The notes under the pieces are model-generated. The model ran no database searches and was not told the origin of the DNA. It saw only the letters and a list, made by a program, of their open reading frames with translations. Both the position numbers and the translations under genes were made by a program. A stretch of DNA of 64,000 nt from NCBI RefSeq assembly GCF_963676685.1, contig NC_092345.1, positions 96,906,001 through 96,970,000 of the forward strand, written 5' to 3'. Positions within the stretch are counted from its first letter, which is position 1; every line of letters starts with the position of its first letter. Shown one piece after another: positions 1 through 64,000 of this stretch. The DNA comes from Mytilus edulis (lineage: Eukaryota).

Positions 1-202
1 CCAGGTTAAAGTTTTTGGTCAAGGTAGTTTTTGATGAATTTAAAGTTACATCAACTTGAAACTTAGTACACATGTTCCCTATGATATTATCTTCCTAATC
101 TTAATTCCAAATTAAAGTTTTGACCCCAATTTCACGGTCAACTGAACATAGAAAATGATAGTGCGAGTGGGGCATCCGTGTACTATGGACACATTCTTGT
201 TT
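1..202. mobile_element. End of a non-autonomous HINE/DTC84-like element with ~170-bp internal unit
   Basis: Reverse complement of 49963-50330 (cactatcattttctatgttcag...aaaaactaccttga units; gtacacggatgcc..actcgcact end). Confidence 0.6.
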
Positions 203-1461
203 TTAATTGAAATAAGTTATTATGATACAAAAAAAAAGATTGATCTGTAAGGAAGGTTGCATTTGAAAAATGTTTGGTTCTATTGCGACATCAAATGATA
301 TTTTTAAAAGAGAGATTATTTACCCTGTCATTGTCAAACGAGGTTTTGTGGAATGGAAAACATTTTTCAGTCAACAAACTCAAGTCGGATTTTATCTATT
401 TATTTTCTTTTTTTGTTATTTACCATAAGTTTTTCTTATCAGAGAACAATACTTGTCCCCAAATATATTTAACCTACATTGCTTTTCTCAATAAATTTGG
501 CAGTTTTAACATCAAAGATTACGATCGTAGCTTTTGAAACATATTCAAGATCATTCAACTAATTTCTCACTAAAAATTTCCAATTGAATGTACTACTTAT
601 TGATTACACCCAATAAAGCAATTTAAAGAAAAACTGTCAAAAACCAACTTAATCGAATTTTCCAATCTGAGTTTAAAACCGTAAAGTGTGGCTAAATATA
701 AAAATGGTTCATTCTGTTGGAATTTCGGTGATGAATGACATATTTTTCTCACCTAATTTAAACAGGTAAATTGAAAAGGTAAATGCACCTTTATTAATGT
801 ATTGATTTGTGCAACTCTATCCCGTGGGAAAATATTTGAAAGTAACTAATTTATGTTTAGAAACCGTGTGATTTTCTGTTTGAAGCAGCAGTTAAAACTA
901 GAATAGCTCAGCAAATTTCCAAAGGGATTTCATTTCACTTTTTCTGAACTATGAAAAGAACAACATAAACTTCTGAACTTGAAAAAAAACTAGTGGCGAC
1001 CATAGTTAGGCGATCTACTTTCAATAGTCTCTTATCATAAATTGATGGAAGGACTTATTTTGAATACTAGTAAATCTAACAGATATAGCGAAAGTTTCTG
1101 TATTCAAGATTATTTCTTTGTTACATATAATATACTGTAAACCTCTTCAATTAACCGTCCGACAAAAAAAGCTGAGTGTTTTTCTTTTGTCTGTTTTAAG
1201 ATATTGTGACGTGTTTATATAATATCCGTTGAGTTTGAATTTCTAGTTGTTTCGTTTCAACTCCAATGTATAGCTTGAATAATCTTGAATCGAGGCCAAG
1301 ACATTTTCTTCTTGAATAACTGAAAACTATTTCATAGAGACAAGTACTTAGTTTTGAATTTGATTAAATTTGTAGTTAGTGTTTGGTATTTTAAAGAAAC
1401 ATTTTACTGGGGAAAAAATGGAAAGCGGATGAAGAAAGAACGACAGAGATTAGGATGCTTA

Positions 1462-1765
1462 GGGAGCTACCATTTGATTTTTATGGGAGGCTAGGATGAA
1501 ATATTTTGTCCTGCATTTTTTTTTTAGCTGTAATCTCTGTCCTGCCTTTTTATTTTTCACTCTGTTCGGTCCTGCCTTTTTTTTTTTTTTAGTTTATCCT
1601 GACTTTTTTTTACCTAAATTGTCGTCCTGACTTTTTTTTTGCAAGTGTCTCATCCTGCCTTTTTTTTTTTTTAACTCAAAACTCCTGTCCTGCCTATTTT
1701 TTTCAAATTTCATCCTAGCTCCCCCCCCCCCCCCCCCCACCCATAAAAATCAAATGGTAGCTCCC
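1462..1765. mobile_element. PIF/Harbinger-type (Tourist-like) MITE
   Basis: TIR GGGAGCTACCATTTGATTTTTATGGG ... CCCATAAAAATCAAATGGTAGCTCCC, TTA target duplication on both sides; further copies at 13608 and 30995. Confidence 0.85.
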
Positions 1766-2274
1766 TTATGATAATGGTGATGATGTGCGTTTTACCTATG
1801 TTGATACTATACTACGAGAAATCGTCTTGATCTCTTTATAAAATTGACTTATTTAACAATTTGCACATTTTGATCATAGGAAAGAGTTTGTTTTCCAAAA
1901 GACAATAGTATTAAGCCCTAACCCAAGCCTTCGGGAAGCTAGTTTAGTCTATTTAACAGAATGGCCATTTCATTTTGATGAAACGGGCAATAAAAGAATA
2001 TTGGCACATGTTTCAATATCCAAACCATGTTCTATCAGAAATAATGTTAGCTCTAAACAAGTCACAATTCAAAGAAGGATGCCGAACATCTAAATAATTA
2101 CGCGTGATGAGTGGGTAAAAACATGTAGACAAAAGGAAGCACGAAAAACTTACCTCCCAATGTTTCCATTTGTTGGAGCAGTTGGTTAATGGACGATAAC
2201 TGTTGCATTGTTACACACTGGTATTTACATATATGTATATTAGTTTATTAAAAGTGTATTTCTGTTGCTGAATT

Positions 2275-2996
2275 CATGTACGGTAAGACTGTTGCTTCAT
2301 TGCTGTAAGGTAAAACTGCCGCTGCATTGCTGTACGGTTAGACTGTTGCTGCATTGATGTAAGGTAAGACTATCGCTGCATTGTTGTAAGGTAAGACTGT
2401 TGCTGCATTGATGTAAGGTAAGACTGTCGCTGCATTGCTACACGGTTAGACTGTTGCTGCATTGATGTAAGGTAAGACTATCGCTGCATTGCTGTAAGGT
2501 TAGACTATCGCTGCATTGCTGCAAGGTTAGACTGTTGCTGCATTGCTGTAAGGTAAGACTGTCGCTACATTGCTTTAAGGTAAGACTATCGCTGCATTGC
2601 TGTAAGGTTAGACTATCGCTGCATTGCTGTAAGGTAAGACTATTGCTGCATTACTGTAAGGTAAGACTGTTGATGCATTGCTGTAAGGTAAGACTGTCGC
2701 TTCATTGCTTTAAGGTAAGACTATCGCTGCATTAATGTAAGCATAAATGTAAGGTTAGATTGTTGCTGCATTGATGTAAGGTAAGACTGTTGCTGCATTG
2801 CTGTAAGGTAAGACTGTTGCTGTATTGCTGTAAGATAAGACTGTTGCTGAATTGATGTACGGTTAGACTGTTGCTGCATTGCTGTAAGGTAAGACTGTCG
2901 CTGTATTGCTGTAAGGTAAGACTGTTGCTGCATTGATGTGAGGTAAGACTGTTGAAGAAATTGATGTAAGATAAGACTGTTAAAGAAATTGCTGTA
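2275..2996. repeat. 27-bp minisatellite (ctgttgctgcattgctgtaaggtaaga)n
   Basis: About 26 tandem units; explains the 9-aa periodic ORFs. Confidence 0.95.
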
Positions 2997-4159
2997 GCCA
3001 CCGTGGTCAGTAGCTCTCTTGGTAAATATGCTATTACTTTAATCAAAAGATGAACTAATACCAGATTGTTTTGCATGACAGTGCTTTTAATGGAGTGGAA
3101 ATTACCTTATCACACAACAGTCCGCAGAAAAATACTTGATCTGTCAAAGAATTTTCGAACTTTTTGTTAATCTTTTATCACTTTTTCTTTGTATATTATA
3201 TGATGTTTATCCTCTTTAGATATTATGTGCAAATGTGCGGTCATTGTTGATAATCATCAATTGTCCATCGATTTCCTTCCTTTTTTGGCTCTTTTCCTCT
3301 ATCAAAGTTGACAACGTTTTCTGTTTGTGAATGTTTTCCTGCTATATTGCTCTTCTCTTCCTCTCTACATTATGACTGAATGACAATAAAACAGGAAGTA
3401 AAATAATAGTTGAGAATTATGAATCTTTTGCATTAATTTGTCCAAAATACATATTACAAGTTAAGTTTTAACAAGAAATAGAAGTACAGTGCAGTTTGGT
3501 ATTGGAATAGAATGCCTGACGTTGGTTGACCATGTAAGACTAAAAAAAATTACTTCAATTTTGTTTATCATTATCTATTAAAAAAAAAATGTCTTCAGCT
3601 TTGCAGTCCTTAACAATGCAGATGTCGTTTATAAAGGCTAGTGCAGCTTACGTGCAAAACTGCCTCTGGCACTTTTAAGTGCATCAAAAAATTATCAAGC
3701 ATTGCATATTTGTGTGACAGACGCGACAATCTGTATGTACTCCCTTCTATTTTATTACGCCTTGATACTGATATGAAAAACGTGTTTGCATTTCAATGTA
3801 AACTAAAATTTAATTATTAAGGCGTAGATGATAAATTGACGGATCTTAAGTGAACAGAATAATCATCGGAACAATTAACTAGGGATCAGACTTTCATTCA
3901 ATTTGTGTTTTATTGACATACACTAATCACAGGGTCACAGACTTTCCTTTTTTGCAACATTCACCAAAGCAATGACCAAACTGCTAAACCTAGTTGGTAG
4001 TGAAAAACGTCGATTGTCTATACCACGTTGATTGAAGCCCGGTATTAAACTTATTATTATTTTACATCATTGAAACATTGAGCAACATTGTTATTTGTTA
4101 TCTGTTAGATCTATGTAAATTGCATTCATATTCTGTGGTCTGATGAGCTGACTCTAGAG

Positions 4160-4372
4160 CAGGATGGTCGTTGGTTCGATCCTTGGCCGGGTCATTCCAG
4201 AAATCTACTCTGCTAAGCACGCGTCATTGAGGCTGGTCGACTCAGAATACTGTGTCCGGCTATATATGACCTGTAACCTTGTGAACCAGCACGCTAAAAA
4301 TTCGACTCTGAACAAACTAGGGTTCATATCTTGAATATGGATTTAATTTGTCACTGGACGTTAAACAACCGC
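4160..4372 (+). mobile_element. Degenerate tRNA-derived SINE
   Basis: B-box GGTTCGATCC near 4175, gctaagcacgc core, and a tttgtcactggacgttaaacaac tail that recurs near 28865. Confidence 0.5.
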
Positions 4373-5751
4373 CATTTTTCATCACCGTTTAATGGAAGAT
4401 AAGTCATACATTTTTTACCATGATGATTTGAAAGAAATTTTTGAAGATCTACAATCCCTCATCATGATTGATTGTAATAAATAAAGGCTCTGGATAGAAT
4501 TAACGATAGGATAGTAACTAATGGAATGGAATGTTTAATCATCAAAGTTTTGGCAAACAAACGAAATTTCGTTTTTATATGTTGAATGTGTGCCAATCGG
4601 CGATTTTACAGTCACTTAAGCGATGTTAATGCGGAACCGGATAATGGATTATTGCGACTGTTGAATCAGGAATTCAGTTAATTTTTAAAAGATACATTTT
4701 GTCACTTAATTCTTCAAATTTCACAAATTTCTTTAAATATGCAATTTCTGCTGCGATATTCATTTTGTGTGTCGCGATGATATGTCAGGCGACTTTGGGG
4801 AAAAGGACGATATTTATGTCTATTTTTTTATCAATTGAAGAAATTGGAAGTGACTTGTTCCCAACTACACCTTTTTTTTCTGCTATACGAATAAAAAGCA
4901 AATTGATCTACACAGCAAACTAACGCAACTCGCTTCTAACTTATTGATGAACCAGTTAAAAAATAAATTGCGATCGATGTGTGATATTTGCTGAAAAGTT
5001 GATAAAAAGGTACATATTTAGGGTCCATTAGACAGATTTATTAGATCGATTTATTATTTTCAAACACTGAGAGAGAGAGATAATATAAAGATTACATACT
5101 TTGCATCTGATGAAGTTTTGAATTTATACTAAATATAGTAAATATTCACATATAAGCTCTTTCACGGTTCTGCAATCTGTCGATACACAAGGTCATGTTT
5201 TCTATGACTGTGTATGACGTCTTTACGCTAAATCTATTGGATATTTGATGTGTACGGATTGATATTCTAGTCTTAGATACGGGATTCTTTTATAAGTTTT
5301 TATTGGTTTTGATCTAGCTGTCAGTACGTGAGTATTCTCTGATCTGTACCACGCACAGTCTGTGTGTTTGCTAGATGTTTCTTTCTGCTTTGTATTGATC
5401 GGATTGGTTTAACCCCTTTCAACTGATTTATAGAGGTCTTATATTGTGCTGTAACACCATTGTCCCAGTTTAGAAGGATGACCCGTATGGTTTTTCATTT
5501 ATTGTTGAAGCACAATGTAAGAAAAACCTCTTTAAATCAGAAAAAAAACCATCATTGCTGTGGAAAGTTGTCTCCTTGGCAATTATACCACATCTCTTTA
5601 TTTTTATGAATAAGAGTATCAACGCGAAACTATCACAGGACCCCTCATACAAAATGATACATTTGCGACTGTATAGAGACGGACAATCATATATGTACCA
5701 TGTAGGTTTAAAACAAATATACTCCAAACATGCATTTCAGCTACAAAAGAT

Positions 5752-5890
5752 TCATCAGTTACTCTCCAATTAAAAAAGTGAAAAAGGCACAATAAAAATC
5801 GAAGATGAAGATAGCATTAGACTCATCAGTTACTCTCCAATTAAAAAAGTAAAAAAGGCACAATAAAAATCGAAGATGAAGATAGCATTG
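5752..5890. repeat. ~71-bp tandem duplication
   Basis: tcatcagttactctccaattaaaaaag...gaagatagcatt occurs twice. Confidence 0.85.
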
Positions 5891-6030
5891 AAGTCAAGTC
5901 ACAATATTTCTAGACTCCCAAAGAAATGGAGATTGATCCTTGACTGTTTTGTTACTTTTTCATGTAATGCTGTTTTGTTTCTTTGTTATTTAGCACACAT
6001 TTGTTTTCATTCATCCCTCTTTTTGTTGAT

Positions 6031-6310
6031 GGAAAGGGAGACAAGGCAGGAGTAAACACTATAAAGGAAAGGGAGAAAAGACAGGAGTGAACACTATAAA
6101 GGAAAGGGAGAAAAGGCAGGAGTGAACACTATAAAGGAAAGGGAGAAAAGGCAGGAGTGAACACTATAAAGGAAAGGGAGAAAAGGCAGGAGTGAACACT
6201 ATAAAGGAAAGGGAGAAAAGACAGGAGTGAACACTATAAAGGAAAGGGAGAAAAGGCAGGAGTGAACACTATAAAGGAAAGGGAGAAAAGGCAGGAGTGA
6301 ACACTATAAA
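6031..6310. repeat. 35-bp minisatellite (ggaaagggagaaaaggcaggagtgaacactataaa)x8
   Basis: Direct tandem units with a 35-bp period. Confidence 0.95.
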
Positions 6311-7434
6311 ACTATCTGTATTAATTAAATTAGTCTCCATCTCTTTTTAGTAAGCAGTGGATTTTCAAACATATCTCTTAAAGTGAGGAATTTCTAATTC
6401 ATAGTTTTTTCTTTGGTTGAATTGTGTCCTTGTTATAGAAATAGAAACTTTAATTTCAATAATTTCCAATTAATTGAAATCAATCGAATTTTCGGATAAT
6501 TGGATGAAAACCTAAGAATGACCCCCAACGTAATGGATTAATCGAGTCGTTTGTGATTAAGAACGGGTTGATATCGATGTTTTGTTTAGATTCTTCATTT
6601 TCTTAAAACTAATAAAACTGTGATCAGACGTTATATCAAAGAAATAAAGAAGACGTTTAAAAGACAAAATACTTCGTGTCGCCATATGACCATCCTGATT
6701 AACAATAGATTAAAAAGCTTTTTCGGTGCCGGTTATCTTGCATAATGTAAATATCAAACTAAAAACGAGTCTAGCTGTACAACTTTCATCATTAATATTT
6801 TGTAATTGGACGATACTTTTAGATGTGAATTATTGTTATGCCAGTGTGTTAATTAATATTGCTTTGCAACCTCCACGGGCCCTAATTTGGCGAAAAAATT
6901 CATATTCTTATTATTTATACATGTTTTATGATGACATACTTTCAAAATGGTTTTATATTTAAATGTGAACGGATTTTTCAGGCTTTGAAAACTTCATGTA
7001 CTGTCTAAGACTGTTTCGAGATGCCAACGTGTATGTGTTTCTTAATTAGATGAGCCTCGCACCTATAGTATATCTTAAATTTTGAAAGATTGTAGCAGCA
7101 ATCAATCTGTCATCTTGAAACCGCTTCAGGTTTTTTTTCTTATTAATATGGTCAATTTGAAGACGAACGCCTCTTTGTTAAATGAGGTATTGATCAGTGT
7201 GAAATCAAATGATAAATAATTACCGTACAAACACTGACAAAGACGTCGCGCAAAATACTGGTGATAATAACGTAACGTCGGAAATATAGCAAAAAGCCGT
7301 CTTATTTTCTTGTTTTTTACGTAACGTTTTTCTAATGTGATTTCTAATGTGTAAGCATTGATTCATTCAGGTTTTTTTTCATGGGAATATTTTTTTTCAG
7401 TAAAGATATTCATGTATATTTTATTTAACGAAAA

Positions 7435-7469
<35 letters not shown>

Positions 7470-7513
7470 CAAATTTACAGATCTAACATTGTTGGGTTGA
7501 TGTTTAGACGAGT

Positions 7514-7560
<47 letters not shown>
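7435..7560. repeat. Two (TA)n microsatellite tracts separated by a ~46-bp island
   Basis: Seen directly; abuts the 3' end of the Penelope-like element. Confidence 0.9.
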
Positions 7561-7564
<4 letters not shown>

Positions 7565-7646
7565 ATCACTATAATAAATGTTCTTGTGTATAGAAATATA
7601 TATAGATTACTAGAAAATCCAACATTTCCGGTATGAATAGTTTTAA

Positions 7647-7688
7647 TTCACTAGTACTTTCATGTTTAAATAACAATCTTCAGGTGAA
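7647..7688 (-). ncRNA. Minimal type I hammerhead ribozyme of the Penelope 3' region
   Basis: Minus strand reads ttcac-CTGAAGA-ttgtt.attt.aaacat-GAAA-gtac-TA-gtgaa: stem I ttcac/gtgaa, stem II tgtt/aaca, palindromic stem III AGTACT, cleavage triplet CUA. Confidence 0.8.
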
Positions 7689-7821
7689 ACTATACATGAT
7701 TAACGTAACTATGTAACGGTAGGTATGTAACGTCATAGTTGTCGTTGAGTATATAAAGGGAGATAAATCGTATTACACTTAGTCTATATATAGAAGTATG
7801 GAGCGTCATTATTACACAATA

Positions 7822-8252
7822 CACCTTATCGCTATTCCCGGCTGACCCGTCCGCTTGAACTTTTGACGTCAACAACAATCACTTTTCCATTGTGGCGTCA
7901 GACATTTTGTTTTATGACGTCAAAATTTTACGGGAACCTGTGTGATTTCCAGCAATGGCGGACAAATAGCGATAAGGCAGCAACCATTTGATTTTCTGGG
8001 GGGGGCTATGGTTTTTTTTGGAAAAAAAAGTTTGTTTCCAGTTTTTGGAGAAAAAAAAAATTTGTTTTTGATTCTAAGAAAAAAAAATTGTTTGTTTCAC
8101 CCTCAGCTGCCACTATATGTAATGCTAAAATTGAAAGAAAAAAATTGTTTTCGACTTGTCGCGAAAAAAATAGATGCGGCGAAAAAAAAAATTTGTCCAG
8201 AAAAAAAAACCATAGCCCCCCCCAGAAAATCAAATGGTTGCTGCCTAAGGTG
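7822..8252. mobile_element. TA-flanked MITE (TIR CACCTTATCGCTATT) inserted at the end of the Penelope ORF
   Basis: TA|caccttatcgctatt ... aatagcgataaggtg|TA once the nested MITE at 7976-8245 is removed. Confidence 0.75.
7976..8245. mobile_element. PIF/Harbinger-type MITE nested in the right TIR of the 7822 MITE
   Basis: TIR GGCAGCAACCATTTGATTTTCTGGGGGGG with TAA target duplication (7973-7975, 8246-8248). Confidence 0.85.
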
Positions 8253-8254
8253 TA

Positions 8255-9114
8255 TAGAAAATGCATAGTTTGCATTCAATCGTGATTTAAATTTTGAAAT
8301 AAAATGTTTTTCCTTTACTTCTCGTGTAATGTCACAACCCATATTCATTTTATAAAATGGGAATATTTTAAAAAATCCCCCTCCACATTCGTCTAAATGT
8401 TTGCTTAGTGGGATTTTTCTGTATTGTGGCTGCCTTATATGTTGTCTATGAATGCGCACTCTTTCTGTTACACTGTTCCCTGTTTGGCCGATATAAATTT
8501 CCTGGCAACCATTACATTTAATGCAATAAATTAAGTTCTCGGATTTACAGGTAATGTCTTCGTTGGTAAAAAGTGATAGACCATTAGGTATGTCCATTCC
8601 CTTGCCGACATGGATATACGGACATGCTCCACAACGACTATCTCGACATTTTGACACACTGAATGTTCTTTGTTGGTCGAATCGTGCTCGGGTCAATAGT
8701 CGTTTAAGGTTTTGTGGTTGCCGTTTACTTTGTAGAAGTGTTTCTGTATTAATTAAACGGCGCATCTTTTCATCCTGATCAAGAATATGTAAATTTGCCT
8801 TTGCAACGGGAATAATTTTAAAGTTCCGGGGATTATGTGTAATAACGAACGGTATTTTATCGTTGTTATTACTCTGCTCCTCGCAGGTGGAGCGTAGTTG
8901 GTTGGTTGGGATCTGTTTTGCCATTTGAATTCCCCTTTCTATTAAAGTCTCTGGATAGTTTTGCTTGATCAAAAATGATTGTAGTTCCTCTAGACGGTCT
9001 TCTCTCAAATGTTCATCCTCGACTACTGTACATATTTTTCTTGCTAAACAATAGGGGATATTCCTTTTGGTATGAGATGGGTGGCACGAATTAAAATCTA
9101 AATACTGATGAGTA
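8255..9114 (-). pseudogene. Penelope RT thumb, Cys linker and GIY-YIG endonuclease (part of ORF 8103-9173)
   Basis: THQYLDFNSCHPSHTKRNIPY thumb, CRDSRCGAC linker, NLIYCIKCNGCQEIYIGQT..R..H..REVKE; separated from RT by a 4-bp insertion and interrupted at the 3' end by a MITE. Confidence 0.88.
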
Positions 9115-10479
9115 CGTATCAGTACCTTTGTAAAAAATATCGGTTTTAATTTCAGTGCCATCTTTAATAACAAGAATGTCTAGAAACGGTAATTGGTTAA
9201 AATTTCCATCCTTCGTAAATTTTATGGAGGTATGAAGGTTATTTAGTATGTCCGAAAATAGTTGGAGTTCTTCGTCGGATTTGTTCCAGATAATGAAGCA
9301 ATCATCAAGGTATCTTTTCCATGATAATTCGAATTCTCTTGCAAATTCAACTCCAAAATTATTTTCAACTTCTTGATACAGTCTTTGTTCAAGGAAGCCC
9401 ATGACTAATGTTGCATAGGTTGGTGCAAATTTTGTTCCCATTGCTGTCCCCCGATGTTGCAAATAGTTCTTGCCATTGAAATAGAAAGAATTGTTTTCAA
9501 GAATTAGTTTAGTAGAATCGAGTATAAAGTCAACAGTGAATCGATTTGGTATTGCATCTCGATGTTTTGCAACCCAATATTGTATTGCCTCTATTCCTAA
9601 ATCGTGTGGAATGTTCGTATATAGGCTTGTGACATCGAAGCTTACTAAACGAGCGTGAACCGGTGCTATTTTTGGCAGGTGTGAGAGAAAATCTATATCG
9701 TCTCTTATATAGCTCGGTACATATTTACACAATGGTTTCAAAATTATGTCTAAAAAGTTGCTTAGTCTGTGAGTGGGACTTGCTGGACCTGCAATGATGG
9801 GTCTAAGTTTAAGATCCGTCGGTTTTTGCACTTTTATGTATTCGTTTTGCTGAGAATTAATAGCCGATTGGATCTCCTTTGATTTATGGATTTTTGGAAG
9901 GCCATAAAAGTTACTCGTTTTCCTTTCGAAATTTTTCAAGTAATCATACTCTTTTTCCGTAGTGGCCGTTGTGTATTTGTTCAGTACGGTATTCATTCTT
10001 CTCTTGACTAGATGATCTATATTATCAGGAATTTCTGAGTAAAATGTCGAATCATTGAGTTGTTCTTCAACTTTAATTCTATAGTAGTCTGAATCCATTA
10101 TTACTATTGCCCCACCTTTATCGGCCTGCTTAATTACTATGCTTTTATCGTTTCTTAGATTTTGGAGTGCTGACTTTTCGCCTTTAGTTAAGTTGTGGTT
10201 GACTTTAATTGGTGTAAGTGGGTAGTTGGACAAATTTTCGATGTAGTCATCTAAACACTTGTTTCTTCCGGTATTTGGAATAAAGGTAGATTTGTTTCTT
10301 ACTAACGAGTCGTCCTCCTCACTTTCTTTATCCGCGAAATATTCAGTGAGTCTCAATCTTCGACAAAATTTCAACATGTCTGCTTTAAGTTCATCATGAT
10401 CCACAGAGGGAGTTGGTGTAAATTTTAAACCCCTTTTAAGCAATTTCAGTTCATTGTCATTAAATACTCTGTTGGACAA
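9091..10479 (-). CDS. Penelope-like reverse transcriptase (frame open further upstream without ATG; frameshifted near 9115)
   Basis: Complete set of RT core motifs including catalytic YLDD. Confidence 0.92.
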   Translation of the reverse strand: MSNRVFNDNELKLLKRGLKFTPTPSVDHDELKADMLKFCRRLRLTEYFADKESEEDDSLVRNKSTFIPNTGRNKCLDDYIENLSNYPLTPIKVNHNLTKGEKSALQNLRNDKSIVIKQADKGGAIVIMDSDYYRIKVEEQLNDSTFYSEIPDNIDHLVKRRMNTVLNKYTTATTEKEYDYLKNFERKTSNFYGLPKIHKSKEIQSAINSQQNEYIKVQKPTDLKLRPIIAGPASPTHRLSNFLDIILKPLCKYVPSYIRDDIDFLSHLPKIAPVHARLVSFDVTSLYTNIPHDLGIEAIQYWVAKHRDAIPNRFTVDFILDSTKLILENNSFYFNGKNYLQHRGTAMGTKFAPTYATLVMGFLEQRLYQEVENNFGVEFAREFELSWKRYLDDCFIIWNKSDEELQLFSDILNNLHTSIKFTKDGNFNQLPFLDILVIKDGTEIKTDIFYKGTDTYSSVFRF

Positions 10480-10502
10480 ATTTATAATTTTTGGATCGAC
10501 TT

Positions 10503-11195
10503 TTAGGCATGTTTTAGACTGGTTTCTTCTGGATTTTTCTCCCTCTCGGGAGTTATTTGGCCCGACACTAAAAAATGAATACGTTTTTCTTGATTCTGGC
10601 GCTGATTAGTTTTTACATAATTTACATAATTTTGCCGGTTGTTTTGAACGTTATTCTTATTGATACGGGATCGGTTCACTGATTTATTTCTTGGACGGCG
10701 ATTTTGTTGGTAGTTTCCTCTACCAGCTGACTGCGTATTCGCTGTCCGACGTTTTTGAGACGAAGCATTGCGAACTACTTCCGCATATGATTTTCGTTCT
10801 CCTTTTGTCGACACTGACCGACTTTGCCTTCTTGAAATGTTTTTCGAAGTATTTTTTCTGGCTGTCGAACTTGAGCGTCTGCGATTGGTTATCTTCTTTT
10901 GTCCACTTGGTTGTCTTCTGGTATTTTGACCAGTTTGAAGTTTTGATCGTTGTTGCCGTTTCTTGTATTTATTCGGTTTACGATTATCTTCAAAAGACTG
11001 CTCTTTACCGTAATTTTTTATGTAATTTTCTAAGAATTCTTGCTTCTTATGCCATAAATTACGGGATTTTTCCTCTTCTTTGAAAATATCACGTGTCCAA
11101 ATTTCCTTAAGCTTTTCAGCTATTCTTTCCGTTGATATCTTTTGTATTCCTGCCACCATTTCAGCATCAATTGCGTTGTATTTCTCAGTGTAGCT
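10503..11195 (-). CDS. Penelope ORF1 / N-terminal helical and basic (R/K/S/N-rich) protein, 5'-truncated
   Basis: Part of ORF 10503-11324; helical segment followed by a basic low-complexity tract; overlaps the RT frame in -1. Confidence 0.65.
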   Translation of the reverse strand, partial: SYTEKYNAIDAEMVAGIQKISTERIAEKLKEIWTRDIFKEEEKSRNLWHKKQEFLENYIKNYGKEQSFEDNRKPNKYKKRQQRSKLQTGQNTRRQPSGQKKITNRRRSSSTARKNTSKNISRRQSRSVSTKGERKSYAEVVRNASSQKRRTANTQSAGRGNYQQNRRPRNKSVNRSRINKNNVQNNRQNYVNYVKTNQRQNQEKRIHFLVSGQITPEREKNPEETSLKHA

Positions 11196-13281
11196 GGATC
11201 GGCTTAAATATTTTGGAATCGTGTCTATCAATTGAGTCCACATATCGAAATACCCTTCTTTTAAATAATGCACTTCTTGGCTTTTTAAGGCTACTTTCGC
11301 AGAACGTAAATAAATCCTTCGCATTCTGAATCACTGTATTGCCACGTAGAACAGATATGTCCGCCTGTCTTTTTATAAATCCCCCCGCGGCATCTTGAGG
11401 CCCTTTTGCATGGCTTGTTTCAAAGAACTTTCTATGGAATGTTTTATATCCGAAATCAGGGATGGCAGTAGATAAACTTCCTAAACAGTGCCGCGATTTA
11501 TATTGGCTAGAACAACCGTCTGTGAATTCATGCATATGATCAACTGTGTATGATATTGAATCTAAATATTCCTTAACTTTCTTTTGGACATATTTTGTAA
11601 AATCATTATCATGTTGCAGGTCCGGGGAAATTACGAAAAAATGTTCCGTAATTATTTCCGGAAATTCTTCTGTACTGTCTACACCATCGTATTCTAAAAT
11701 GGCGTGTCGGTGCATGACGGTTACATGAATGCTGCATTCAGTTCTTTGGAAGTAATTGGATTGGATTTCTTCTTTCTCGACACAGCGATAATTTTCCGAA
11801 TAATCGTGGATGCATATGCAATGATTGACTGGCAAGTTCTGAACAAGACTTTTAAGTTGATTGCTTTGCCAGTTTGATCGGTGCTGGTGAGCGGGGAAAG
11901 TTTCGAGAAGCTTTTTTAAATTGAGAAACATTTCGTTTACGCTAGTTTTCTTTTTTATCAGGATCAGTCGGCGCCTTACATTTTTACCCTTCGATTTTTC
12001 AGTTATATATTCATATTTTTGCCATTCAACAGTTGAAGACGACTGTGATTCGTTGGGTGAAAGTTTGAAATTACCAACTCCGCAAAGGCTACATTTTCGG
12101 TCAAGACAATTTTTTCTATAAAATCCATTTACTTTTGGACATAGCGTAATATGTATAAGGTCTGACATTTTCTCAAATACGGGATAGTCACTTTCTTGCG
12201 AATCGGTTTCCCTGTCACACGATTTTTTGAACTTCATACATGCTTTGAAAACAAGGTTTGCTTCCACGTGATATCTACAACAGCATGTATTTCTATCTTT
12301 TTCAGATGCAGGTCTTACGAAAAACGGTCGACGTTTCTCAAATGCTCTTTGTCCAATTTTAATTTCCGGATATTTGGCGACAAAATCTAAATACGCATCA
12401 GTTTGTGTTTTTTCCAGCACGTGTGTCATATGCGAAGTATATAAGTTTGGTCCCAATCGTTCTCTTTTGATATCTGATTTGTTGCCGGTCGGGTGTGATA
12501 TGCCATCAGAGAGCCAAAAGTTATAAACTGTTTTCTTTGTTTCTTCTGAAATGGAATCTTTTCTTGTTTTCTGTTGCGTAAGAGCCCATGCAGACGATTC
12601 ACTTTTAAGAATTCTAGACCTAATACGCTGGCCTCCAGCAACCCTTCTTGCTGGCAAACCTAAATTTTTACACAGTTTAATTTTACCTCTCGAGTTTGCT
12701 AAATTTTCCCCGCTGATTGATGCAGTAACAGAATTCATTACCGAACGTGCATTCTTAGATCGCTTTAATTTTGTAGATTTTATTATTTCTTGAATATCTG
12801 CAACGACGGCCATTTCAACTTGCGAAACTGAATGTTTCAGATTAGCTATTGTTGGCGATCGAGGGGATCTGCGGGCCAAATAAGTCGATATAACTGCGCA
12901 TCGTTTAGATGGAGATTTTGGTAAACCTTCTTTAAATTTTCTTAGGGCTCTGGCCTTTTCCATTCTGTTTTTGAAAACATTTGAACCTTCTGGTACAACA
13001 AGTGACATTGATGAAAGTTCTACATTTTTTTTACCTCTGTGTTTACGGACATTCATTTTATTTTTCAGTTTTCTTTCATTTATTTTCTTAGATTTCTCCC
13101 TTTGTTCTCTCTTTTTTCTTGCATTAATCGTTTGACTATATGTTTTTGTCTCGCTCTCTTTATTCTTGTACAACTTTCCATAAGATTTTCTACTCGTTTC
13201 ATTTTTCTGAAGCCTTTTTCGTTCTCTGTTCCTAATAAGTATTTCCTTAGCCGAAAGTTTACTTTTTTTTCTGTTATTCAT
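11185..13281 (-). CDS. Sola2-like DDD transposase, probably C-terminally truncated
   Basis: TCCCRYH and CxxxxCxxCG zinc motifs; catalytic motifs HDYSENY, EIQSNY, FTDGCSSQYK, SHAKGPQDAAGG; basic N-terminus; first ATG at 13281. Confidence 0.8.
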   Translation of the reverse strand: MNNRKKSKLSAKEILIRNRERKRLQKNETSRKSYGKLYKNKESETKTYSQTINARKKREQREKSKKINERKLKNKMNVRKHRGKKNVELSSMSLVVPEGSNVFKNRMEKARALRKFKEGLPKSPSKRCAVISTYLARRSPRSPTIANLKHSVSQVEMAVVADIQEIIKSTKLKRSKNARSVMNSVTASISGENLANSRGKIKLCKNLGLPARRVAGGQRIRSRILKSESSAWALTQQKTRKDSISEETKKTVYNFWLSDGISHPTGNKSDIKRERLGPNLYTSHMTHVLEKTQTDAYLDFVAKYPEIKIGQRAFEKRRPFFVRPASEKDRNTCCCRYHVEANLVFKACMKFKKSCDRETDSQESDYPVFEKMSDLIHITLCPKVNGFYRKNCLDRKCSLCGVGNFKLSPNESQSSSTVEWQKYEYITEKSKGKNVRRRLILIKKKTSVNEMFLNLKKLLETFPAHQHRSNWQSNQLKSLVQNLPVNHCICIHDYSENYRCVEKEEIQSNYFQRTECSIHVTVMHRHAILEYDGVDSTEEFPEIITEHFFVISPDLQHDNDFTKYVQKKVKEYLDSISYTVDHMHEFTDGCSSQYKSRHCLGSLSTAIPDFGYKTFHRKFFETSHAKGPQDAAGGFIKRQADISVLRGNTVIQNAKDLFTFCESSLKKPRSALFKRRVFRYVDSIDRHDSKIFKPIQLH

Positions 13282-13607
13282 ATTTCTGAAAGCATATTTA
13301 TATTTGAATGTACACAAAATTTTGGTCTGATTTTTTTAAGTCCGATTATTTTAATTGATTGTTGGTTTATAAATACATTCAATAATTAAATATGAGTCTT
13401 TTTTGTCTCGTGTTTTATTTTTTTGGAACTAATCATTCTCCTGAAACACCAGAGATCATTTCGGTTGTTTGAAGGGATTGGTGCCTCTTGTTTTGTCTAC
13501 GAAAATTATCTAATATGGTAACTCTTCTTTTAGATTGTTTCAGAACTTCCTAAAGTCAAATAATTTTTTACGAATTTTAATATAGAATAATATTTTTATT
13601 TCATTAA

Positions 13608-14162
13608 GGGAGCAACCATTTGATTTTAATGGGGGGGGGGGGGGGTGCTAGGATGGCAATTTTTTTAGTTGTTATCTCGGTCCTGCCTTATATTTTCACT
13701 ATATTTGGTCCTGCCTTTTTTTACAAGTTTATCCTGGGTTTGTTTGCCAATTGCTCATCCTGCCCTTTTAACCCCACCGCAGTTCGCGCCTGTCCTAAGT
13801 CAGGTACCTATAGCTTTTGTTAGTCTTTTATATTTTTTTACTTTTAGTTCATCTCTGTGTTTCGAAGTGAAGAGTGGCGTCCATTTTCTTGATCTAGTAT
13901 ACATTAGGATTTCGGGGCCTACTCAAGACCTCCTCTGGGTGCGGGATTTCTCGCATGTTGAAGACCCATTGGTGGCCTTGAGCTGTTTTCTACGTTTTGG
14001 TCGGGTTGTTATCTCTTTGACATATTCCCCGTTTCCATTCTTATTCATTATTTTTTTACTCGAAACTCCTGTCTGCCTATTTTTTACACTCAAAACCCCT
14101 GTCCTCCCTCTTTTTCAAATTTCATTCTAGCCCCCCCCCTTAAAAATCAAATGGAAGCTCCC
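13608..14162. mobile_element. Harbinger-type MITE (family of 1462) with ~280-bp internal insertion of another repeat
   Basis: TAA|GGGAGCAACCATTTG ... CAAATGGAAGCTCCC|TAA; extra sequence at ~13768-14045. Confidence 0.8.
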
Positions 14163-15399
14163 TAAGGCAAAAACATGCCCATATCGTTTCATGTTTGAAG
14201 ATCGATTCTTTACAAGTTCTTCTTATAATTTCTTTTGCGTATTGACTCTGTGTGAAATATGACGTTTCATTATTTTTCGACGTTTTTTGTCTCATTGGAC
14301 ATTTTTTCTGATTTTTCTTTTCTTTATTTGCGAAAAGGATAAAATATAAAAACAGCCAGTATTTATATTATCATGTTCAGTATTTGTTGTAATTTTTGAA
14401 ATCTGTATCAGTATTTTTCTTCTGATTTAATCGCGATACATCGTAGATCCCGAAATCGTCAAAATGGAATATTTGTTTGGATTTCAGATAATACGGGACA
14501 TTTTTTCTGATTTTAAATTTTTTCAATAGTTTTTTTTTAAAACAAGTAAACTCAAAAAGTTTGGTACCAATTTAAACAGAAATGTTTGTAATTTATAAAT
14601 TATAAATATAAACGATATCCTTTTAAAATTACCTTCAGTATATGAATTTGATCTTCAAAGTTTGCAGTTGGAGTCTAGATTATTTGTCACCATTACAAGA
14701 TCAAAAAGTTGCTATGACGTCATTTTTCTACATGTATGACGTCATATATGTAAGTAAAATTATGTAATTCAAAACTTTACATATGGTTCTTAATTCCTTC
14801 CAAATGAGAACTACCTTTGGCTACTCAATCCATATTTCATTCTCAAAAATGTTTGGAGATCTCAATGTTCAATGTTACGCATTACACGGCAAAATTGCCT
14901 ATTTCATAAAATTTCGCGCTTCAAATCGAAACCTATTCGTGAAAAAAATATCATGAAAAACAGATATTATGTTGCCATTAGATTGGGTAACGAAAATTAT
15001 TTAGCGATTCTGCAAATTGTTGCGTCCTAAACGGACAGTTAGCCTTTTCGCCGATTTTTCTCGAATCACCTTCAAATTGTCACCAGTATCTTGCGCGACG
15101 TCAATTTAGTAAAACTTTTCGTTAGATGTCACGTTCGTTCTCTGCATGGATGTTCACAACAAATAGTAAACATTTCATTTTTTTAATTACTTCTTTAATA
15201 TAACAACCGACTTGACCAGCAGGCTAGAGATTTTTTTGTGTGAAAATGGTTTAGATTAGAAAGGCGAAAGGTACCAAAGGGACATTCAAACTTATAAGTC
15301 GATAACAAACTGATAACGCCTTGGCTGAAGAAAAAACCCAAAACAACCAACAAACAAACAAAATACAGACAATAACAATCAAAATCAAGGAGTAAACAA

Positions 15400-15830
15400 A
15401 GACTCACAAAACCAAAGGACATTTACATCAACAGTTATAAATAATAATTAAGAAACAACACGAACTCCACTCAAAAACGGGAGTGAATATCAGGTACTCC
15501 GGAAGGGTAAGCATTTCCTGCACCGTATACGGCACCCGTCGTGTTATTTCTTTGTTCAGTTCGGTAATGATGGAAGGTTATTATGACTGAGGAAGAATAT
15601 CAGATATGATTTCTGACACACTTTTGTCATAATGGCCAATCAGCTCATGATGGCGACCGTAAAATTTCTTAAGTGATGACCTTAATTTGATTGATTCGTA
15701 GCCCTGTCTTAGCAACTTTTGAGAAAGCAGTATTCCTCGTTCAAAAAAATCAACGTACTTTGAGCTAGCTCTAGAGTAACGTATCAATTGAGACACATAT
15801 ACTCCATATGCTGGTGCCGCTGGGATGTAT
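15400..15830 (-). pseudogene. 3' fragment of a second Penelope-like family (RT thumb plus 3' tail)
   Basis: IPAAPAYGVYVSQLIRYSRA...LLRQGY...LKKFYGRH resembles a PLE thumb; stop at 15581 with no GIY-YIG downstream. Confidence 0.65.
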
Positions 15831-17384
15831 ACAAAACATACTATAGAAAAAATAACGACTACTGAAACCAGGGATGATCTCAGGTGCTCTGGAAGGGTAA
15901 ATCATGCACCTCGTGATAAAGTTTTGCTTTGCGAATAAGTTCGTCGTATATACAAAACTCATTGTTTCTTACTGGCTTTATACACCATTGAACAACAAAA
16001 TCTCTGTACCTGCACGAAGAAAGGGAAAATCAAAATAAATATCTACAAAGCGATTTACATCCAGCAGAGATTAACGCTTTTGAATACACTCGGGCCCCAC
16101 TATGAAACTATCTATATTTTAAAACTGACTTTAGAAGCATTTGTATTGTTGCTCAGTGACTAGTTGTATGTGATTGAATTATCAGTCGCTCTCGGTGATT
16201 TCACAATCGAGGAAAATACGCTACTACAATTAGAACAGCTTTGTGGTAATTTGTGAAATAGTTTCAGCAACGGTCAATTACACATGATGGTGTCTGGTAA
16301 ACTCGAAAAGATTTTCTTCATGAATTTTGGTTCAATATCGTCCTTGAATGAAGCAACCCTCTTTTAAAGAAACCATTTTCGGAAGCACAGGCAATGGGAC
16401 ATCGTTTAACTTTTAACTGAGAGAAATATACCGTGCTAAATAAGCAGGCGCTCTAGAATTTTGCTTCATAGAAATTGAAAGGTAACGATTGAAAGCTGAA
16501 ACTAGTTTCTATATGAAAATCAAGATATATGAAGCAGTAAAAGCTCGTAAAAGGGGTTCTAATGCGGTTATGTCCACAAATGATAAAAAGAAGACGTATT
16601 TGTATATTCCTAATGACAACGTTTTTAAACCGGTATTATTTTGTATTGTACGATTGTGATTTCATAAGAATTAACAAAACTAAAAGGCAAACAAATTGAC
16701 TCCAGTCGAACAGATTATGACGAGCAGGTGGCAATGAACAGCTAATATTAGATGTAACAAAGGCAATTATTAGATTGCCATCGAGGGTCTATTTTATTGA
16801 TACAATATGTCATTCCAATTATAAGTCTTGTATAACAAATAATGTCTACATAAATATCGAATGCAAAAGATCCAATATGACTGAACCATCCACTTCTGAC
16901 ATCCAGCGAAGAAAAATATTGTGTTTTATTTTTTATTTAAAAAAAACATAATTCTGGAATTACAAAACTAACTTATTTCTTTCTCGTATGTTTCCGCTAT
17001 CATTTTATTTTCTGCAACTATTATCTAATTTCAAATTAATTCTGTGACAGCAAAACGATTCTGGCTTCATTTGGTACCGTCTACGGCATACAGATCAATG
17101 TGTTGGCCTTCTATGTCCCGCAGGAATTGTTCATCAAATTACTACATCCTAAATCTATTAGCATTTTTGTAAGAAATACTTCTGTACAATTAATTCATGA
17201 CGCAAAGTTTTCGTGAAATGTTTGACACTGGACTTTTAAAGCAAGTATCAATTAGTATCATCGTTTTATTTTTTTACTTCCAACCTGTATGTACAAAAAT
17301 AAAGAAATGGTCAAATGTATGATACATGGAACTGATATAAACACCAAAAGTAATGCCACCGACCACTTAAAGCTAAAACAGGCA

Positions 17385-18820
17385 TGCGTACGGTCCAGCT
17401 GACCATACATGTTTTTTGGGATCATATGGGTTAAATGTTAACAAACATTTATCAAAATCTTTATTTTTAGTTATACTTATAGATTATTACATGGCATTTT
17501 TTTTATATTGCCCTGGTATCAGCCCTAGACTCCCATATCAAGCCAGAGGGCTTTAGCCCGAGGGCTTGATATGGGTCGTGGGCTGATACCAGGGACTATA
17601 TGAAAAATGACATGTAATAATCTATTTATCACATATTTTTAAGCAAGAGAAAACAAATAGCTTACACCAAATTATGTTTGATATTTCATCAAAAATCAAA
17701 AAGATATTTAACGAAAATAAAATAAAAAATGTATCACTGTGAGTTTAAAAAAGTTCGTATCACAGTAGGTAAACAACGTTTTGTGAAAAGTTTCAGAAAT
17801 GATTAACAATAAATATATTAATTCTAAGAATTGCAAATATTAAACGACTTTAAAATGTTACATTACAAATGTTAAAAATGCTTTAAAAGAAGAATCCTAT
17901 ATCGCTACTCATTCCAGTGTGGCGTCATATATTTTATAAATTCTTTATGACGTCAAAATTTTACGGGAACTTTTGTGATTTTCACTGTTGATTTCTACTT
18001 TTTTCTTCTACAACAGATTCGTAACTTTCTAAATTTCTTTTCATTGTGTTCAACTTGTTTACAAATAGTCTTTGATTGACAGTTTACCGGAAGTTAAACT
18101 CGGGGGCTTGATATGGATTTCGAAGGCAGATATCGATATCGGCCCCGAGGGCTGATAACCAACCTTGACTTCCGGCTATTATTGGCCATGCAAAAACGTA
18201 CATATCAGTACAAAATATGTGATAAAAATTGTTATTATTACAATTAGATGGATATTTAGTGAATAAGCGAACAATTAAAATTAAATATTAAATTTTGTTT
18301 AATTTTATATCCGTGAATCCTATTTTGTTACTCTGGCCCAAGATGACAGTTTGCTTCCACAAGGAACGTCATATATTTTTAACATTTAACATGTTTTGTT
18401 CATGCATGTTCCTTTGCATATGCATTTTTTTTAAGTTCCTAAATATTCTTAAACAATTGTCCTCCCACATTATGTTTACTTCCGATAACTTCAATTTCAA
18501 TGAGCATACTGGGCTGTAATTAATGAATTAAATTACTGACATGCTAAGTACAGGAGATTAACAGATTAAATAAGCCTGATTTTTTACAAATTAATAGTTA
18601 AAATATAAGTTTTTATTTCAATAACTATTCAACTTTTTATGTTAATTTGAGATATAAGTTATGTTGATCTGTTATATACATTTGTATCTAATAAACTTGA
18701 CCAAATTCTTAATATTAGTCAGACCGTACGCGTACGGTCCGACCGTATGCGTATATTGAAAAAGTACGCATACGGTCCAGACCGTTCGTGTACGGTCCAA
18801 ATACTCATACGGTCTGGAAC
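17385..18820. mobile_element. MITE with cgtacggtc/gaccgtacg subterminal repeats, hosting a foldback insertion
   Basis: Repeated tacggtcc motifs at 17389 and 18721-18820. Confidence 0.5.
17479..18225. mobile_element. Foldback-plus-tail non-autonomous element
   Basis: 147-bp near-perfect hairpin 17479-17625, then ttatcacatatttt ... aaaatatgtgataa inverted pair. Confidence 0.65.
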
Positions 18821-18960
18821 ATATATACTCTTTTTCCTTTTTTGCTTATTTGAAATGTTTAATGTGTGTCTTTGTTTCTAAATTTTATTGTATACATTCT
18901 GACAGCATAGATATATGACATGACTGTTATACCACGAGTATACGGCAGTATATTATATTT

Positions 18961-19998
18961 GATATCGGCCATGGTTGTGATACCTCGGGATATATATACT
19001 ATCAACAGTGACACCGGCCATGATTGTAATGCTCCAAGATATACATTTTACCAACAGTGATATCGGCCATGGTTATGATATCTCGGGATATACATTCTAC
19101 CAACAGTGATATCTGTCATGGTTGTGATACCTCGGGATATATATACTATCAACAGTGATACCGGCCATGATTGTAATGCTCCAAGATAAACATTTTACCA
19201 ACAGTGATATCGGCCATGGTTATGATATCTCGGGATATACATTCTACCAACAGTGATATCTGTCATGGTTGTGATACCTCGGGATATATATACTATCAAC
19301 AGTGATACCGGCCATGATTGTAATGCTCCAAGATATACATTTTACCAACAGTGATATCGACCATGGTTATGATATCTCGGGATATACATTTTACCAACAG
19401 TGATATCGGCCATGGTTATGATATCTCGGGATATACATTCTACCAACAGTGATATCTGTCATGGTTGTGATACCTCGGGATATATATACTATCAACAGTG
19501 ATACCGGCCATGATTGTAATGCTCCAAGATATACATTTTACCAACAGTGATATCGGCCATGGTTATGATATCTCGGGATATACATTTTACCAACAGTGAT
19601 ATCGGCCATGGTTATGATATATCGGGATATACATACTACCAACAGTGATATCGGCCATGGTTATGATACCTCGGGATATACATACTATACCAACAGTGAT
19701 ATCGGCCATGGTTGTGATACCTCGGGATATACATACTACCAACAGTGATATCGGCCAGGGTTGTGATACCTCGGGATATACATTCTACCAACAGTGATAT
19801 CGGCCATGGTTGTGATACCTCGGGATATACATACTACCAACAGTGATATCGGCCATGGTTGTGATACCTCGGGATATACATACTACCAACAGTGATATCG
19901 GCCAGGGTTGTGATACCTCGAGATATACATACTATACCAACAGTGATATCGGCCAGGGTTGTGATACCTCGGGATATACATTCTACCAACAGTGATAT
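18961..19998. repeat. 49-bp minisatellite, ~21 units, with higher-order structure
   Basis: Unit gatatcggccatggttgtgatacctcgggatatacatactaccaacagt. Confidence 0.95.
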
Positions 19999-22128
19999 AG
20001 TCTAACAGCAGCGATTTAGGCCATACGTAGGAGTGAGAGTATGGTATTTGCTACCTTTACTTTCAACGTTCATGCGATGGTGAATAACCAAAAGTGGCCT
20101 CGAACTTACGAGTTAAGGGAAATACCAAGTTTTTTCTTGCAATTGTCCAAACAAATATTAATTTATGAGTCATGCTTACAATTTTAAACAATCGCCCGTA
20201 CGGTGTTTATCAAATATGATAACTGATGCCAGTTTGAGTATAAAGAATGCACCAAAGACGATCACTATTTCTTCAATTATAATTTAGGGATTGACTTTTT
20301 ATTTTACCAATAATTTGAATTGTCCTTTCCGATTCATCTCCAATACCAGTGCTTAATAGACAAGATTTATCTCTTTTCTAAGCATGTTTAAAGTTTTATT
20401 TTCTTTTTTCAAATTATCTTGTATGAGATGTCAAAGAAATAAAGATAAGGACATAAAACAATAAAACTGCTGTCAAATAAAACCGATTAATTCTAGCTTT
20501 TGAAAGAACCAGCTTTATCGTCAAAGCTTCGATTGCATTTTTCCGTATTTTAGCCAGCTATTAGTGTGATTTATCAGTAATACGAGGACATTCACGCGTG
20601 TTCCATTGTACACTGACCCGAAGTCTTATCTGAAGTTAAATATCAAATTGCGAAATCATTAGTACAATTTTAAGTGAAATAATTGAGGATAAAGTTGCTC
20701 GAAGAAAGCAGTGTCTGTTTTTACGAACTGAATGCTTCTTTTTGTAAATACAGAGGGGGTGTAAAAGCTTCATTCTAAAAATGTTCGCATTTAGCCCATA
20801 AAAGGTTATTTACCAAAATGTAAGCATATTCACGATTTTTTTTTTTCGATTTGAGATTATCAATATTTTTTAGCTTATGTATTTGCTCTATTGACTATAA
20901 TTGTCAACCATTTTCCAAAGTGTACATAAAGGTACACTTGGAGGAGGGGGTTAACAAATATTTATACCGAACACTTTTATTTTCAAATAAAATTAAAACT
21001 GTCAGATATGTTTCAAATTATTTTCAATGCAACTATATTAAACAAAACTTTAATAGGCTGGATCTTCTTTTTATAAAGAGTGCTTGATTTTTTAAATCTG
21101 AAAATGGTTGATGTACACTTTTTGAGGGAGGGTGGGGGTTCTGAAAAAGTGTATGTTTTGTAGACTTTGGAAAATGGTTGGAAATTATGGATGACCCCTT
21201 ACAGTATCAATTTTAAATTCTATGTTTTAATAGAAATTAGGACAGTGCTATAATCCAAAAGTGGGCGAAGAATAACCACATAACAACAATCAATATTTCT
21301 ATCCAGAGTTAGGTTCGATATATAGTTAGGCAGTAAAAACAGTGCACTGTATCCGTTATAACGTCTACTATCGTACATATTCTTAGATTCAGACTGTTCT
21401 AGATTTTATAAAATTCCCCTGAACAGAGACAAATATTGAACGTGGTAAAAGTGTAGCACAAGCCTAGTTTCTTTTTTATTCCTTTAGGACAAAGAAATTA
21501 GTTGTTTAAAATTAGAAATGAACGAACTGAATGTTGTTTTTAAAAAGAGATGTGTTTCATCATTTCACAGACAGACGTATAAAAAAAACTGTTAAAGCTA
21601 TATTCCAGCAATGACCAATAAATCAATTAATAGCATGGACATGACAAAGGGTATAACACACAAACAGAAAATAGTACGTATGTCCAACTTGAAGTAATGA
21701 GGTCAGACAATTCCTTCATAATGTCCATATATAGTTAGCACTTACGGCAAGATGAAATAATGTAAATTTCCAATAGTTTCTGCGTTTCAAGCAAGCGAAG
21801 GCTGATTTATTCACGAAGAATATACATATTAAAAGCGGATTGTCACGTGTTTGAAGTATTTTGTCATTATCAGCAGACCTTTTACATTACAAGGACCCTA
21901 CTTTGACTGGTGACATTAAAGCCATTTCACAAGTAGCCACTTACGCAATGATTACTATTTTGTTGAGTGTATTTTCTGTAGTATATTATTTTATTTTATT
22001 TTTTATTACACACGTAACATAACTATTGTCTGTGTATTTCATATGTATTGTTATTGTTTATAATAATATTGTTTGTATGCTATATGCCCTCCTAGGGCCC
22101 TGATTGGGTAAATACAAATATTCTATTC

Positions 22129-22281
22129 CAGGGGCGGATCCAGCCATTGGGGGGGGTCCTAACCCAGGACAAAGGGGGGGGGGGGGGGGGTTCCAATTAC
22201 ATGTCTCCATTCAAATGCATTGATCGTCCAAAAAAAAGGGGGGGTTCCAACCCCCGTAACCCCCCTCTGGATCCGCGCCTG
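22129..22281. mobile_element. Small CAG-ended MITE with 5-bp TSD (hAT5-like)
   Basis: tattc|CAGGGGCGGATCCAG ... CTGGATCCGCGCCTG|tattc. Confidence 0.7.
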
Positions 22282-22691
22282 TATTCTGTAGTTCACCATG
22301 AAGATGTGGTCACACCAACTTGAAACTTAGTATATACATGTACACACATGTTAAAGATAAAGTGCGTTCAAAAAAATATATGTTACATAAGGGTTCCGAT
22401 TACGACAGTATCAATTTTAAATTCTATAATTTTTTTCATAGAAATCAGGACAGTGCTATAATACCAAAAGAGTAGAATAACCACTAATCCAGAACTCAAT
22501 ATTTCTGTAGGTTCGATAGTTACTGACAGTTAAAAGCAATGCACCGTATCCTTTGTTAAGTCTACTAACATACATATCTGTAGATTCAGTTTTAGATTTT
22601 ATAGAATTCCCCAGAACAGAAAAAAATATTGAACGTGGTAAAAGTGTAGTATTTTGATAAAAAACCAAACACTTTAGAAACAAACTAGTGC

Positions 22692-23050
22692 AAGCCTAGT
22701 ATCTGATACTACAGTTCTATAGGACATTGTGAGTTTAAGCCTAGTATCTGATACTACAGTTCTATAGGACATTGTGAGTTTAAGCCTAGTATCTGATACT
22801 ACAGTTCTATAGGACATTATGAGTTTAAGCCTAGTATCTGATACTACAGTTCTATAGGACATTGTGAGTTTAAGCCTAGTATCTGATACTACAGTTCTAT
22901 AGGACATTGTGAGTTTAAGCCTAGTACCTGATACTACAGTTCTATAGGACATTGTGAGTTTAAGCCTAGTATCTGATACTACAGTTCTATAGGACATTGT
23001 GAGTTTAAGCCTAGTATCTGATACTACAGTTCTATAGGACATTGTGAGTT
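22692..23050. repeat. 45-bp minisatellite x8
   Basis: Unit aagcctagtatctgatactacagttctataggacattgtgagttt. Confidence 0.95.
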
Positions 23051-23840
23051 GTTGCTGTGAAATAAAAAATTGCCTAACTGAATTTTGTTTTCATTTAGAG
23101 ATCTGTTTTCTTCATTTCACAGACATACGTAGAATAAAAAGTAATTATGTTTGATAATTCCTTCATAATGTCCACTTACGACATGATGAAATAATGTAAA
23201 TTTCCAATAGTTTCTGCGTTTCAAGAAAGTGAAGGCTGATTCAGTCACGAAGAAGATATATACAACATTTCTTAAAAAGCGGATTGGACAAGGGATTAAA
23301 GTATTTTACTTCACTTGACTAATGACTACAGTTTCACAAGTAGTCACTTACTCAATGATTAGGAAAGTTATGGTCGTACTAAGTGTTATGTGCCCTTTAG
23401 TCTGTCACCATATAAATTGCTAGAAACCCAATAGAACTATTATGGTGACTTTAAACTTACTTTGAAGAAATTTTAAGTTAATTTTATTCAATTATGCAAA
23501 AGAGCTTGTTACTAAAAATGGACACAATTCAGAGAAGTCTAAAATATATTTTCTGGTTTCCATTTAACATAAGATCTTTAAAAATCTTCCTAAGCTGGAA
23601 AAGTTTTAACAACCCTCCTGGACTATTTTTCAAATTTTGCATGGTTTTCTGTGAGACAAGCTCTAAAATGTTCATATATAGTTAGCACTTATACAGCATG
23701 AGAAAAAAATGTAAATTCCAATAGTTTGTTTGTTTCAAGCAAGTGAAGGCTGATTCGGTCACGAAGAAGATACATATAAAACATTTCTTAAAAGCGGATG
23801 TCACATGTGATCAGCAGACAAACCTTCAACATTTTACTTC

Positions 23841-24851
23841 ACAAGACCTTTGACTGATGACACTATTCAACCTTTTTACAAGATCTTTGACTGATGATAC
23901 TATACAACTTTTCACAAGACCTTTGACTGATGATACTATACAACCTTTTAACAAGACCTTTGACTGATGATACTATACAACATTTTCACAAGACCTTTGA
24001 CTGATGATACTATACAACCTTTTCACAAGACCTTTGACTGATGATACTATACAACCTTTTCACAAGTTTCACAAGACCTTTGACTGATGATACTATACAA
24101 CTTTTCACAAGACCTTTGACTGATGACACTATTCAACCTTTTCACAAGACCTTTGACTGATGATACTATACAACCTTTTCACAAGATCTTTGACTGATAA
24201 CACTATACAACCTTTTTACAAGACATTTGACTGATGATACTATACAACCTTTTCACAAGGCCTTTGACTGATGACACTATACAACCTTTTCACAAGACCT
24301 TTGACTGATGACACTATTCAACCTTTTCACAAGACCTTTGACTGATGACACTATTCAACCTTTTTACAAGACCTTTGACTGATGACACTATTCAACCCTT
24401 TTTACAAGACCTTTGACTGATGACACTATTCAACCTTTTTACAAGACCTTTGACTGATGACACTATTCAACCCTTTTTACAAGACCTTTGACTGATGACA
24501 CTATTCAACCTTTTTACAAGACCTTTGACTGATGACACTATTCAACCCTTTTTACAAGACCTTTGACTGATGACACTATTCAACCTTTTTACAAGACCTT
24601 TGACTGATGACACTATTCAACCTTTTCACAAGACCTTTGACTGATGACACTATACAACCTTTTCACAAGACCTTTGACTGATAACACTATACAACCTTTT
24701 TACAAGACCTTTGACTGATGATACTATACAACTTTTCACAAGACCTTTGACTGATGACACTATTCAACCTTTTTACAAGACCTTTGGCTGATGATACTTT
24801 TCAACCTTTTCACAAGACCTTTGACTGATGACACTATTCAACCTTTTCACA
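23841..24851. repeat. ~37-bp minisatellite, ~27 units
   Basis: Unit acaagacctttgactgatgacactattcaaccttttc. Confidence 0.95.
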
Positions 24852-26133
24852 CGTAATGATTAAGAAAGCTTTGTTCATGCTAAGTGTCATGTGCCCACTT
24901 TAGTCTGCCAATCTATCACGTGTTTGCAGATGAACGACAAATGAAAGGGCCTTATTTGTATACCTTACTCAAAATAAAACTTATTTTTTCCACAAACACA
25001 AAAGTAACCAGAATTTCAAGGTCTACAGACACGTCGGTTGACATCAGGTGTAAAATCAGGGTTCGTGCAATGTTAGCAGTAACAATGGATTCTATATACA
25101 ATGTGAGTACATCCACGATCGAATCAAAATTAGTTTAAACAATATTTCAGTATACATATACATAGTATACAGTTCTAATAGATGAAATAAATAGGATTTA
25201 GAAACAAGAAAAAAATGCTAACATTTAACAAATACATTTCGTATATGGTCATAATAATGTCTGCGAAATAATAGTAATTCAACATAACGTCGTTCATACA
25301 ATTTATCATTATACTCGGAAATGTATAATTCTTCAATGTGTTATAAAGATTAGATATTATAGATTATTTGCATATAAATGGTTGAGTAAATTCATATTTT
25401 TCCCAGTGGGATTTTCTTTTTGCAAAGAAATTAATTGATTGTTATGAGGTCATTCTAAGGTCTTTGAATAGTATAAGAAAGAAACTGGATCAATTATATT
25501 ATTAATGGTTATTTTGATTGTTCAACATGCAGCTGATGATGTGTTTGTCTCTATCTAAAAATTAGAAAAATGTAGATTTTCTTCGAACCCAATCTAATCA
25601 AAATATAGATCTCTGATTTTGTTCTCCTCATATTAATCGAGTAACGATAGATCGAACCAGGTGTTATATTCGATTTGCTTGACAGTGTTCTATTACCTTA
25701 TTATTTTGGAACAGACGAAATTAGTGTTGAACAAAACACAATCCTTTTCTGAAATATACAGTTATATATACGCCATACTGACAAAACGATTCTTTGATTA
25801 ATACTGCTGTATCTTAAAGTGTACTCATGTCCAACTGTTACTGTTTTAACACAATATAATTTATTGTATATGTTTTGTTCATATTAGACTGATTTATATA
25901 ATTACTGTCTTCTTGAAATTTTGTATATTGTACTTAATTGGAAGTAATTATTTTAAGTTGTTAGAATTTGTATCGAAGCCTATTGTATAATTACTATTTA
26001 GACAATAAGATATGTTTAAACTAAACCTTATAATAGGTTTGACTGTCCCTTTGGGATCTTTCGTCCCTCTTTTACTATCGCTATATATGTGGACTGAGCT
26101 CTTGAGGACTTGCGAACTATTTGGTATTGCTGA

Positions 26134-28624
26134 TTGACTGTTATTGCTTGATGGCTCCATCAATCCATGTGATTTTGTTTCTATACCTTGACTGTTACTG
26201 CTAGATAGCTCCATCAATCGATGTGATTTTGTTTCTATACCTTGACTGTTACTGCTTGATGGCTCCATCAATTCATGTGATTTTGTTTCTATACCTTGAC
26301 GGCTCCATCAATCCATGTGATTTTGTTTCTATACCTTGAGTTTTACTGCTTGATGGCTCCATCAATCCATGTGATTTTGTTTCTATACCTTGACTGTTAC
26401 TGCTTGATGGCTCCATCAATCCATGTGATTTTGTTTCTATACCTTGACTGTTACTGCTTGATAGCTCCATCAATCGATGTGATTTTGTTTCTATACCTTG
26501 ACTGTTACTGCTTGATGGCTCCATCAATCCATGTGATTTTGTTTCTATACCTTGACGGCTCCATCAATCCATGTGGTTTTGTTTCTATACCTTGAGTGTT
26601 ACTGCTTGATGGCTCCATCAATCCATGAGATTTTGTTTCTATACCTTGACTGTTACTGCTTGATGGCTCCATCAATCCATGTGATTTTGTTTCTATACCT
26701 TGACTGTTACTGCTTGATGGCTCCATCAATCCATGTGATTTTGTTTCTATACCTTGACGGCTCCATCAATCCATGTGATTTTGTTTCTATACCTTGACTG
26801 TTACTGCTTGATGGCTCCATCAATCCATGTGATTTTGTTTCTATACCTTGATGGCTCCATCAATCCATGTGATTTTGTTTCTATACCTTGACTGTTACTG
26901 CTTGATGGCTCCATCAATCCATGTGATTTTGTTTCTATACCTTGACTGTTACTGCTTGATGGCTCCATCAATCCATGTGATTTTGTTTCTATACCTTGAC
27001 GGCTCCATCAATCCATGTGATTTTGTTTCTATACCTTGACTGTTACTGCTTGATGGCTCCATCAATCCATGTGATTTTGTTTCTATACCTTGATGGCTCC
27101 ATCAATCCATGTGATTTTGTTTCTATACCTTGACTGTTACTGCTTGATGGCTCCATCAATCCATGTGATTTTGTTTCTATACCTTGACTGTTACTGCTTG
27201 ATAGCTCCATCAATCGATGTGATTTTGTTTCTATACCTTGACTGTTACTGCTTGATGGCTCCATCAATCCATGTGATTTTGTTTCTATACCTTGACGGCT
27301 CCACCAATCCATGTGATTTTGTTTCTATACCTTGAGTGTTACTGCTTGATGGCTCCATCAATCCATGAGATTTTGTTTCTATACCTTGACTGTTACTGCT
27401 TGATGGCTCCATCAATCCATGTGATTTTGTTTCTATACCTTGACTGTTACTGCTTGATGGCTCCATCAATCCATGTGATTTTGTTTCTATACCTTGACGG
27501 CTCCATCAATCCATGTGATTTTGTTTCTATACCTTGACTGTTACTGCTTGATGGCTCCATCAATCCATGTGATTTTGTTTCTATACCTTGACTGTTACTG
27601 CTTGATGGCTCCATCAATCCATGTGATTTTGTTTCTATACCTTGACTGTTACTGCTTGATGGCTCCATCAATCCATGTGATTTTGTTTCTATACCTTGAC
27701 GGCTCCATCAATCCATGTGATTTTGTTTCTATACCTTGACTGTTACTGCTTGATGGCTCCATCAATCCATGTGATTTTGTTTCTATACCTTGATGGCTCC
27801 ATCAATCCATGTGATTTTGTTTCTATACCTTGACTGTTACTGCTTGATGGCTCCATCAATCCATGTGATTTTGTTTCTATACCTTGACGGCTCCATCAAT
27901 CCATGTGATTTTGTTTCTATACCTTGACTGTTACTGCTTGATGGCTCCATCAATCCATGTGATTTTGTTTCTATACCTTGATGGCTCCATCAATCCATGT
28001 GATTTTGTTTCTATACCTTGACTGTTACTGCTTGATGGCTCCATCAATCCATGTGATTTTGTTTCTATACCTTGACTGTTACTGCTTGATGGCTCCATCA
28101 ATCCATGTGATTTTGTTTCTATACCTTGACTGTTACTGCTTGATAGCTCCATCAATCGATGTGATTTTGTTTCTATACCTTGACTGTTACTGCTTGATGG
28201 CTCCATCAATCCATGTGATTTTGTTTCTATACCTTGACGGCTCCACCAATCCATGTGATTTTGTTTCTATACCTTGAGTGTTACTGCTTGATGGCTCCAT
28301 CAATCCATGTGATTTTGTTTCTATACCTTGACTGTTACTGCTTGATGGCTCCATCAATCGATGTGATTTTGTTTCTATACCTTGACTGTTACTGCTTGAT
28401 GGCTCCATCAATCCATGTGATTTTGTTTCTATACCTTGACGGCTCCATCAATCCATGTGATTTTGTTTCTATACCTTGACTGTTACTGCTTGATGGCTCC
28501 ATCAATCCATGTGATTTTGTTTCTATACCTTGATGGCTCCATCAATCCATGTGATTTTGTTTCTATACCTTGACTGTTACTGCTTGATGGCTCCATCAAT
28601 TCATGTGATTTTGTTTCTATACCT
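26134..28624. repeat. 54/40-bp mixed-unit minisatellite, 2.5 kb
   Basis: Unit tgactgttactgcttgatggctccatcaatccatgtgattttgtttctatacct and a variant 14 bp shorter. Confidence 0.95.
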
Positions 28625-29307
28625 ATTGTAGACTGTTAATCCTGGGTAGTATCTCTCTCCAAATTGTCAGGGTTTCGCTTCTGTTAGTCATCAAAGCGAC
28701 ACTTTGTTCAGTTATCAACGTATCCATGATAGTTTTAAAACATTCCCCATTTCCTTTCTCAATTTTATTAAAAGTCCCTCAAAATACATACAATGGTTCT
28801 CCATCCCTTCTGGTATAGCCTAAGGTACATTAGAACTCCTAAGTCGAGACTGTCAATGAAATATTTGTCACTGGGTGTTAAAGCAAACAATAACCAAGCA
28901 AGAAAACAAAGGATGTGAGACATCGCCAAGTCTTTATCCCTTTTCACTTAATTTTTATGTACACGGCATGATTATCTGGTATCATTTTATGGAGTCTATG
29001 TTATGGAAAAGGTTTAAGCTAGAAATTGAATCTTTGAATATTTGGAAATATTAATAATATTTATGTTATTGATAAATGCAAATGTTAAGAGGAATCACCA
29101 CAAAAAGCTAGACAGTTAAACAAACCACACCATCCAAAAACACTTTGACCCCCACCGAAAAAATAGAACTTCAAACAGAGACAACTAAAAAACACACTAA
29201 CTGACAAATGGATAATATAACCAGCTGGCCTAAACCAGTCAGAAATGACCGCACCCTATACCTATCTAAAGACCATATGTCGTAAACCTTGAAAACTAAT
29301 TAATTAA

Positions 29308-29935
29308 AAACTAGGCTGTATGATATAATAAGCAGATGAGAAGACACAATTACAAACTATGCTGTAGGAGATACTAAGCGCTCGAGAAGACACAATTTAT
29401 TACAAACTATGACGTAGGAGATATTAAGCGCTCGAGAAGACACAATAACAAACAATGTTATAGGAGATACTTCAGCGCTCTAGAAGACACAATTACAATT
29501 TAGGCTATTGGAGATAATAAGCGCTCGAGAAGACACAATTACAAACTAGGCTGTAGGAGATACGAAGCGCTTGAGAAGACACAATTACAAACTAGGCAGT
29601 AGGAGATACTAAGCGTTTGAGAAGACACACTCACAAATTTTGCTGTAGAAAATATTAAGCGCTCGAGAAGACACAATTACAAACTAGGCTGTATGAGATA
29701 CTAAGTGCTCGAGAAGACACAATTACAAACTAGGCTGTAGGAGATACTAAGTGCTCGAGAAGACACAATTACAAACTAGGCTGTAGGAGATACTAAGTGC
29801 TCGAGAAGACACAATTACAAACTATGTTGTAGGAGATACTTAGCGCCAGAGAAGACACATGTACAAACTAGGCTGTATGAGATACTAAGCGCTCGAGAAG
29901 ACACAATTACAAACTTGGCTGTAGAAGATACTAAG
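29308..29935. repeat. 46-bp minisatellite, ~13 units
   Basis: Unit gagaagacacaattacaaactaggctgtaggagatactaagcgctc. Confidence 0.9.
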
Positions 29936-30994
29936 CATTCACAGTGTCAATCAATATAGTATTAAATCATTGATAGCTAATTTGTTTGCAATATTAAATA
30001 TTAAAGCATCTTTAAACTATCTTTCCATTTTCCAATTATATTAACTTAAAAAGAACGCGAACTATAATGACATTCTGACAGATAAATCCGCGCGATACGA
30101 CTGATTTTCTGAATTTGAAATTGTAAGAGTAATCAACTAAATGGACACAGATATCTCTCTTATCATAGTTCGAACTTCTTTGAAGACACTTAATCTTATT
30201 TTTTAGGTGAAGTTTTATTTATTATGGAAATAACGAAAGTACTAGAAGTTTCCTCCACTATTTTACACTTGAAATAATCTAGAGTATACCTAACATTGAA
30301 ATAAATCAAAACTTTGAAGTGTGGATCAATATTGCATCCATTTCTCCAAATAATGGCGAGTGCAATGAAATCGAGAAGTGTATAATTTCGTTGAATATTT
30401 TATAACGGCCTTGATTGCTAGCTGTTATATCAGCTGATAAAAAGTATAATATACCAAACTCTCGTGATTGACGATTTTAAAAACTCACTTTTATATTTGC
30501 TTCATTCGAAGCACAAAGAAACATATCTCCATCACTCTTTGTTGATAAAAAGAGACAAGGCAACTTACATAATCAACAAAAGAAATTTATACCATTTTTT
30601 ATAACTTTTACAAGAGCAAATTTCACTCACATCTATTTCAAGTGAATTTAAATTCATGTGAATCTCACGTGAAATTCGCTCAACCTGAAATGCGAAGTCA
30701 GTTCCAAATAATCATTTTAGTTGGGCACATTAAAAGTGGAACATCGGTTTACCAGAAGGTTGAAGTTGACTCTGTTGATACTACTCAGTTTAATATTTAT
30801 CAACTGTTCATAGTAACAAACAACCTTTGATACCATATCTTTCCAACTTTTTAAAAGAAATATAGGACTCTCATTATCACTAAGAATTCGGCACTTTATA
30901 CATCGGTCATGCACAGATACCAGTCGAGAAGAGATTAAAACAAACCCATGCATATCATATGCGGATTCAGCCCTTTCGTGGAGAAAATGACTAA

Positions 30995-31293
30995 GGGAGC
31001 TACCATTTGATTTTTATGGGGGAGCTAGGATGAAATTTGAAAAAAATAGGCAGGACAGGAGTTTTGAGTAAAAAAAAAAAGGCAGGATGAGCAACTTGGT
31101 AAAAAAAAAAGGCAGGATGACAATTTGTGTAAAAAAAAGTCAGGATAAACTAGTAAAAAAAAAGGCAGGACCGAATAGAGTAAAAAATAAAAAGGCAGAA
31201 CAGGGATAACAACTAAAAAAAAAAGCAGGACAAAATTTTTCATCCTAGCCCCCCCCCCCCCCCCCCCCCCATAAAAATAAAATGGTAGCTCCA
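30995..31293. mobile_element. Harbinger-type MITE (family of 1462, inverted) nested in a GCGGATCC-type MITE
   Basis: TAA TSD and same TIRs; flanked by gcggattcagc (30961) and ggatccggcgctg (~31342). Confidence 0.85.
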
Positions 31294-33385
31294 TAAGGGA
31301 ATCACTAAAGCCCGACTGTGGCCCCCTTAAAAAACGTTGCGGATCCGGCGCTGTAAATATACTTTAAGCACTGTTCACAACAAAGACTGCACACGGTGAA
31401 ATGTCTTGCCTGTTTTACTTACCTTTGACTTTTTGTTGAGAGTCTGTAGTATGAACGTTATGAAGTACCACACAAACTTAGCATTGCATTGTTAATATTC
31501 TATGAAATGAGGTCAGGGTGAGATGAACCATGTCAAACAGATATGCTGATTATGCGGTATGGGATTTGCTCATAGTTAAAGGCCGTACGGTGACCTATAG
31601 TTGTTAATTTTAGGTGTTATTTAGTCTCTTGTGGAGTGTTGTCTCATTGCAAGCATACCACATCTTTTCTTATATTCACATCCTGAGAAAAAGATCAAAC
31701 AAAACTTACCTTTGACAAATGAACCATTAAAATGAGATCAAGTTCATATGAACCCTGACAGACAGACATGTACATATTGCAATCATACACCAAATATAGT
31801 TGACCTATTGCTTATAGTATATGATAAATATACCATACTGCAAACACAAAATCTTGTTCAATGAACCACCAAATTGAGGTCAAGGTAAAATGAAACCTAA
31901 AAGTCGGAACCCTACCTGACAGATGTTACATGGAACTTATACAAAATAGTTATCCCACAACTCTTAATAATATATTGTGAGTATTTCACTTAAAAAGGTA
32001 TTTTTTTTAAATTTTCAAGCAGTCACTAAACCATGAAAACTAGATCAAGGACAATGGACATAAAAACATGTCCAACAGAAGTTAACTTCAGGACATGAGA
32101 TATATACAAACTATGAAGCATCCAGGTCTTCTTCCTTCTGAAATATAAAGCTTTAAACAAATAGCTCATGTTGTACCCCGATTGTTATCCCTTTCTTGAA
32201 TTGAAGAATTCACTTGCTAGACACAAAAAAATCTGGTCTTGTACCTGTGCTTATATCAGCAAATGTCTCACTATAAAAAAAATGCTTACTTGAAGCAGAC
32301 AAAATCGAATAATACATTTTAAAATTTAATAGTAAAGAGATGAGTTGAGAAGCTGGGCAGTAAGGTATGAAATCAGAATGAAATTTACACAAAAATTTGT
32401 AAGAAACTAAATGATTAATGTGTTAAAGACTTATTTTCTCGTGTAACATAATCCAAGAATGAAGTGAAACTACACTGATCTTTCTCCATTCTAGAGGAAT
32501 AGCTTATGCCAATTTCCAATCATTCAGAAATATTCTTGAGAGCTAATGGTCAAACAGTATACATGAGGGAAATGCAATTTAATACAAAATCCTAATGATT
32601 AATGTGTTTACAATTATTTTCTCTTGCACCTTGATAATTAATACAAGAAAGATGTAAAACTACTCTATTATTTGAGGGCATTGACTTATCTCTATTTTTG
32701 AAAATAGGAATAATATATGCCAATTTCCAATCATTTGGAAATATTTTTGAGAGAGTGCTTTGTTTTAAAAACAGAATATATAAGGGAAGTTAAATTTCAC
32801 TTTTTACCATTCTTAACATTTGATTTCTAATTTTGTCTGGTCGAACAGCTTTATTTAGAACTCAGGCAGAAATAATACCTTGAACTTCTTCAGGTGCAGT
32901 AATTTCTGAAAATATGTTATTCTCTTTATGCCCAAAACCTGGCAAGTTAAAATTTCATTCAAATTTTCATAAATTATTGTACATGTATTGGTAAATTTTT
33001 GCCAACATTTCAATTCAAACCCAAACATTTGCTTGAAGGAAAAATTCTTCAGTGGACTATATGGATTTGCAAAATGCAAATGCTTAAACCTTTTCAATCA
33101 TCTACAGTACATAAACAGAACCAAGTTCTAACAAGTTGTTCAGGTTGTATAAGATGAATAAAATATAAAATTAGCTTAAAGATAATCCTAGTATCACATA
33201 TCAATAGTTGTTATTCTTGATTCTGTTTGCATAATAATCAAGAATAATTTGTTTTCTAAAATCAAAGATTTATTATTGTTTAGTTTGGTCTGTTTGATGT
33301 TGAGATGAAAGGAAATATTTGATGTTTTATGAAATAATAAATGCAATTAGAGTGTCAAGTGAATCACATAATATATGGTAAAACT

Positions 33386-34829
33386 TTATTCAACTTTATG
33401 TTTTGCAAAAAATCTAGCTACACTGCTGACTACTTGTCCATATTTCTCTGCTTTACATAAACATTTACTAATCCAATCTGGTAACTTTGATGATACATTT
33501 CCTCGGCTGTAACGTTTATCAAGCAACAAAATAACTGCGTAATCACCTTTGTGGCGTATAGATCTTCCAATAGATTGATTAACAGCTTTCATGCAGATAT
33601 TCTCATAATGAACTTGACCTGGTTGTCTGCCTAGAGAATCACGTTCATAGTTTGCATTTAAATAGGACATTTTTTCCTGAAGTTCAGGAGATTTAATGTT
33701 TGGATAGGGAAGTCCAACCATGATGATCATTCGACCAAGATCGTCTGAAAAGTTAATACCCTCACTCATTTTCCCTCCAACAACACAGAACAGAATGGCG
33801 CCTGTCTGACTTCCAGCAGAAGACAAGACATTTTTCTGTACACATTTTGTATACTCATCCAAGACTTTATCTACAAACCCTGCTCGCTTGGGTTCTTGGA
33901 ATATTCTTTTCTTTTTTCCAATCTGAATAAGAGTCCCCGATCTTTCCCAGTGAGTGTAGACAAGACGTTGATAATCATATGATGGAAAGAAGCAAACAAT
34001 ACCACCAGGTACAATCTGACAAGCATTTACCAAAGCATTACCAAGCTCTGTCAAAAGCTTGGGGTTTTCTCTTGATTGAAAGGTAAAGTCTAGTGGCATT
34101 CCTGATGGTCCAGCTTCTACAGAAAAAGCTTTCAAATTTTCTTCTGGAATCACATGACCACAGGAATATTCCATTATTCTGCAGGGAGTAACTCCAGCAG
34201 AATGAAAAAGTTGATGTTTAAATTCATCAATAGGTTGCATTGTACCACCTGCTACAATAACAGATTTTACATTCTTTACAATGTCAGTAAAATGCACAGC
34301 AGGATTTAACAGCAAGAATTTCATACTAGACTGACTGACTAATGGCTGCTTATTTACAACAATCCTTCCATCTTTGTCTGCATTAGTCAAAGCATCTAGG
34401 AACCCTTCGATGTGCATTAAGGGAGATCTCAGAACAGTTTCTTCTTGTTGTTTTGGTATATTCGAAGGAACATCAGTTGGTTTCTGTTCAACTTGAGTAA
34501 TCTCCTTTAAAAAATTGCTGACTCCTGATTTTTTCTCTTCTTTTTTTATTGGTATTTCAGTGTCTTGGTATTTTTCAGCAAAGCCATTCAACTTTTTAGA
34601 AATCATGCTAACCTTACAATAAACTAGGATTTTAAACAAGTTCATATTGTCAAGTTGACTGTGATCTAGGAATGTATTTACTGTTATTAATTTTGTTTTA
34701 ACAGTTTTTGTAGTTTGTTGTTCACCAGGAATACCAGTTTTACCATCAATACATTTCACAAGACAGGACAGAATATATAATATCTGCTTTATATACAGTA
34801 AGTTCTTTGCTTTCAGTCTGGATCGATAC
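33386..34829 (-). CDS. DDX11: DDX11/ChlR1 helicase, last coding exon
   Basis: AGGTMQP, FFPSY, GGKMSEGINFSD, VGLPYPN, AVNQSIGRSIRHKGDYA; acceptor ttttcag|g; phase fits the upstream exon (ENR-YRSR). Confidence 0.95.
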
Positions 34830-34964
34830 CTGAAAAATAAAGTGAGCCAAATAATTAAATCACCCATTGAGTACTTTCAACATAGAAATAGAATTATTAA
34901 AGGTTTATTCTTCCAAATCAATCAGTGTAAATGTCTTAAAACATTGATAGCCACATCACATAAA

Positions 34965-35742
34965 ACTAGAGGCTCTCAAGAGCCTGTGTCGCTCACCTGA
35001 GTCTACTTGGGTTTTGGAAATCATATAAAAAAAAGATAAAAATCATAACAGATACTTAAAGATTGATTGAGGCCAAATTTGGTTTAGTATTTAATAATAA
35101 ATCCTGGTGGCCATCTTGAACAGTAAATCAGCAACAAAGTAGCAACACTTCATCAGCACCTCATAAGGAACATTTATGACATGTTTAGATTCATTCCAAG
35201 CAGTGGTTCTCTAAAAGAAGATATGTGTATGTATTTCCCATAGGGTTCTCTAAAAGAAGATATTTGTATGTATTTCCCATAGGGTTCTCTAAAAGAAGAT
35301 ATTTGTATGTATTTCCCATAGGGTTCTCTAAAAGAAGATATTTGTATGTATTTCCCATAGAGTCCTATGTTAAACTAAGTCCCTTGCTTGTGGCCATCTT
35401 GAATGATGGATCAGCTACAAAGTTGCAACACTTGGTCAACACCTCATAAGAAACATTCATGCTATGTTTGGGTTCATTCCATTCAGAGGTTCTCTAAAAG
35501 AAGACATTTGTATTTATTTCCCATAGGGTCTCGTGTTAAACTAAGTTACTAAGTCCTGCTGGTGGCCATCCTTGTTGATGGATCGGCTACAAAGTAACAA
35601 GACTTGGTCAGCACCCATGCCATGTTTGGTTCCATTCCATTTGTTGGTTCTCTAGAAGTTCAAAATGTAAAAAGTTAACGACAACAACACCAGACGCCAA
35701 GTGATGAGAATAGCTTACTTGGCCTATGGGCCAGGTGAGCTA
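34965..35742 (-). mobile_element. Helentron-associated (HINE/pearl-like) element with internal 39-bp repeats
   Basis: Ends aactagaggctc..gagcctgtgtcgctcacct and ttggcc...ggccaggtgagcta shared with the copies at 38985 and 48599. Confidence 0.7.
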
Positions 35743-36477
35743 AAAAGATGCAAGTTAGCATTTAGAGGACAATGACATCTTTAAATTCTAGTCAATCTAA
35801 AAACAAATTGGATTTTGCACTTGCAAGGTATACTACCAGGTTGTTATTCATTTGGAAAGAAAGATTCATGTCATATGTAATAAACAGCACATTAAACTAA
35901 GATTTGGAAATTTTCATTATTTTACGTCAAGGAGTTATTTCCCCATTCAAACCCGACACTTAGTTGTTAAATATTGTTGGTAAACATGAAAAATGAAGAG
36001 TACAAATAAATACATGAAAAATTGTTGATTAATGATAAAAATTATTTCTACTTCTCAGTAGATCAGCAAACTTGAGGATACTTGTTAAGATATGCATTGC
36101 AGTTAACCAAAAAGTGATTCCTCTTAAAATACCAATAACTGTATGGTATAATTTCAAGATTACATGCATGTATACCTATATCAGTTGACAGAACTTATAG
36201 TGTCCCTGAAGCTCAGCAATTGGCTGCATGTCCATTGAATTTGGTATGGAGAAAAAGTACATTTATATATTTCCATTGCAGCTCCGTTGAACAGTTGATT
36301 GTAAGAATTAATTATTTACAATAAATAAGCTGCAAAATGTTTAATAAAATAACTCGAAAAACATATCCAATTGCTTTATGTGAAATATTCCACCATATTA
36401 ATTTCTTCAGGAGATTTCCTACTCTGCAGGCTTGAGAAAATGACACCTAGGACATTTATATTAGATAAAAACCATAC

Positions 36478-36730
36478 CTGTTTTCATACTGGGTAAGTTG
36501 AGAAAATGCTCTTAGTAATTGTGACCCTGTGACCTCTACACTGTGAATATTATTAATAGTTTCTAGAAGGTTGTGAGCTTCGTCTATAATGACAATGTTT
36601 CCGTCCAGTTTAATACCACATGCTTCCCTGGTAGATTTATGTAGTAAGGTATTATAAGGTAACACCACTAACTCTGCTAAAGGTATGGCATATCTTGTAC
36701 TATAGTATGGACAGGCTTTTGCTTGCTTTC
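36478..36730 (-). CDS. DDX11: DDX11 coding exon 3
   Basis: ACPYY, VVLPY, IIDEAHN (Walker B); AG/GT boundaries in phase. Confidence 0.95.
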
Positions 36731-37228
36731 CTGAAGAAGAAAAAAATATATATATATTGACCTTTTTTCATTCATATTTTAAGTTTTATTGGATTCATTT
36801 CATTCATTCTCTCATAGTTGTGCTGAGTGATAACTTTCAGTAAGAACTGCTTCTATTTACTACACAATGTTAAACCAAAATAAAGGTTTCCAAGGCACAA
36901 TAACAAACTCCTTAGATAATTTGTAGGTTCAAAAATGTATACATGAAATATCATGATTCAAACTTAAAGTTCATGTCATGCATGTATATCTAGTTATTAC
37001 TGGCAAACACTGTAAATTAACAAATTCAAATTATGTACATGATGTATGAACATTGAGTTTAAATGTAATTTTGTTGTAATGTATCTCTGTTTAACATTCA
37101 AACAAAAATAGTTAGTCCAATTGGGGTCCATTATGTCATTCTTTTTATGCATTTTGATGCTTCAACCTATCTCAAGCTTTAATGAGAAATACCAAATAAA
37201 ACAATATAGAGGTGCTTTCCCACATTAC

Positions 37229-38326
37229 CTGCTGTAACTATTTGTTCCATATCCATGGCCTCCAGTAAAAGTTTGTTTTTAAAATCAGACATTGGTTCCT
37301 GCCTGTAGTATGGACATGATACTCCTCCCTTCTTCTTCTTTTTGGCAGCAGCTTCTCCTGATGGTTCTCGTGGTGTGGATTTATTTTTCTGTAGGTCTAA
37401 ACACACTTCATTCATCATACTTAAAGCCTTCAATCGTGTTACAGCTGGGTTGATACATAAATTTTGTCTTGACCCAAGGGAAACAACTCTAATGTCATCC
37501 CCATATGGACTTTTTATTACCTCCCTTACAAACTGTGATAGCTGTGAATGAGTTCTGCTGCAGAAATATATTTTAGTTACATGCTCTTCAGGTTCATCAA
37601 CACGCTTATCTTCCAAATCGTTTTCTCTGTCACTATCATAATCAACAATCAGCTCTTCATCATTACACCCCTCAGTTAATTTATCCGACTGGTTCTCGGT
37701 TTCATCAACTTCTTTTTGGTAGGCTATTTGTATATCTTTGGATGCAGTTTTTATCAAACTGTCAAATTCATCCTCTAAAACAGTTCTTTTTCTTTTAATA
37801 ACCTTTGCTTTTAAATCAGACTTCAGATCCTTAACTTTTAATTCATGTTTTCTTAAAACCTCTTGCTCTTCTATTACTTTTTTCAGGTCCTCTTCTTTTT
37901 CTTTTTTGTGTTTAAATTCAGAAATCCAATCAAACTCATCCCCATCAGTTTTCTTGGCTGTTATTTTCATTTCTAATTCCTCAAGTCTTTTTAATTCTGC
38001 TTTCTGTTTTTCTTGAAAATCTCTCAGCCATTTTAATGCACCACATATTATGCTGAGAGATTTGCCTGTTCCTGTAGGACTTTCAAAGATTCCAATTTTC
38101 CCCAATTCAATACATTCATAAAGTCTAGACATAAAATCTTCCTGGATATCATATGGTTCAAATGGAAAGGGAAATTTCGAAGGAACATTTACTTTGCCTT
38201 CAGAAGTTGATACTGCTGTTTGGCTTTTAGTTGACCCGCAAGTTGCAATAATAGAGAAATTGGATTGAACTTTTTTGTAGGAACTTTCACGTTGTCTCTC
38301 TGTAGAATTTGATATTTTCAATTCAT
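37229..38326 (-). CDS. DDX11: DDX11 coding exon 2
   Basis: FPFPFEPYDIQ (Q motif), ESPTGTGKS (Walker A), SRTHSQLSQ, Fe-S cysteines SRQNLC / C / CPYY; tttttcag| acceptor and |gtaatg donor. Confidence 0.95.
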
Positions 38327-38524
38327 CTGAAAAAAAGTAGAGAAATGAACTGTCAGAACTGTATCATGTGTATATAGTCATCTCACAAAAAACTATCTTA
38401 AAATTTCTTAAAACATGCTTTAGATACACGTGTTTAAGGGCTGAAAAGTGGTTTTAAATTTTGTTTCCATTCATAGAAATAATTTCAAGTTTACAAAAAG
38501 ATATAAACAAAACAATCTACACAA

Positions 38525-38861
38525 AACAGGCTATTATTTGAACTTGGAATTATTTTTAATTATGGAATTTGCTTGATTTCTTGTTATTGAAAATTTTAAT
38601 AAATTCCATGTTTATTCTGTACTGAAATGTTCTGTGTTGCGCACAACACTTTCTATTACAAAGAAAATAGTATATTTTCAATAGAATGTACTGTGCCGCG
38701 CACAACACTATCTAACCAAAATACATTGTACGGAAAGTGTTATTAATCGCTGAAAAGATTATAATACCAAATAAACATGGAATTTATTAAAAATTTTAAA
38801 CACAAGAAATTATGAAAATTCCATAATTAAAAATAATTCCAAGTTCAAATAATAGTCTGTT
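38525..38861. mobile_element. Foldback MITE with ~90-bp TIRs
   Basis: aacaggctattatttgaacttggaattatttttaattatggaattt ... aaattccataattaaaaataattccaagttcaaataatagtctgtt. Confidence 0.75.
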
Positions 38862-38984
38862 ACAAAGAAGACAGAATTATTGTAAATACAACAACATGGC
38901 TGACTTTTGGTACTGAACCTGTTAGAATTACCTTTGGCTAAACTTTAAGACATAAATTTATGTTTAATATCTAACCTGTGTTGA

Positions 38985-40574
38985 AACTAGAGGCTCTAAA
39001 GAGCCGGTGTCGCTCACCTTGGTCTATGTGCATATTAAACAAAGGACACAAATGGATTCATGACAAAATTGTATTTTGGTGATGGTGATGTGTTTGAAGT
39101 TCTTACTTTACTGAACGTTCTTGCTTCTTACAATTATATCTATAATGAACTTTGCCCATTAGTAACAGAGAAAAATATTTGGTAAAAATTTACATAAATT
39201 TACCAAATTAATTAAGGAATGACTGTAATATTTTTTCTGTCTATGAAGAAATAACATAAAAAATTTGGTGCACACTGAATAACGCGTGTAGCGGGTTATT
39301 TAACAGTGTGCACCACATTTTTTTATGTTATTTCGAATAGACAGAAAAAATATTACAGTCATTTCTTATAATTTAATTCTAAATTCCATTTTAAACCGTA
39401 GAAAACCATGAAAAAACGTTGATGATGTCACGGTCACATGACTAAATTATGTCTATGGGCTCATAACAAAATAACTTCAGCCAATAAGAAGACGTGTTAC
39501 ATCCAAAATTAAATTATTGAAAATTGTTAAAAATTGACTATAAAAGGCAATAACTCCTTAAGGGGTCAATTGTCCATTTAGGTCATGTTGACTTATTTGT
39601 AGATCTTACTTTGCTGAACATTATCGCTGTTTACAGTTTATCTCTATCTATAATAATATTCAAGATAATAAATAAAAACAGCAAAATTTCCTCAAAATTA
39701 CCGATTCAGGGGCAGCAACCCAACAACCAATTGACTGATTCATCTGAAAATTTCAGGGCAGATAGATCTTGACCTGATAAACATTTTTATCCGAGTCAGA
39801 TTTCCTCAAAATGCTTTGGTTTTTGAGTTATAAGCCAAAAACTGCATTTTACCCCTATGTTCTATTTTTAGCTGTGGCGGCCATCTTGGTTAGTTGACCA
39901 GGTCACGCCACACATTTTTTAAACTAGATACCCCAAAGATGATTGTGGCCAAGTTTGGATTAATTTGGCCCAGTAGTTTCAGAGGAGAAGATTTTTGTAA
40001 AAGATTACTTTAATTTACGAAAAATGGTTAGAAATTGACTATAAAGGGCAATAACTCCTAAACGGGTCAACTGACCATTTTGGTCATGTTGACTTATTTG
40101 TAGATCTTACTTTGCTGAACATTATTGCTGTGTACAGTTTATCTCTATCTATAATAATATTCAAGATAATAACCAAAAACAGCAAAATTTCCTCAAAATT
40201 ACCAATTCAGGGGCAGCAACCCAACAACCGATTGACCGATTCATCTGAAAATTTCAGGGCAGATAGATCTTGACCTGATAAACATTTTTATCCGTGTCAG
40301 ATTTGCTCTAAATGCTTTGGTTTTTGAGTTATAAGCCAAAAACTGCATTTTACCCCTATGTTCTATTTTTAGCTGTGGCGGCCATCTTGGTTGGTTGACC
40401 AGGTCACGCCACACATTTTTTAAACTAAATACCCCAATGATGATTGTGGCCAAGTTTGGTTTGATTTGGCCCAGTAGTTTCAGAGGAGAAGATTTTTGTA
40501 AAAGCTAACGCCGGACGATGCCGGACGCAAAGTGATGAGAAAAGCTCACTTGGCCCTTTGGGCCAGGTGAGCTA
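38985..40574 (-). mobile_element. HINE/Helentron-like element with ~500-bp internal tandem duplication and nested foldback element (39213-39517)
   Basis: Subterminal inverted repeats gctcacc, stem-loop aggctc-taaa-gagcc, gccggacg micro-repeat; 39530-40027 repeated downstream. Confidence 0.75.
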
Positions 40575-41164
40575 AAAAGAGATATATCTCAACTGTTTTA
40601 TTTTGAAAGTCAACAAGATATAAATGGTAAATGTATTTCAAAACAGACCTAAGCCCACAAATTTAACATTGACCAATGAACAATGAAAATGAGGGCAACG
40701 TAAGATTATACCTGACCGATAGGTATGTAGTTGTACACCTTACAATCATTCCATACACCAAATATAGTTGACCTAATGCTTATAAATAGTATTTGAAAAA
40801 CAGACACAACACACATCTTTATATTGACAAACAAACCATTAACATGAGGTCAAGGTCATATTAAACCTTTGAGACTGACATGTACCCTTTGCTATCCTTC
40901 CATACACCACAAATACATAACATAGCTGGCATACTACTTTAACTCTGAGAAACAGACCTTTTCATGTAACTTTAACCTTGATCAATGATTAATGGGGGCA
41001 AGGTCAATGTGAACTCTGTCTAACGGTGTGTAGAGGTTGCAAGGAACATAAGTACCAAATATTGTTATCCTATTATTCATATTAATGAGTGAAAAAATTC
41101 ACATGAAAAAAAATAAAATTCCAGCATTTGCTTAACAATTAAAATGAGATCAAGGACAATGGAT

Positions 41165-41412
41165 TGATTATTGGTCATGTTGGTGTTTTAAGTCCACTTT
41201 TTAGCGCTATTTTGGGGCAATTTAGTGCTGGAGGTAGAGTGCCCAGAGAAAAACATGACCTTCGATAGAAAAACTGACAATACTAGTCAATTAAATTTGG
41301 AGTTAAGTGAACCCCTCTGGAGCAGGGTTCAAACTCGAAACCTTAAGTTAGTGTTGACAGGCTAGTGATTTCAGTAGTAGAACTATATAGGCCACTTGGT
41401 CACCGAGTCCCC
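41165..41412 (-). mobile_element. Degenerate SINE-like repeat
   Basis: Minus strand has A-box-like ggtgaccaagtgg and B-box-like gagtttgaacc. Confidence 0.4.
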
Positions 41413-42830
41413 TCAAGGACAATGTACATATGATAGAAGATAAAATAGTAACATAAGGTATCTCCATACAAGGTATATTCAAGCATCTAGATCTTCTACT
41501 TTCTGAAATATAAATCTTTAAAAAAAACATTGCATCAGGTGCTTGTTGTAGCTGTATATCATATATTGTCATTACCAAAAACTTTTAAAGCAAGGATAAA
41601 GACAAATGAAAGATATCACTATTAAGTCAAACTAAAAACAACAATTATAAATAGATGTATTGTGACATTGCTGTATGAAATTTACTATGAATAGTTAATA
41701 CAGGCAAGGTTCTATTAGAGAAGATAGCAAGATTTCATAACAGCAGCTTAAATGTATAATGTTCTTTGTGCTTGCTTTCAGTAACTGGCTTTGAAATAGC
41801 TGTCTGTAACTGTGAAGACCCTCAGATTTTTACTTTATGTTTTTTTGTTGTTGGGATGTTCAAATGTACCAGTACCCTGTCACGTCCACGCTGATATTTT
41901 GTTATTATTTCTATTTGTATCCATCTGATGAATTGAGCCCTTTTCAACCATTTTTATAGTTTGTTCTTATGTTGTTCTATTTCACAACTGTCCCAGGTTA
42001 GGGGAGGGTTGAGATCCCGGTAACATGTTTAACCCCTGCCACATAATGTATGTATGTGTCTGTTCCAAGTCAGATGCCTGTAATTCAGTAGTTATCATTT
42101 GTATCTCTGTTACATATTAGTTTGCATTCAATTTTGTTTGTACATTAATAATAAGGCTGTTAGTTTTCTCGTTTGAATTGTTTTAATACATTTGTCATTT
42201 CAAGGCCTTTTAAGGCGGACTATGTGTTATAGGCTTTGCCTACTGTTAAAGGCTGTATGGTGGCCTATAGTTAATTTCTGTGCTATTTGGTTTATTGTCC
42301 TTAAAATCTGTATTACTTCATAAAAAGTTAAAATTTTAGGTAATACCTATGATGTCTATAAGTTTTCAGGTTCATATTCAATTAGTCTGAGATTACTCTG
42401 ATGTTGTAAAGCAAAATTATATCCGGGTGAAATTTGATCCGGAGGAAAAAATGTTACAGTAGTTTTTTTATCCGGAGGAAAATATTTCCCTGGATATTTT
42501 TTACTTTGCCGTGAAATTCTATCTGGGTAGTGAACTTAGTGAATAGTCATGATAGTTAATAGCAAAAAATTATCTTTTACAAATACTATGAAATAATAAT
42601 AGTGTATTTGAATTAAACCTATTTTGTTCAGAAAAAAAGTATTATAATGGGAATTATTTCACAAATTATCATAGAAAAAATTTCCTGAAAAAATCAAGTA
42701 AATATCATTCTTTTAAAAACAGAAAATTATCATTAAACATAAGAAAGAAAACCAGAAATAATTTCAAAGATGGTAACTGTGAAATAATATCATGATTAAA
42801 TAAGGTAAGTGAAATACATGCAAAAGTAAA

Positions 42831-44628
42831 GACGGGTTATCCGTTAAAATACTGAAATTGGCAAAACCAGCAGTTGTGACACCAATAACAAAATTAATAA
42901 ACAAATCTATTGAGCACTCTGTATTTCCAGACAAACTTAAAGAGGCTCAAGTGGTGCCACTTCACAAGAAGAATAGTCAACTGGAAGTTGGCAACTATAG
43001 GCCAGTCAGTATTTTACCTGTTGTATCAAAGTTTTTCGAGAGAGCCATCTTCAAGCAGCTAGTTGATTTTTTTCAAAATATATTTCACCCATATCTGTCT
43101 GCCTTTAGAGCAGGATACGGCTGCCAGACAGCACTTTTGAAAATCATTGAGGATTGGAAGAAGGCTATTGATGATAATCAATATATTGCTGCTGTGTTGA
43201 TGGACCTCTCGAAAGCCTTTGATTGTCTTCCTCATGATTTGCTAATTTTAAAACTAAAGGCATATGGGTTATCGGAAACAGCTTTAAGTTTAATAGACAG
43301 CTATTTAAGTAAAAGAAAACAATGTGTAAAAGTTGGTATAGATATTAGTACCTGGAAAGATATATATAAAGGTGTGCCGCAAGGCTCTATATTAGGACCT
43401 GTACTTTTTAACATTTTCTTGAATGACATTTTTCATTTTGTTTCAAACAGTTCATTGTATAATTATGCAGATGACAATACTTTATCATATTCACACTCTG
43501 ATATAGACACTGTGGTAAATATTTTAGAAAAAGAAAGCTTAGAGCTAATAAATTGGTTCAGTCTAAATCATATGAAGGCCAACACTGACAAATTTCAGGC
43601 AATAGCCATAGGCAAGAAAACTGAAAATAAAAACATTTCATTTAATTTAGATGGTAATATTATACATTGTGAAAAAGAAGTAAAATTATTGGGTGTAACA
43701 ATTGATTATCAACTTAAGTTTGATGCCCATATTTCCAATATTTGTAAAAAGGCATCAAGACAATTACATGTACTTAAACGTATTGGTAAAAATTTAACAA
43801 AATTAGGTAGACTTACTATATATTATTCATTTATAATGTCAAATTTTAATTATTGTCCTGTAATATGGCACTTCTGTGGTGAGTGTAACACCAGAAAAAT
43901 AGAGAAAATACAGGAGCGTGCCCTTAGATTTATATATGAAGACTATTGTAGTACAAAATGTACCTATGAACAACTATTAATTAAATCAAAATTACCAAGC
44001 TTAGAAATCAGAAGAATTAGAATGATAGCAATAGAGGTCTATAAAATTATTAATAAACAATGTCCATTATATCTACATGAACTTATTGAAATAAAAAAAT
44101 GTAATTACTCTTTTAGATATAACAACATAGCAGATGTTCCCAGGGTAAGGACAACTACCCATGGGCTACACTCATTTAGATATGCAGGAGCCAAACTCTG
44201 GAACGAACTGCCAAATAAAATGAGGGACGAAATGCCATTGGGTCAGTTCAAAAGTTTGGTTGGTAATTGGGAGGGCAGTTCGTGTCAGTGTTCCTCCTGC
44301 AGATCTCAATGAGCTGTAGATCAGTTTATTTATTTATCATGTATACTCTGGCTTTTAAATTATTTGGCATAATTTTTTTATATGTGTTCTTAATGCTTGA
44401 ATTACTTTTAGTGCTTTATAATTGCTATTGCATGAATGTTAGTTTATCTGCATTTTATGTTTGCTTATATGCTTTAATTGTGCTAATTAATTGTTGTGCT
44501 TGATAACATTATTTATTTTGCATGTTTTATGTGTTTTATGTATTGTGCTTGTCTTATATGTATGTCGGATAAAAGCTCTACAGAGCTTATGTTGTATTGT
44601 TATATGTATAACCGACTTTAAATAAATC
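42831..44628 (+). mobile_element. 5'-truncated CR1/L2-group LINE in DDX11 intron 1 (antisense)
   Basis: RT ORF followed by a ~320-bp T-rich 3' UTR ending in aataaatc. Confidence 0.85.
42858..44312 (+). CDS. Non-LTR retrotransposon reverse transcriptase (endonuclease domain missing)
   Basis: NYRPVSILP, DLSKAFD, GVPQGSILGP, YADD, KLLGV, KLWN.LP, C-terminal CQCSSC; uninterrupted. Confidence 0.92.
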   Translation: MAKPAVVTPITKLINKSIEHSVFPDKLKEAQVVPLHKKNSQLEVGNYRPVSILPVVSKFFERAIFKQLVDFFQNIFHPYLSAFRAGYGCQTALLKIIEDWKKAIDDNQYIAAVLMDLSKAFDCLPHDLLILKLKAYGLSETALSLIDSYLSKRKQCVKVGIDISTWKDIYKGVPQGSILGPVLFNIFLNDIFHFVSNSSLYNYADDNTLSYSHSDIDTVVNILEKESLELINWFSLNHMKANTDKFQAIAIGKKTENKNISFNLDGNIIHCEKEVKLLGVTIDYQLKFDAHISNICKKASRQLHVLKRIGKNLTKLGRLTIYYSFIMSNFNYCPVIWHFCGECNTRKIEKIQERALRFIYEDYCSTKCTYEQLLIKSKLPSLEIRRIRMIAIEVYKIINKQCPLYLHELIEIKKCNYSFRYNNIADVPRVRTTTHGLHSFRYAGAKLWNELPNKMRDEMPLGQFKSLVGNWEGSSCQCSSCRSQ

Positions 44629-45252
44629 TTTTATGCTTAAGTGAGTTGTTTTCAGATCTCAGTACAAATATAAATCAAAACCGTTAACGTAAAGCCTACA
44701 GGTGGAAATATAGTTGCATTACTACTGTTAACAGTAATGGAAGAATTTGATTATGATAATATTTTTGCCATAAAAAACACTGTGACAAATTATCCTCAGG
44801 ATACAATATCACAGAGGAAGAAATAAACCGTTACAATGACACAAAGCTGTTTTGTCAGACAAGCTGGAGTTACACAGCCTCAGCTTGTCTGGCAAAACAG
44901 TCTTTGCACTTCAGAATAATCTCGGACTTATATTAGATTGATCATATGGAGTTCTTTGGAGATCTCAGGAAAACCTTGTCCCTGTATTAAATTATGCAAC
45001 GAGTCTGATGTTAATTTTGTAGTGATATTGCCATTATTGGTAGAAGATATATTTGTCACACAACAGCCAAAAGGAATATGTGACGTACCCATCCATATAC
45101 AGAAGTGGGAAATACAGATCTATATTGATAATGATGCTCAGAAGGGGTGTGGTTACATTTCATTCATTGGGCGTCCCAGAAAAAAAATAAAATAGCCTTG
45201 CCAGACGTCATATTTGGCAGATAAACATGATAAATGTGGAATTATTTTGTAC

Positions 45253-45325
45253 CAGTACATGTTCTTGTTTCTGTAAGCGGAACAGACAATAATAAATCAT
45301 TGACATCGTCGTCAAAGTCATCCAT
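45253..45325 (-). CDS. DDX11: Putative DDX11 coding exon 1 (MDDFDDDVNDLLLSVPLTETRTCT)
   Basis: ATG in gtcATGG context; 73 nt ends in phase 1 matching the exon 2 acceptor; the donor gtacaa is weak and the peptide shows no recognisable homology. Confidence 0.5.
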
Positions 45326-46187
45326 GACCACTGACTCAGAAGTAGTCACATTACTGAACAGGAATTACTGCAAACTTATATTTTTACTACTTTCACTTCT
45401 TAAATTTGGCGCCATTTAAATTAAGTTATCTCCCATGTGATCCTGATCATGATCCAAAATAACTAATTACCAACAGTAAAGTTAAAGTAACAGTATACAT
45501 TAACTTTCCCATTTGTCTACAAATTTACCAAAAAAATCTATTACCAAGAGTTTAGATATCACTTTGAAATTAAAAAAACATCCTTGAGTTGATATAGATA
45601 ATTTCCCATAAATTTTTTCACTCAAAGAGTCTTCAACAACAGACAAATTCCATACAATGTGAAGCTTTATATTTCCAAGCCTTTATTTTATGTTACATTC
45701 TAAAAAAATGTATAATTATGTGCAGTCATCTCAAAATGTCAAGGTTTGCTTAAAGACAAGTTACTGCTAACAATGTACTTAACCCTAGACAAGAAAATAC
45801 ACTAAACTAGTTTTTTTTAAGTTATGAATCGATCCCCCTTTTTAACTCAGTCAGTGAAAAGGTGCCCTCAGTCACCTACACTAAACCTGCTGATACAAAA
45901 GTGTGGTTTTACTTTCACGATTGAATTTGTATTGAAAGTCTGTAATATGAAAGTTTTACAAAAAAAAGAATTACATACAATTATCATTATCAATAGTCCA
46001 TGAAAATGTTGTCAAGATCAGACAAACCATGCTAGACAGACATGTACACCTTACAATCATTCCCTTCATCAAATACAAAGGATTAATTTCTTAATACATG
46101 AAATACCTGAGAAACAGACAAAACCACAAACACTTAATATTGACAAATAAACCATAATATTAGGCTAACGTCAGGGGAACCCTGTAA

Positions 46188-47253
46188 CAGGGCCGTAACC
46201 AGGGGTTGAATTCAGGGGAGGCATGGGTTTTGGGCCGCCGATTGAGGCCCCTTGGATAGGGGTTGGGGACAGAGCCCCGGCGGATTTTTTCCCACTATAA
46301 AATGGCTAAAAATTGCCTGTTTTCCTTAAGACTCCTCAGTATTGCTTGAACCTGGGAGCAATTTTTATGCAAAAACAAACTGAGATTGCTGTTAGGGGTT
46401 AGCCAAGGCTGTGTCTTGGAAGCCGTACTTTGAACTATAATCATTAACATTAAATATATTGTGACCGCCGATTTTCTCTCTCTCTCAATAAAATGGCTTA
46501 AAATTACCCGTTTTCCTTCGATTTCCCTACTTTAAGACTCATCAGGGAGACTTGAACATGGAAACAATTTGTTTTGCAAACGATTATTATCTGTTTTTAA
46601 AGATATTTTTGTTAGAAATCAAACTGGTAAGTTAAAAAAATTATATAGGCCTAAAGCAAGATATTCAGTAGAACGCAAAATATTTTTTTTTTATCGAGGA
46701 CCTTGAATTTCAATATCGTAGAAAGCTGAACAGACATGTATAGAACTACAACGAATGGGAGTGTTTTACTACTAAGGCATTTACCATAATGTTCTCGTAC
46801 GATCGGGAGACGTACTGTCTGACTAGACACGTTACAAAAATATCCAACAGCTGATTCAGCAGGTAACGAATTTCCGATATCATAAAAGATTCACAATACA
46901 AAGGGAACTTCCTCTGCTTAATTCAGCCCCTAAATAAATGTGATTAGTTTTATTTAAAATTGTGGAAAGCCAAGTTTCTTATGCGTTCTCGTACAACATA
47001 GGAAATATTGAATAACAGATGGAAGGCCACATAACACAAAATACTGAAACAAATACTAAAATGGTTCACCGTTTCGATCAAAAATCCGGAAAATGACATA
47101 TCATGATATCACTGTTAACACTGTAAACATGTGTATTCAAGTTCTTCGTGTAGGACTACATATATTGTTAATATTTCATTTAATACAATTTTTGGTGTAG
47201 AAAATTCAGGGGAGGCAGTTGCCTCGCCTGCCTCATAGGTAGTTACGGCCCTG
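46188..47253. mobile_element. Non-autonomous CAG-ended DNA transposon with 5-bp TSD (hAT5-like)
   Basis: tgtaa|CAGGGCCGTAAC ... GTTACGGCCCTG|tgtaa; aattcaggggaggca repeated near both ends. Confidence 0.8.
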
Positions 47254-47254
47254 T

Positions 47255-48240
47255 GTAAGATAGACTTGTACACCCTTGTAATAAATTAATTCACCAATTT
47301 AAAGACTTAACCAATTGCTCATAGTATTTGATTAACAGACAAAATCCTAAAACTATACATTAACCAATGGATCATGAAATTGAGGCCAAGGTCATATGAA
47401 ACTTGTCAGATGAACATTCACATCTTACAATCATTTATTACACCAAACAAGGATTTGTATAGTAAGACTTTAATACTATACAAATCCTTGCACCAAATAT
47501 AGTGTCACTTTGTCTGTTTGTCTTTTTTTTTAACCATGGTGTTGTCAGTTTATTTTCGATCTGAGTTTGAATCTCACTCTGGTATCTTTTGCCCCTCTTT
47601 TACCTAATGCTTATGGTATATGATAAACTGACAATATCATGAAAACTTAAAATCGAATAATGAACCTTGAAAATGAGGTCAAGGTTACAGGAACCTTCAG
47701 ATAGAAATATACATCTTACAATCATTTATCAATTCAAATACAATGACCATATTGCTGATATTATGTGACAATAGACTGAACACCAAAAACTGAACATTGT
47801 CTAAAGAACCTTGAAAAAGAGGTCAAGGTCAGATGAAATATGTCAGTCGGAAATGAGCACTTTACATACCCAAAATATAGATGACCTATTGTGTATAGTT
47901 TCTTAGATAGAGACTTTACCACAACAATTTAATCCATGAAATGAGATTGATGGCAGGTGAACCCTGTCTAAGGGACATGTAGATCTTTCAAGGACCTCAT
48001 GAACCAAATATAGTTAAAAATATGACTCATTATGGTGGGTCAGTGAGAAATTCACCTAACAAAAATCTATAATTTTTTCCAAGCAGTCACTAAACAATGA
48101 AAATGAGGTAAAAAAATATGACAGACAGTATATCTTCATAACATAAGGTAATTATCTGCATACAAAGTATGATGCATCCAGATGTTTTTTGGACTGAAAT
48201 GAAAAGCTTTTTACAAATAGTAAATTACGCTGCCGCCATG
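47255..48240. repeat. Degenerate ~130-bp repeat family (aaatgaggtcaaggtca...caccaaatatagttgacctattg)
   Basis: Also present at ~31490-32160, 40650-41520, 45995-46187 and 54180-54420. Confidence 0.6.
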
Positions 48241-48598
48241 AGATTGTTATATCTGCTTAGCATTCTGCCTCCAATTATTTGTGCAAATTCATAAGAATTG
48301 ATCATCCAAAAAAGAAGGGGGGGGGGGGGGGGTCCCAACCCTCTCAACATTCCCTCTGGGTCTCTCGGTGACAATGGACACTGACAAAATTGTGGACTAG
48401 AATAGAATTCATGATAGAAATCACTTTTTTGTTGATCTTGTAGAGCTAATTTTTTTTCTGTTTTTATATATTTGTAGATCTTGTCTTGCTGATCATTTTT
48501 AATGTTTAATGTTTATATTCTTTTATTCAGGCAGTTTTTAAGATAGAAGGAAAAAGTGCACAACATTGGTAAAAATTGTCATTCGAAAGCAAGAACTA

Positions 48599-49784
48599 AA
48601 CTAGAGGCTCTAAAGAGCCTGTGTCGCTCACCTTGGTCTATGTGAATATTAAACAAAGGAAGCAGATGGATTCATGACAAAATTGTGTTTTGGTGATGGT
48701 GATGTGTGTGTACATCTTACTTTACTGAACATTCTTGCTGCTTACAATTATCTCTATCTATAATGAACTTGGCCCAGTAGTTTCAGTGGAAAATGTTAGT
48801 AAAAATTTACAAATTTAGCGGGTCAATTGACCATTTCAGTCAAGTTGACTTATTTGTAAATCTTACTTTGCTGTACATTATTGCTGTTTACAGTTTATCT
48901 CTATCTATAATAATATTCAAGATTATAACCCAAAACAGTAAAGTTTCCTTAAAATTACCAATTTAGGGGCAGCAACCCAACAACGGGTTGTCCCATTCAT
49001 CTGAAAATTTCAAGGCAGATAGATCTTGACCTGATAAACAATTTTACCCATGTCAGATTTGCTCTAAATGCTTCAGTTTTTGAGTTATAAGCCAAAAACT
49101 GCATTTTACCCCTATGTTCTATTTTTAGCCATGGCGACCATCTTGGTTGGATGGCCGGGTCACCGGACACATTTTTTAAAACTAGATACCCCAAAGATGA
49201 TTGTGGTCAAGTTTGGATTAGTTTGGCCCAGTAGTTTCAGAGGAGAGGATTTTTGTAAAAGATTACTAAGATTTACGAAAAATGGTTAAAAATTGACTAT
49301 AAAGAGCAATAACTCCTAAAGGGGTCAACTGACCATTTCGGTCATGTTGACTTATTTGTAAATCTTACTTTGCTGAACATTATTGCTGTTTACAGTTTAT
49401 CTCTATCTATAATAATATTCAAGATAATAACCAAAAACAGTTAAATTTCCTTTAAATTACCAATTTAGGGGCAGCAATCCAACAACTGGTTGTCCGATTC
49501 ATCTGAAAATTTCAGGACAGATAGATCTTGACCTGATAAACAATTTTACCTTGTCAGATTTGCTCTTAATGCTTTGGTTTTTGAGTTACAAGCCAAAAAC
49601 TGCATTTTACCTATTTTTAGCCATGGCGGCCATCTTGGTTGGTTGGCCGGTCACCGGACACATATTTTAAACTAAATACCCCAATGATGATTGTGGCCAA
49701 GTTTGGATTAATGCAGGACGCCGGACGACGCCGGACGCAAAGTGATGGGAAAAGCTCACTTGGCCCTTCGGGCCAGGTGAGCTA
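48599..49784 (-). mobile_element. HINE/Helentron-like element (family of 38985)
   Basis: Same termini and duplicated internal unit. Confidence 0.75.
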
Positions 49785-49962
49785 AACAAGGAGTCATTTA
49801 ATGATTTCAGGCTATCATGAAAAATAAATAGGGTAATTCCTCATTTAAGGACAATAACTCCTATATGAGTTTGCCTCAACGTTTTTTATGTAAACGGACA
49901 ATAGGTAGATCTCATTTTTTGAAAATTTCTGCCCCTGTCAATGTATTCTCAGGATAATAAAA

Positions 49963-50370
49963 CTAGAATACATGTGTATGTCCAAAGTACACGGATGCCT
50001 AACTCGCACTATCATTTTCTATGTTCAGTGGACTGTAAAATTGGGGCGAAAAATCGAATTTGGCATTTAAATTAGAAAGATCATATCATAACATATGTAC
50101 TAAGTTTCAAGTTAATTGGACTTCATCTTCATCAAAAACTACCTTGAACAAAAACTTTAACATGAAACTTAAACTATCATTTTCTATGTTCAGTAGACCA
50201 TGAAATTGGGGTCAAATATTTAATTTGGTATTTCAATTAGAAAGATCATATCATAGGGTACATTTGTACTAAGTTTCAAGTTGATTGGATTTCAACTTCA
50301 TCACAAATACCTTGACCTAAAATTTTAACCTGAAGCGGGACAGACGGTAGAACGTATAGACAGACACCCT
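49963..50370. mobile_element. HINE/DTC84-like element with two ~170-bp units
   Basis: Inverted homologue of 1-202; cagac micro-repeat tail. Confidence 0.6.
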
Positions 50371-52061
50371 GTCGCAAAGACCCGAAAAAAGATGCATTTT
50401 ATCCCTATTTCTATTTTTAGCAGTGTTGGTGATATTGGTTGGAAGGCCATGGACATTGAATACATTTCTGTTTTTACTAGATTCCCCAATAATGAGTGTG
50501 GCCAAGTTTGGATTAACACAAACAGAAGACTAATGCCCAGTGATGAGAAAAGCTTGGTGAGCTTGAAAAAGTAGAGTAGCTATCAGATTTATTTTTAGGA
50601 GTAAATTACATGTAACATAATGGACTTCAAAGTATCATGTATGTTTCTAAATCTAAAAATGTGTAAGAATGGATGAAAGTTGCCAAGTGATGAGAAAAGC
50701 TTTCTGGCTTTACATTATGTGAACCAGTTATTATATTTAAAGTTTTTATGTAATAATTTCTGGCAGAAAAACAGAACTATTATAAACTTTATCAATAAAT
50801 TTAATAAAGATAGGCAGAAATCTAAGAGTAAAATATAGAACTGTGTAAAATATCAAATAATATTGTACAACCTAAAGTTGTGCAGAACACATATAAAGTG
50901 ACTATTTACAGAAAATATAAAGTTACATGTATAGATAATATAATCTAAAATTGCAGATTTACATTTAAGCATTCAACATCATTAAACATCTCCAAATATC
51001 ATAAATATATGCAACTGTTAATTGTTAAGTAAGATGTCTCCTTGAGTAATTTATTATTTTGTCATATTTCAGATACTGTAAAAATCTAAAATTTGGGACA
51101 CAAAAACAGTAGTTCAGCAATAACTAATGTTTTGTTTGAATGTAATGTTCTAGTTTTCTGAATTTTAAAACTCCAAACTTTTAAATTTTGTGTAAGGAAA
51201 TCTCTAGCATTAATCCAAACATATTATTTTCAGGCACTATATTGCAAAATGTACTACAGATGGGAGATAACTCTGTAACCAAACTACAACATCTTTACAC
51301 TTGAGCTTCAATAGACAAATAAATATATAATAGCTGTTGGACTAATACATATATCCTTTAAATATGAAATAAAAATAAAAGGACCTGGAAATATATCATA
51401 TTGCCATAAAAAATGAGAGTTAAGTAAGGTCATTATCAAGAAATATGAACCGTTTTCAAAAATAGAAGGTTATTTACCAAGTAGAAAAATTGGCAGTTTA
51501 AGACCATTACAATTCAAGTCCTTTGATAGAATATTTCATATCTAAATAAATAAACTGAGACCATTGCATGGACCTACAACATTTATAAAACATAAGAAAA
51601 TAAGAAAGATGACTAAAAAAATCTCTGCATAACAGTTTTTTGCTAATTTAAAAAAATCACCAAACTAGCAAGTATTATTGCAATACAAACTAATTTAATA
51701 GTATATATATTTTATAAATATTTTTTATTTTTCAATAAAAAAAATTGTAAAATTACAATTGTAGTCTACAACTGATTATTTCAATTGTAACACACACTGC
51801 ATTTGCACTATTTGGGTATATTAATGAACTTAATACTCATTAAAACAATTTTAATTCATCTGTTGGGTTAGGCAAAACAATTACCATCAAAATCTGCCAC
51901 TAGTTGTTGTCTATTTACCGTCAAATGCAGGAAGAATACAATTTTTCATTTACAAGTGAATTTAAAATCATAAGTGCAGAGTATTGCACCTACTAATTAG
52001 CTAGCAGATTTTATAATATAATAACAATTAAATAACAATGATTGTCACATAGCCATCAATA

Positions 52062-52115
52062 TCACAGTTTCTTTGCTTGTCCTTCACAAATCAGTGTTCT
52101 GAAACAGTCCCTCAT
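52062..52115 (-). CDS. EFCAB1: EFCAB1 exon 7 (MRDCFRTLICEGQAKKL*)
   Basis: ttacag| acceptor, phase 0; gives a 213-aa total protein. Confidence 0.7.
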   Translation of the reverse strand: MRDCFRTLICEGQAKKL

Positions 52116-52637
52116 CTGTAATAGAAATTAAATCATTATTTCAAAATGTTTTTGATTCTATAATTTAGTGATATCTAATATTTACATTATTTTAGATATA
52201 TATAGATTATTACATTGATACAAGTGGATTATCCCTTGGCGAGGACTTTAAAATGTATAATTTAGCTATCGAGATTGGATATATCCGATAACCCACCCGT
52301 TACTATGTAATAATAAAGGGATATTTTTCCATAGAATTAGAGAAATAGGTATTATACAATTAAATTTGGAAGTGACTTAATCCATTTCTTTTCTTTTTTG
52401 TGGAAATTGTTCTACATGCTAAAACATTTGAAATCACTGAAACAAGAAGTTGGTGAAATTTAAAAGAAAATTATTCAAACCTAACATGTCTGGGAATAGC
52501 AGTATATTGTCCATATTCGGCCAAACAATTTGATAGTACAAATGCAAAATTCCAGTACATAGTCTAAAATTTGCCCTAACTTCACTTCAATAAAAAGGTT
52601 TTAAGAAAATATAAACAAATTTACCATTTGACAAGTT

Positions 52638-52781
52638 ATCATGGCTACAAACAATAGACATTTTGTAATATTTATCATGGCTACAAACAATAGACATTTT
52701 GTAATATTTATCATGGCTACAAACAATAGACATTTTGTAATATTTATCATGGCTACAAACAATAGACATTTTGTAATATTT
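52638..52781. repeat. 36-bp tandem repeat x4
   Basis: Unit atcatggctacaaacaatagacattttgtaatattt. Confidence 0.95.
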
Positions 52782-53268
52782 CTTGATTTTTTTCCTAGTT
52801 TTGTATCAGTTTTTATGTATAACTTAGATTTGTTATGTATAATGCACACACAAGAAAAACAACTTTTATTTGGTGCAATTTTGTAAATATCTATAAGAGA
52901 CAATGTCTTAAATTGTTGTCTCTTTGCTGTGCAAGAAGTTTCAACAAAGGATTTATAGATAGTAAACTGCATGAATACAACACTGTTCTTCATTTCTTGT
53001 TTAAAAATTGCACAAGACAACCCTTTTTTAATGTCATAACTATGAAAGTTTTACATGATTCATTTATATTTCTTATATCATCTGCAAAACTATGTAGTTC
53101 TCATAAACTGCATTTTCTAAGACTAAACACGGGCCTTAATGCACTATAAAATGCGTAAAATGCATCAGAATGAAGTTGAAGTAAGTATATCTTAAACAAA
53201 TTGACATAAGTTACAAATAATTTTCTCAAATTCATCAACATATTTTTTGTATAGAAAATTTAACTTAC

Positions 53269-53373
53269 TTTTTGTGAAGGGAGACATGTACCAAAGGCCT
53301 CTATCAATAATGGTTCCTCTTTCACTGATGTGGTGAAATCTGTTAATGAAACTCTGCCATCATGGTCACGATC
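53269..53373 (-). CDS. EFCAB1: EFCAB1 exon 6 (EF-hand DRDHDGRVSLTD, LLIEAFGTCLP)
   Basis: Matches the calaxin C-terminal pattern; AG/GT in phase. Confidence 0.9.
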
Positions 53374-53724
53374 CTGTCAAGAAAATACAATATCGTAACA
53401 TTTCAACACTCATTTAAAAAAAATCATTTGTATGTTAAATATACACATGTATTATGATTTTGTAATAAGACTATGTATCTAAGAACAGTGAGTCTTAACA
53501 TTAACTTTATAAAAGATCCATTTATATCAGAACAGCTAAAATATTTATTTTCAAAGCAAAGCAGTATAATTTTAGGAATTAAAAATTGAAATAAGATAGT
53601 TAACTAAAACAAAAAGGATTGAAAATATTATTGAGTCTCCAGAATTCAAAACTTATTATAAACATTACATATATAAAATTTAATTGGGAACAACCTTGAC
53701 ACTATTATACCAACTGTAGCTTAC

Positions 53725-53790
53725 CAATTTCTTGAGAATCAATTCTACTAATTCTTTAATACTTTCATCTGAATCTTCATCATGTGTTTG
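53725..53790 (-). CDS. EFCAB1: EFCAB1 exon 5 (QTHDEDSDESIKELVELILKKL)
   Basis: Resembles the calaxin DPDEGIKDLVEITLKKM segment; ttttcag| and |gtaagc. Confidence 0.9.
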
Positions 53791-53984
53791 CTGAAAAAAG
53801 AATTATCACATGTATTAATTTTTACCATAACTCTAAAAACCAACATTAAGGGTAAAATAGGAGTAGCGACTTAATAATAAACAAATGACAGACCTAACAG
53901 AAACTGATTAATACTTTCACCTATCATGATTGAATTTCATACCAGTCACTGAATATTTAAAGTTTTTCTCATAGTATCTGGGAT

Positions 53985-54170
53985 AAATAAACTCATCATA
54001 GATACCAGGATTAAATTTTGTATATATATGCCAGACACAGGTTTCGTCTACAAAAGACTCATCAGTGACACTCGAACCCAAAAAAGTTAAAAAGGCCAAA
54101 TAAAGTATGAAGTTGAAGAGCATTGAGGACCAAAATTCCTGAAAGTTTTGCCAAATACAGCTAAGGTAAT
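53985..54170 (-). mobile_element. Retrozyme/PLE-derived repeat fragment carrying a hammerhead
   Basis: Surrounds the hammerhead at 54029-54070; boundaries approximate. Confidence 0.55.
54029..54070 (-). ncRNA. Minimal type I hammerhead ribozyme, intronic, sense to EFCAB1
   Basis: Minus strand reads tgtca-CTGATGA-gtct.tttgt.agac-GAAA-cctgtg-TC-tggca: complete core, GUC triplet, stems I and II pair. Confidence 0.82.
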
Positions 54171-54908
54171 TTTTTCATGAGAAACAGACCTTATCATGAA
54201 AATTGAACATTGACCAAAAACCATAAAAATGAGTCCAAGCCAAAGGCCAGATGAACCCTGCCAAACAACATGAACATAATGTAATCTTTCCATATACTGA
54301 ATATGGTTGGCCTATTGGTTATAGTATATGAGAAATGAAAATAACCATGACAACTTTACATTGACTTATAAACAAGGAGATATTGTGTTAAAGGTCAGAT
54401 GAACCCTGACAGACAGACATACAAAGGTAAGGTAATCTCAAATGGATGTCTGAGTAAATTACCTTTGAGATATAGATTTTAAGAGAAAAAAAATTGTATT
54501 TCTAAAATGGGATTTTGCAGGAAATTCTGTTTTTTGCATACTGACTATGTGATATGGGCTTCCCTCATTGTTGAAAGCTGTATGGTGACCTATAGTTGTT
54601 AATTTCTGTGTAATTTAGTCTCTTGTGGAGAGTTGTCTCATTGACAATTATACCACTTCTTCTTTCATACACAAATTAACTAAATAGTTTTTAAATCTTT
54701 ATTAGCACTTTAAAACATCACAAACTGTTATGCTAAGTCATATTTAAAGAATAGATACATGTCCAACATCACTTCACATAGTCATAGATTTTTGTTTACA
54801 TTGCATTTATGCAATGTATGTATGGTGTTTCTCACATGGAGGGGCAAATTATGAATATTGCCACAGCTCTGCCTTACTTCAAACTACTAGTCCTTTGTCT
54901 AAACTAAC

Positions 54909-54994
54909 CTTAACTAAGCTGTATTTCAGAAGCTGGAACATTTCTTCTCTTGATATGTATCCATCTCCATTTAAATCATACACCATAAAACAAA
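54909..54994 (-). CDS. EFCAB1: EFCAB1 exon 4 (EF-hand [13 protein letters not shown])
   Basis: Canonical EF loop; AG/GT in phase. Confidence 0.92.
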
Positions 54995-55831
54995 CTGTAA
55001 ATACATTAAAATTTGTGTAATCTACAACTATGAGTGGTAAAAATTTGTCTTAAATTGAGTAATGAAACACAAAATTGTAATTGTTTATTTAAACTATTCT
55101 AACAGACAATCAAGCCATATATGTGGAGAATGGCTTACAATTCCGGAAACATTTTTACATTCTTTTAAACCAATTATTATACAGTTAAGAGCTTAGTCTG
55201 TACCTGAGTGTTAATATGTGAACAAACTTGTTCATGTGTCTGTCCTAATTCAGGAATATCATCAAGGTTGTCTTTTGTTATATCCCATGTCCTATTGAAT
55301 TAATACTTTTTCATTTAGAAATATGGTATTGATCAATTTTTTATTTTCTCTTAAAATTGGTCATTTTATTTGTAGACAATTTATAGCAATGACATTGTTG
55401 TTGATTGTTGACCTCATGATATTTCCTTATTATTTGAAACATTAAGTTGCTTTTTTTCATATTCCATTTCATGAAATATTTGTTGAAAAAGACCGAACCA
55501 TGTCTTTTTTTATACAGATTAGACTGTTGTTTTCCCTGTTTGAATGGTTTTACACAAGTAATTTTCCGGCCCTTTATAGCTTGCTATTCGTTGTGAGCCA
55601 GGGTTCCGTGTTGAAGACCGTACTTTTACTTAAAATGGATTACTTTTACAAATTGAGACTTGGATGGAGAGTTGTCTCATTGGCACTCATACCACATCTT
55701 CCTATAACTATTAAAGTAAAAACATATCGTTATGTAAGAATAATGAATTACTTTCATAACAAAGTTTACAGACAGATCTGTGGCTGCTATATTCATGCCA
55801 TGACAGATTGAACAGACAAATGTTAACTCAC

Positions 55832-55939
55832 ATTTTATGACAGATTCAGGTTCTGACTGATCAATAAAGGTAGATAATCCTGTCACCCACTCTTCCTGGC
55901 TGATATAATTATCACTGTCTTGATCAAAAGCTCTGAAAA
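55832..55939 (-). CDS. EFCAB1: EFCAB1 exon 3 (VFRAFDQDSDNYISQEEWVTGLSTF)
   Basis: EF-hand; tttag| acceptor and |gtgagt donor. Confidence 0.92.
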
Positions 55940-56002
55940 CTAAATATTTGTACAGATAAGTGTGATTTTCTTACACATCATTATACATCTTAATATGCTT
56001 AA

Positions 56003-56565
56003 GGGGGCTTGCGGGTCTAAATCAAATTGTTTTCCTAATATAGGATTTCTCTATATTTTTTCATAAATGAACTTTAACATATACTTATAGAAAAATGAAA
56101 TAAAAAAATGGGATCACCGTTCATTTAAGCTCACAATCTGCCTCCGAAAGAAGCATACGTTTTTGTTAATGTTCTTTTTTTCTGTTGAACTAATAGGATA
56201 AATAAAGGTAATATCGAAATAAAAAAAGAACTAAATTACAGGAATCGCTTAAATTTTACAATTATATAGTTTAATATGTAAGGCTTTTTTGAAAACAATA
56301 ATAAAAAGTATAGGTCACCGATGAGTTAAAGAAGATACTTCAATTTTAATGCCAAAAAATGGCATTTTTGCACCAAAGGGAGATAATTTGGAGCTTTTTC
56401 AATGATAAAAACATTTTAAAAGTCATCTGGGGCCAAACCGAATCGATTTTTATAGTTGATTTTTGTACCATATTATAAAGTAATAACTAATAGTGTAATA
56501 AAAAAATTTGTAATGAAAAAAAACATGTTTAATTTTTGCCGAAATTTTTGTACCCGCGAGCCTTC
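56003..56565. mobile_element. TTAA-flanked non-autonomous DNA transposon (Kolobok-like)
   Basis: TTAA|GGGGGCTTGCGGGT ... ACCCGCGAGCCTTC|TTAA; purine-purine start. Confidence 0.7.
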
Positions 56566-58044
56566 TTAAGAGAAAATAAGTAAAAGTACTGAGAAGAACA
56601 CTTTAATGGTAAAGATGGGAGATAACTCTTATAATTTTTTCTCGTTTTCAATGTTATAACATGACAAACATGTATTCATCCAAAATAAGCACAATATTAG
56701 TGCTGTTCCTTTGCTTTATGTGCTTTTAATGTGCATGTACTGATTTTGTGTCATGGATGGCCACACCATATCCTTTGTTTTTTTCTATTAATTACATCTT
56801 TCAAATTCAAGTCTAAACTAAGGCAGCAATACCACTGAATATAATACATTTAATTCAAAATGGTCATTATATATTATATGCATAATGATACCTGGCAGAC
56901 TTTTAATACATTATAAAAAAAATATTGATACCAGGCTAAATCAAAATATTGTTTATTTGCAGTATACTGAAAATCCACTTGACTGGGAAAATTTTATTGG
57001 TTTTAATTTGAAGAATTTATTTTAATACTTTTCTTGACACGATTCGAAACATAGGGGTATAATAATTGATTGAATCAAGTTTGATGAAATCATGGATGAT
57101 GATACAGCAGATATTCATAAAACCCCTTTTCAACTTTGTCTTAAAAAATGAATTACAGATTGTTTAAAGACAGACGTAAGGGAACCAGTATCAGTGGATA
57201 AACAATTTGACAGGCTGCAATATTTTCTATAAATCACTGTGAACACAATAATGAAGAAACGATACATGTACAGAGGAAGGACACACTTGAAATGGTAATG
57301 GATAGACAATGACAAATCAATCAGCCATCAAAACTACATAAAGATGTTGAGAAAATGAATTGTAAGCATGAAAAATATACCTCTCTACTTTAAATCTGTC
57401 TCCGCTTGCAATGATTATGATCCTTTAGAATAAGAGGGAGGGCTGCCCCACTCAGTGCAATTTTTCTCTCTAGATATAGACTCTTACAATATTAAGTATT
57501 TTTTCAAACTGTGTGGCCTAATTCTAATATGAATTCCTCAAGAGCTATGCTGCAAATTTTTTTATGCAGTCAAAACATTTCAGTACTGACCATTTACTTT
57601 TAAAGAGGGCCATAGATTTAATCCAGAAGTCTAAGTATTTTTTTGGTTTTCAATGAAGCCTGGCATCAACGTATCTTTCAAAATATAACCTTATTGCATA
57701 TAAATCCTGGATCTATATTTTTTTCAATCTTCCCCTGCATCCCTTTTTTTTTTGCACTTCTTTTCTATTCTATAGTTAAATTGCTAGTCCCCTTAGTACA
57801 ACTCCAGAATAAGGAACATTACATAGATATCAGGCAAGGTAAAGGGGTGTGGTTCAATGGGAACCTATATAAAAACTAAATAACTATAACCCCACCATCT
57901 GACATTGTGAATGTTTCTTTCAACAATTCTTTTTTTCACCAGAAACTTGGATTGTCTAACTGCTTGTTTACAGTTTATTTTGGCTGATAAAATAAAATAC
58001 TGAAAAACTTAATTGTGTAAGGCTACACTTGTCATACATTATAC

Positions 58045-58191
58045 CTCTATCCAACAGAATATCATCAGTCATTTCAAAGTGTTGATGGAGTAAGTCTCGG
58101 AACTTGGATCTGTCAATTTTATATGATGGAGGAGAATTTTTCACCAGTTCTTGGTACATGTAAATCAATTTCTCAATCTCATGCTTCTTAA
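58045..58191 (-). CDS. EFCAB1: EFCAB1 exon 2 (DRSKFRDLLHQHFEMTDDILLDR)
   Basis: Matches the calaxin DRxxFRxxLHxxFxMTDDxxxDR motif; phase 1/1. Confidence 0.92.
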
Positions 58192-59618
58192 CTGAAAAGA
58201 AATGCATACTTTTAAATGATGTAAAAAGTGGATGAATTAATAATTTTTTAATAATGTCATTATAAAAAAGTAAAATCAGATAGCCCTCGAGTTACACTAC
58301 AAGCATACTCCTTTCTGTTGAGTTTGTTATGGTAGACTACCATACATGATTCATATTAATGATTGAATTATCTGGTCGTGTCCAACTGAAATTTTTCTTT
58401 CTACTTATATGGACACTTGTTTTACCTTTTAAGCATGACCACAAACCAAAATTACAAGTTTGATTTTACTGTTGCAAAAATCCCTTTACCTATATCTAGC
58501 TACATGTCACTAGGCCACGCATAACCCTTTACTCCATGAAATTCTTTTTTTTACACACTTGATTCGTATAGGATTTTTTCAATGAAAAATAATCATCATG
58601 TTTAAAGCATTATTATTAATGCATTGCGAAAACAAATTTTTCATCAATGAAATTCCAGTCAGATGTTCTCATGAATATCCTTTTTATATTAGTTACATTT
58701 TTTTTTAAGTCTGATGAAGTTTTATCCTAGGTAATACGTTTCAACTGAGGCACTACACAGGCGTCGAAAGGCGTCATTATGGAGTAAAGGGGGTGGCGTC
58801 AATTAAAGGAAAGGGTTAAAATACAATACAGTTTTAGAAATAAAATGTAAATGCCTACTTAAAGAATAAAATTTGGTGAATATAGGGAAAATTGAGTCTA
58901 GTAAACTTTAATTTGTCTATGATTTTTCTGTTTCCTTGTCTTCTTTTCTCTATATTCAAAGCAGCAATTGATTCAGATTGTTCTAATTGAAGTAATTCAT
59001 CATGTTCATGATCAGTTTAATCACACTCTCCCATTTAGAGACTGTTTATTAATTGAGAAAAACTGTTCACTTACTATATAAATATTTAGAAAACTTCTGA
59101 TCAATCATCAATTTATTCACTAATTATGACAATCCAACATTTAGTTTACCTGATCCAATGAAATTTTACGATTAAACAAGAAGCAGGTATGCATACACTA
59201 TCAAATACCAATTTATCGTAGTCACTGCAATCCCCGACTTAAAAACATGAAATCCAGAGGTTTTGAATTTAAAGAAATTTAAATCCCGCCATCTGAAATT
59301 TGATAAAATTCCAGATTCTGAAAGGATCAATCCCGAGCTTAAAAAAAACCTGAGCCCGGAGTCCCAATAAAGGTCCTTCCCCCCTCAGATGTGATGGCCA
59401 AATAGCGCTAAGGTGTGTAGACTAATTAGTGGTGCTGGTTGGTAAATAAAGAGTAAGGCAACAAGAGGAACAAGTTAGCGGGAAGTGGGGCGAGTTGGTA
59501 TGGAATAGGCGATTTTGCTATGGGTAGAGTTATCTTTCTTCCCAAGTTCCTCTGGAAATTATAAATAGTGAGCCAATAAAGGTATTTACAACAAAAATTG
59601 AATCATAGAATGACATAC

Positions 59619-59694
59619 AATTACAAGTGTGCTTCTTTGTAAGTTTTTCTATCAGCTTTGTTTGTTCTTGACGCTTGCTGTTGTGGTGAGACAT
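59619..59694 (-). CDS. EFCAB1: EFCAB1 exon 1 (MSHHNSKRQEQTKLIEKLTKKHTCN)
   Basis: gaaATG start; phase-1 donor gtatgt (an alternative in-phase gtaatt lies 6 nt upstream). Confidence 0.75.
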
Positions 59695-59959
59695 TTCTAT
59701 CGATGAATATTTTCCTACGAGGAAAGGTGAAAGTGATTTTTGGCGTTATGTTGTCAAGCACTTTACACATGCGCACTCCTTATTTCGTCTGCGGGTCTAC
59801 TTTCCAAAATAAATAATAATTTATCTGCATAAACTCGTTTTACTTTTAGAATATATATAAAAAATATTTAAAATTTAAATACACCATTTTTGATAAAATG
59901 TTACTAAGTTTAAAATATTGACCAATAGTTAAACTGCAACAGCAATAGAAATTTGCAGC
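59695..59959. promoter_or_regulatory. EFCAB1 promoter, possibly bidirectional
   Basis: 265 bp between divergent ATGs; X-box-like GTTGTCAAGCAC and NRF1-like CATGCGCA. Confidence 0.4.
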
Positions 59960-60166
59960 ATGGCGGATGCTGATTCTCTGTATGACATGAGCTCAGATCA
60001 AGAGCAAGATCTGAGCGCTGCAGATGCAGATGCTGAAGAAGACGAAGCGTCTGAACAAGGGTACATTACTAATGTAACAGGCGAACTCCCAAATATAAAT
60101 GATTTATCGAAGATATCTTGGTTGCAACCTGAAAACTTGATAGACCCTACACCAAAAATATTTTAA
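59960..60166 (+). CDS. Acidic ORF: possible first exon of an unidentified gene, or a transposase N-terminal relic
   Basis: agcATGGCG context and coding-like composition; no downstream exons identified. Confidence 0.35.
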   Translation: MADADSLYDMSSDQEQDLSAADADAEEDEASEQGYITNVTGELPNINDLSKISWLQPENLIDPTPKIF

Positions 60167-60341
60167 AAAAAATTCCCTTCGGAAATATTTATTGTTCTTC
60201 CGGCCTAAAGTGAAATAAAATATTTACCATGTTAACGTATTGTGACCAATTACTGACACATTTATCTCCTCTTCTGATCTTTGCAAAGACGACAATTATT
60301 ATGCAAGAAAAAGTAATAACTTGCTAAGATCAGATAAATAG

Positions 60342-62353
60342 GGTATCCGGTCGTTCCGGCCCCAAGTCAATCCGGCCCAAAGTCGATCCGGCCCACGTCG
60401 ATCCGGCCCAAAGTCGATCCGGCCCCATTATGATATATGAATTAATTATATAATTCACTATATGGAGGAATTTGTCACAAATTTGAACAGTATAAACGGA
60501 ATTTGCAAAAAGTGTCGATGATGGACAACAACAAATAAGTGAAGTATTGGAGTACCAGTTAAAGAAATATTTTTAAATCGATACGAAACTGAGTGTTATT
60601 GTGTCTGTGTGTATAGCACCTTAAACATATTTTTAAATGTGAAGATATTTTCCATGTTGACTTTGAATGTCATGGCGATTTTATTTTATTTACTTCTCAC
60701 ACAGAGTAGCTAAATAAATATTTACAGTCCAATATGGAACCGTTAAAATTTAACTCATCATAATGACTTGTTTAACCAAATCATTAGTCTATAATTGGTT
60801 TGTTTATTCAATGATTGTCTGATGATTGTGAACTAAGGGGCATAGGACATTTGAGCGAAAAAGAAAAAAGCACATAGGGTCATTTGAGCGCCGACTTCAT
60901 AGGACATTTGAGCGCCGGGATATTAACCTTACCTGAGTTTTCAGACAGGACATTTGAGCGAAATTTTCCCTGATAATTTTACACGAATTAAGATTTTTTT
61001 TTAAAAGTAAGAAAAAAAAGTAAGATTTAGTTATAAATATTTTTTATTTTATTTCACACCCGAGTAATTCGACCGGTTCTGGCTGGTTTATGTAAGTGAA
61101 ATCCTAAGTTGATCTCTATTTACCAATCAATTCTACTATAATTCATTGGCTATGCAAATTTTCTTTGTTCTAAAATTCTTATATATATATCTAAGAAAAA
61201 ATCCAGAAAGTTGGACTTAGTCAACAATACAAAGAGCTTGATTCAGACATTAGTAAATGGCTTAAAGGGATTTTTGGGATAGCCTTTTTAGCTCCAGACG
61301 AAGTAGCCGACTGTTTCGTAGAAGATTTTATGGCCGTTGTACCTAACGACAAGCCTTGTATAGAATTTGCAGATTACCTGACTGATACTTATATAACAGA
61401 TGAATCGTGTGGTATGATTGCCAATAAGACAATTCTCTATCCAAGACTTGTTTTCGCTCAAATGTCCTACGCTTATTCTTATTTTCGCTCAAATGACCTA
61501 AAATTTAGGCGCTCAAATGTCCTATACTTTGGCGCTCAAACGTCCTTTTTTTTTCGCTCAAATGTCCTGTCAATGCGCTCAAATGTCCATTGCCGGAACT
61601 AAGGTAATGCCACTGGTAATCACTTAATTCAATCAAAGCCTGATTAATTAAAAATACGTAATCAACAAGGTCTTTATAGTTTGATATTTAATTTGTTTGG
61701 TATAAATAATAAGTATAATAATTATATATTTTTTTCAGATAACATCAGAGGCTTCTATAACATTTTTTTTTGTAATATCGAATATTTATAGTCAATATAT
61801 TTTTCTTAAAGTTGACAATATTTTGAATAGTTGTGTGTAGATAAATAAAAACAAGTTATATGAGTATCCATTATATGCTTTATTGCAAGAAAATAACATG
61901 ACATTAAATGCACAGGATTCGGCAAATCAAACAACATTTTAGAAATTTAAAGAAATTAAAAGAAAAACAAAGTTTGTATGTATCAGCTTGGGGATAGGCT
62001 TGTGCCGTTGTGTATGTAACTATTTGTTATATACATTTTAATATAATTATACAATAATCTTGAAAACTTGTAATAAAAACATAATCAACCTAGCTGTTTT
62101 ATACTCATCTAAAGAAAATATTTTTCAAAGGCCTTTTTTATTTTTTTTTAACGTACACCTTTTACATTATAATAAAAATCATAAACATTTATGAATTACA
62201 ATTAATATATATCTTTATTTTTATTCCTTATAAACATATTTTTTATTGGGGCCGGATCGACTTTACATATGGGCCGGATCGACGTGGGGCCGGATCGACG
62301 TGGGACGGATCGACTTGGGCCAGATCGACGTGGGGCCGGATCGACCCGAAAGC
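60342..62353. mobile_element. MULE-type non-autonomous element with 9-bp TSD
   Basis: gataaatag on both flanks; inverted arrays of gtcgatccggccc at both ends. Confidence 0.8.
60839..61595 (+). mobile_element. Nested MULE-type element with transposase relic
   Basis: gaactaagg on both flanks; ggacatttgagcg / cgctcaaatgtcc subterminal arrays; internal KIQKVGL..YK..WLKGIFGIAFL.PDEV.DCF...FADYL.DTYI (~61195-61405). Confidence 0.8.
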
Positions 62354-62624
62354 GATAAATAGATGAGCTGCCTAAAAAAAATTCTAGCAAGTTTGTGATT
62401 TTCCATTGTAGTCACCTGCAACTAAATATGTTAAGTACAGTTGCCACCTATAAGTATAATTAAAGTACAAGTGAGTTGTTTACCAGAGTGAAAATTGTAC
62501 ACGCAAGACTTTGATATTTACAAGGGAGACCATACAGTGTCAACAGCGATACATACAGAATACAAAATACCTCCACAAATAGTGCTCTTCACGGGTAGTT
62601 CGGCCATAATGGATAGGGGCAGAC

Positions 62625-63190
62625 TTTTGGGGAAAGATGGCTTCAAGCCGTCAATTCCCTATGTGGTTGGCCAGTGTGTCAAGCCCTCACGTCAATCATT
62701 TTGTCTTTATAGTTTGGAAAACCCCCAAAAAATCTTACTGACATTGATGAGAAGGAGACACACATATGGGTCAAGATGCGTATTAGTTCCTCCATAGGCC
62801 GTAATGGCAACGTTTTCTTCTGTTGCTCAGTCCATATCGTTAACATTTAACCCTTTCAACGCTATACACGGCATATGCCACGATGACATACGCTGTGCGC
62901 CACTGCTAATCAAGGCATATGCCTTGATGACAACGGATTTTTCATAAGGACTCTTAAACCATTCGGTTTTCATTCAGGTCCTCTCTAATTTTTCCTTGTA
63001 TGAATCGAGGATATACAAGGTCTCATTTGCGCTTGAAATCCTGGCAATTTATTGGGAAGACGGCTTCAAGCCGTCAATCCCCTATGGGGTTGACCATAGT
63101 GACATTCCCTCACATCATTTATTTTGTTTTTATAGTGTGGAAAACCCCTCAACAAATCTTACTAAGATTGAAGAGAAGGAGACCCAGAAA
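62625..63190. repeat. Diverged ~140-bp direct repeat pair (62625-62765 / 63050-63190)
   Basis: ggcttcaagccgtcaat...ggaaaacccc...aatcttact occurs twice. Confidence 0.7.
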
Positions 63191-64000
63191 TGAATAGTTT
63201 GACTTTAAACACTTTTTTACACATTTCCCTTCTATTTACTCCATGATGAATTCTTAACATTCTTTGTATGTAGTCTATCAAAAGATACACCCCTCCCCAA
63301 AAAAATAGAATCAATGGCCGTCTTTCCCCTCAGAACTCTTCTGACAGCTCTTTGATTTTTAAAGAGGTGGAAATAGTATGAAAGTATGGGAAATCCTATG
63401 CATGTTTAAAAGCAACTGCGCTGTTTCAATGTCCGATGTTTTCCTGTATTTTTCACACCATTTTTACTTCCATTATGAAAATCTTCCCCCTATTCAATAT
63501 GGCCAAACTAACCGCAAAGAGCCCTGTTTATTCATTGACAAGGAATCAGGTCATTCCGTCCCCAAGACTGAAGTCAATTAGACCTGAGTCATTCATGCCC
63601 CTCATTGATATGACTAAATATTTTACATTACTTACGCAACATCAATTATATCTTGATGTACATATGTAGATCTTAACGTATGTATCCTTAATAATAGAAC
63701 ATATGCTATAGATCCAGGATCTCCTGTAGTAGATGATTGCAATACTGGTAGTCTTGTATACCCCTCTAACAGATTGATATCATTGAAGCAATGTTCCCTT
63801 GAAAAATTCATCTTGCAGAGTTAAATACATACGTGTATATATGTATTGTGAATGTTTAAAAATATTCCAATATGATGGCTTGAAAAAGATAAGCTAAGTT
63901 AAAAAATATTTACATTTTAGTAGATTAGATGTAGCATCCAGGAAGAAACACAAAAAATATTTAAAAAAAAGAAAGCATAAGGATATAGAAAGATCAAGTG

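Follow-up and report, generated by a model that had tools for sequence, protein, structure and literature searches.

The unit bounded by terminal inverted repeats (TIRs) that is described here is probably a Sola2-like DNA transposon copy in which a 5′-truncated Neptune-type Penelope retroelement inserted with deletion, a stack of decaying elements at a single locus. Rather than a new hybrid element, it resembles the usual accumulation of broken mobile elements at one site. The stretch studied, referred to below as the window, comprises 64 kb of Mytilus edulis DNA (GCF_963676685.1, NC_092345.1, positions 96,906,001–96,970,000 of the forward strand). The initial annotation had offered two readings, either a Penelope insertion with target deletion or a composite element whose TIRs can move the retroelement as cargo. 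For the read comparison, 4 of 24 runs were used, three of DNA (X1, X3 and X10) and one of RNA (X24). X3 and X10 came from other studies and carried other species labels, and X1 was not treated as independent of the window because of a possible kinship with the source sample.

Table 1. Features of the unit, in window coordinates
Feature	Position	Strand	Basis or remark
3′ TIR, Sola2-like element	7242..7268	-	25/27 vs 15076-15102; empty-site joint begins here
3′ terminal arm, Sola2-like element (putative)	7242..7434	-	Read depth; inner limit unmapped
Two TA microsatellites, 46-nt spacer	7435..7561 (7435-7469, 7516-7561)	.	Likely Penelope target
Minimal type I hammerhead motif (candidate), Penelope 3′ UTR	7647..7688	-	Pattern, stems I-III; predicted cut after 7652
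MITE A (435 nt, terminal inverted repeats), end of endonuclease ORF	7820..8254	.	Joint, terminal arms; ends +/-2 nt
MITE B, nested in MITE A arm, TAA duplication	7976..8245	.	One of two in endonuclease end
RT C-terminal part, C-X4-C-X2-C linker and GIY-YIG endonuclease with CCHH	8255..9112	-	Reading frames, Pfam
Penelope RT frame	9113..10605	-	Pfam RVT_1; 572 homologues among longer proteins
Penelope ORF1, 5′-truncated	10503..11194	-	Family contigs reach further 5′
U UUU UUA heptamer	10569..10575	-	In register for -1 shift from ORF1 to RT frame
Junction	11177..11194	-	2 nt in common (11194-11193), followed by imperfect homology (11/16) with deleted parent sequence
Sola2-type transposase, codons 1-696 of 884	11193..13281	-	DDD at 11805, 11520, 11394
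5′ arm, Sola2-like element, including 5′ TIR 15076-15102	13282..15102	-	99.2% to parent copy L001
MITE C, transposon 5′ arm, TAA duplication	13609..14162	.	Common to other family copies
6 nt missing from empty allele	15103..15108	.	Empty-site joint

The 27-bp TIRs that had been reported to bound the unit were recovered as the same pair; every other place in the window matched at fewer than 19 of 27 positions, and a pair of such quality is expected by chance ∼0.002 times in 64 kb. Sola2 termini follow the pattern 5′-GRG, whereas the TIR in the window starts with GAC. An empty site was found in all three DNA runs, at flank-level depths of 7.3, 7.8 and 13.5, with a joint leading from 7240 to 15108 in which two letters were ambiguous. 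Since both outer ends mapped to this site, the two TIR arms bound one insertion, and an origin of the TIRs from two different insertions was ruled out. The empty site showed no 4-bp duplication, and the flanks of the unit (CAAA and AATT) lacked a target-site duplication (TSD), as annotated. The first four of the six extra nt (AATT, from 15103) fit a TSD of the AWWT type, and its partner at the other end was absent. Neither the missing clean 4-bp TSD nor the six extra nt is accounted for by a plain Sola2 insertion. The parent copy L001 had a different flank, of which a single side was visible (TTGT), and parent transposon contigs stopped at the same terminal end as the TIR of the window. A scan with the TIR pattern gave one match in metagenome contigs and none in viral or genome contigs; a 3′-arm pattern gave no match in the two contig collections scanned, and the 3′ end of the parent was never seen whole. 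Files 1–12 of the 33 supplements of PMC10294476 held no TIR or Sola2 match, and a curated consensus may sit in the others or elsewhere. The depth over 7254–7580, with about half of the bin skipped, was 66, 28 and 129 in X1, X3 and X10, thus highest in X10. Sola2 bins (82, 66 and 405) were likewise highest in X10, in contrast to Penelope 3′ bins (207, 237 and 159). Because the depth ranked like the Sola2 bins and unlike the Penelope 3′ bins, the stretch 7242–7434 was provisionally assigned to the arm of the Sola2-like element.

The transposase had been annotated with three catalytic Asp motifs and no internal stops. Its frame is indeed open for 698 aa, starting with the ATG at 13281 and closed by a stop codon at 11185–11187, and D493, D588 and D630 occupy invariant columns in an alignment of 58 sequences. 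It is incomplete, however. Intact Sola2-type transposases of 884 aa, 98–99% identical, occur elsewhere in Mytilus, and L001 continues for 698 nt beyond the junction position. As these parents read past the junction, the window copy is short by 188 codons, and the missing C-terminal residues include the invariant H702, C719, C722, C725 and C733. The predicted structure showed an RNase H-like order of strands and helices. A fold search with this model gave nothing at E ≤ 0.001 and only weak integrase matches (best E 0.005), Pfam returned no family match for the transposase, and Atlas gave unnamed clusters and DUF7869; searches for the transposase locus found nothing. In the available part of the alignment of PMC3627910, comparison by eye showed that Sola2 shares the blocks D(F/Y)xENY, (S/T)DGxxxQYK and TSHxKGxxDxxGG as well as the upstream RPxW/F and CxCxxH blocks. 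The size of the parent is close to that of a putative 888-aa Sola2 transposase described there, and the TIRs are likewise short. Sola2 TSDs are given in the same source as 4-bp and AT-rich, AWWT, whereas the window copy lacks both the 188 codons and a paired 4-bp TSD. We use the name Sola2-like because DDD blocks and short TIRs were found without the 4-bp AT-rich TSD. The idea that residue 696 lies near a hot spot of truncation was rejected, as 102 of the 115 proteins reaching residues 640–660 go on beyond 725.

The abrupt junction annotated near 11194 was confirmed, with the parent transposon match ending at 11193, the Penelope match beginning at 11194 and a 2-nt overlap. The join is out of frame and both genes are shortened. 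No continuation of the transposase was found beyond the Penelope, in agreement with the initial annotation. In all three DNA runs an unbranched contig of the parent transposon (3132, 3163 and 3158 nt) crossed the junction position, and L001 likewise continued across it. These intact parents, set against the 698 nt of transposon sequence missing from the window, supported the reading as a Penelope insertion with target deletion. On the other side, Penelope family contigs extended past 11194 by 287 nt (X1) and 58 nt (X10). No contig bridging the junction was present among the pieces and joints listed for the three DNA runs, which are part of the tables (29,980 pieces and 133 joints lie outside the list) and derive from Logan contigs, which drop rare variants. 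The filled allele and its junction were seen in the window only and in no read set. The depth beside the junction matched the expectation from two parent contigs (95.24 expected and 95.2 observed in X1; 440.9 for both in X10), and in neither run was depth left over on the transposase side; in one X10 bin, 10851–11177, the depth exceeded by 2.3 what the parents explain. Within the transposase cluster (15 of 40 members listed, 12 of them spanning the junction site), 11 of the 12 read on as the parent does, and the junction tail occurred only in the window's own protein, found on 1 contig compared to 30 for an intact protein (P0121). As far as the data reach, the junction was therefore unique and both parents occurred separately, an outcome that goes against a composite moving as a unit.

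The RT and GIY-YIG domains annotated in the Penelope part were recovered by Pfam (RVT_1, E 1.5e-8; GIY-YIG, E 7.3e-5), and ORF1 gave a 34% match to residues 159–238 of protein P0139. The C-X4-C-X2-C linker lies in the frame 8103–9179, and the linker pattern was present in 105 of the 120 homologues listed. By its architecture the element appears to be of the Neptune type; the linker is common to Nematis, and the RT tree (n = 21) was built without named references. With Neptune/Nematis-type elements, as described in the available text of PMC8557442, it shares the RT followed by a C-terminal GIY-YIG, a CX2-5CxxC linker, CCHH, a hammerhead near the 3′ end, 5′ truncation and a terminal TA run; it differs in that no pLTR, tandem copy or pseudoknot was seen. 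The frame change between ORF1 and RT was considered as a possible lesion. A gap-free family contig spanning 9530–11194 carried the same change, which is thus the consensus of the Penelope family and was ruled out as a lesion. The legend of Fig. 1 in PMC8557442 also states that ORF1 may be separated by a frameshift. Downstream of the heptamer no strong structure (z −0.1 to −1.1) was found. Penelope depth climbed from 5′ to 3′, from 20 to 207 in X1, 49 to 237 in X3 and 69 to 159 in X10, which fits routine 5′ truncation of Penelope copies. Searches for Penelope in viral contigs found nothing.

The hammerhead and the (TA)n of the initial annotation were both located. The hammerhead (7688–7647) is a candidate with a type I core and stems I–III, called from the pattern and from the matching layout of a relative (L002), in which a hammerhead in the corresponding place is followed by a terminal TA run. 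Rfam gave no hammerhead match and the free minimum-energy (MFE) fold did not form it (z −0.03); all the matches that Rfam did return were to miRNA or snoRNA families, by chance, over MITE and TA repeats. The TA runs adjoin the Penelope 3′ UTR both here and in L002, and they are likely the Penelope target; the read comparison skipped 7426–7574, the exact 3′ end included. A TA target inside the transposon is putative, as the 3′ end of the parent is known only in part.

The later disabling lesions annotated in this copy were borne out. A 4-nt insertion at 9112, missing in other copies, severs the endonuclease part from the RT. Three MITE-like insertions were found in the unit, with MITEs A and B in the endonuclease end and MITE C in the transposon 5′ arm. 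A joint without MITEs, from 7818 to 8254, had a depth of 278 in X1 and 215 in X3, and by this listed joint MITEs A and B were missing from other Penelope copies in two of the three DNA runs. Of the private transposase substitutions, 6/7 were non-synonymous. With its private substitutions, the 4-nt insertion in the RT and the two MITEs, the window copy is decaying, and the unit probably makes neither a working transposase nor a working RT-endonuclease. The divergence (13/3415 compared to 6/2941, p 0.25) gave no significant order of events.

In the model that we favor, a copy of a multi-copy Sola2-like transposon of Mytilus first inserted at the site, which is empty in other animals. A Neptune-type Penelope then entered the 3′ part of this copy in the same orientation, as the nesting shows, probably by target-primed reverse transcription primed at a TA run. 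The one join, which has short imperfect homology, marks the loss of at least 698 nt from the transposon and of at least 287 nt from the Penelope 5′ end. Either the cDNA would have annealed upstream during integration, with loss of the intervening target DNA, or a later homology-guided repair deletion would have taken both, and the data fit the two routes equally. The two MITEs, the 4-nt insertion and the point changes would have arrived afterwards. With both TIRs retained, the unit might at best be mobilized passively by intact members of the family.

It is also conceivable, although we consider it unlikely, that the nested unit was built at another locus and moved here once as non-autonomous cargo, a rare dead copy without a family, either by the transposase that intact copies supply or through copying of a repair type. 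Intact TIRs at both ends and the existence of intact 884-aa transposases agree with such a move, as do the lack of a TSD, the extra nt next to the 5′ TIR, of which the first four may be left from a donor, and the accumulation of several events on an allele missing from all three other samples. However, no second copy was seen among the proteins and contigs listed or in the three DNA runs, a move made by transposase ought to leave a TSD, and the extra nt may just as well have arisen when the plain transposon first inserted. We consider it improbable that the TIR-bounded unit has been transported as cargo one or more times and that the source population contains additional copies. If it were true, a retroelement would be riding on a cut-and-paste vehicle in a class I/II composite of recent origin; the odd site would be explained, and this would be the stage from which Sola2-Fanzor families presumably arose. 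An assembly error that linked two repeats is very improbable. The junction and the filled site were in none of the runs compared, but both outer ends map to a single empty site, an exact overlap of just 2 nt should, in our judgement, not misguide an assembler, the MITEs and the insertion private to the Penelope part are what a genuine old copy would be expected to carry, and a 108-Mb contig is the recorded source of the window's protein. Least credible, to the point of being nearly discounted, is a functional class I/II composite family in which transcription from the transposase promoter would end at the hammerhead and the retroelement would spread by way of the TIRs: every part lies on one strand between matching TIRs and slime-mould families offer a parallel, but beyond the missing bridging contigs, the lack of spare depth and the out-of-frame join of two shortened genes, the substitutions look neutral, no longer transposase fusion protein was found in a search that is weak by the tool's own statement, BLAST gave no match between 135 transposase-side and 120 Penelope proteins, and X24 had RNA depth 0 at 10524–11177 (∼6% of the run read, from an animal not known to carry the allele).

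The preferred reading, a truncated Penelope nested in a Sola2-like copy, makes the locus a clear case of ordinary nesting, in a mussel genome rich in repeats, for which the junction is well resolved and an empty allele is at hand. It shows one way in which a DNA transposon copy can be disabled by a retroelement and yet retain both ends, leaving raw material for cargo-carrying elements, and its significance would grow with further copies of the junction. A search of the published literature at the level of listings showed no Penelope-Sola2 composite. The Sola2-Fanzor chimeras of Dictyostelium fasciculatum and Polysphondylium pallidum, in the available text of PMC3627910, likewise combine, between TIRs, the 5′ half of a Sola2 with 3′ coding sequence unrelated to it, but they form families with 4-bp AT-rich TSDs, whereas the mussel unit is one copy with broken cargo and no TSD. 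Precedents for the proposed steps are found in the accessible parts of two reports. Target-site deletion through upstream second-strand cleavage is described for non-LTR elements (PMC2881922), which share the loss of target DNA, and Pen2_Av, a Penelope copy inside a non-LTR retroelement (PMC3846280), shares the nesting, the lack of a TSD and a microhomology join at the 5′ junction. Compared to both, the host in the mussel is a DNA transposon of which both TIRs survive, and the deletion spans at least 698 nt.

The 7242-15102 unit is best explained as a nested insertion confined to a single locus, in which a Penelope retroelement entered a Sola2-like transposon copy with a deletion, followed by decay. 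Its TIR pair has no counterpart in the window, and the chance expectation for such pairs was about 0.002. Reading frames, RVT_1 and GIY-YIG matches and pattern searches bore out the anatomy proposed in the initial annotation, from the TIRs and transposase through ORF1, RT and GIY-YIG to the hammerhead and TA runs.

Features of the unit and of the surrounding window
Feature	Position	Strand	Details
TIR pair	7242-7268 / 15076-15102		25/27 identical
Transposase frame		minus	698 aa
Basic ORF1		minus	Penelope part
RT		minus	RVT_1, E 1.5e-8
GIY-YIG domain		minus	E 7.3e-5
Minimal hammerhead		minus	after GIY-YIG; pattern match
Two TA runs			after hammerhead
MITE pair	7820-8254		435 nt
Insertion	9112		4 nt
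U UUU UUA heptamer	10575-10569	minus	in register, within ORF1/RT overlap
Third MITE	13609-14162		more family copies at 1458-1768 and 30988-31301
Very high-copy repeat	15282-15900		right of unit; weak Penelope-protein match at 15584-15805
DEAD_2 and Helicase_C_2 frames	33386-38363	minus	394 and 496 aa
Non-LTR RVT_1 frame	42813-44312	plus	499 aa
Minisatellite arrays	2154-3023, 5996-6345, 18813-20045, 22597-23136, 23801-24888, 29302-30025		units 27-54 nt
Further minisatellite array	from 25999 (~2 kb or more)		unit size within 27-54 nt

Four of 24 read runs were compared with the window, three of DNA (X1, X3 and X10) and one of RNA (X24). In each of the DNA runs, 7240 was joined directly to 15108 at a depth like that of the flanks, which represents an empty allele. 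Thus, the two TIRs bound one polymorphic insertion, absent from at least one allele of these samples, and the concern that they stem from different insertions was removed. The empty joint skips 7867 nt compared to 7861 nt from TIR to TIR, so that 6 nt next to the 5′ TIR (15103-15108) are extra. Comparison with the empty allele showed no 4-bp duplication at the insertion site (7241-7242 / 15103-15108), in agreement with the earlier reading of the flanks; a plain Sola2 insertion does not account for the extra nucleotides and the missing TSD. An X1 contig identical to the flank at 6823-7242 stops exactly at the TIR, which may mark the branch between filled and empty alleles. That the unit moved once as passive cargo is unlikely.

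Both parents of the nested insertion are intact elsewhere. The transposase frame showed 98–99% identity to Mytilus edulis, M. galloprovincialis and M. trossulus proteins, which places the window in a Mytilus mussel. The cluster of the window's protein had 40 members with an 884-aa representative. Twelve of the 15 members listed spanned the junction position; the parent reading continued in 11 of these 12, and only the window's own protein carried the short junction tail. One contig was on record for this protein versus 30 for an intact cluster member. A transposon copy with a different flank (L001), obtained by a TIR scan, matched the window at 99.2–99.5% identity inward of 15103; past 11193, it went on for 698 nt (566 coding and 132 untranslated) that the window lacks. 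In the alignment, the 188 missing residues include five invariant Cys/His columns, and they are predicted to hold a beta-rich C-terminal domain. All three Asp residues were retained, and the motif blocks agreed by eye with the Sola2 alignment in Additional file 10 (part 1/2) of PMC3627910. The element is called Sola2-like because the Sola2 TSD test failed at the window's insertion site. Four parent contigs (L001 at 4575-4706 and Logan contigs) all end about 120–150 nt past the transposase stop codon, suggesting a family repeat at that place. A curated consensus of the family may stand in supplements 13-33 of PMC10294476.

The Penelope part has a C-terminal endonuclease, a CX2-5CxxC linker and CCHH residues, features that PMC8557442 assigns to the Neptune and Nematis clades. 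The copy is 5′-truncated, since family contigs reach 287 nt (X1) and 58 nt (X10) past 11194. In each DNA run, Penelope depth rises from 5′ to 3′. At the related locus L002, the 3′ end is laid out alike, with stop, hammerhead and TA run. The frame change between ORF1 and RT is the family consensus (gap-free contig across 9530-11194), and the heptamer is a candidate -1 programmed frameshift site. Codon shuffling produced this exact heptamer in 0.16% of 34-codon stretches; the figure for any canonical slippery site was 24%. A search for stimulatory structures gave no strong one. L003 (43% RT identity, same starred clade) carries a long ORF1 that overlaps RT (-1 frame), and U UUU UUG is in register there. 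An in-register XXXYYYN was present in six of eight loci examined and in none of the other two; in one of the six, L008, which is nearly identical to L009, it seems to reflect a lesion. P0142 and P0143, both close relatives, each consist of one long ORF. Such a candidate is already known in kind, because PMC8557442 notes that a frameshift can separate ORF1.

At the junction, the parent match stops at 11193 and the Penelope match starts at 11194, with 2 nt common to both. The next 16 nt share 11 identities with the deleted parent sequence (p ~7e-4 for a fixed position, the length having been picked afterwards), which suggests pairing between Penelope and parent sequences. Second-strand joining with loss of target (PMC2881922) and microhomology joining of a rotifer Penelope copy (PMC3846280) fit the junction; a later repair deletion fits equally well. 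This single join cost at least 698 nt of transposon and at least 287 nt of Penelope. In the probable order of events, the transposon inserted first and Penelope then entered it; Penelope may have primed at a TA run within the transposon 3′ arm, joining at 11193/11194 would have been guided by homology, and the unit has probably lost function.

The transposon formed single unbranched contigs of 3132–3163 nt through the junction position in the DNA runs, at depths of 94, 108 and 438 with flank depths of 8.7, 7.8 and 13.5, depths not being copy numbers. No bridging contig over 11193/11194 was among the pieces listed for the three DNA runs, but contigs drop rare variants and a single-copy junction could escape. 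In X1, the bins beside the junction had an observed depth of 95.2 versus 95.24 expected from the summed parent contigs; in X10, the transposase-side bin matched (440.9 for both) and the Penelope-side bin was 2.3 above the parents' sum. An assembly error at the junction is very unlikely.

A multiplied junction family would be expected to appear in those contigs, and the search for the same junction at several loci, as the initial annotation had proposed, yielded no bridging contig and one of the 12 spanning proteins listed. A weak search found no longer transposase fusion protein, and BLAST of 135 transposase-side against 120 Penelope proteins gave no match joining the sets. The composite idea was worth testing because Sola2 5′ halves with foreign 3′ cargo are already known as Sola2-Fanzor families (PMC3627910). 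In contrast to those families, which have many copies and TSDs, the unit showed neither. A functional composite family is extremely improbable; of the two readings first offered, the mobile composite was not supported, and Penelope insertion with target deletion was favored by parents that continue past the join. A literature search at the level of listings found no Penelope-Sola2 composite. That a nested insertion can come with a deletion is already known, and the unit is real, explained and ordinary.

The MITE pair and the lesions came after the nested insertion, consistent with the later disabling lesions noted from the sequence. The 4-nt insertion was absent from other Penelope copies in all three runs, and the MITE pair was also absent (joint among those listed in two of three). 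Six of seven private transposase substitutions were non-synonymous, one hitting a nearly invariant Asn, as expected without selection. Divergence from the family was 13/3415 for the transposon part versus 6/2941 for the Penelope part among the rows listed, in the expected order with the transposon older, but not significant (p 0.25). In X24, RNA depth was ~0–2 across the transposase, with 0 for the 5′ part of Penelope; about 6% of this run was read, and the allele may be missing from it.

Some records that bear bacterial genome titles also contain Penelope RTs and Sola2-type transposases (L002-L033; P0012, P0013, P0016, P0053); most likely, host DNA of eukaryotic origin was binned with them. 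In three loci of one Penelope clade (L013, L014 and L016), an ORF1 upstream of RT in another frame ends in an esterase-like GDS...G...N...H pattern, presumably of SGNH type. The helicase frames, with unusually long exons, are what we take to be a DDX11/XPD-type helicase gene.

Follow-up and report, generated by a model that had tools for sequence, protein, structure and literature searches.

A two-ORF Penelope-like element in Mytilus edulis

The window, i.e. the whole stretch of 64,000 nt of M. edulis DNA analysed here, contains on its minus strand a GIY-YIG Penelope-like retrotransposon (PLE) of Mytilus that possesses two ORFs along with a GIY-YIG domain in C-terminal position (Table 1). The translation of the RT frame matched the Pfam family PF00078 (RT, E 1.5e-8) and the C-terminal part matched PF01541 (GIY-YIG, E 7e-5); near-identical RT and ORF1 proteins (97-100% identity or same 90% cluster) carry the species name Mytilus edulis. 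In this family, the complete ORF1 is represented by the protein P0001 (415 aa), for which a confident helical core is predicted at about residues 85-245, together with a disordered basic tail. The model of P0001 displays no match in the PDB at E <= 0.001, and no Pfam family was found. The copy of the window is dead, being truncated in 5' and broken in the RT-EN frame. Its ORF1 frame is open from 11330 to 10503 (275 codons) and the first ~187 codons of ORF1 are missing, the 5' truncation being localized at about 11194, where contigs from sequencing runs diverge from the window sequence. A search in Rfam detected neither a hammerhead nor a frameshift element.

Table 1. Features of the Penelope-like element and of its interruption in the window (positions in the window).
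Feature	Position	Strand	Remarks
ORF1, 3' part	10503..11194	-	About residues 188-415 of the 415-aa P0001, 99% identity to P0001; end of the helical domain, then basic low-complexity tail
Overlap of ORF1 and RT, -1 relation	10503..10605	-	ORF1 stop TAA 10505-10503, 21 codons past the Leu codon
Slippery heptamer T TTT TTA	10569..10575	-	His-Phe-Leu in the ORF1 frame
GC-richer, U-poor segment 3' of the heptamer	10531..10565	-	51% GC vs 37% around; alternative short stems; candidate stimulator
RT frame, 504 codons	9091..10605	-	IINLS and GLKFTPTP motifs precede the first Met at 10377
Private 4-nt duplication	9112..9119	-	Breaks the RT-EN frame; in 4 of 4 runs the main contigs lack it
Thumb/linker and C-terminal GIY-YIG endonuclease	8254..9179	-	CX4CxxC linker motif; CxxC within the GIY-YIG core
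Insertion of 433 nt	7821..8253		Interrupts the element 3' end; contig comparison
Element 3' end (pLTR region)	7561..7820	-	Stops at a (TA)n microsatellite near 7560; contig loose ends at 8254 resume here
Minimal type-I hammerhead-like motif	7645..7689	-	CUGAAGA ... GAAA, palindromic GUAC loop; pattern match

The 433-nt insertion is MITE-like, with terminal inverted repeats of 8 bp. It holds a very high-depth palindrome with perfect arms of 45 bp (7975-8019 / 8202-8246), and its Rfam miRNA matches are far under the gathering score. On the other side of the element, a 716-codon ORF (13335-11188, minus strand) displays Cys-rich clusters and the motifs DGC..QYK and HAKGPQDA; it gave no match in Pfam, and its motif resembles that of a DNA-transposon transposase. 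This ORF is cut at the PLE junction and its expected continuation was not found within the window. The contigs of both repeats overlap on 11177-11194, which suggests a microhomology at this junction. Elsewhere in the window, the region 42813-44309 (plus strand) is presumably a fragment of a LINE-type RT, and the regions 38363-37182 and 34876-33389 (minus strand) are presumably exons of a DDX11/Chl1-like helicase gene, both being named from their motifs.

The junction between ORF1 and RT

A preliminary description of the locus had proposed that ORF1 and RT are joined by a programmed -1 frameshift, and its account of the reading frames proved accurate. The first T of the heptamer T TTT TTA is the third base of an ORF1 His codon, which gives the phase X XXY YYZ, and the RT frame, one step back from ORF1, reads the same letters as TTT TTT A. 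The RT frame is open from 10 codons ahead of the heptamer, and the ORF1 stop, announced at about 22 codons, lies 21 codons past it. As had been claimed, no ATG precedes the conserved NLS/GLKF motif: the sequence IINLS is found 29 codons past the heptamer and the first Met 66 codons past it. The ORF1 frame of 275 codons contains four in-phase XXXYYYZ heptamers; only one is of the T6A type, and this one is also the only one inside the overlap of ORF1 and RT.

Such a change of frame could be produced by a private 1-bp indel or a homopolymer error in a single-ORF element, all the more so as the window copy carries a private frame break near 9112, and single-ORF PLEs (e.g. L064, L067, L079, L086-L088) and one decayed locus with a deletion in its T run are present among the loci described below. 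Contigs from four runs (four studies; 24 runs found) were therefore compared with the window. In 4 of 4 runs a contig spans the junction without gap (9910-10876, 10160-11194, 9218-11194 and 8254-11194) and keeps the -1 arrangement, in a comparison based on contigs and not on raw RNA reads, where copies are collapsed, rare variants are dropped, indels are judged among those listed and one run may be the source sample. The duplication at 9112 is absent from the same contigs or their neighbours, so that the method separates private from shared indels. Two M. edulis proteins encoded on other contigs (P0275 and P0276) display the same ORF1 ending, and the -1 arrangement was found in relatives whose RT identity is about 40-50% or lower. 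The run contigs, the Phe-Leu motif of the ORF1 proteins and the related junction DNA exclude a private indel, to which we leave next to no probability.

Conservation of the junction in ORF1 proteins

The protein P0001 was used as query with phmmer, which recovered 428 cluster representatives (50% identity). A full ORF1-RT-EN fusion was not found among the best 150 of these 428 matches, all being at most 706 aa long. From 154 proteins, the 92 that continue beyond the conserved core for 80 aa or more were retained, and 62 (fragments or sequences without core match) were dropped. Phe-Leu (FL) is present within the last 60 residues of 72 of the 92 near-complete ORF1 relatives, compared with nine of 92 for the preceding 60 residues and with a mean of 7.7 (maximum 18) in 2000 shuffles. 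Three further proteins contain FF instead of FL, and 17 have neither. The conservation of FL extends to relatives at 20-50% identity. The residue ahead of FL is K, Q, E, M or W in none of the 72 proteins vs 20.5% in the background (P 7e-8; the P values for ORF1 proteins are inflated by kinship and the matches are mostly 25-40% identical to the query), as expected if the corresponding codon must end in T. The invariance of F393 in alignment A1 was not used as evidence, its 59 rows having been picked for FL or FF.

In P0114, P0120, P0133, P0147 and the locus L130, ORF1 ends with x-F-R/H and not with F-L. The downstream residues of P0114 are still in register with those of P0088, and a non-canonical slip site is possible there.

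Conservation of the junction in DNA loci

The ORF1 alignment being too divergent for a locus search, the RT alignment was used, and 127 loci (47 + 80) were chosen by their RT motifs and not by the heptamer; L130 was added by means of the ORF1 profile. Most of the fetched loci lack the junction or come from other PLE groups. An RT tree of the fetched loci only showed that the window is included in a clade with 98% local support, to which L052, L054 and L060 were attributed by similarity and not in the tree. An in-phase T6A or T6G is present in eight of ten junctions of this clade (L002, L049, L050, L051, L052, L054, L056 and L058, of which L049 and L056 are close relatives). Concerning the other two, L060, which is a degraded copy from the L051 family, contains T5 in place of T6, and L130 reads T TAT TTT C, without heptamer, and keeps the overlap. 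A separate EN+ clade (L065, L073 and L080) displays the same T6A arrangement behind a long ORF1 that is unmatched by the profile, and further EN+ loci of the set have a single ORF. The phase T TTT TTR is kept in 12 of 12 heptamer-bearing junctions, and an in-phase T6R occurs at only two of 10,285 other coding positions. Thus the alignment of related copies, which the preliminary description had put forward as a check, confirmed the T6A/T6G and the -1 overlap in eight of ten clade junctions, whereas a conserved downstream structure did not emerge from the 12 junctions.

The ORF1 profile detected two loci in five genomes (L129, which is L002, and L130); among further genomes, 0 of 2, 0 of 380 and 0 of 122 matched. 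The 18 loci recovered with a DNA pattern of the window's sub-clade contain neither ORF1 nor RT; the locus searches with single proteins gave one weak match, then none, and the search of viral contigs with the RT alignment gave no match. The locus L049 is a perfect tandem with a unit of 3,699 nt (1,655 of 1,655 nt identical) and an intact RT-EN frame. The hammerhead pattern is also found in L002, L049, L051, L052 and L056, this loose pattern matching inside some ORFs as well.

Some observations concern the loci themselves. Several animal-type PLEs (L049, L002, L003-L007 and L031) come from bacterial MAG contigs, probably by host contamination, and the labels of similar proteins read Solemya symbiont or Thiodiazotropha. 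The long ORF1 of L065 (917-2845), L073 (1-975) and L080 (326-2857) contains a C-terminal GDS..G..N..DG.H, followed by the in-phase T6A before RT, and an EN was seen in L073 and L080. These motifs are presumably those of an SGNH esterase; neither Pfam nor the PDB gave support for an esterase in these ORF1 sequences. In a distinct RT clade with 100% support (L075, L082, L096, L097, L107, L108, L109, L111, L116 and L122; nine placed), ORF1 is long, an in-phase A AAA AAC/T occurs close to where the RT frame starts, and the two frames overlap in the -1 relation over about 200 codons. No endonuclease was seen in the two RT frames read; this clade is a candidate for a second frameshift type. Finally, L009 has its N-terminal domain in another frame, with an in-phase G GGT TTT (2713-2719) in the overlap, a single example that could be due to decay.

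Is the frame change made by the ribosome?

The RT frame opens 0 to 15 codons ahead of the heptamer, and only 0, 1 and 1 codons ahead of it in L050, L002 and L051, respectively, which pins the frame change to the heptamer since there is no room for it earlier. Three other ways of producing RT-EN from this point were considered. RNA polymerase or RT could add one U in the U6 run and so bring RT in frame in some transcripts; a homopolymer is indeed present at the site, and an added base would give the same frame change. Codon phase is irrelevant to such a transcriptional slippage, whereas a single phase is maintained, both in the proteins (FL in 72 of 92) and in the DNA (T TTT TTR in 12 of 12), and the T run stays at six. 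We regard this explanation as very improbable.

The site TTTTTTAG could also be the 3' splice acceptor of an intron joining ORF1 to RT, or such an intron could lie close by. T6AG resembles a polypyrimidine tract followed by AG, the codon after FL begins with G in 55 of 72 proteins, and introns are known in PLEs (Arkhipova 2013; Craig et al. 2021). Furthermore, the M. galloprovincialis gene model P0090 (VDH91710.1) joins ORF1 and RT in frame, apparently by a predicted intron. Nevertheless, this model omits the conserved INLS motif, five of 12 junctions have no AG at the site, and the presence of an acceptor would give no reason for ORF1 to remain open across the site in one phase, as it always does. 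Among the joints listed in four runs, one of which was guessed to be RNA, none is located at the junction. The intron that the preliminary description had named as a possible refutation is thus unlikely, and we rate splicing a little below transcriptional slippage.

Lastly, FL could be merely a conserved ORF1 motif, RT-EN being translated separately by reinitiation, leaky scanning or a non-AUG start. The search for RT relatives gave 1,116 matches; among the best 120, start positions are scattered and many have a Met inside the N-terminal motif, and the Met present two codons past the heptamer in the -1 frame of L073 and L080 would allow reinitiation. Against a separate start, no Met precedes the N-terminal RT motif in ten of 12 junctions (the window and nine others), the residue before FL always permits a final T, and the codon choice is fixed far beyond the needs of the peptide, the probability of the observed codons under conservation of the peptide only being 2e-11 over 11 junctions (kinship ignored). 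This possibility is about as improbable as splicing.

A programmed -1 ribosomal frameshifting on U UUU UUR is therefore the best explanation that the sequences offer, with a probability that we put at roughly 85%. The proposal is supported by the overlap, the phase, the family-wide state, the conservation of the heptamer and the fact that RT has no conserved start. The junctions L060 and L130 without heptamer, the 17 of 92 ORF1 proteins without FL or FF and the lack of a structure better than shuffles count against it.

The downstream region and the ORF1 stop codon

The preliminary description had also pointed to pairing elements behind the heptamer as a possible stimulator. These elements are present in the window (TCGGG 10565-10561 / CCCGA 10550-10546, and a hairpin at 10552-10539), and the two pairings share bases and are mutually exclusive. 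Their role as stimulator was not borne out, the region folding no better than shuffles (z -0.59 and -0.41) and the hairpins not being conserved. The best hairpins and H-type pseudoknots starting 3-9 nt downstream of the heptamer were compared in 12 junctions with dinucleotide shuffles (simple energy model, 25-60 shuffles per test) and, taken together, did not exceed them (Fisher p 0.48 and 0.17, respectively). Taken singly, three junctions (those of the window, L002 and L050) have p values of 0.02-0.05; for the best pseudoknot of the window, p is about 0.05 without correction for the 12 loci. No clear compensatory change was seen by eye between L049 and L056. What the 12 junctions have in common is that, in 12 of 12, the 35 nt past the heptamer are GC-richer than their surroundings and poor in U (3-20%).

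A new regularity of the ORF1 junctions was observed in the position of the stop codon. Of the 75 proteins with FL or FF, none ends within nine residues past the motif (0 stops in 750 positions, distances 0-9), 16 end exactly ten residues past it and 59 end further away, the stop rate at distances 11-19 being 5.7% per codon. By composition alone, the probability of having no stop in ten codons is 0.69 per sequence and falls to 1e-4 even for only 25 independent lineages. The peak at ten has a binomial P of 3e-6 before kinship correction and is found in at least five branches of a quick tree. A stop distance of ten was also found in five of 12 DNA junctions, the distance in the window being 21. 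Beyond this first peak the signal for a ten-codon periodicity is weak (period 10, p about 0.02, uncorrected for kinship), and the periodicity is not established.

Ten codons correspond approximately to the spacing of one ribosome (disome). In this large clade of EN+ PLEs, the stimulus of the frameshift might thus be a ribosome engaged in termination at the stop of ORF1 and not a fixed RNA fold: where the stop is the 11th codon past the Leu codon, the trailing ribosome would collide with the terminating one while translocating off U UUU UUR. Such a collision would account for the floor at 0-9, the pile-up at 10 and the absence of a conserved structure. However, 59 of the 75 stops lie further away and the periodicity is weak, and we consider a terminating ribosome to be an improbable stimulus. 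The floor is explained equally well by the other reading, in which a U-poor element of about 30 nt excludes stops and selection places the stop immediately after this element; a nearby 0-frame stop raises frameshifting in SARS-CoV-2 (Bhatt et al. 2021, PMC8168617). A variable GC-rich element of 30 nt is the most likely stimulus, and it would be helped by the nearby ORF1 stop.

Proposed expression of RT-EN

In the proposed scheme, the element would have a unit of about 3.7-3.9 kb composed of the hammerhead/pLTR, ORF1 and then RT-EN in the -1 frame. ORF1 (about 350-470 aa) would provide a helical domain with a basic disordered tail, and RT-EN (about 750 aa) would have no conserved AUG of its own. 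Most ribosomes would end ORF1 10-40 codons past U UUU UUR, and a minority would slip back one base by tandem slippage and produce an ORF1-RT-EN protein of about 1,150 aa; the fusion predicted for L049 has 1,151 aa. We infer from the junctions the slip of the ribosome, its rate, the role of ORF1 as an abundant RNA-binding component and the stimulus. The frameshift may in this manner control the stoichiometry of ORF1 versus ORF1-RT-EN.

The clade is large and is seen in bivalves and marine metagenomes. Comprising several hundred ORF1 clusters or more (428 at 50% identity), it seems to express RT-EN in the manner of gag-pol, and consequently such elements are annotated as broken, N-terminally truncated or, as in P0090, falsely spliced. 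That a separate RT clade, whose ORF1 looks unrelated, has this signal too suggests either a repeated gain or an old state that was often lost. More than 70 natural junctions that combine one heptamer, varied downstream sequences and a sharp stop rule represent a test bed for the relation between 0-frame termination and -1 frameshifting.

Comparison with known systems

Judged by its sequence, the element is an EN+ PLE with Neptune-type features that lacks the single-ORF organization. Its RT is of the PLE type, with PF00078 and the N-terminal motifs NLS/GLKF, DKG and YGLPKIHK as in the alignment of the PMC8557442 supplement. Two cysteines are placed between GIY and YIG as in the EN+ type (CCHH), the CxxC and the downstream histidines being read. 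The hammerhead and tandem arrangement of EN+ elements are represented by the pattern at 7689-7645, which Rfam did not recognize as a hammerhead, and by the tandem of L049. The canonical EN+ PLEs are called single-ORF by Craig et al. (2021, PMC8557442), and the single-ORF EN+ PLEs are opposed to two-ORF EN-deficient PLEs by Arkhipova and Yushenova (2019); in contrast, two overlapping ORFs in -1 relation are found throughout the clade of the window. Neptune possesses the motif CX2-5CxxC in the RT-EN linker, and the Mytilus element has CX4CxxC upstream of GIY-YIG; this motif is common to Neptune, Nematis and Naiad and so is not diagnostic alone (Craig et al. 2021). Unlike Neptune and the canonical EN+ PLEs, the Mytilus element has its N-terminal part in a separate ORF1, in another frame. 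With hhalign there was no more than a hint (probability 1.9%, E 0.026, with P.PRKF on PKGL) that ORF1 is homologous to the N-terminal domain carried in frame by single-ORF PLEs. Athena and Coprina (EN-deficient, with telomeric attachment) are ruled out by the fused GIY-YIG and the (TA)n 3' end.

According to the legend of Fig. 1 in Craig et al. (2021, PMC8557442; bioRxiv 10.1101/2021.04.23.441226), a frameshift accompanied by a pseudoknot can set ORF1 apart. This legend does not name the PLE types concerned, and the figure may already mark an EN+ type. Since some type of PLE has already been published with a frameshift behind ORF1, the idea is less new than the preliminary description implied. 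The elements meant in the legend are reportedly the Athena/Terminon elements of Arkhipova and colleagues (2017). These elements resemble the Mytilus element by a helical or coiled-coil ORF1 upstream of a PLE RT, joined to it by a frameshift, and by a hammerhead in the terminal repeat. They differ from it in that a GIY-YIG endonuclease is fused to the C-terminus in Mytilus, in that the Mytilus element stops at (TA)n and not at telomeric repeats, and in that no pseudoknot emerged clearly for it from the comparison with shuffles. Esterases in Neptune-like or Penelope-like elements are described by Rodriguez (2017) and Schneider (2013), whose relevant passages state no frameshift, and the available text of Arkhipova (2013), of Cervera (2014), of a retrozyme preprint of 2026 and of a telomerase review contains nothing on PLE frameshifting. 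A frameshift in EN+ PLEs was not found described in the literature searched, a set without Arkhipova 2006/2017, Repbase reports, bioRxiv supplements and figures.

Outside the PLEs, the -1 frameshift signal of HIV-1 gag-pol is composed of U UUU UUA and a stem-loop. The mussel junction shares with HIV-1 gag-pol and with coronavirus 1a/1b the same kind of heptamer, a structural ORF placed before a polymerase ORF in the -1 frame and a nearby 0-frame stop. It differs from them in belonging to a non-LTR-type retroelement, in accepting A or G as the last base of the heptamer and in that no conserved 3' structure was found. The 0-frame stop of SARS-CoV-2 lies at five codons, whereas the ORF1 stop of the 75 proteins with FL or FF is never nearer than ten codons.
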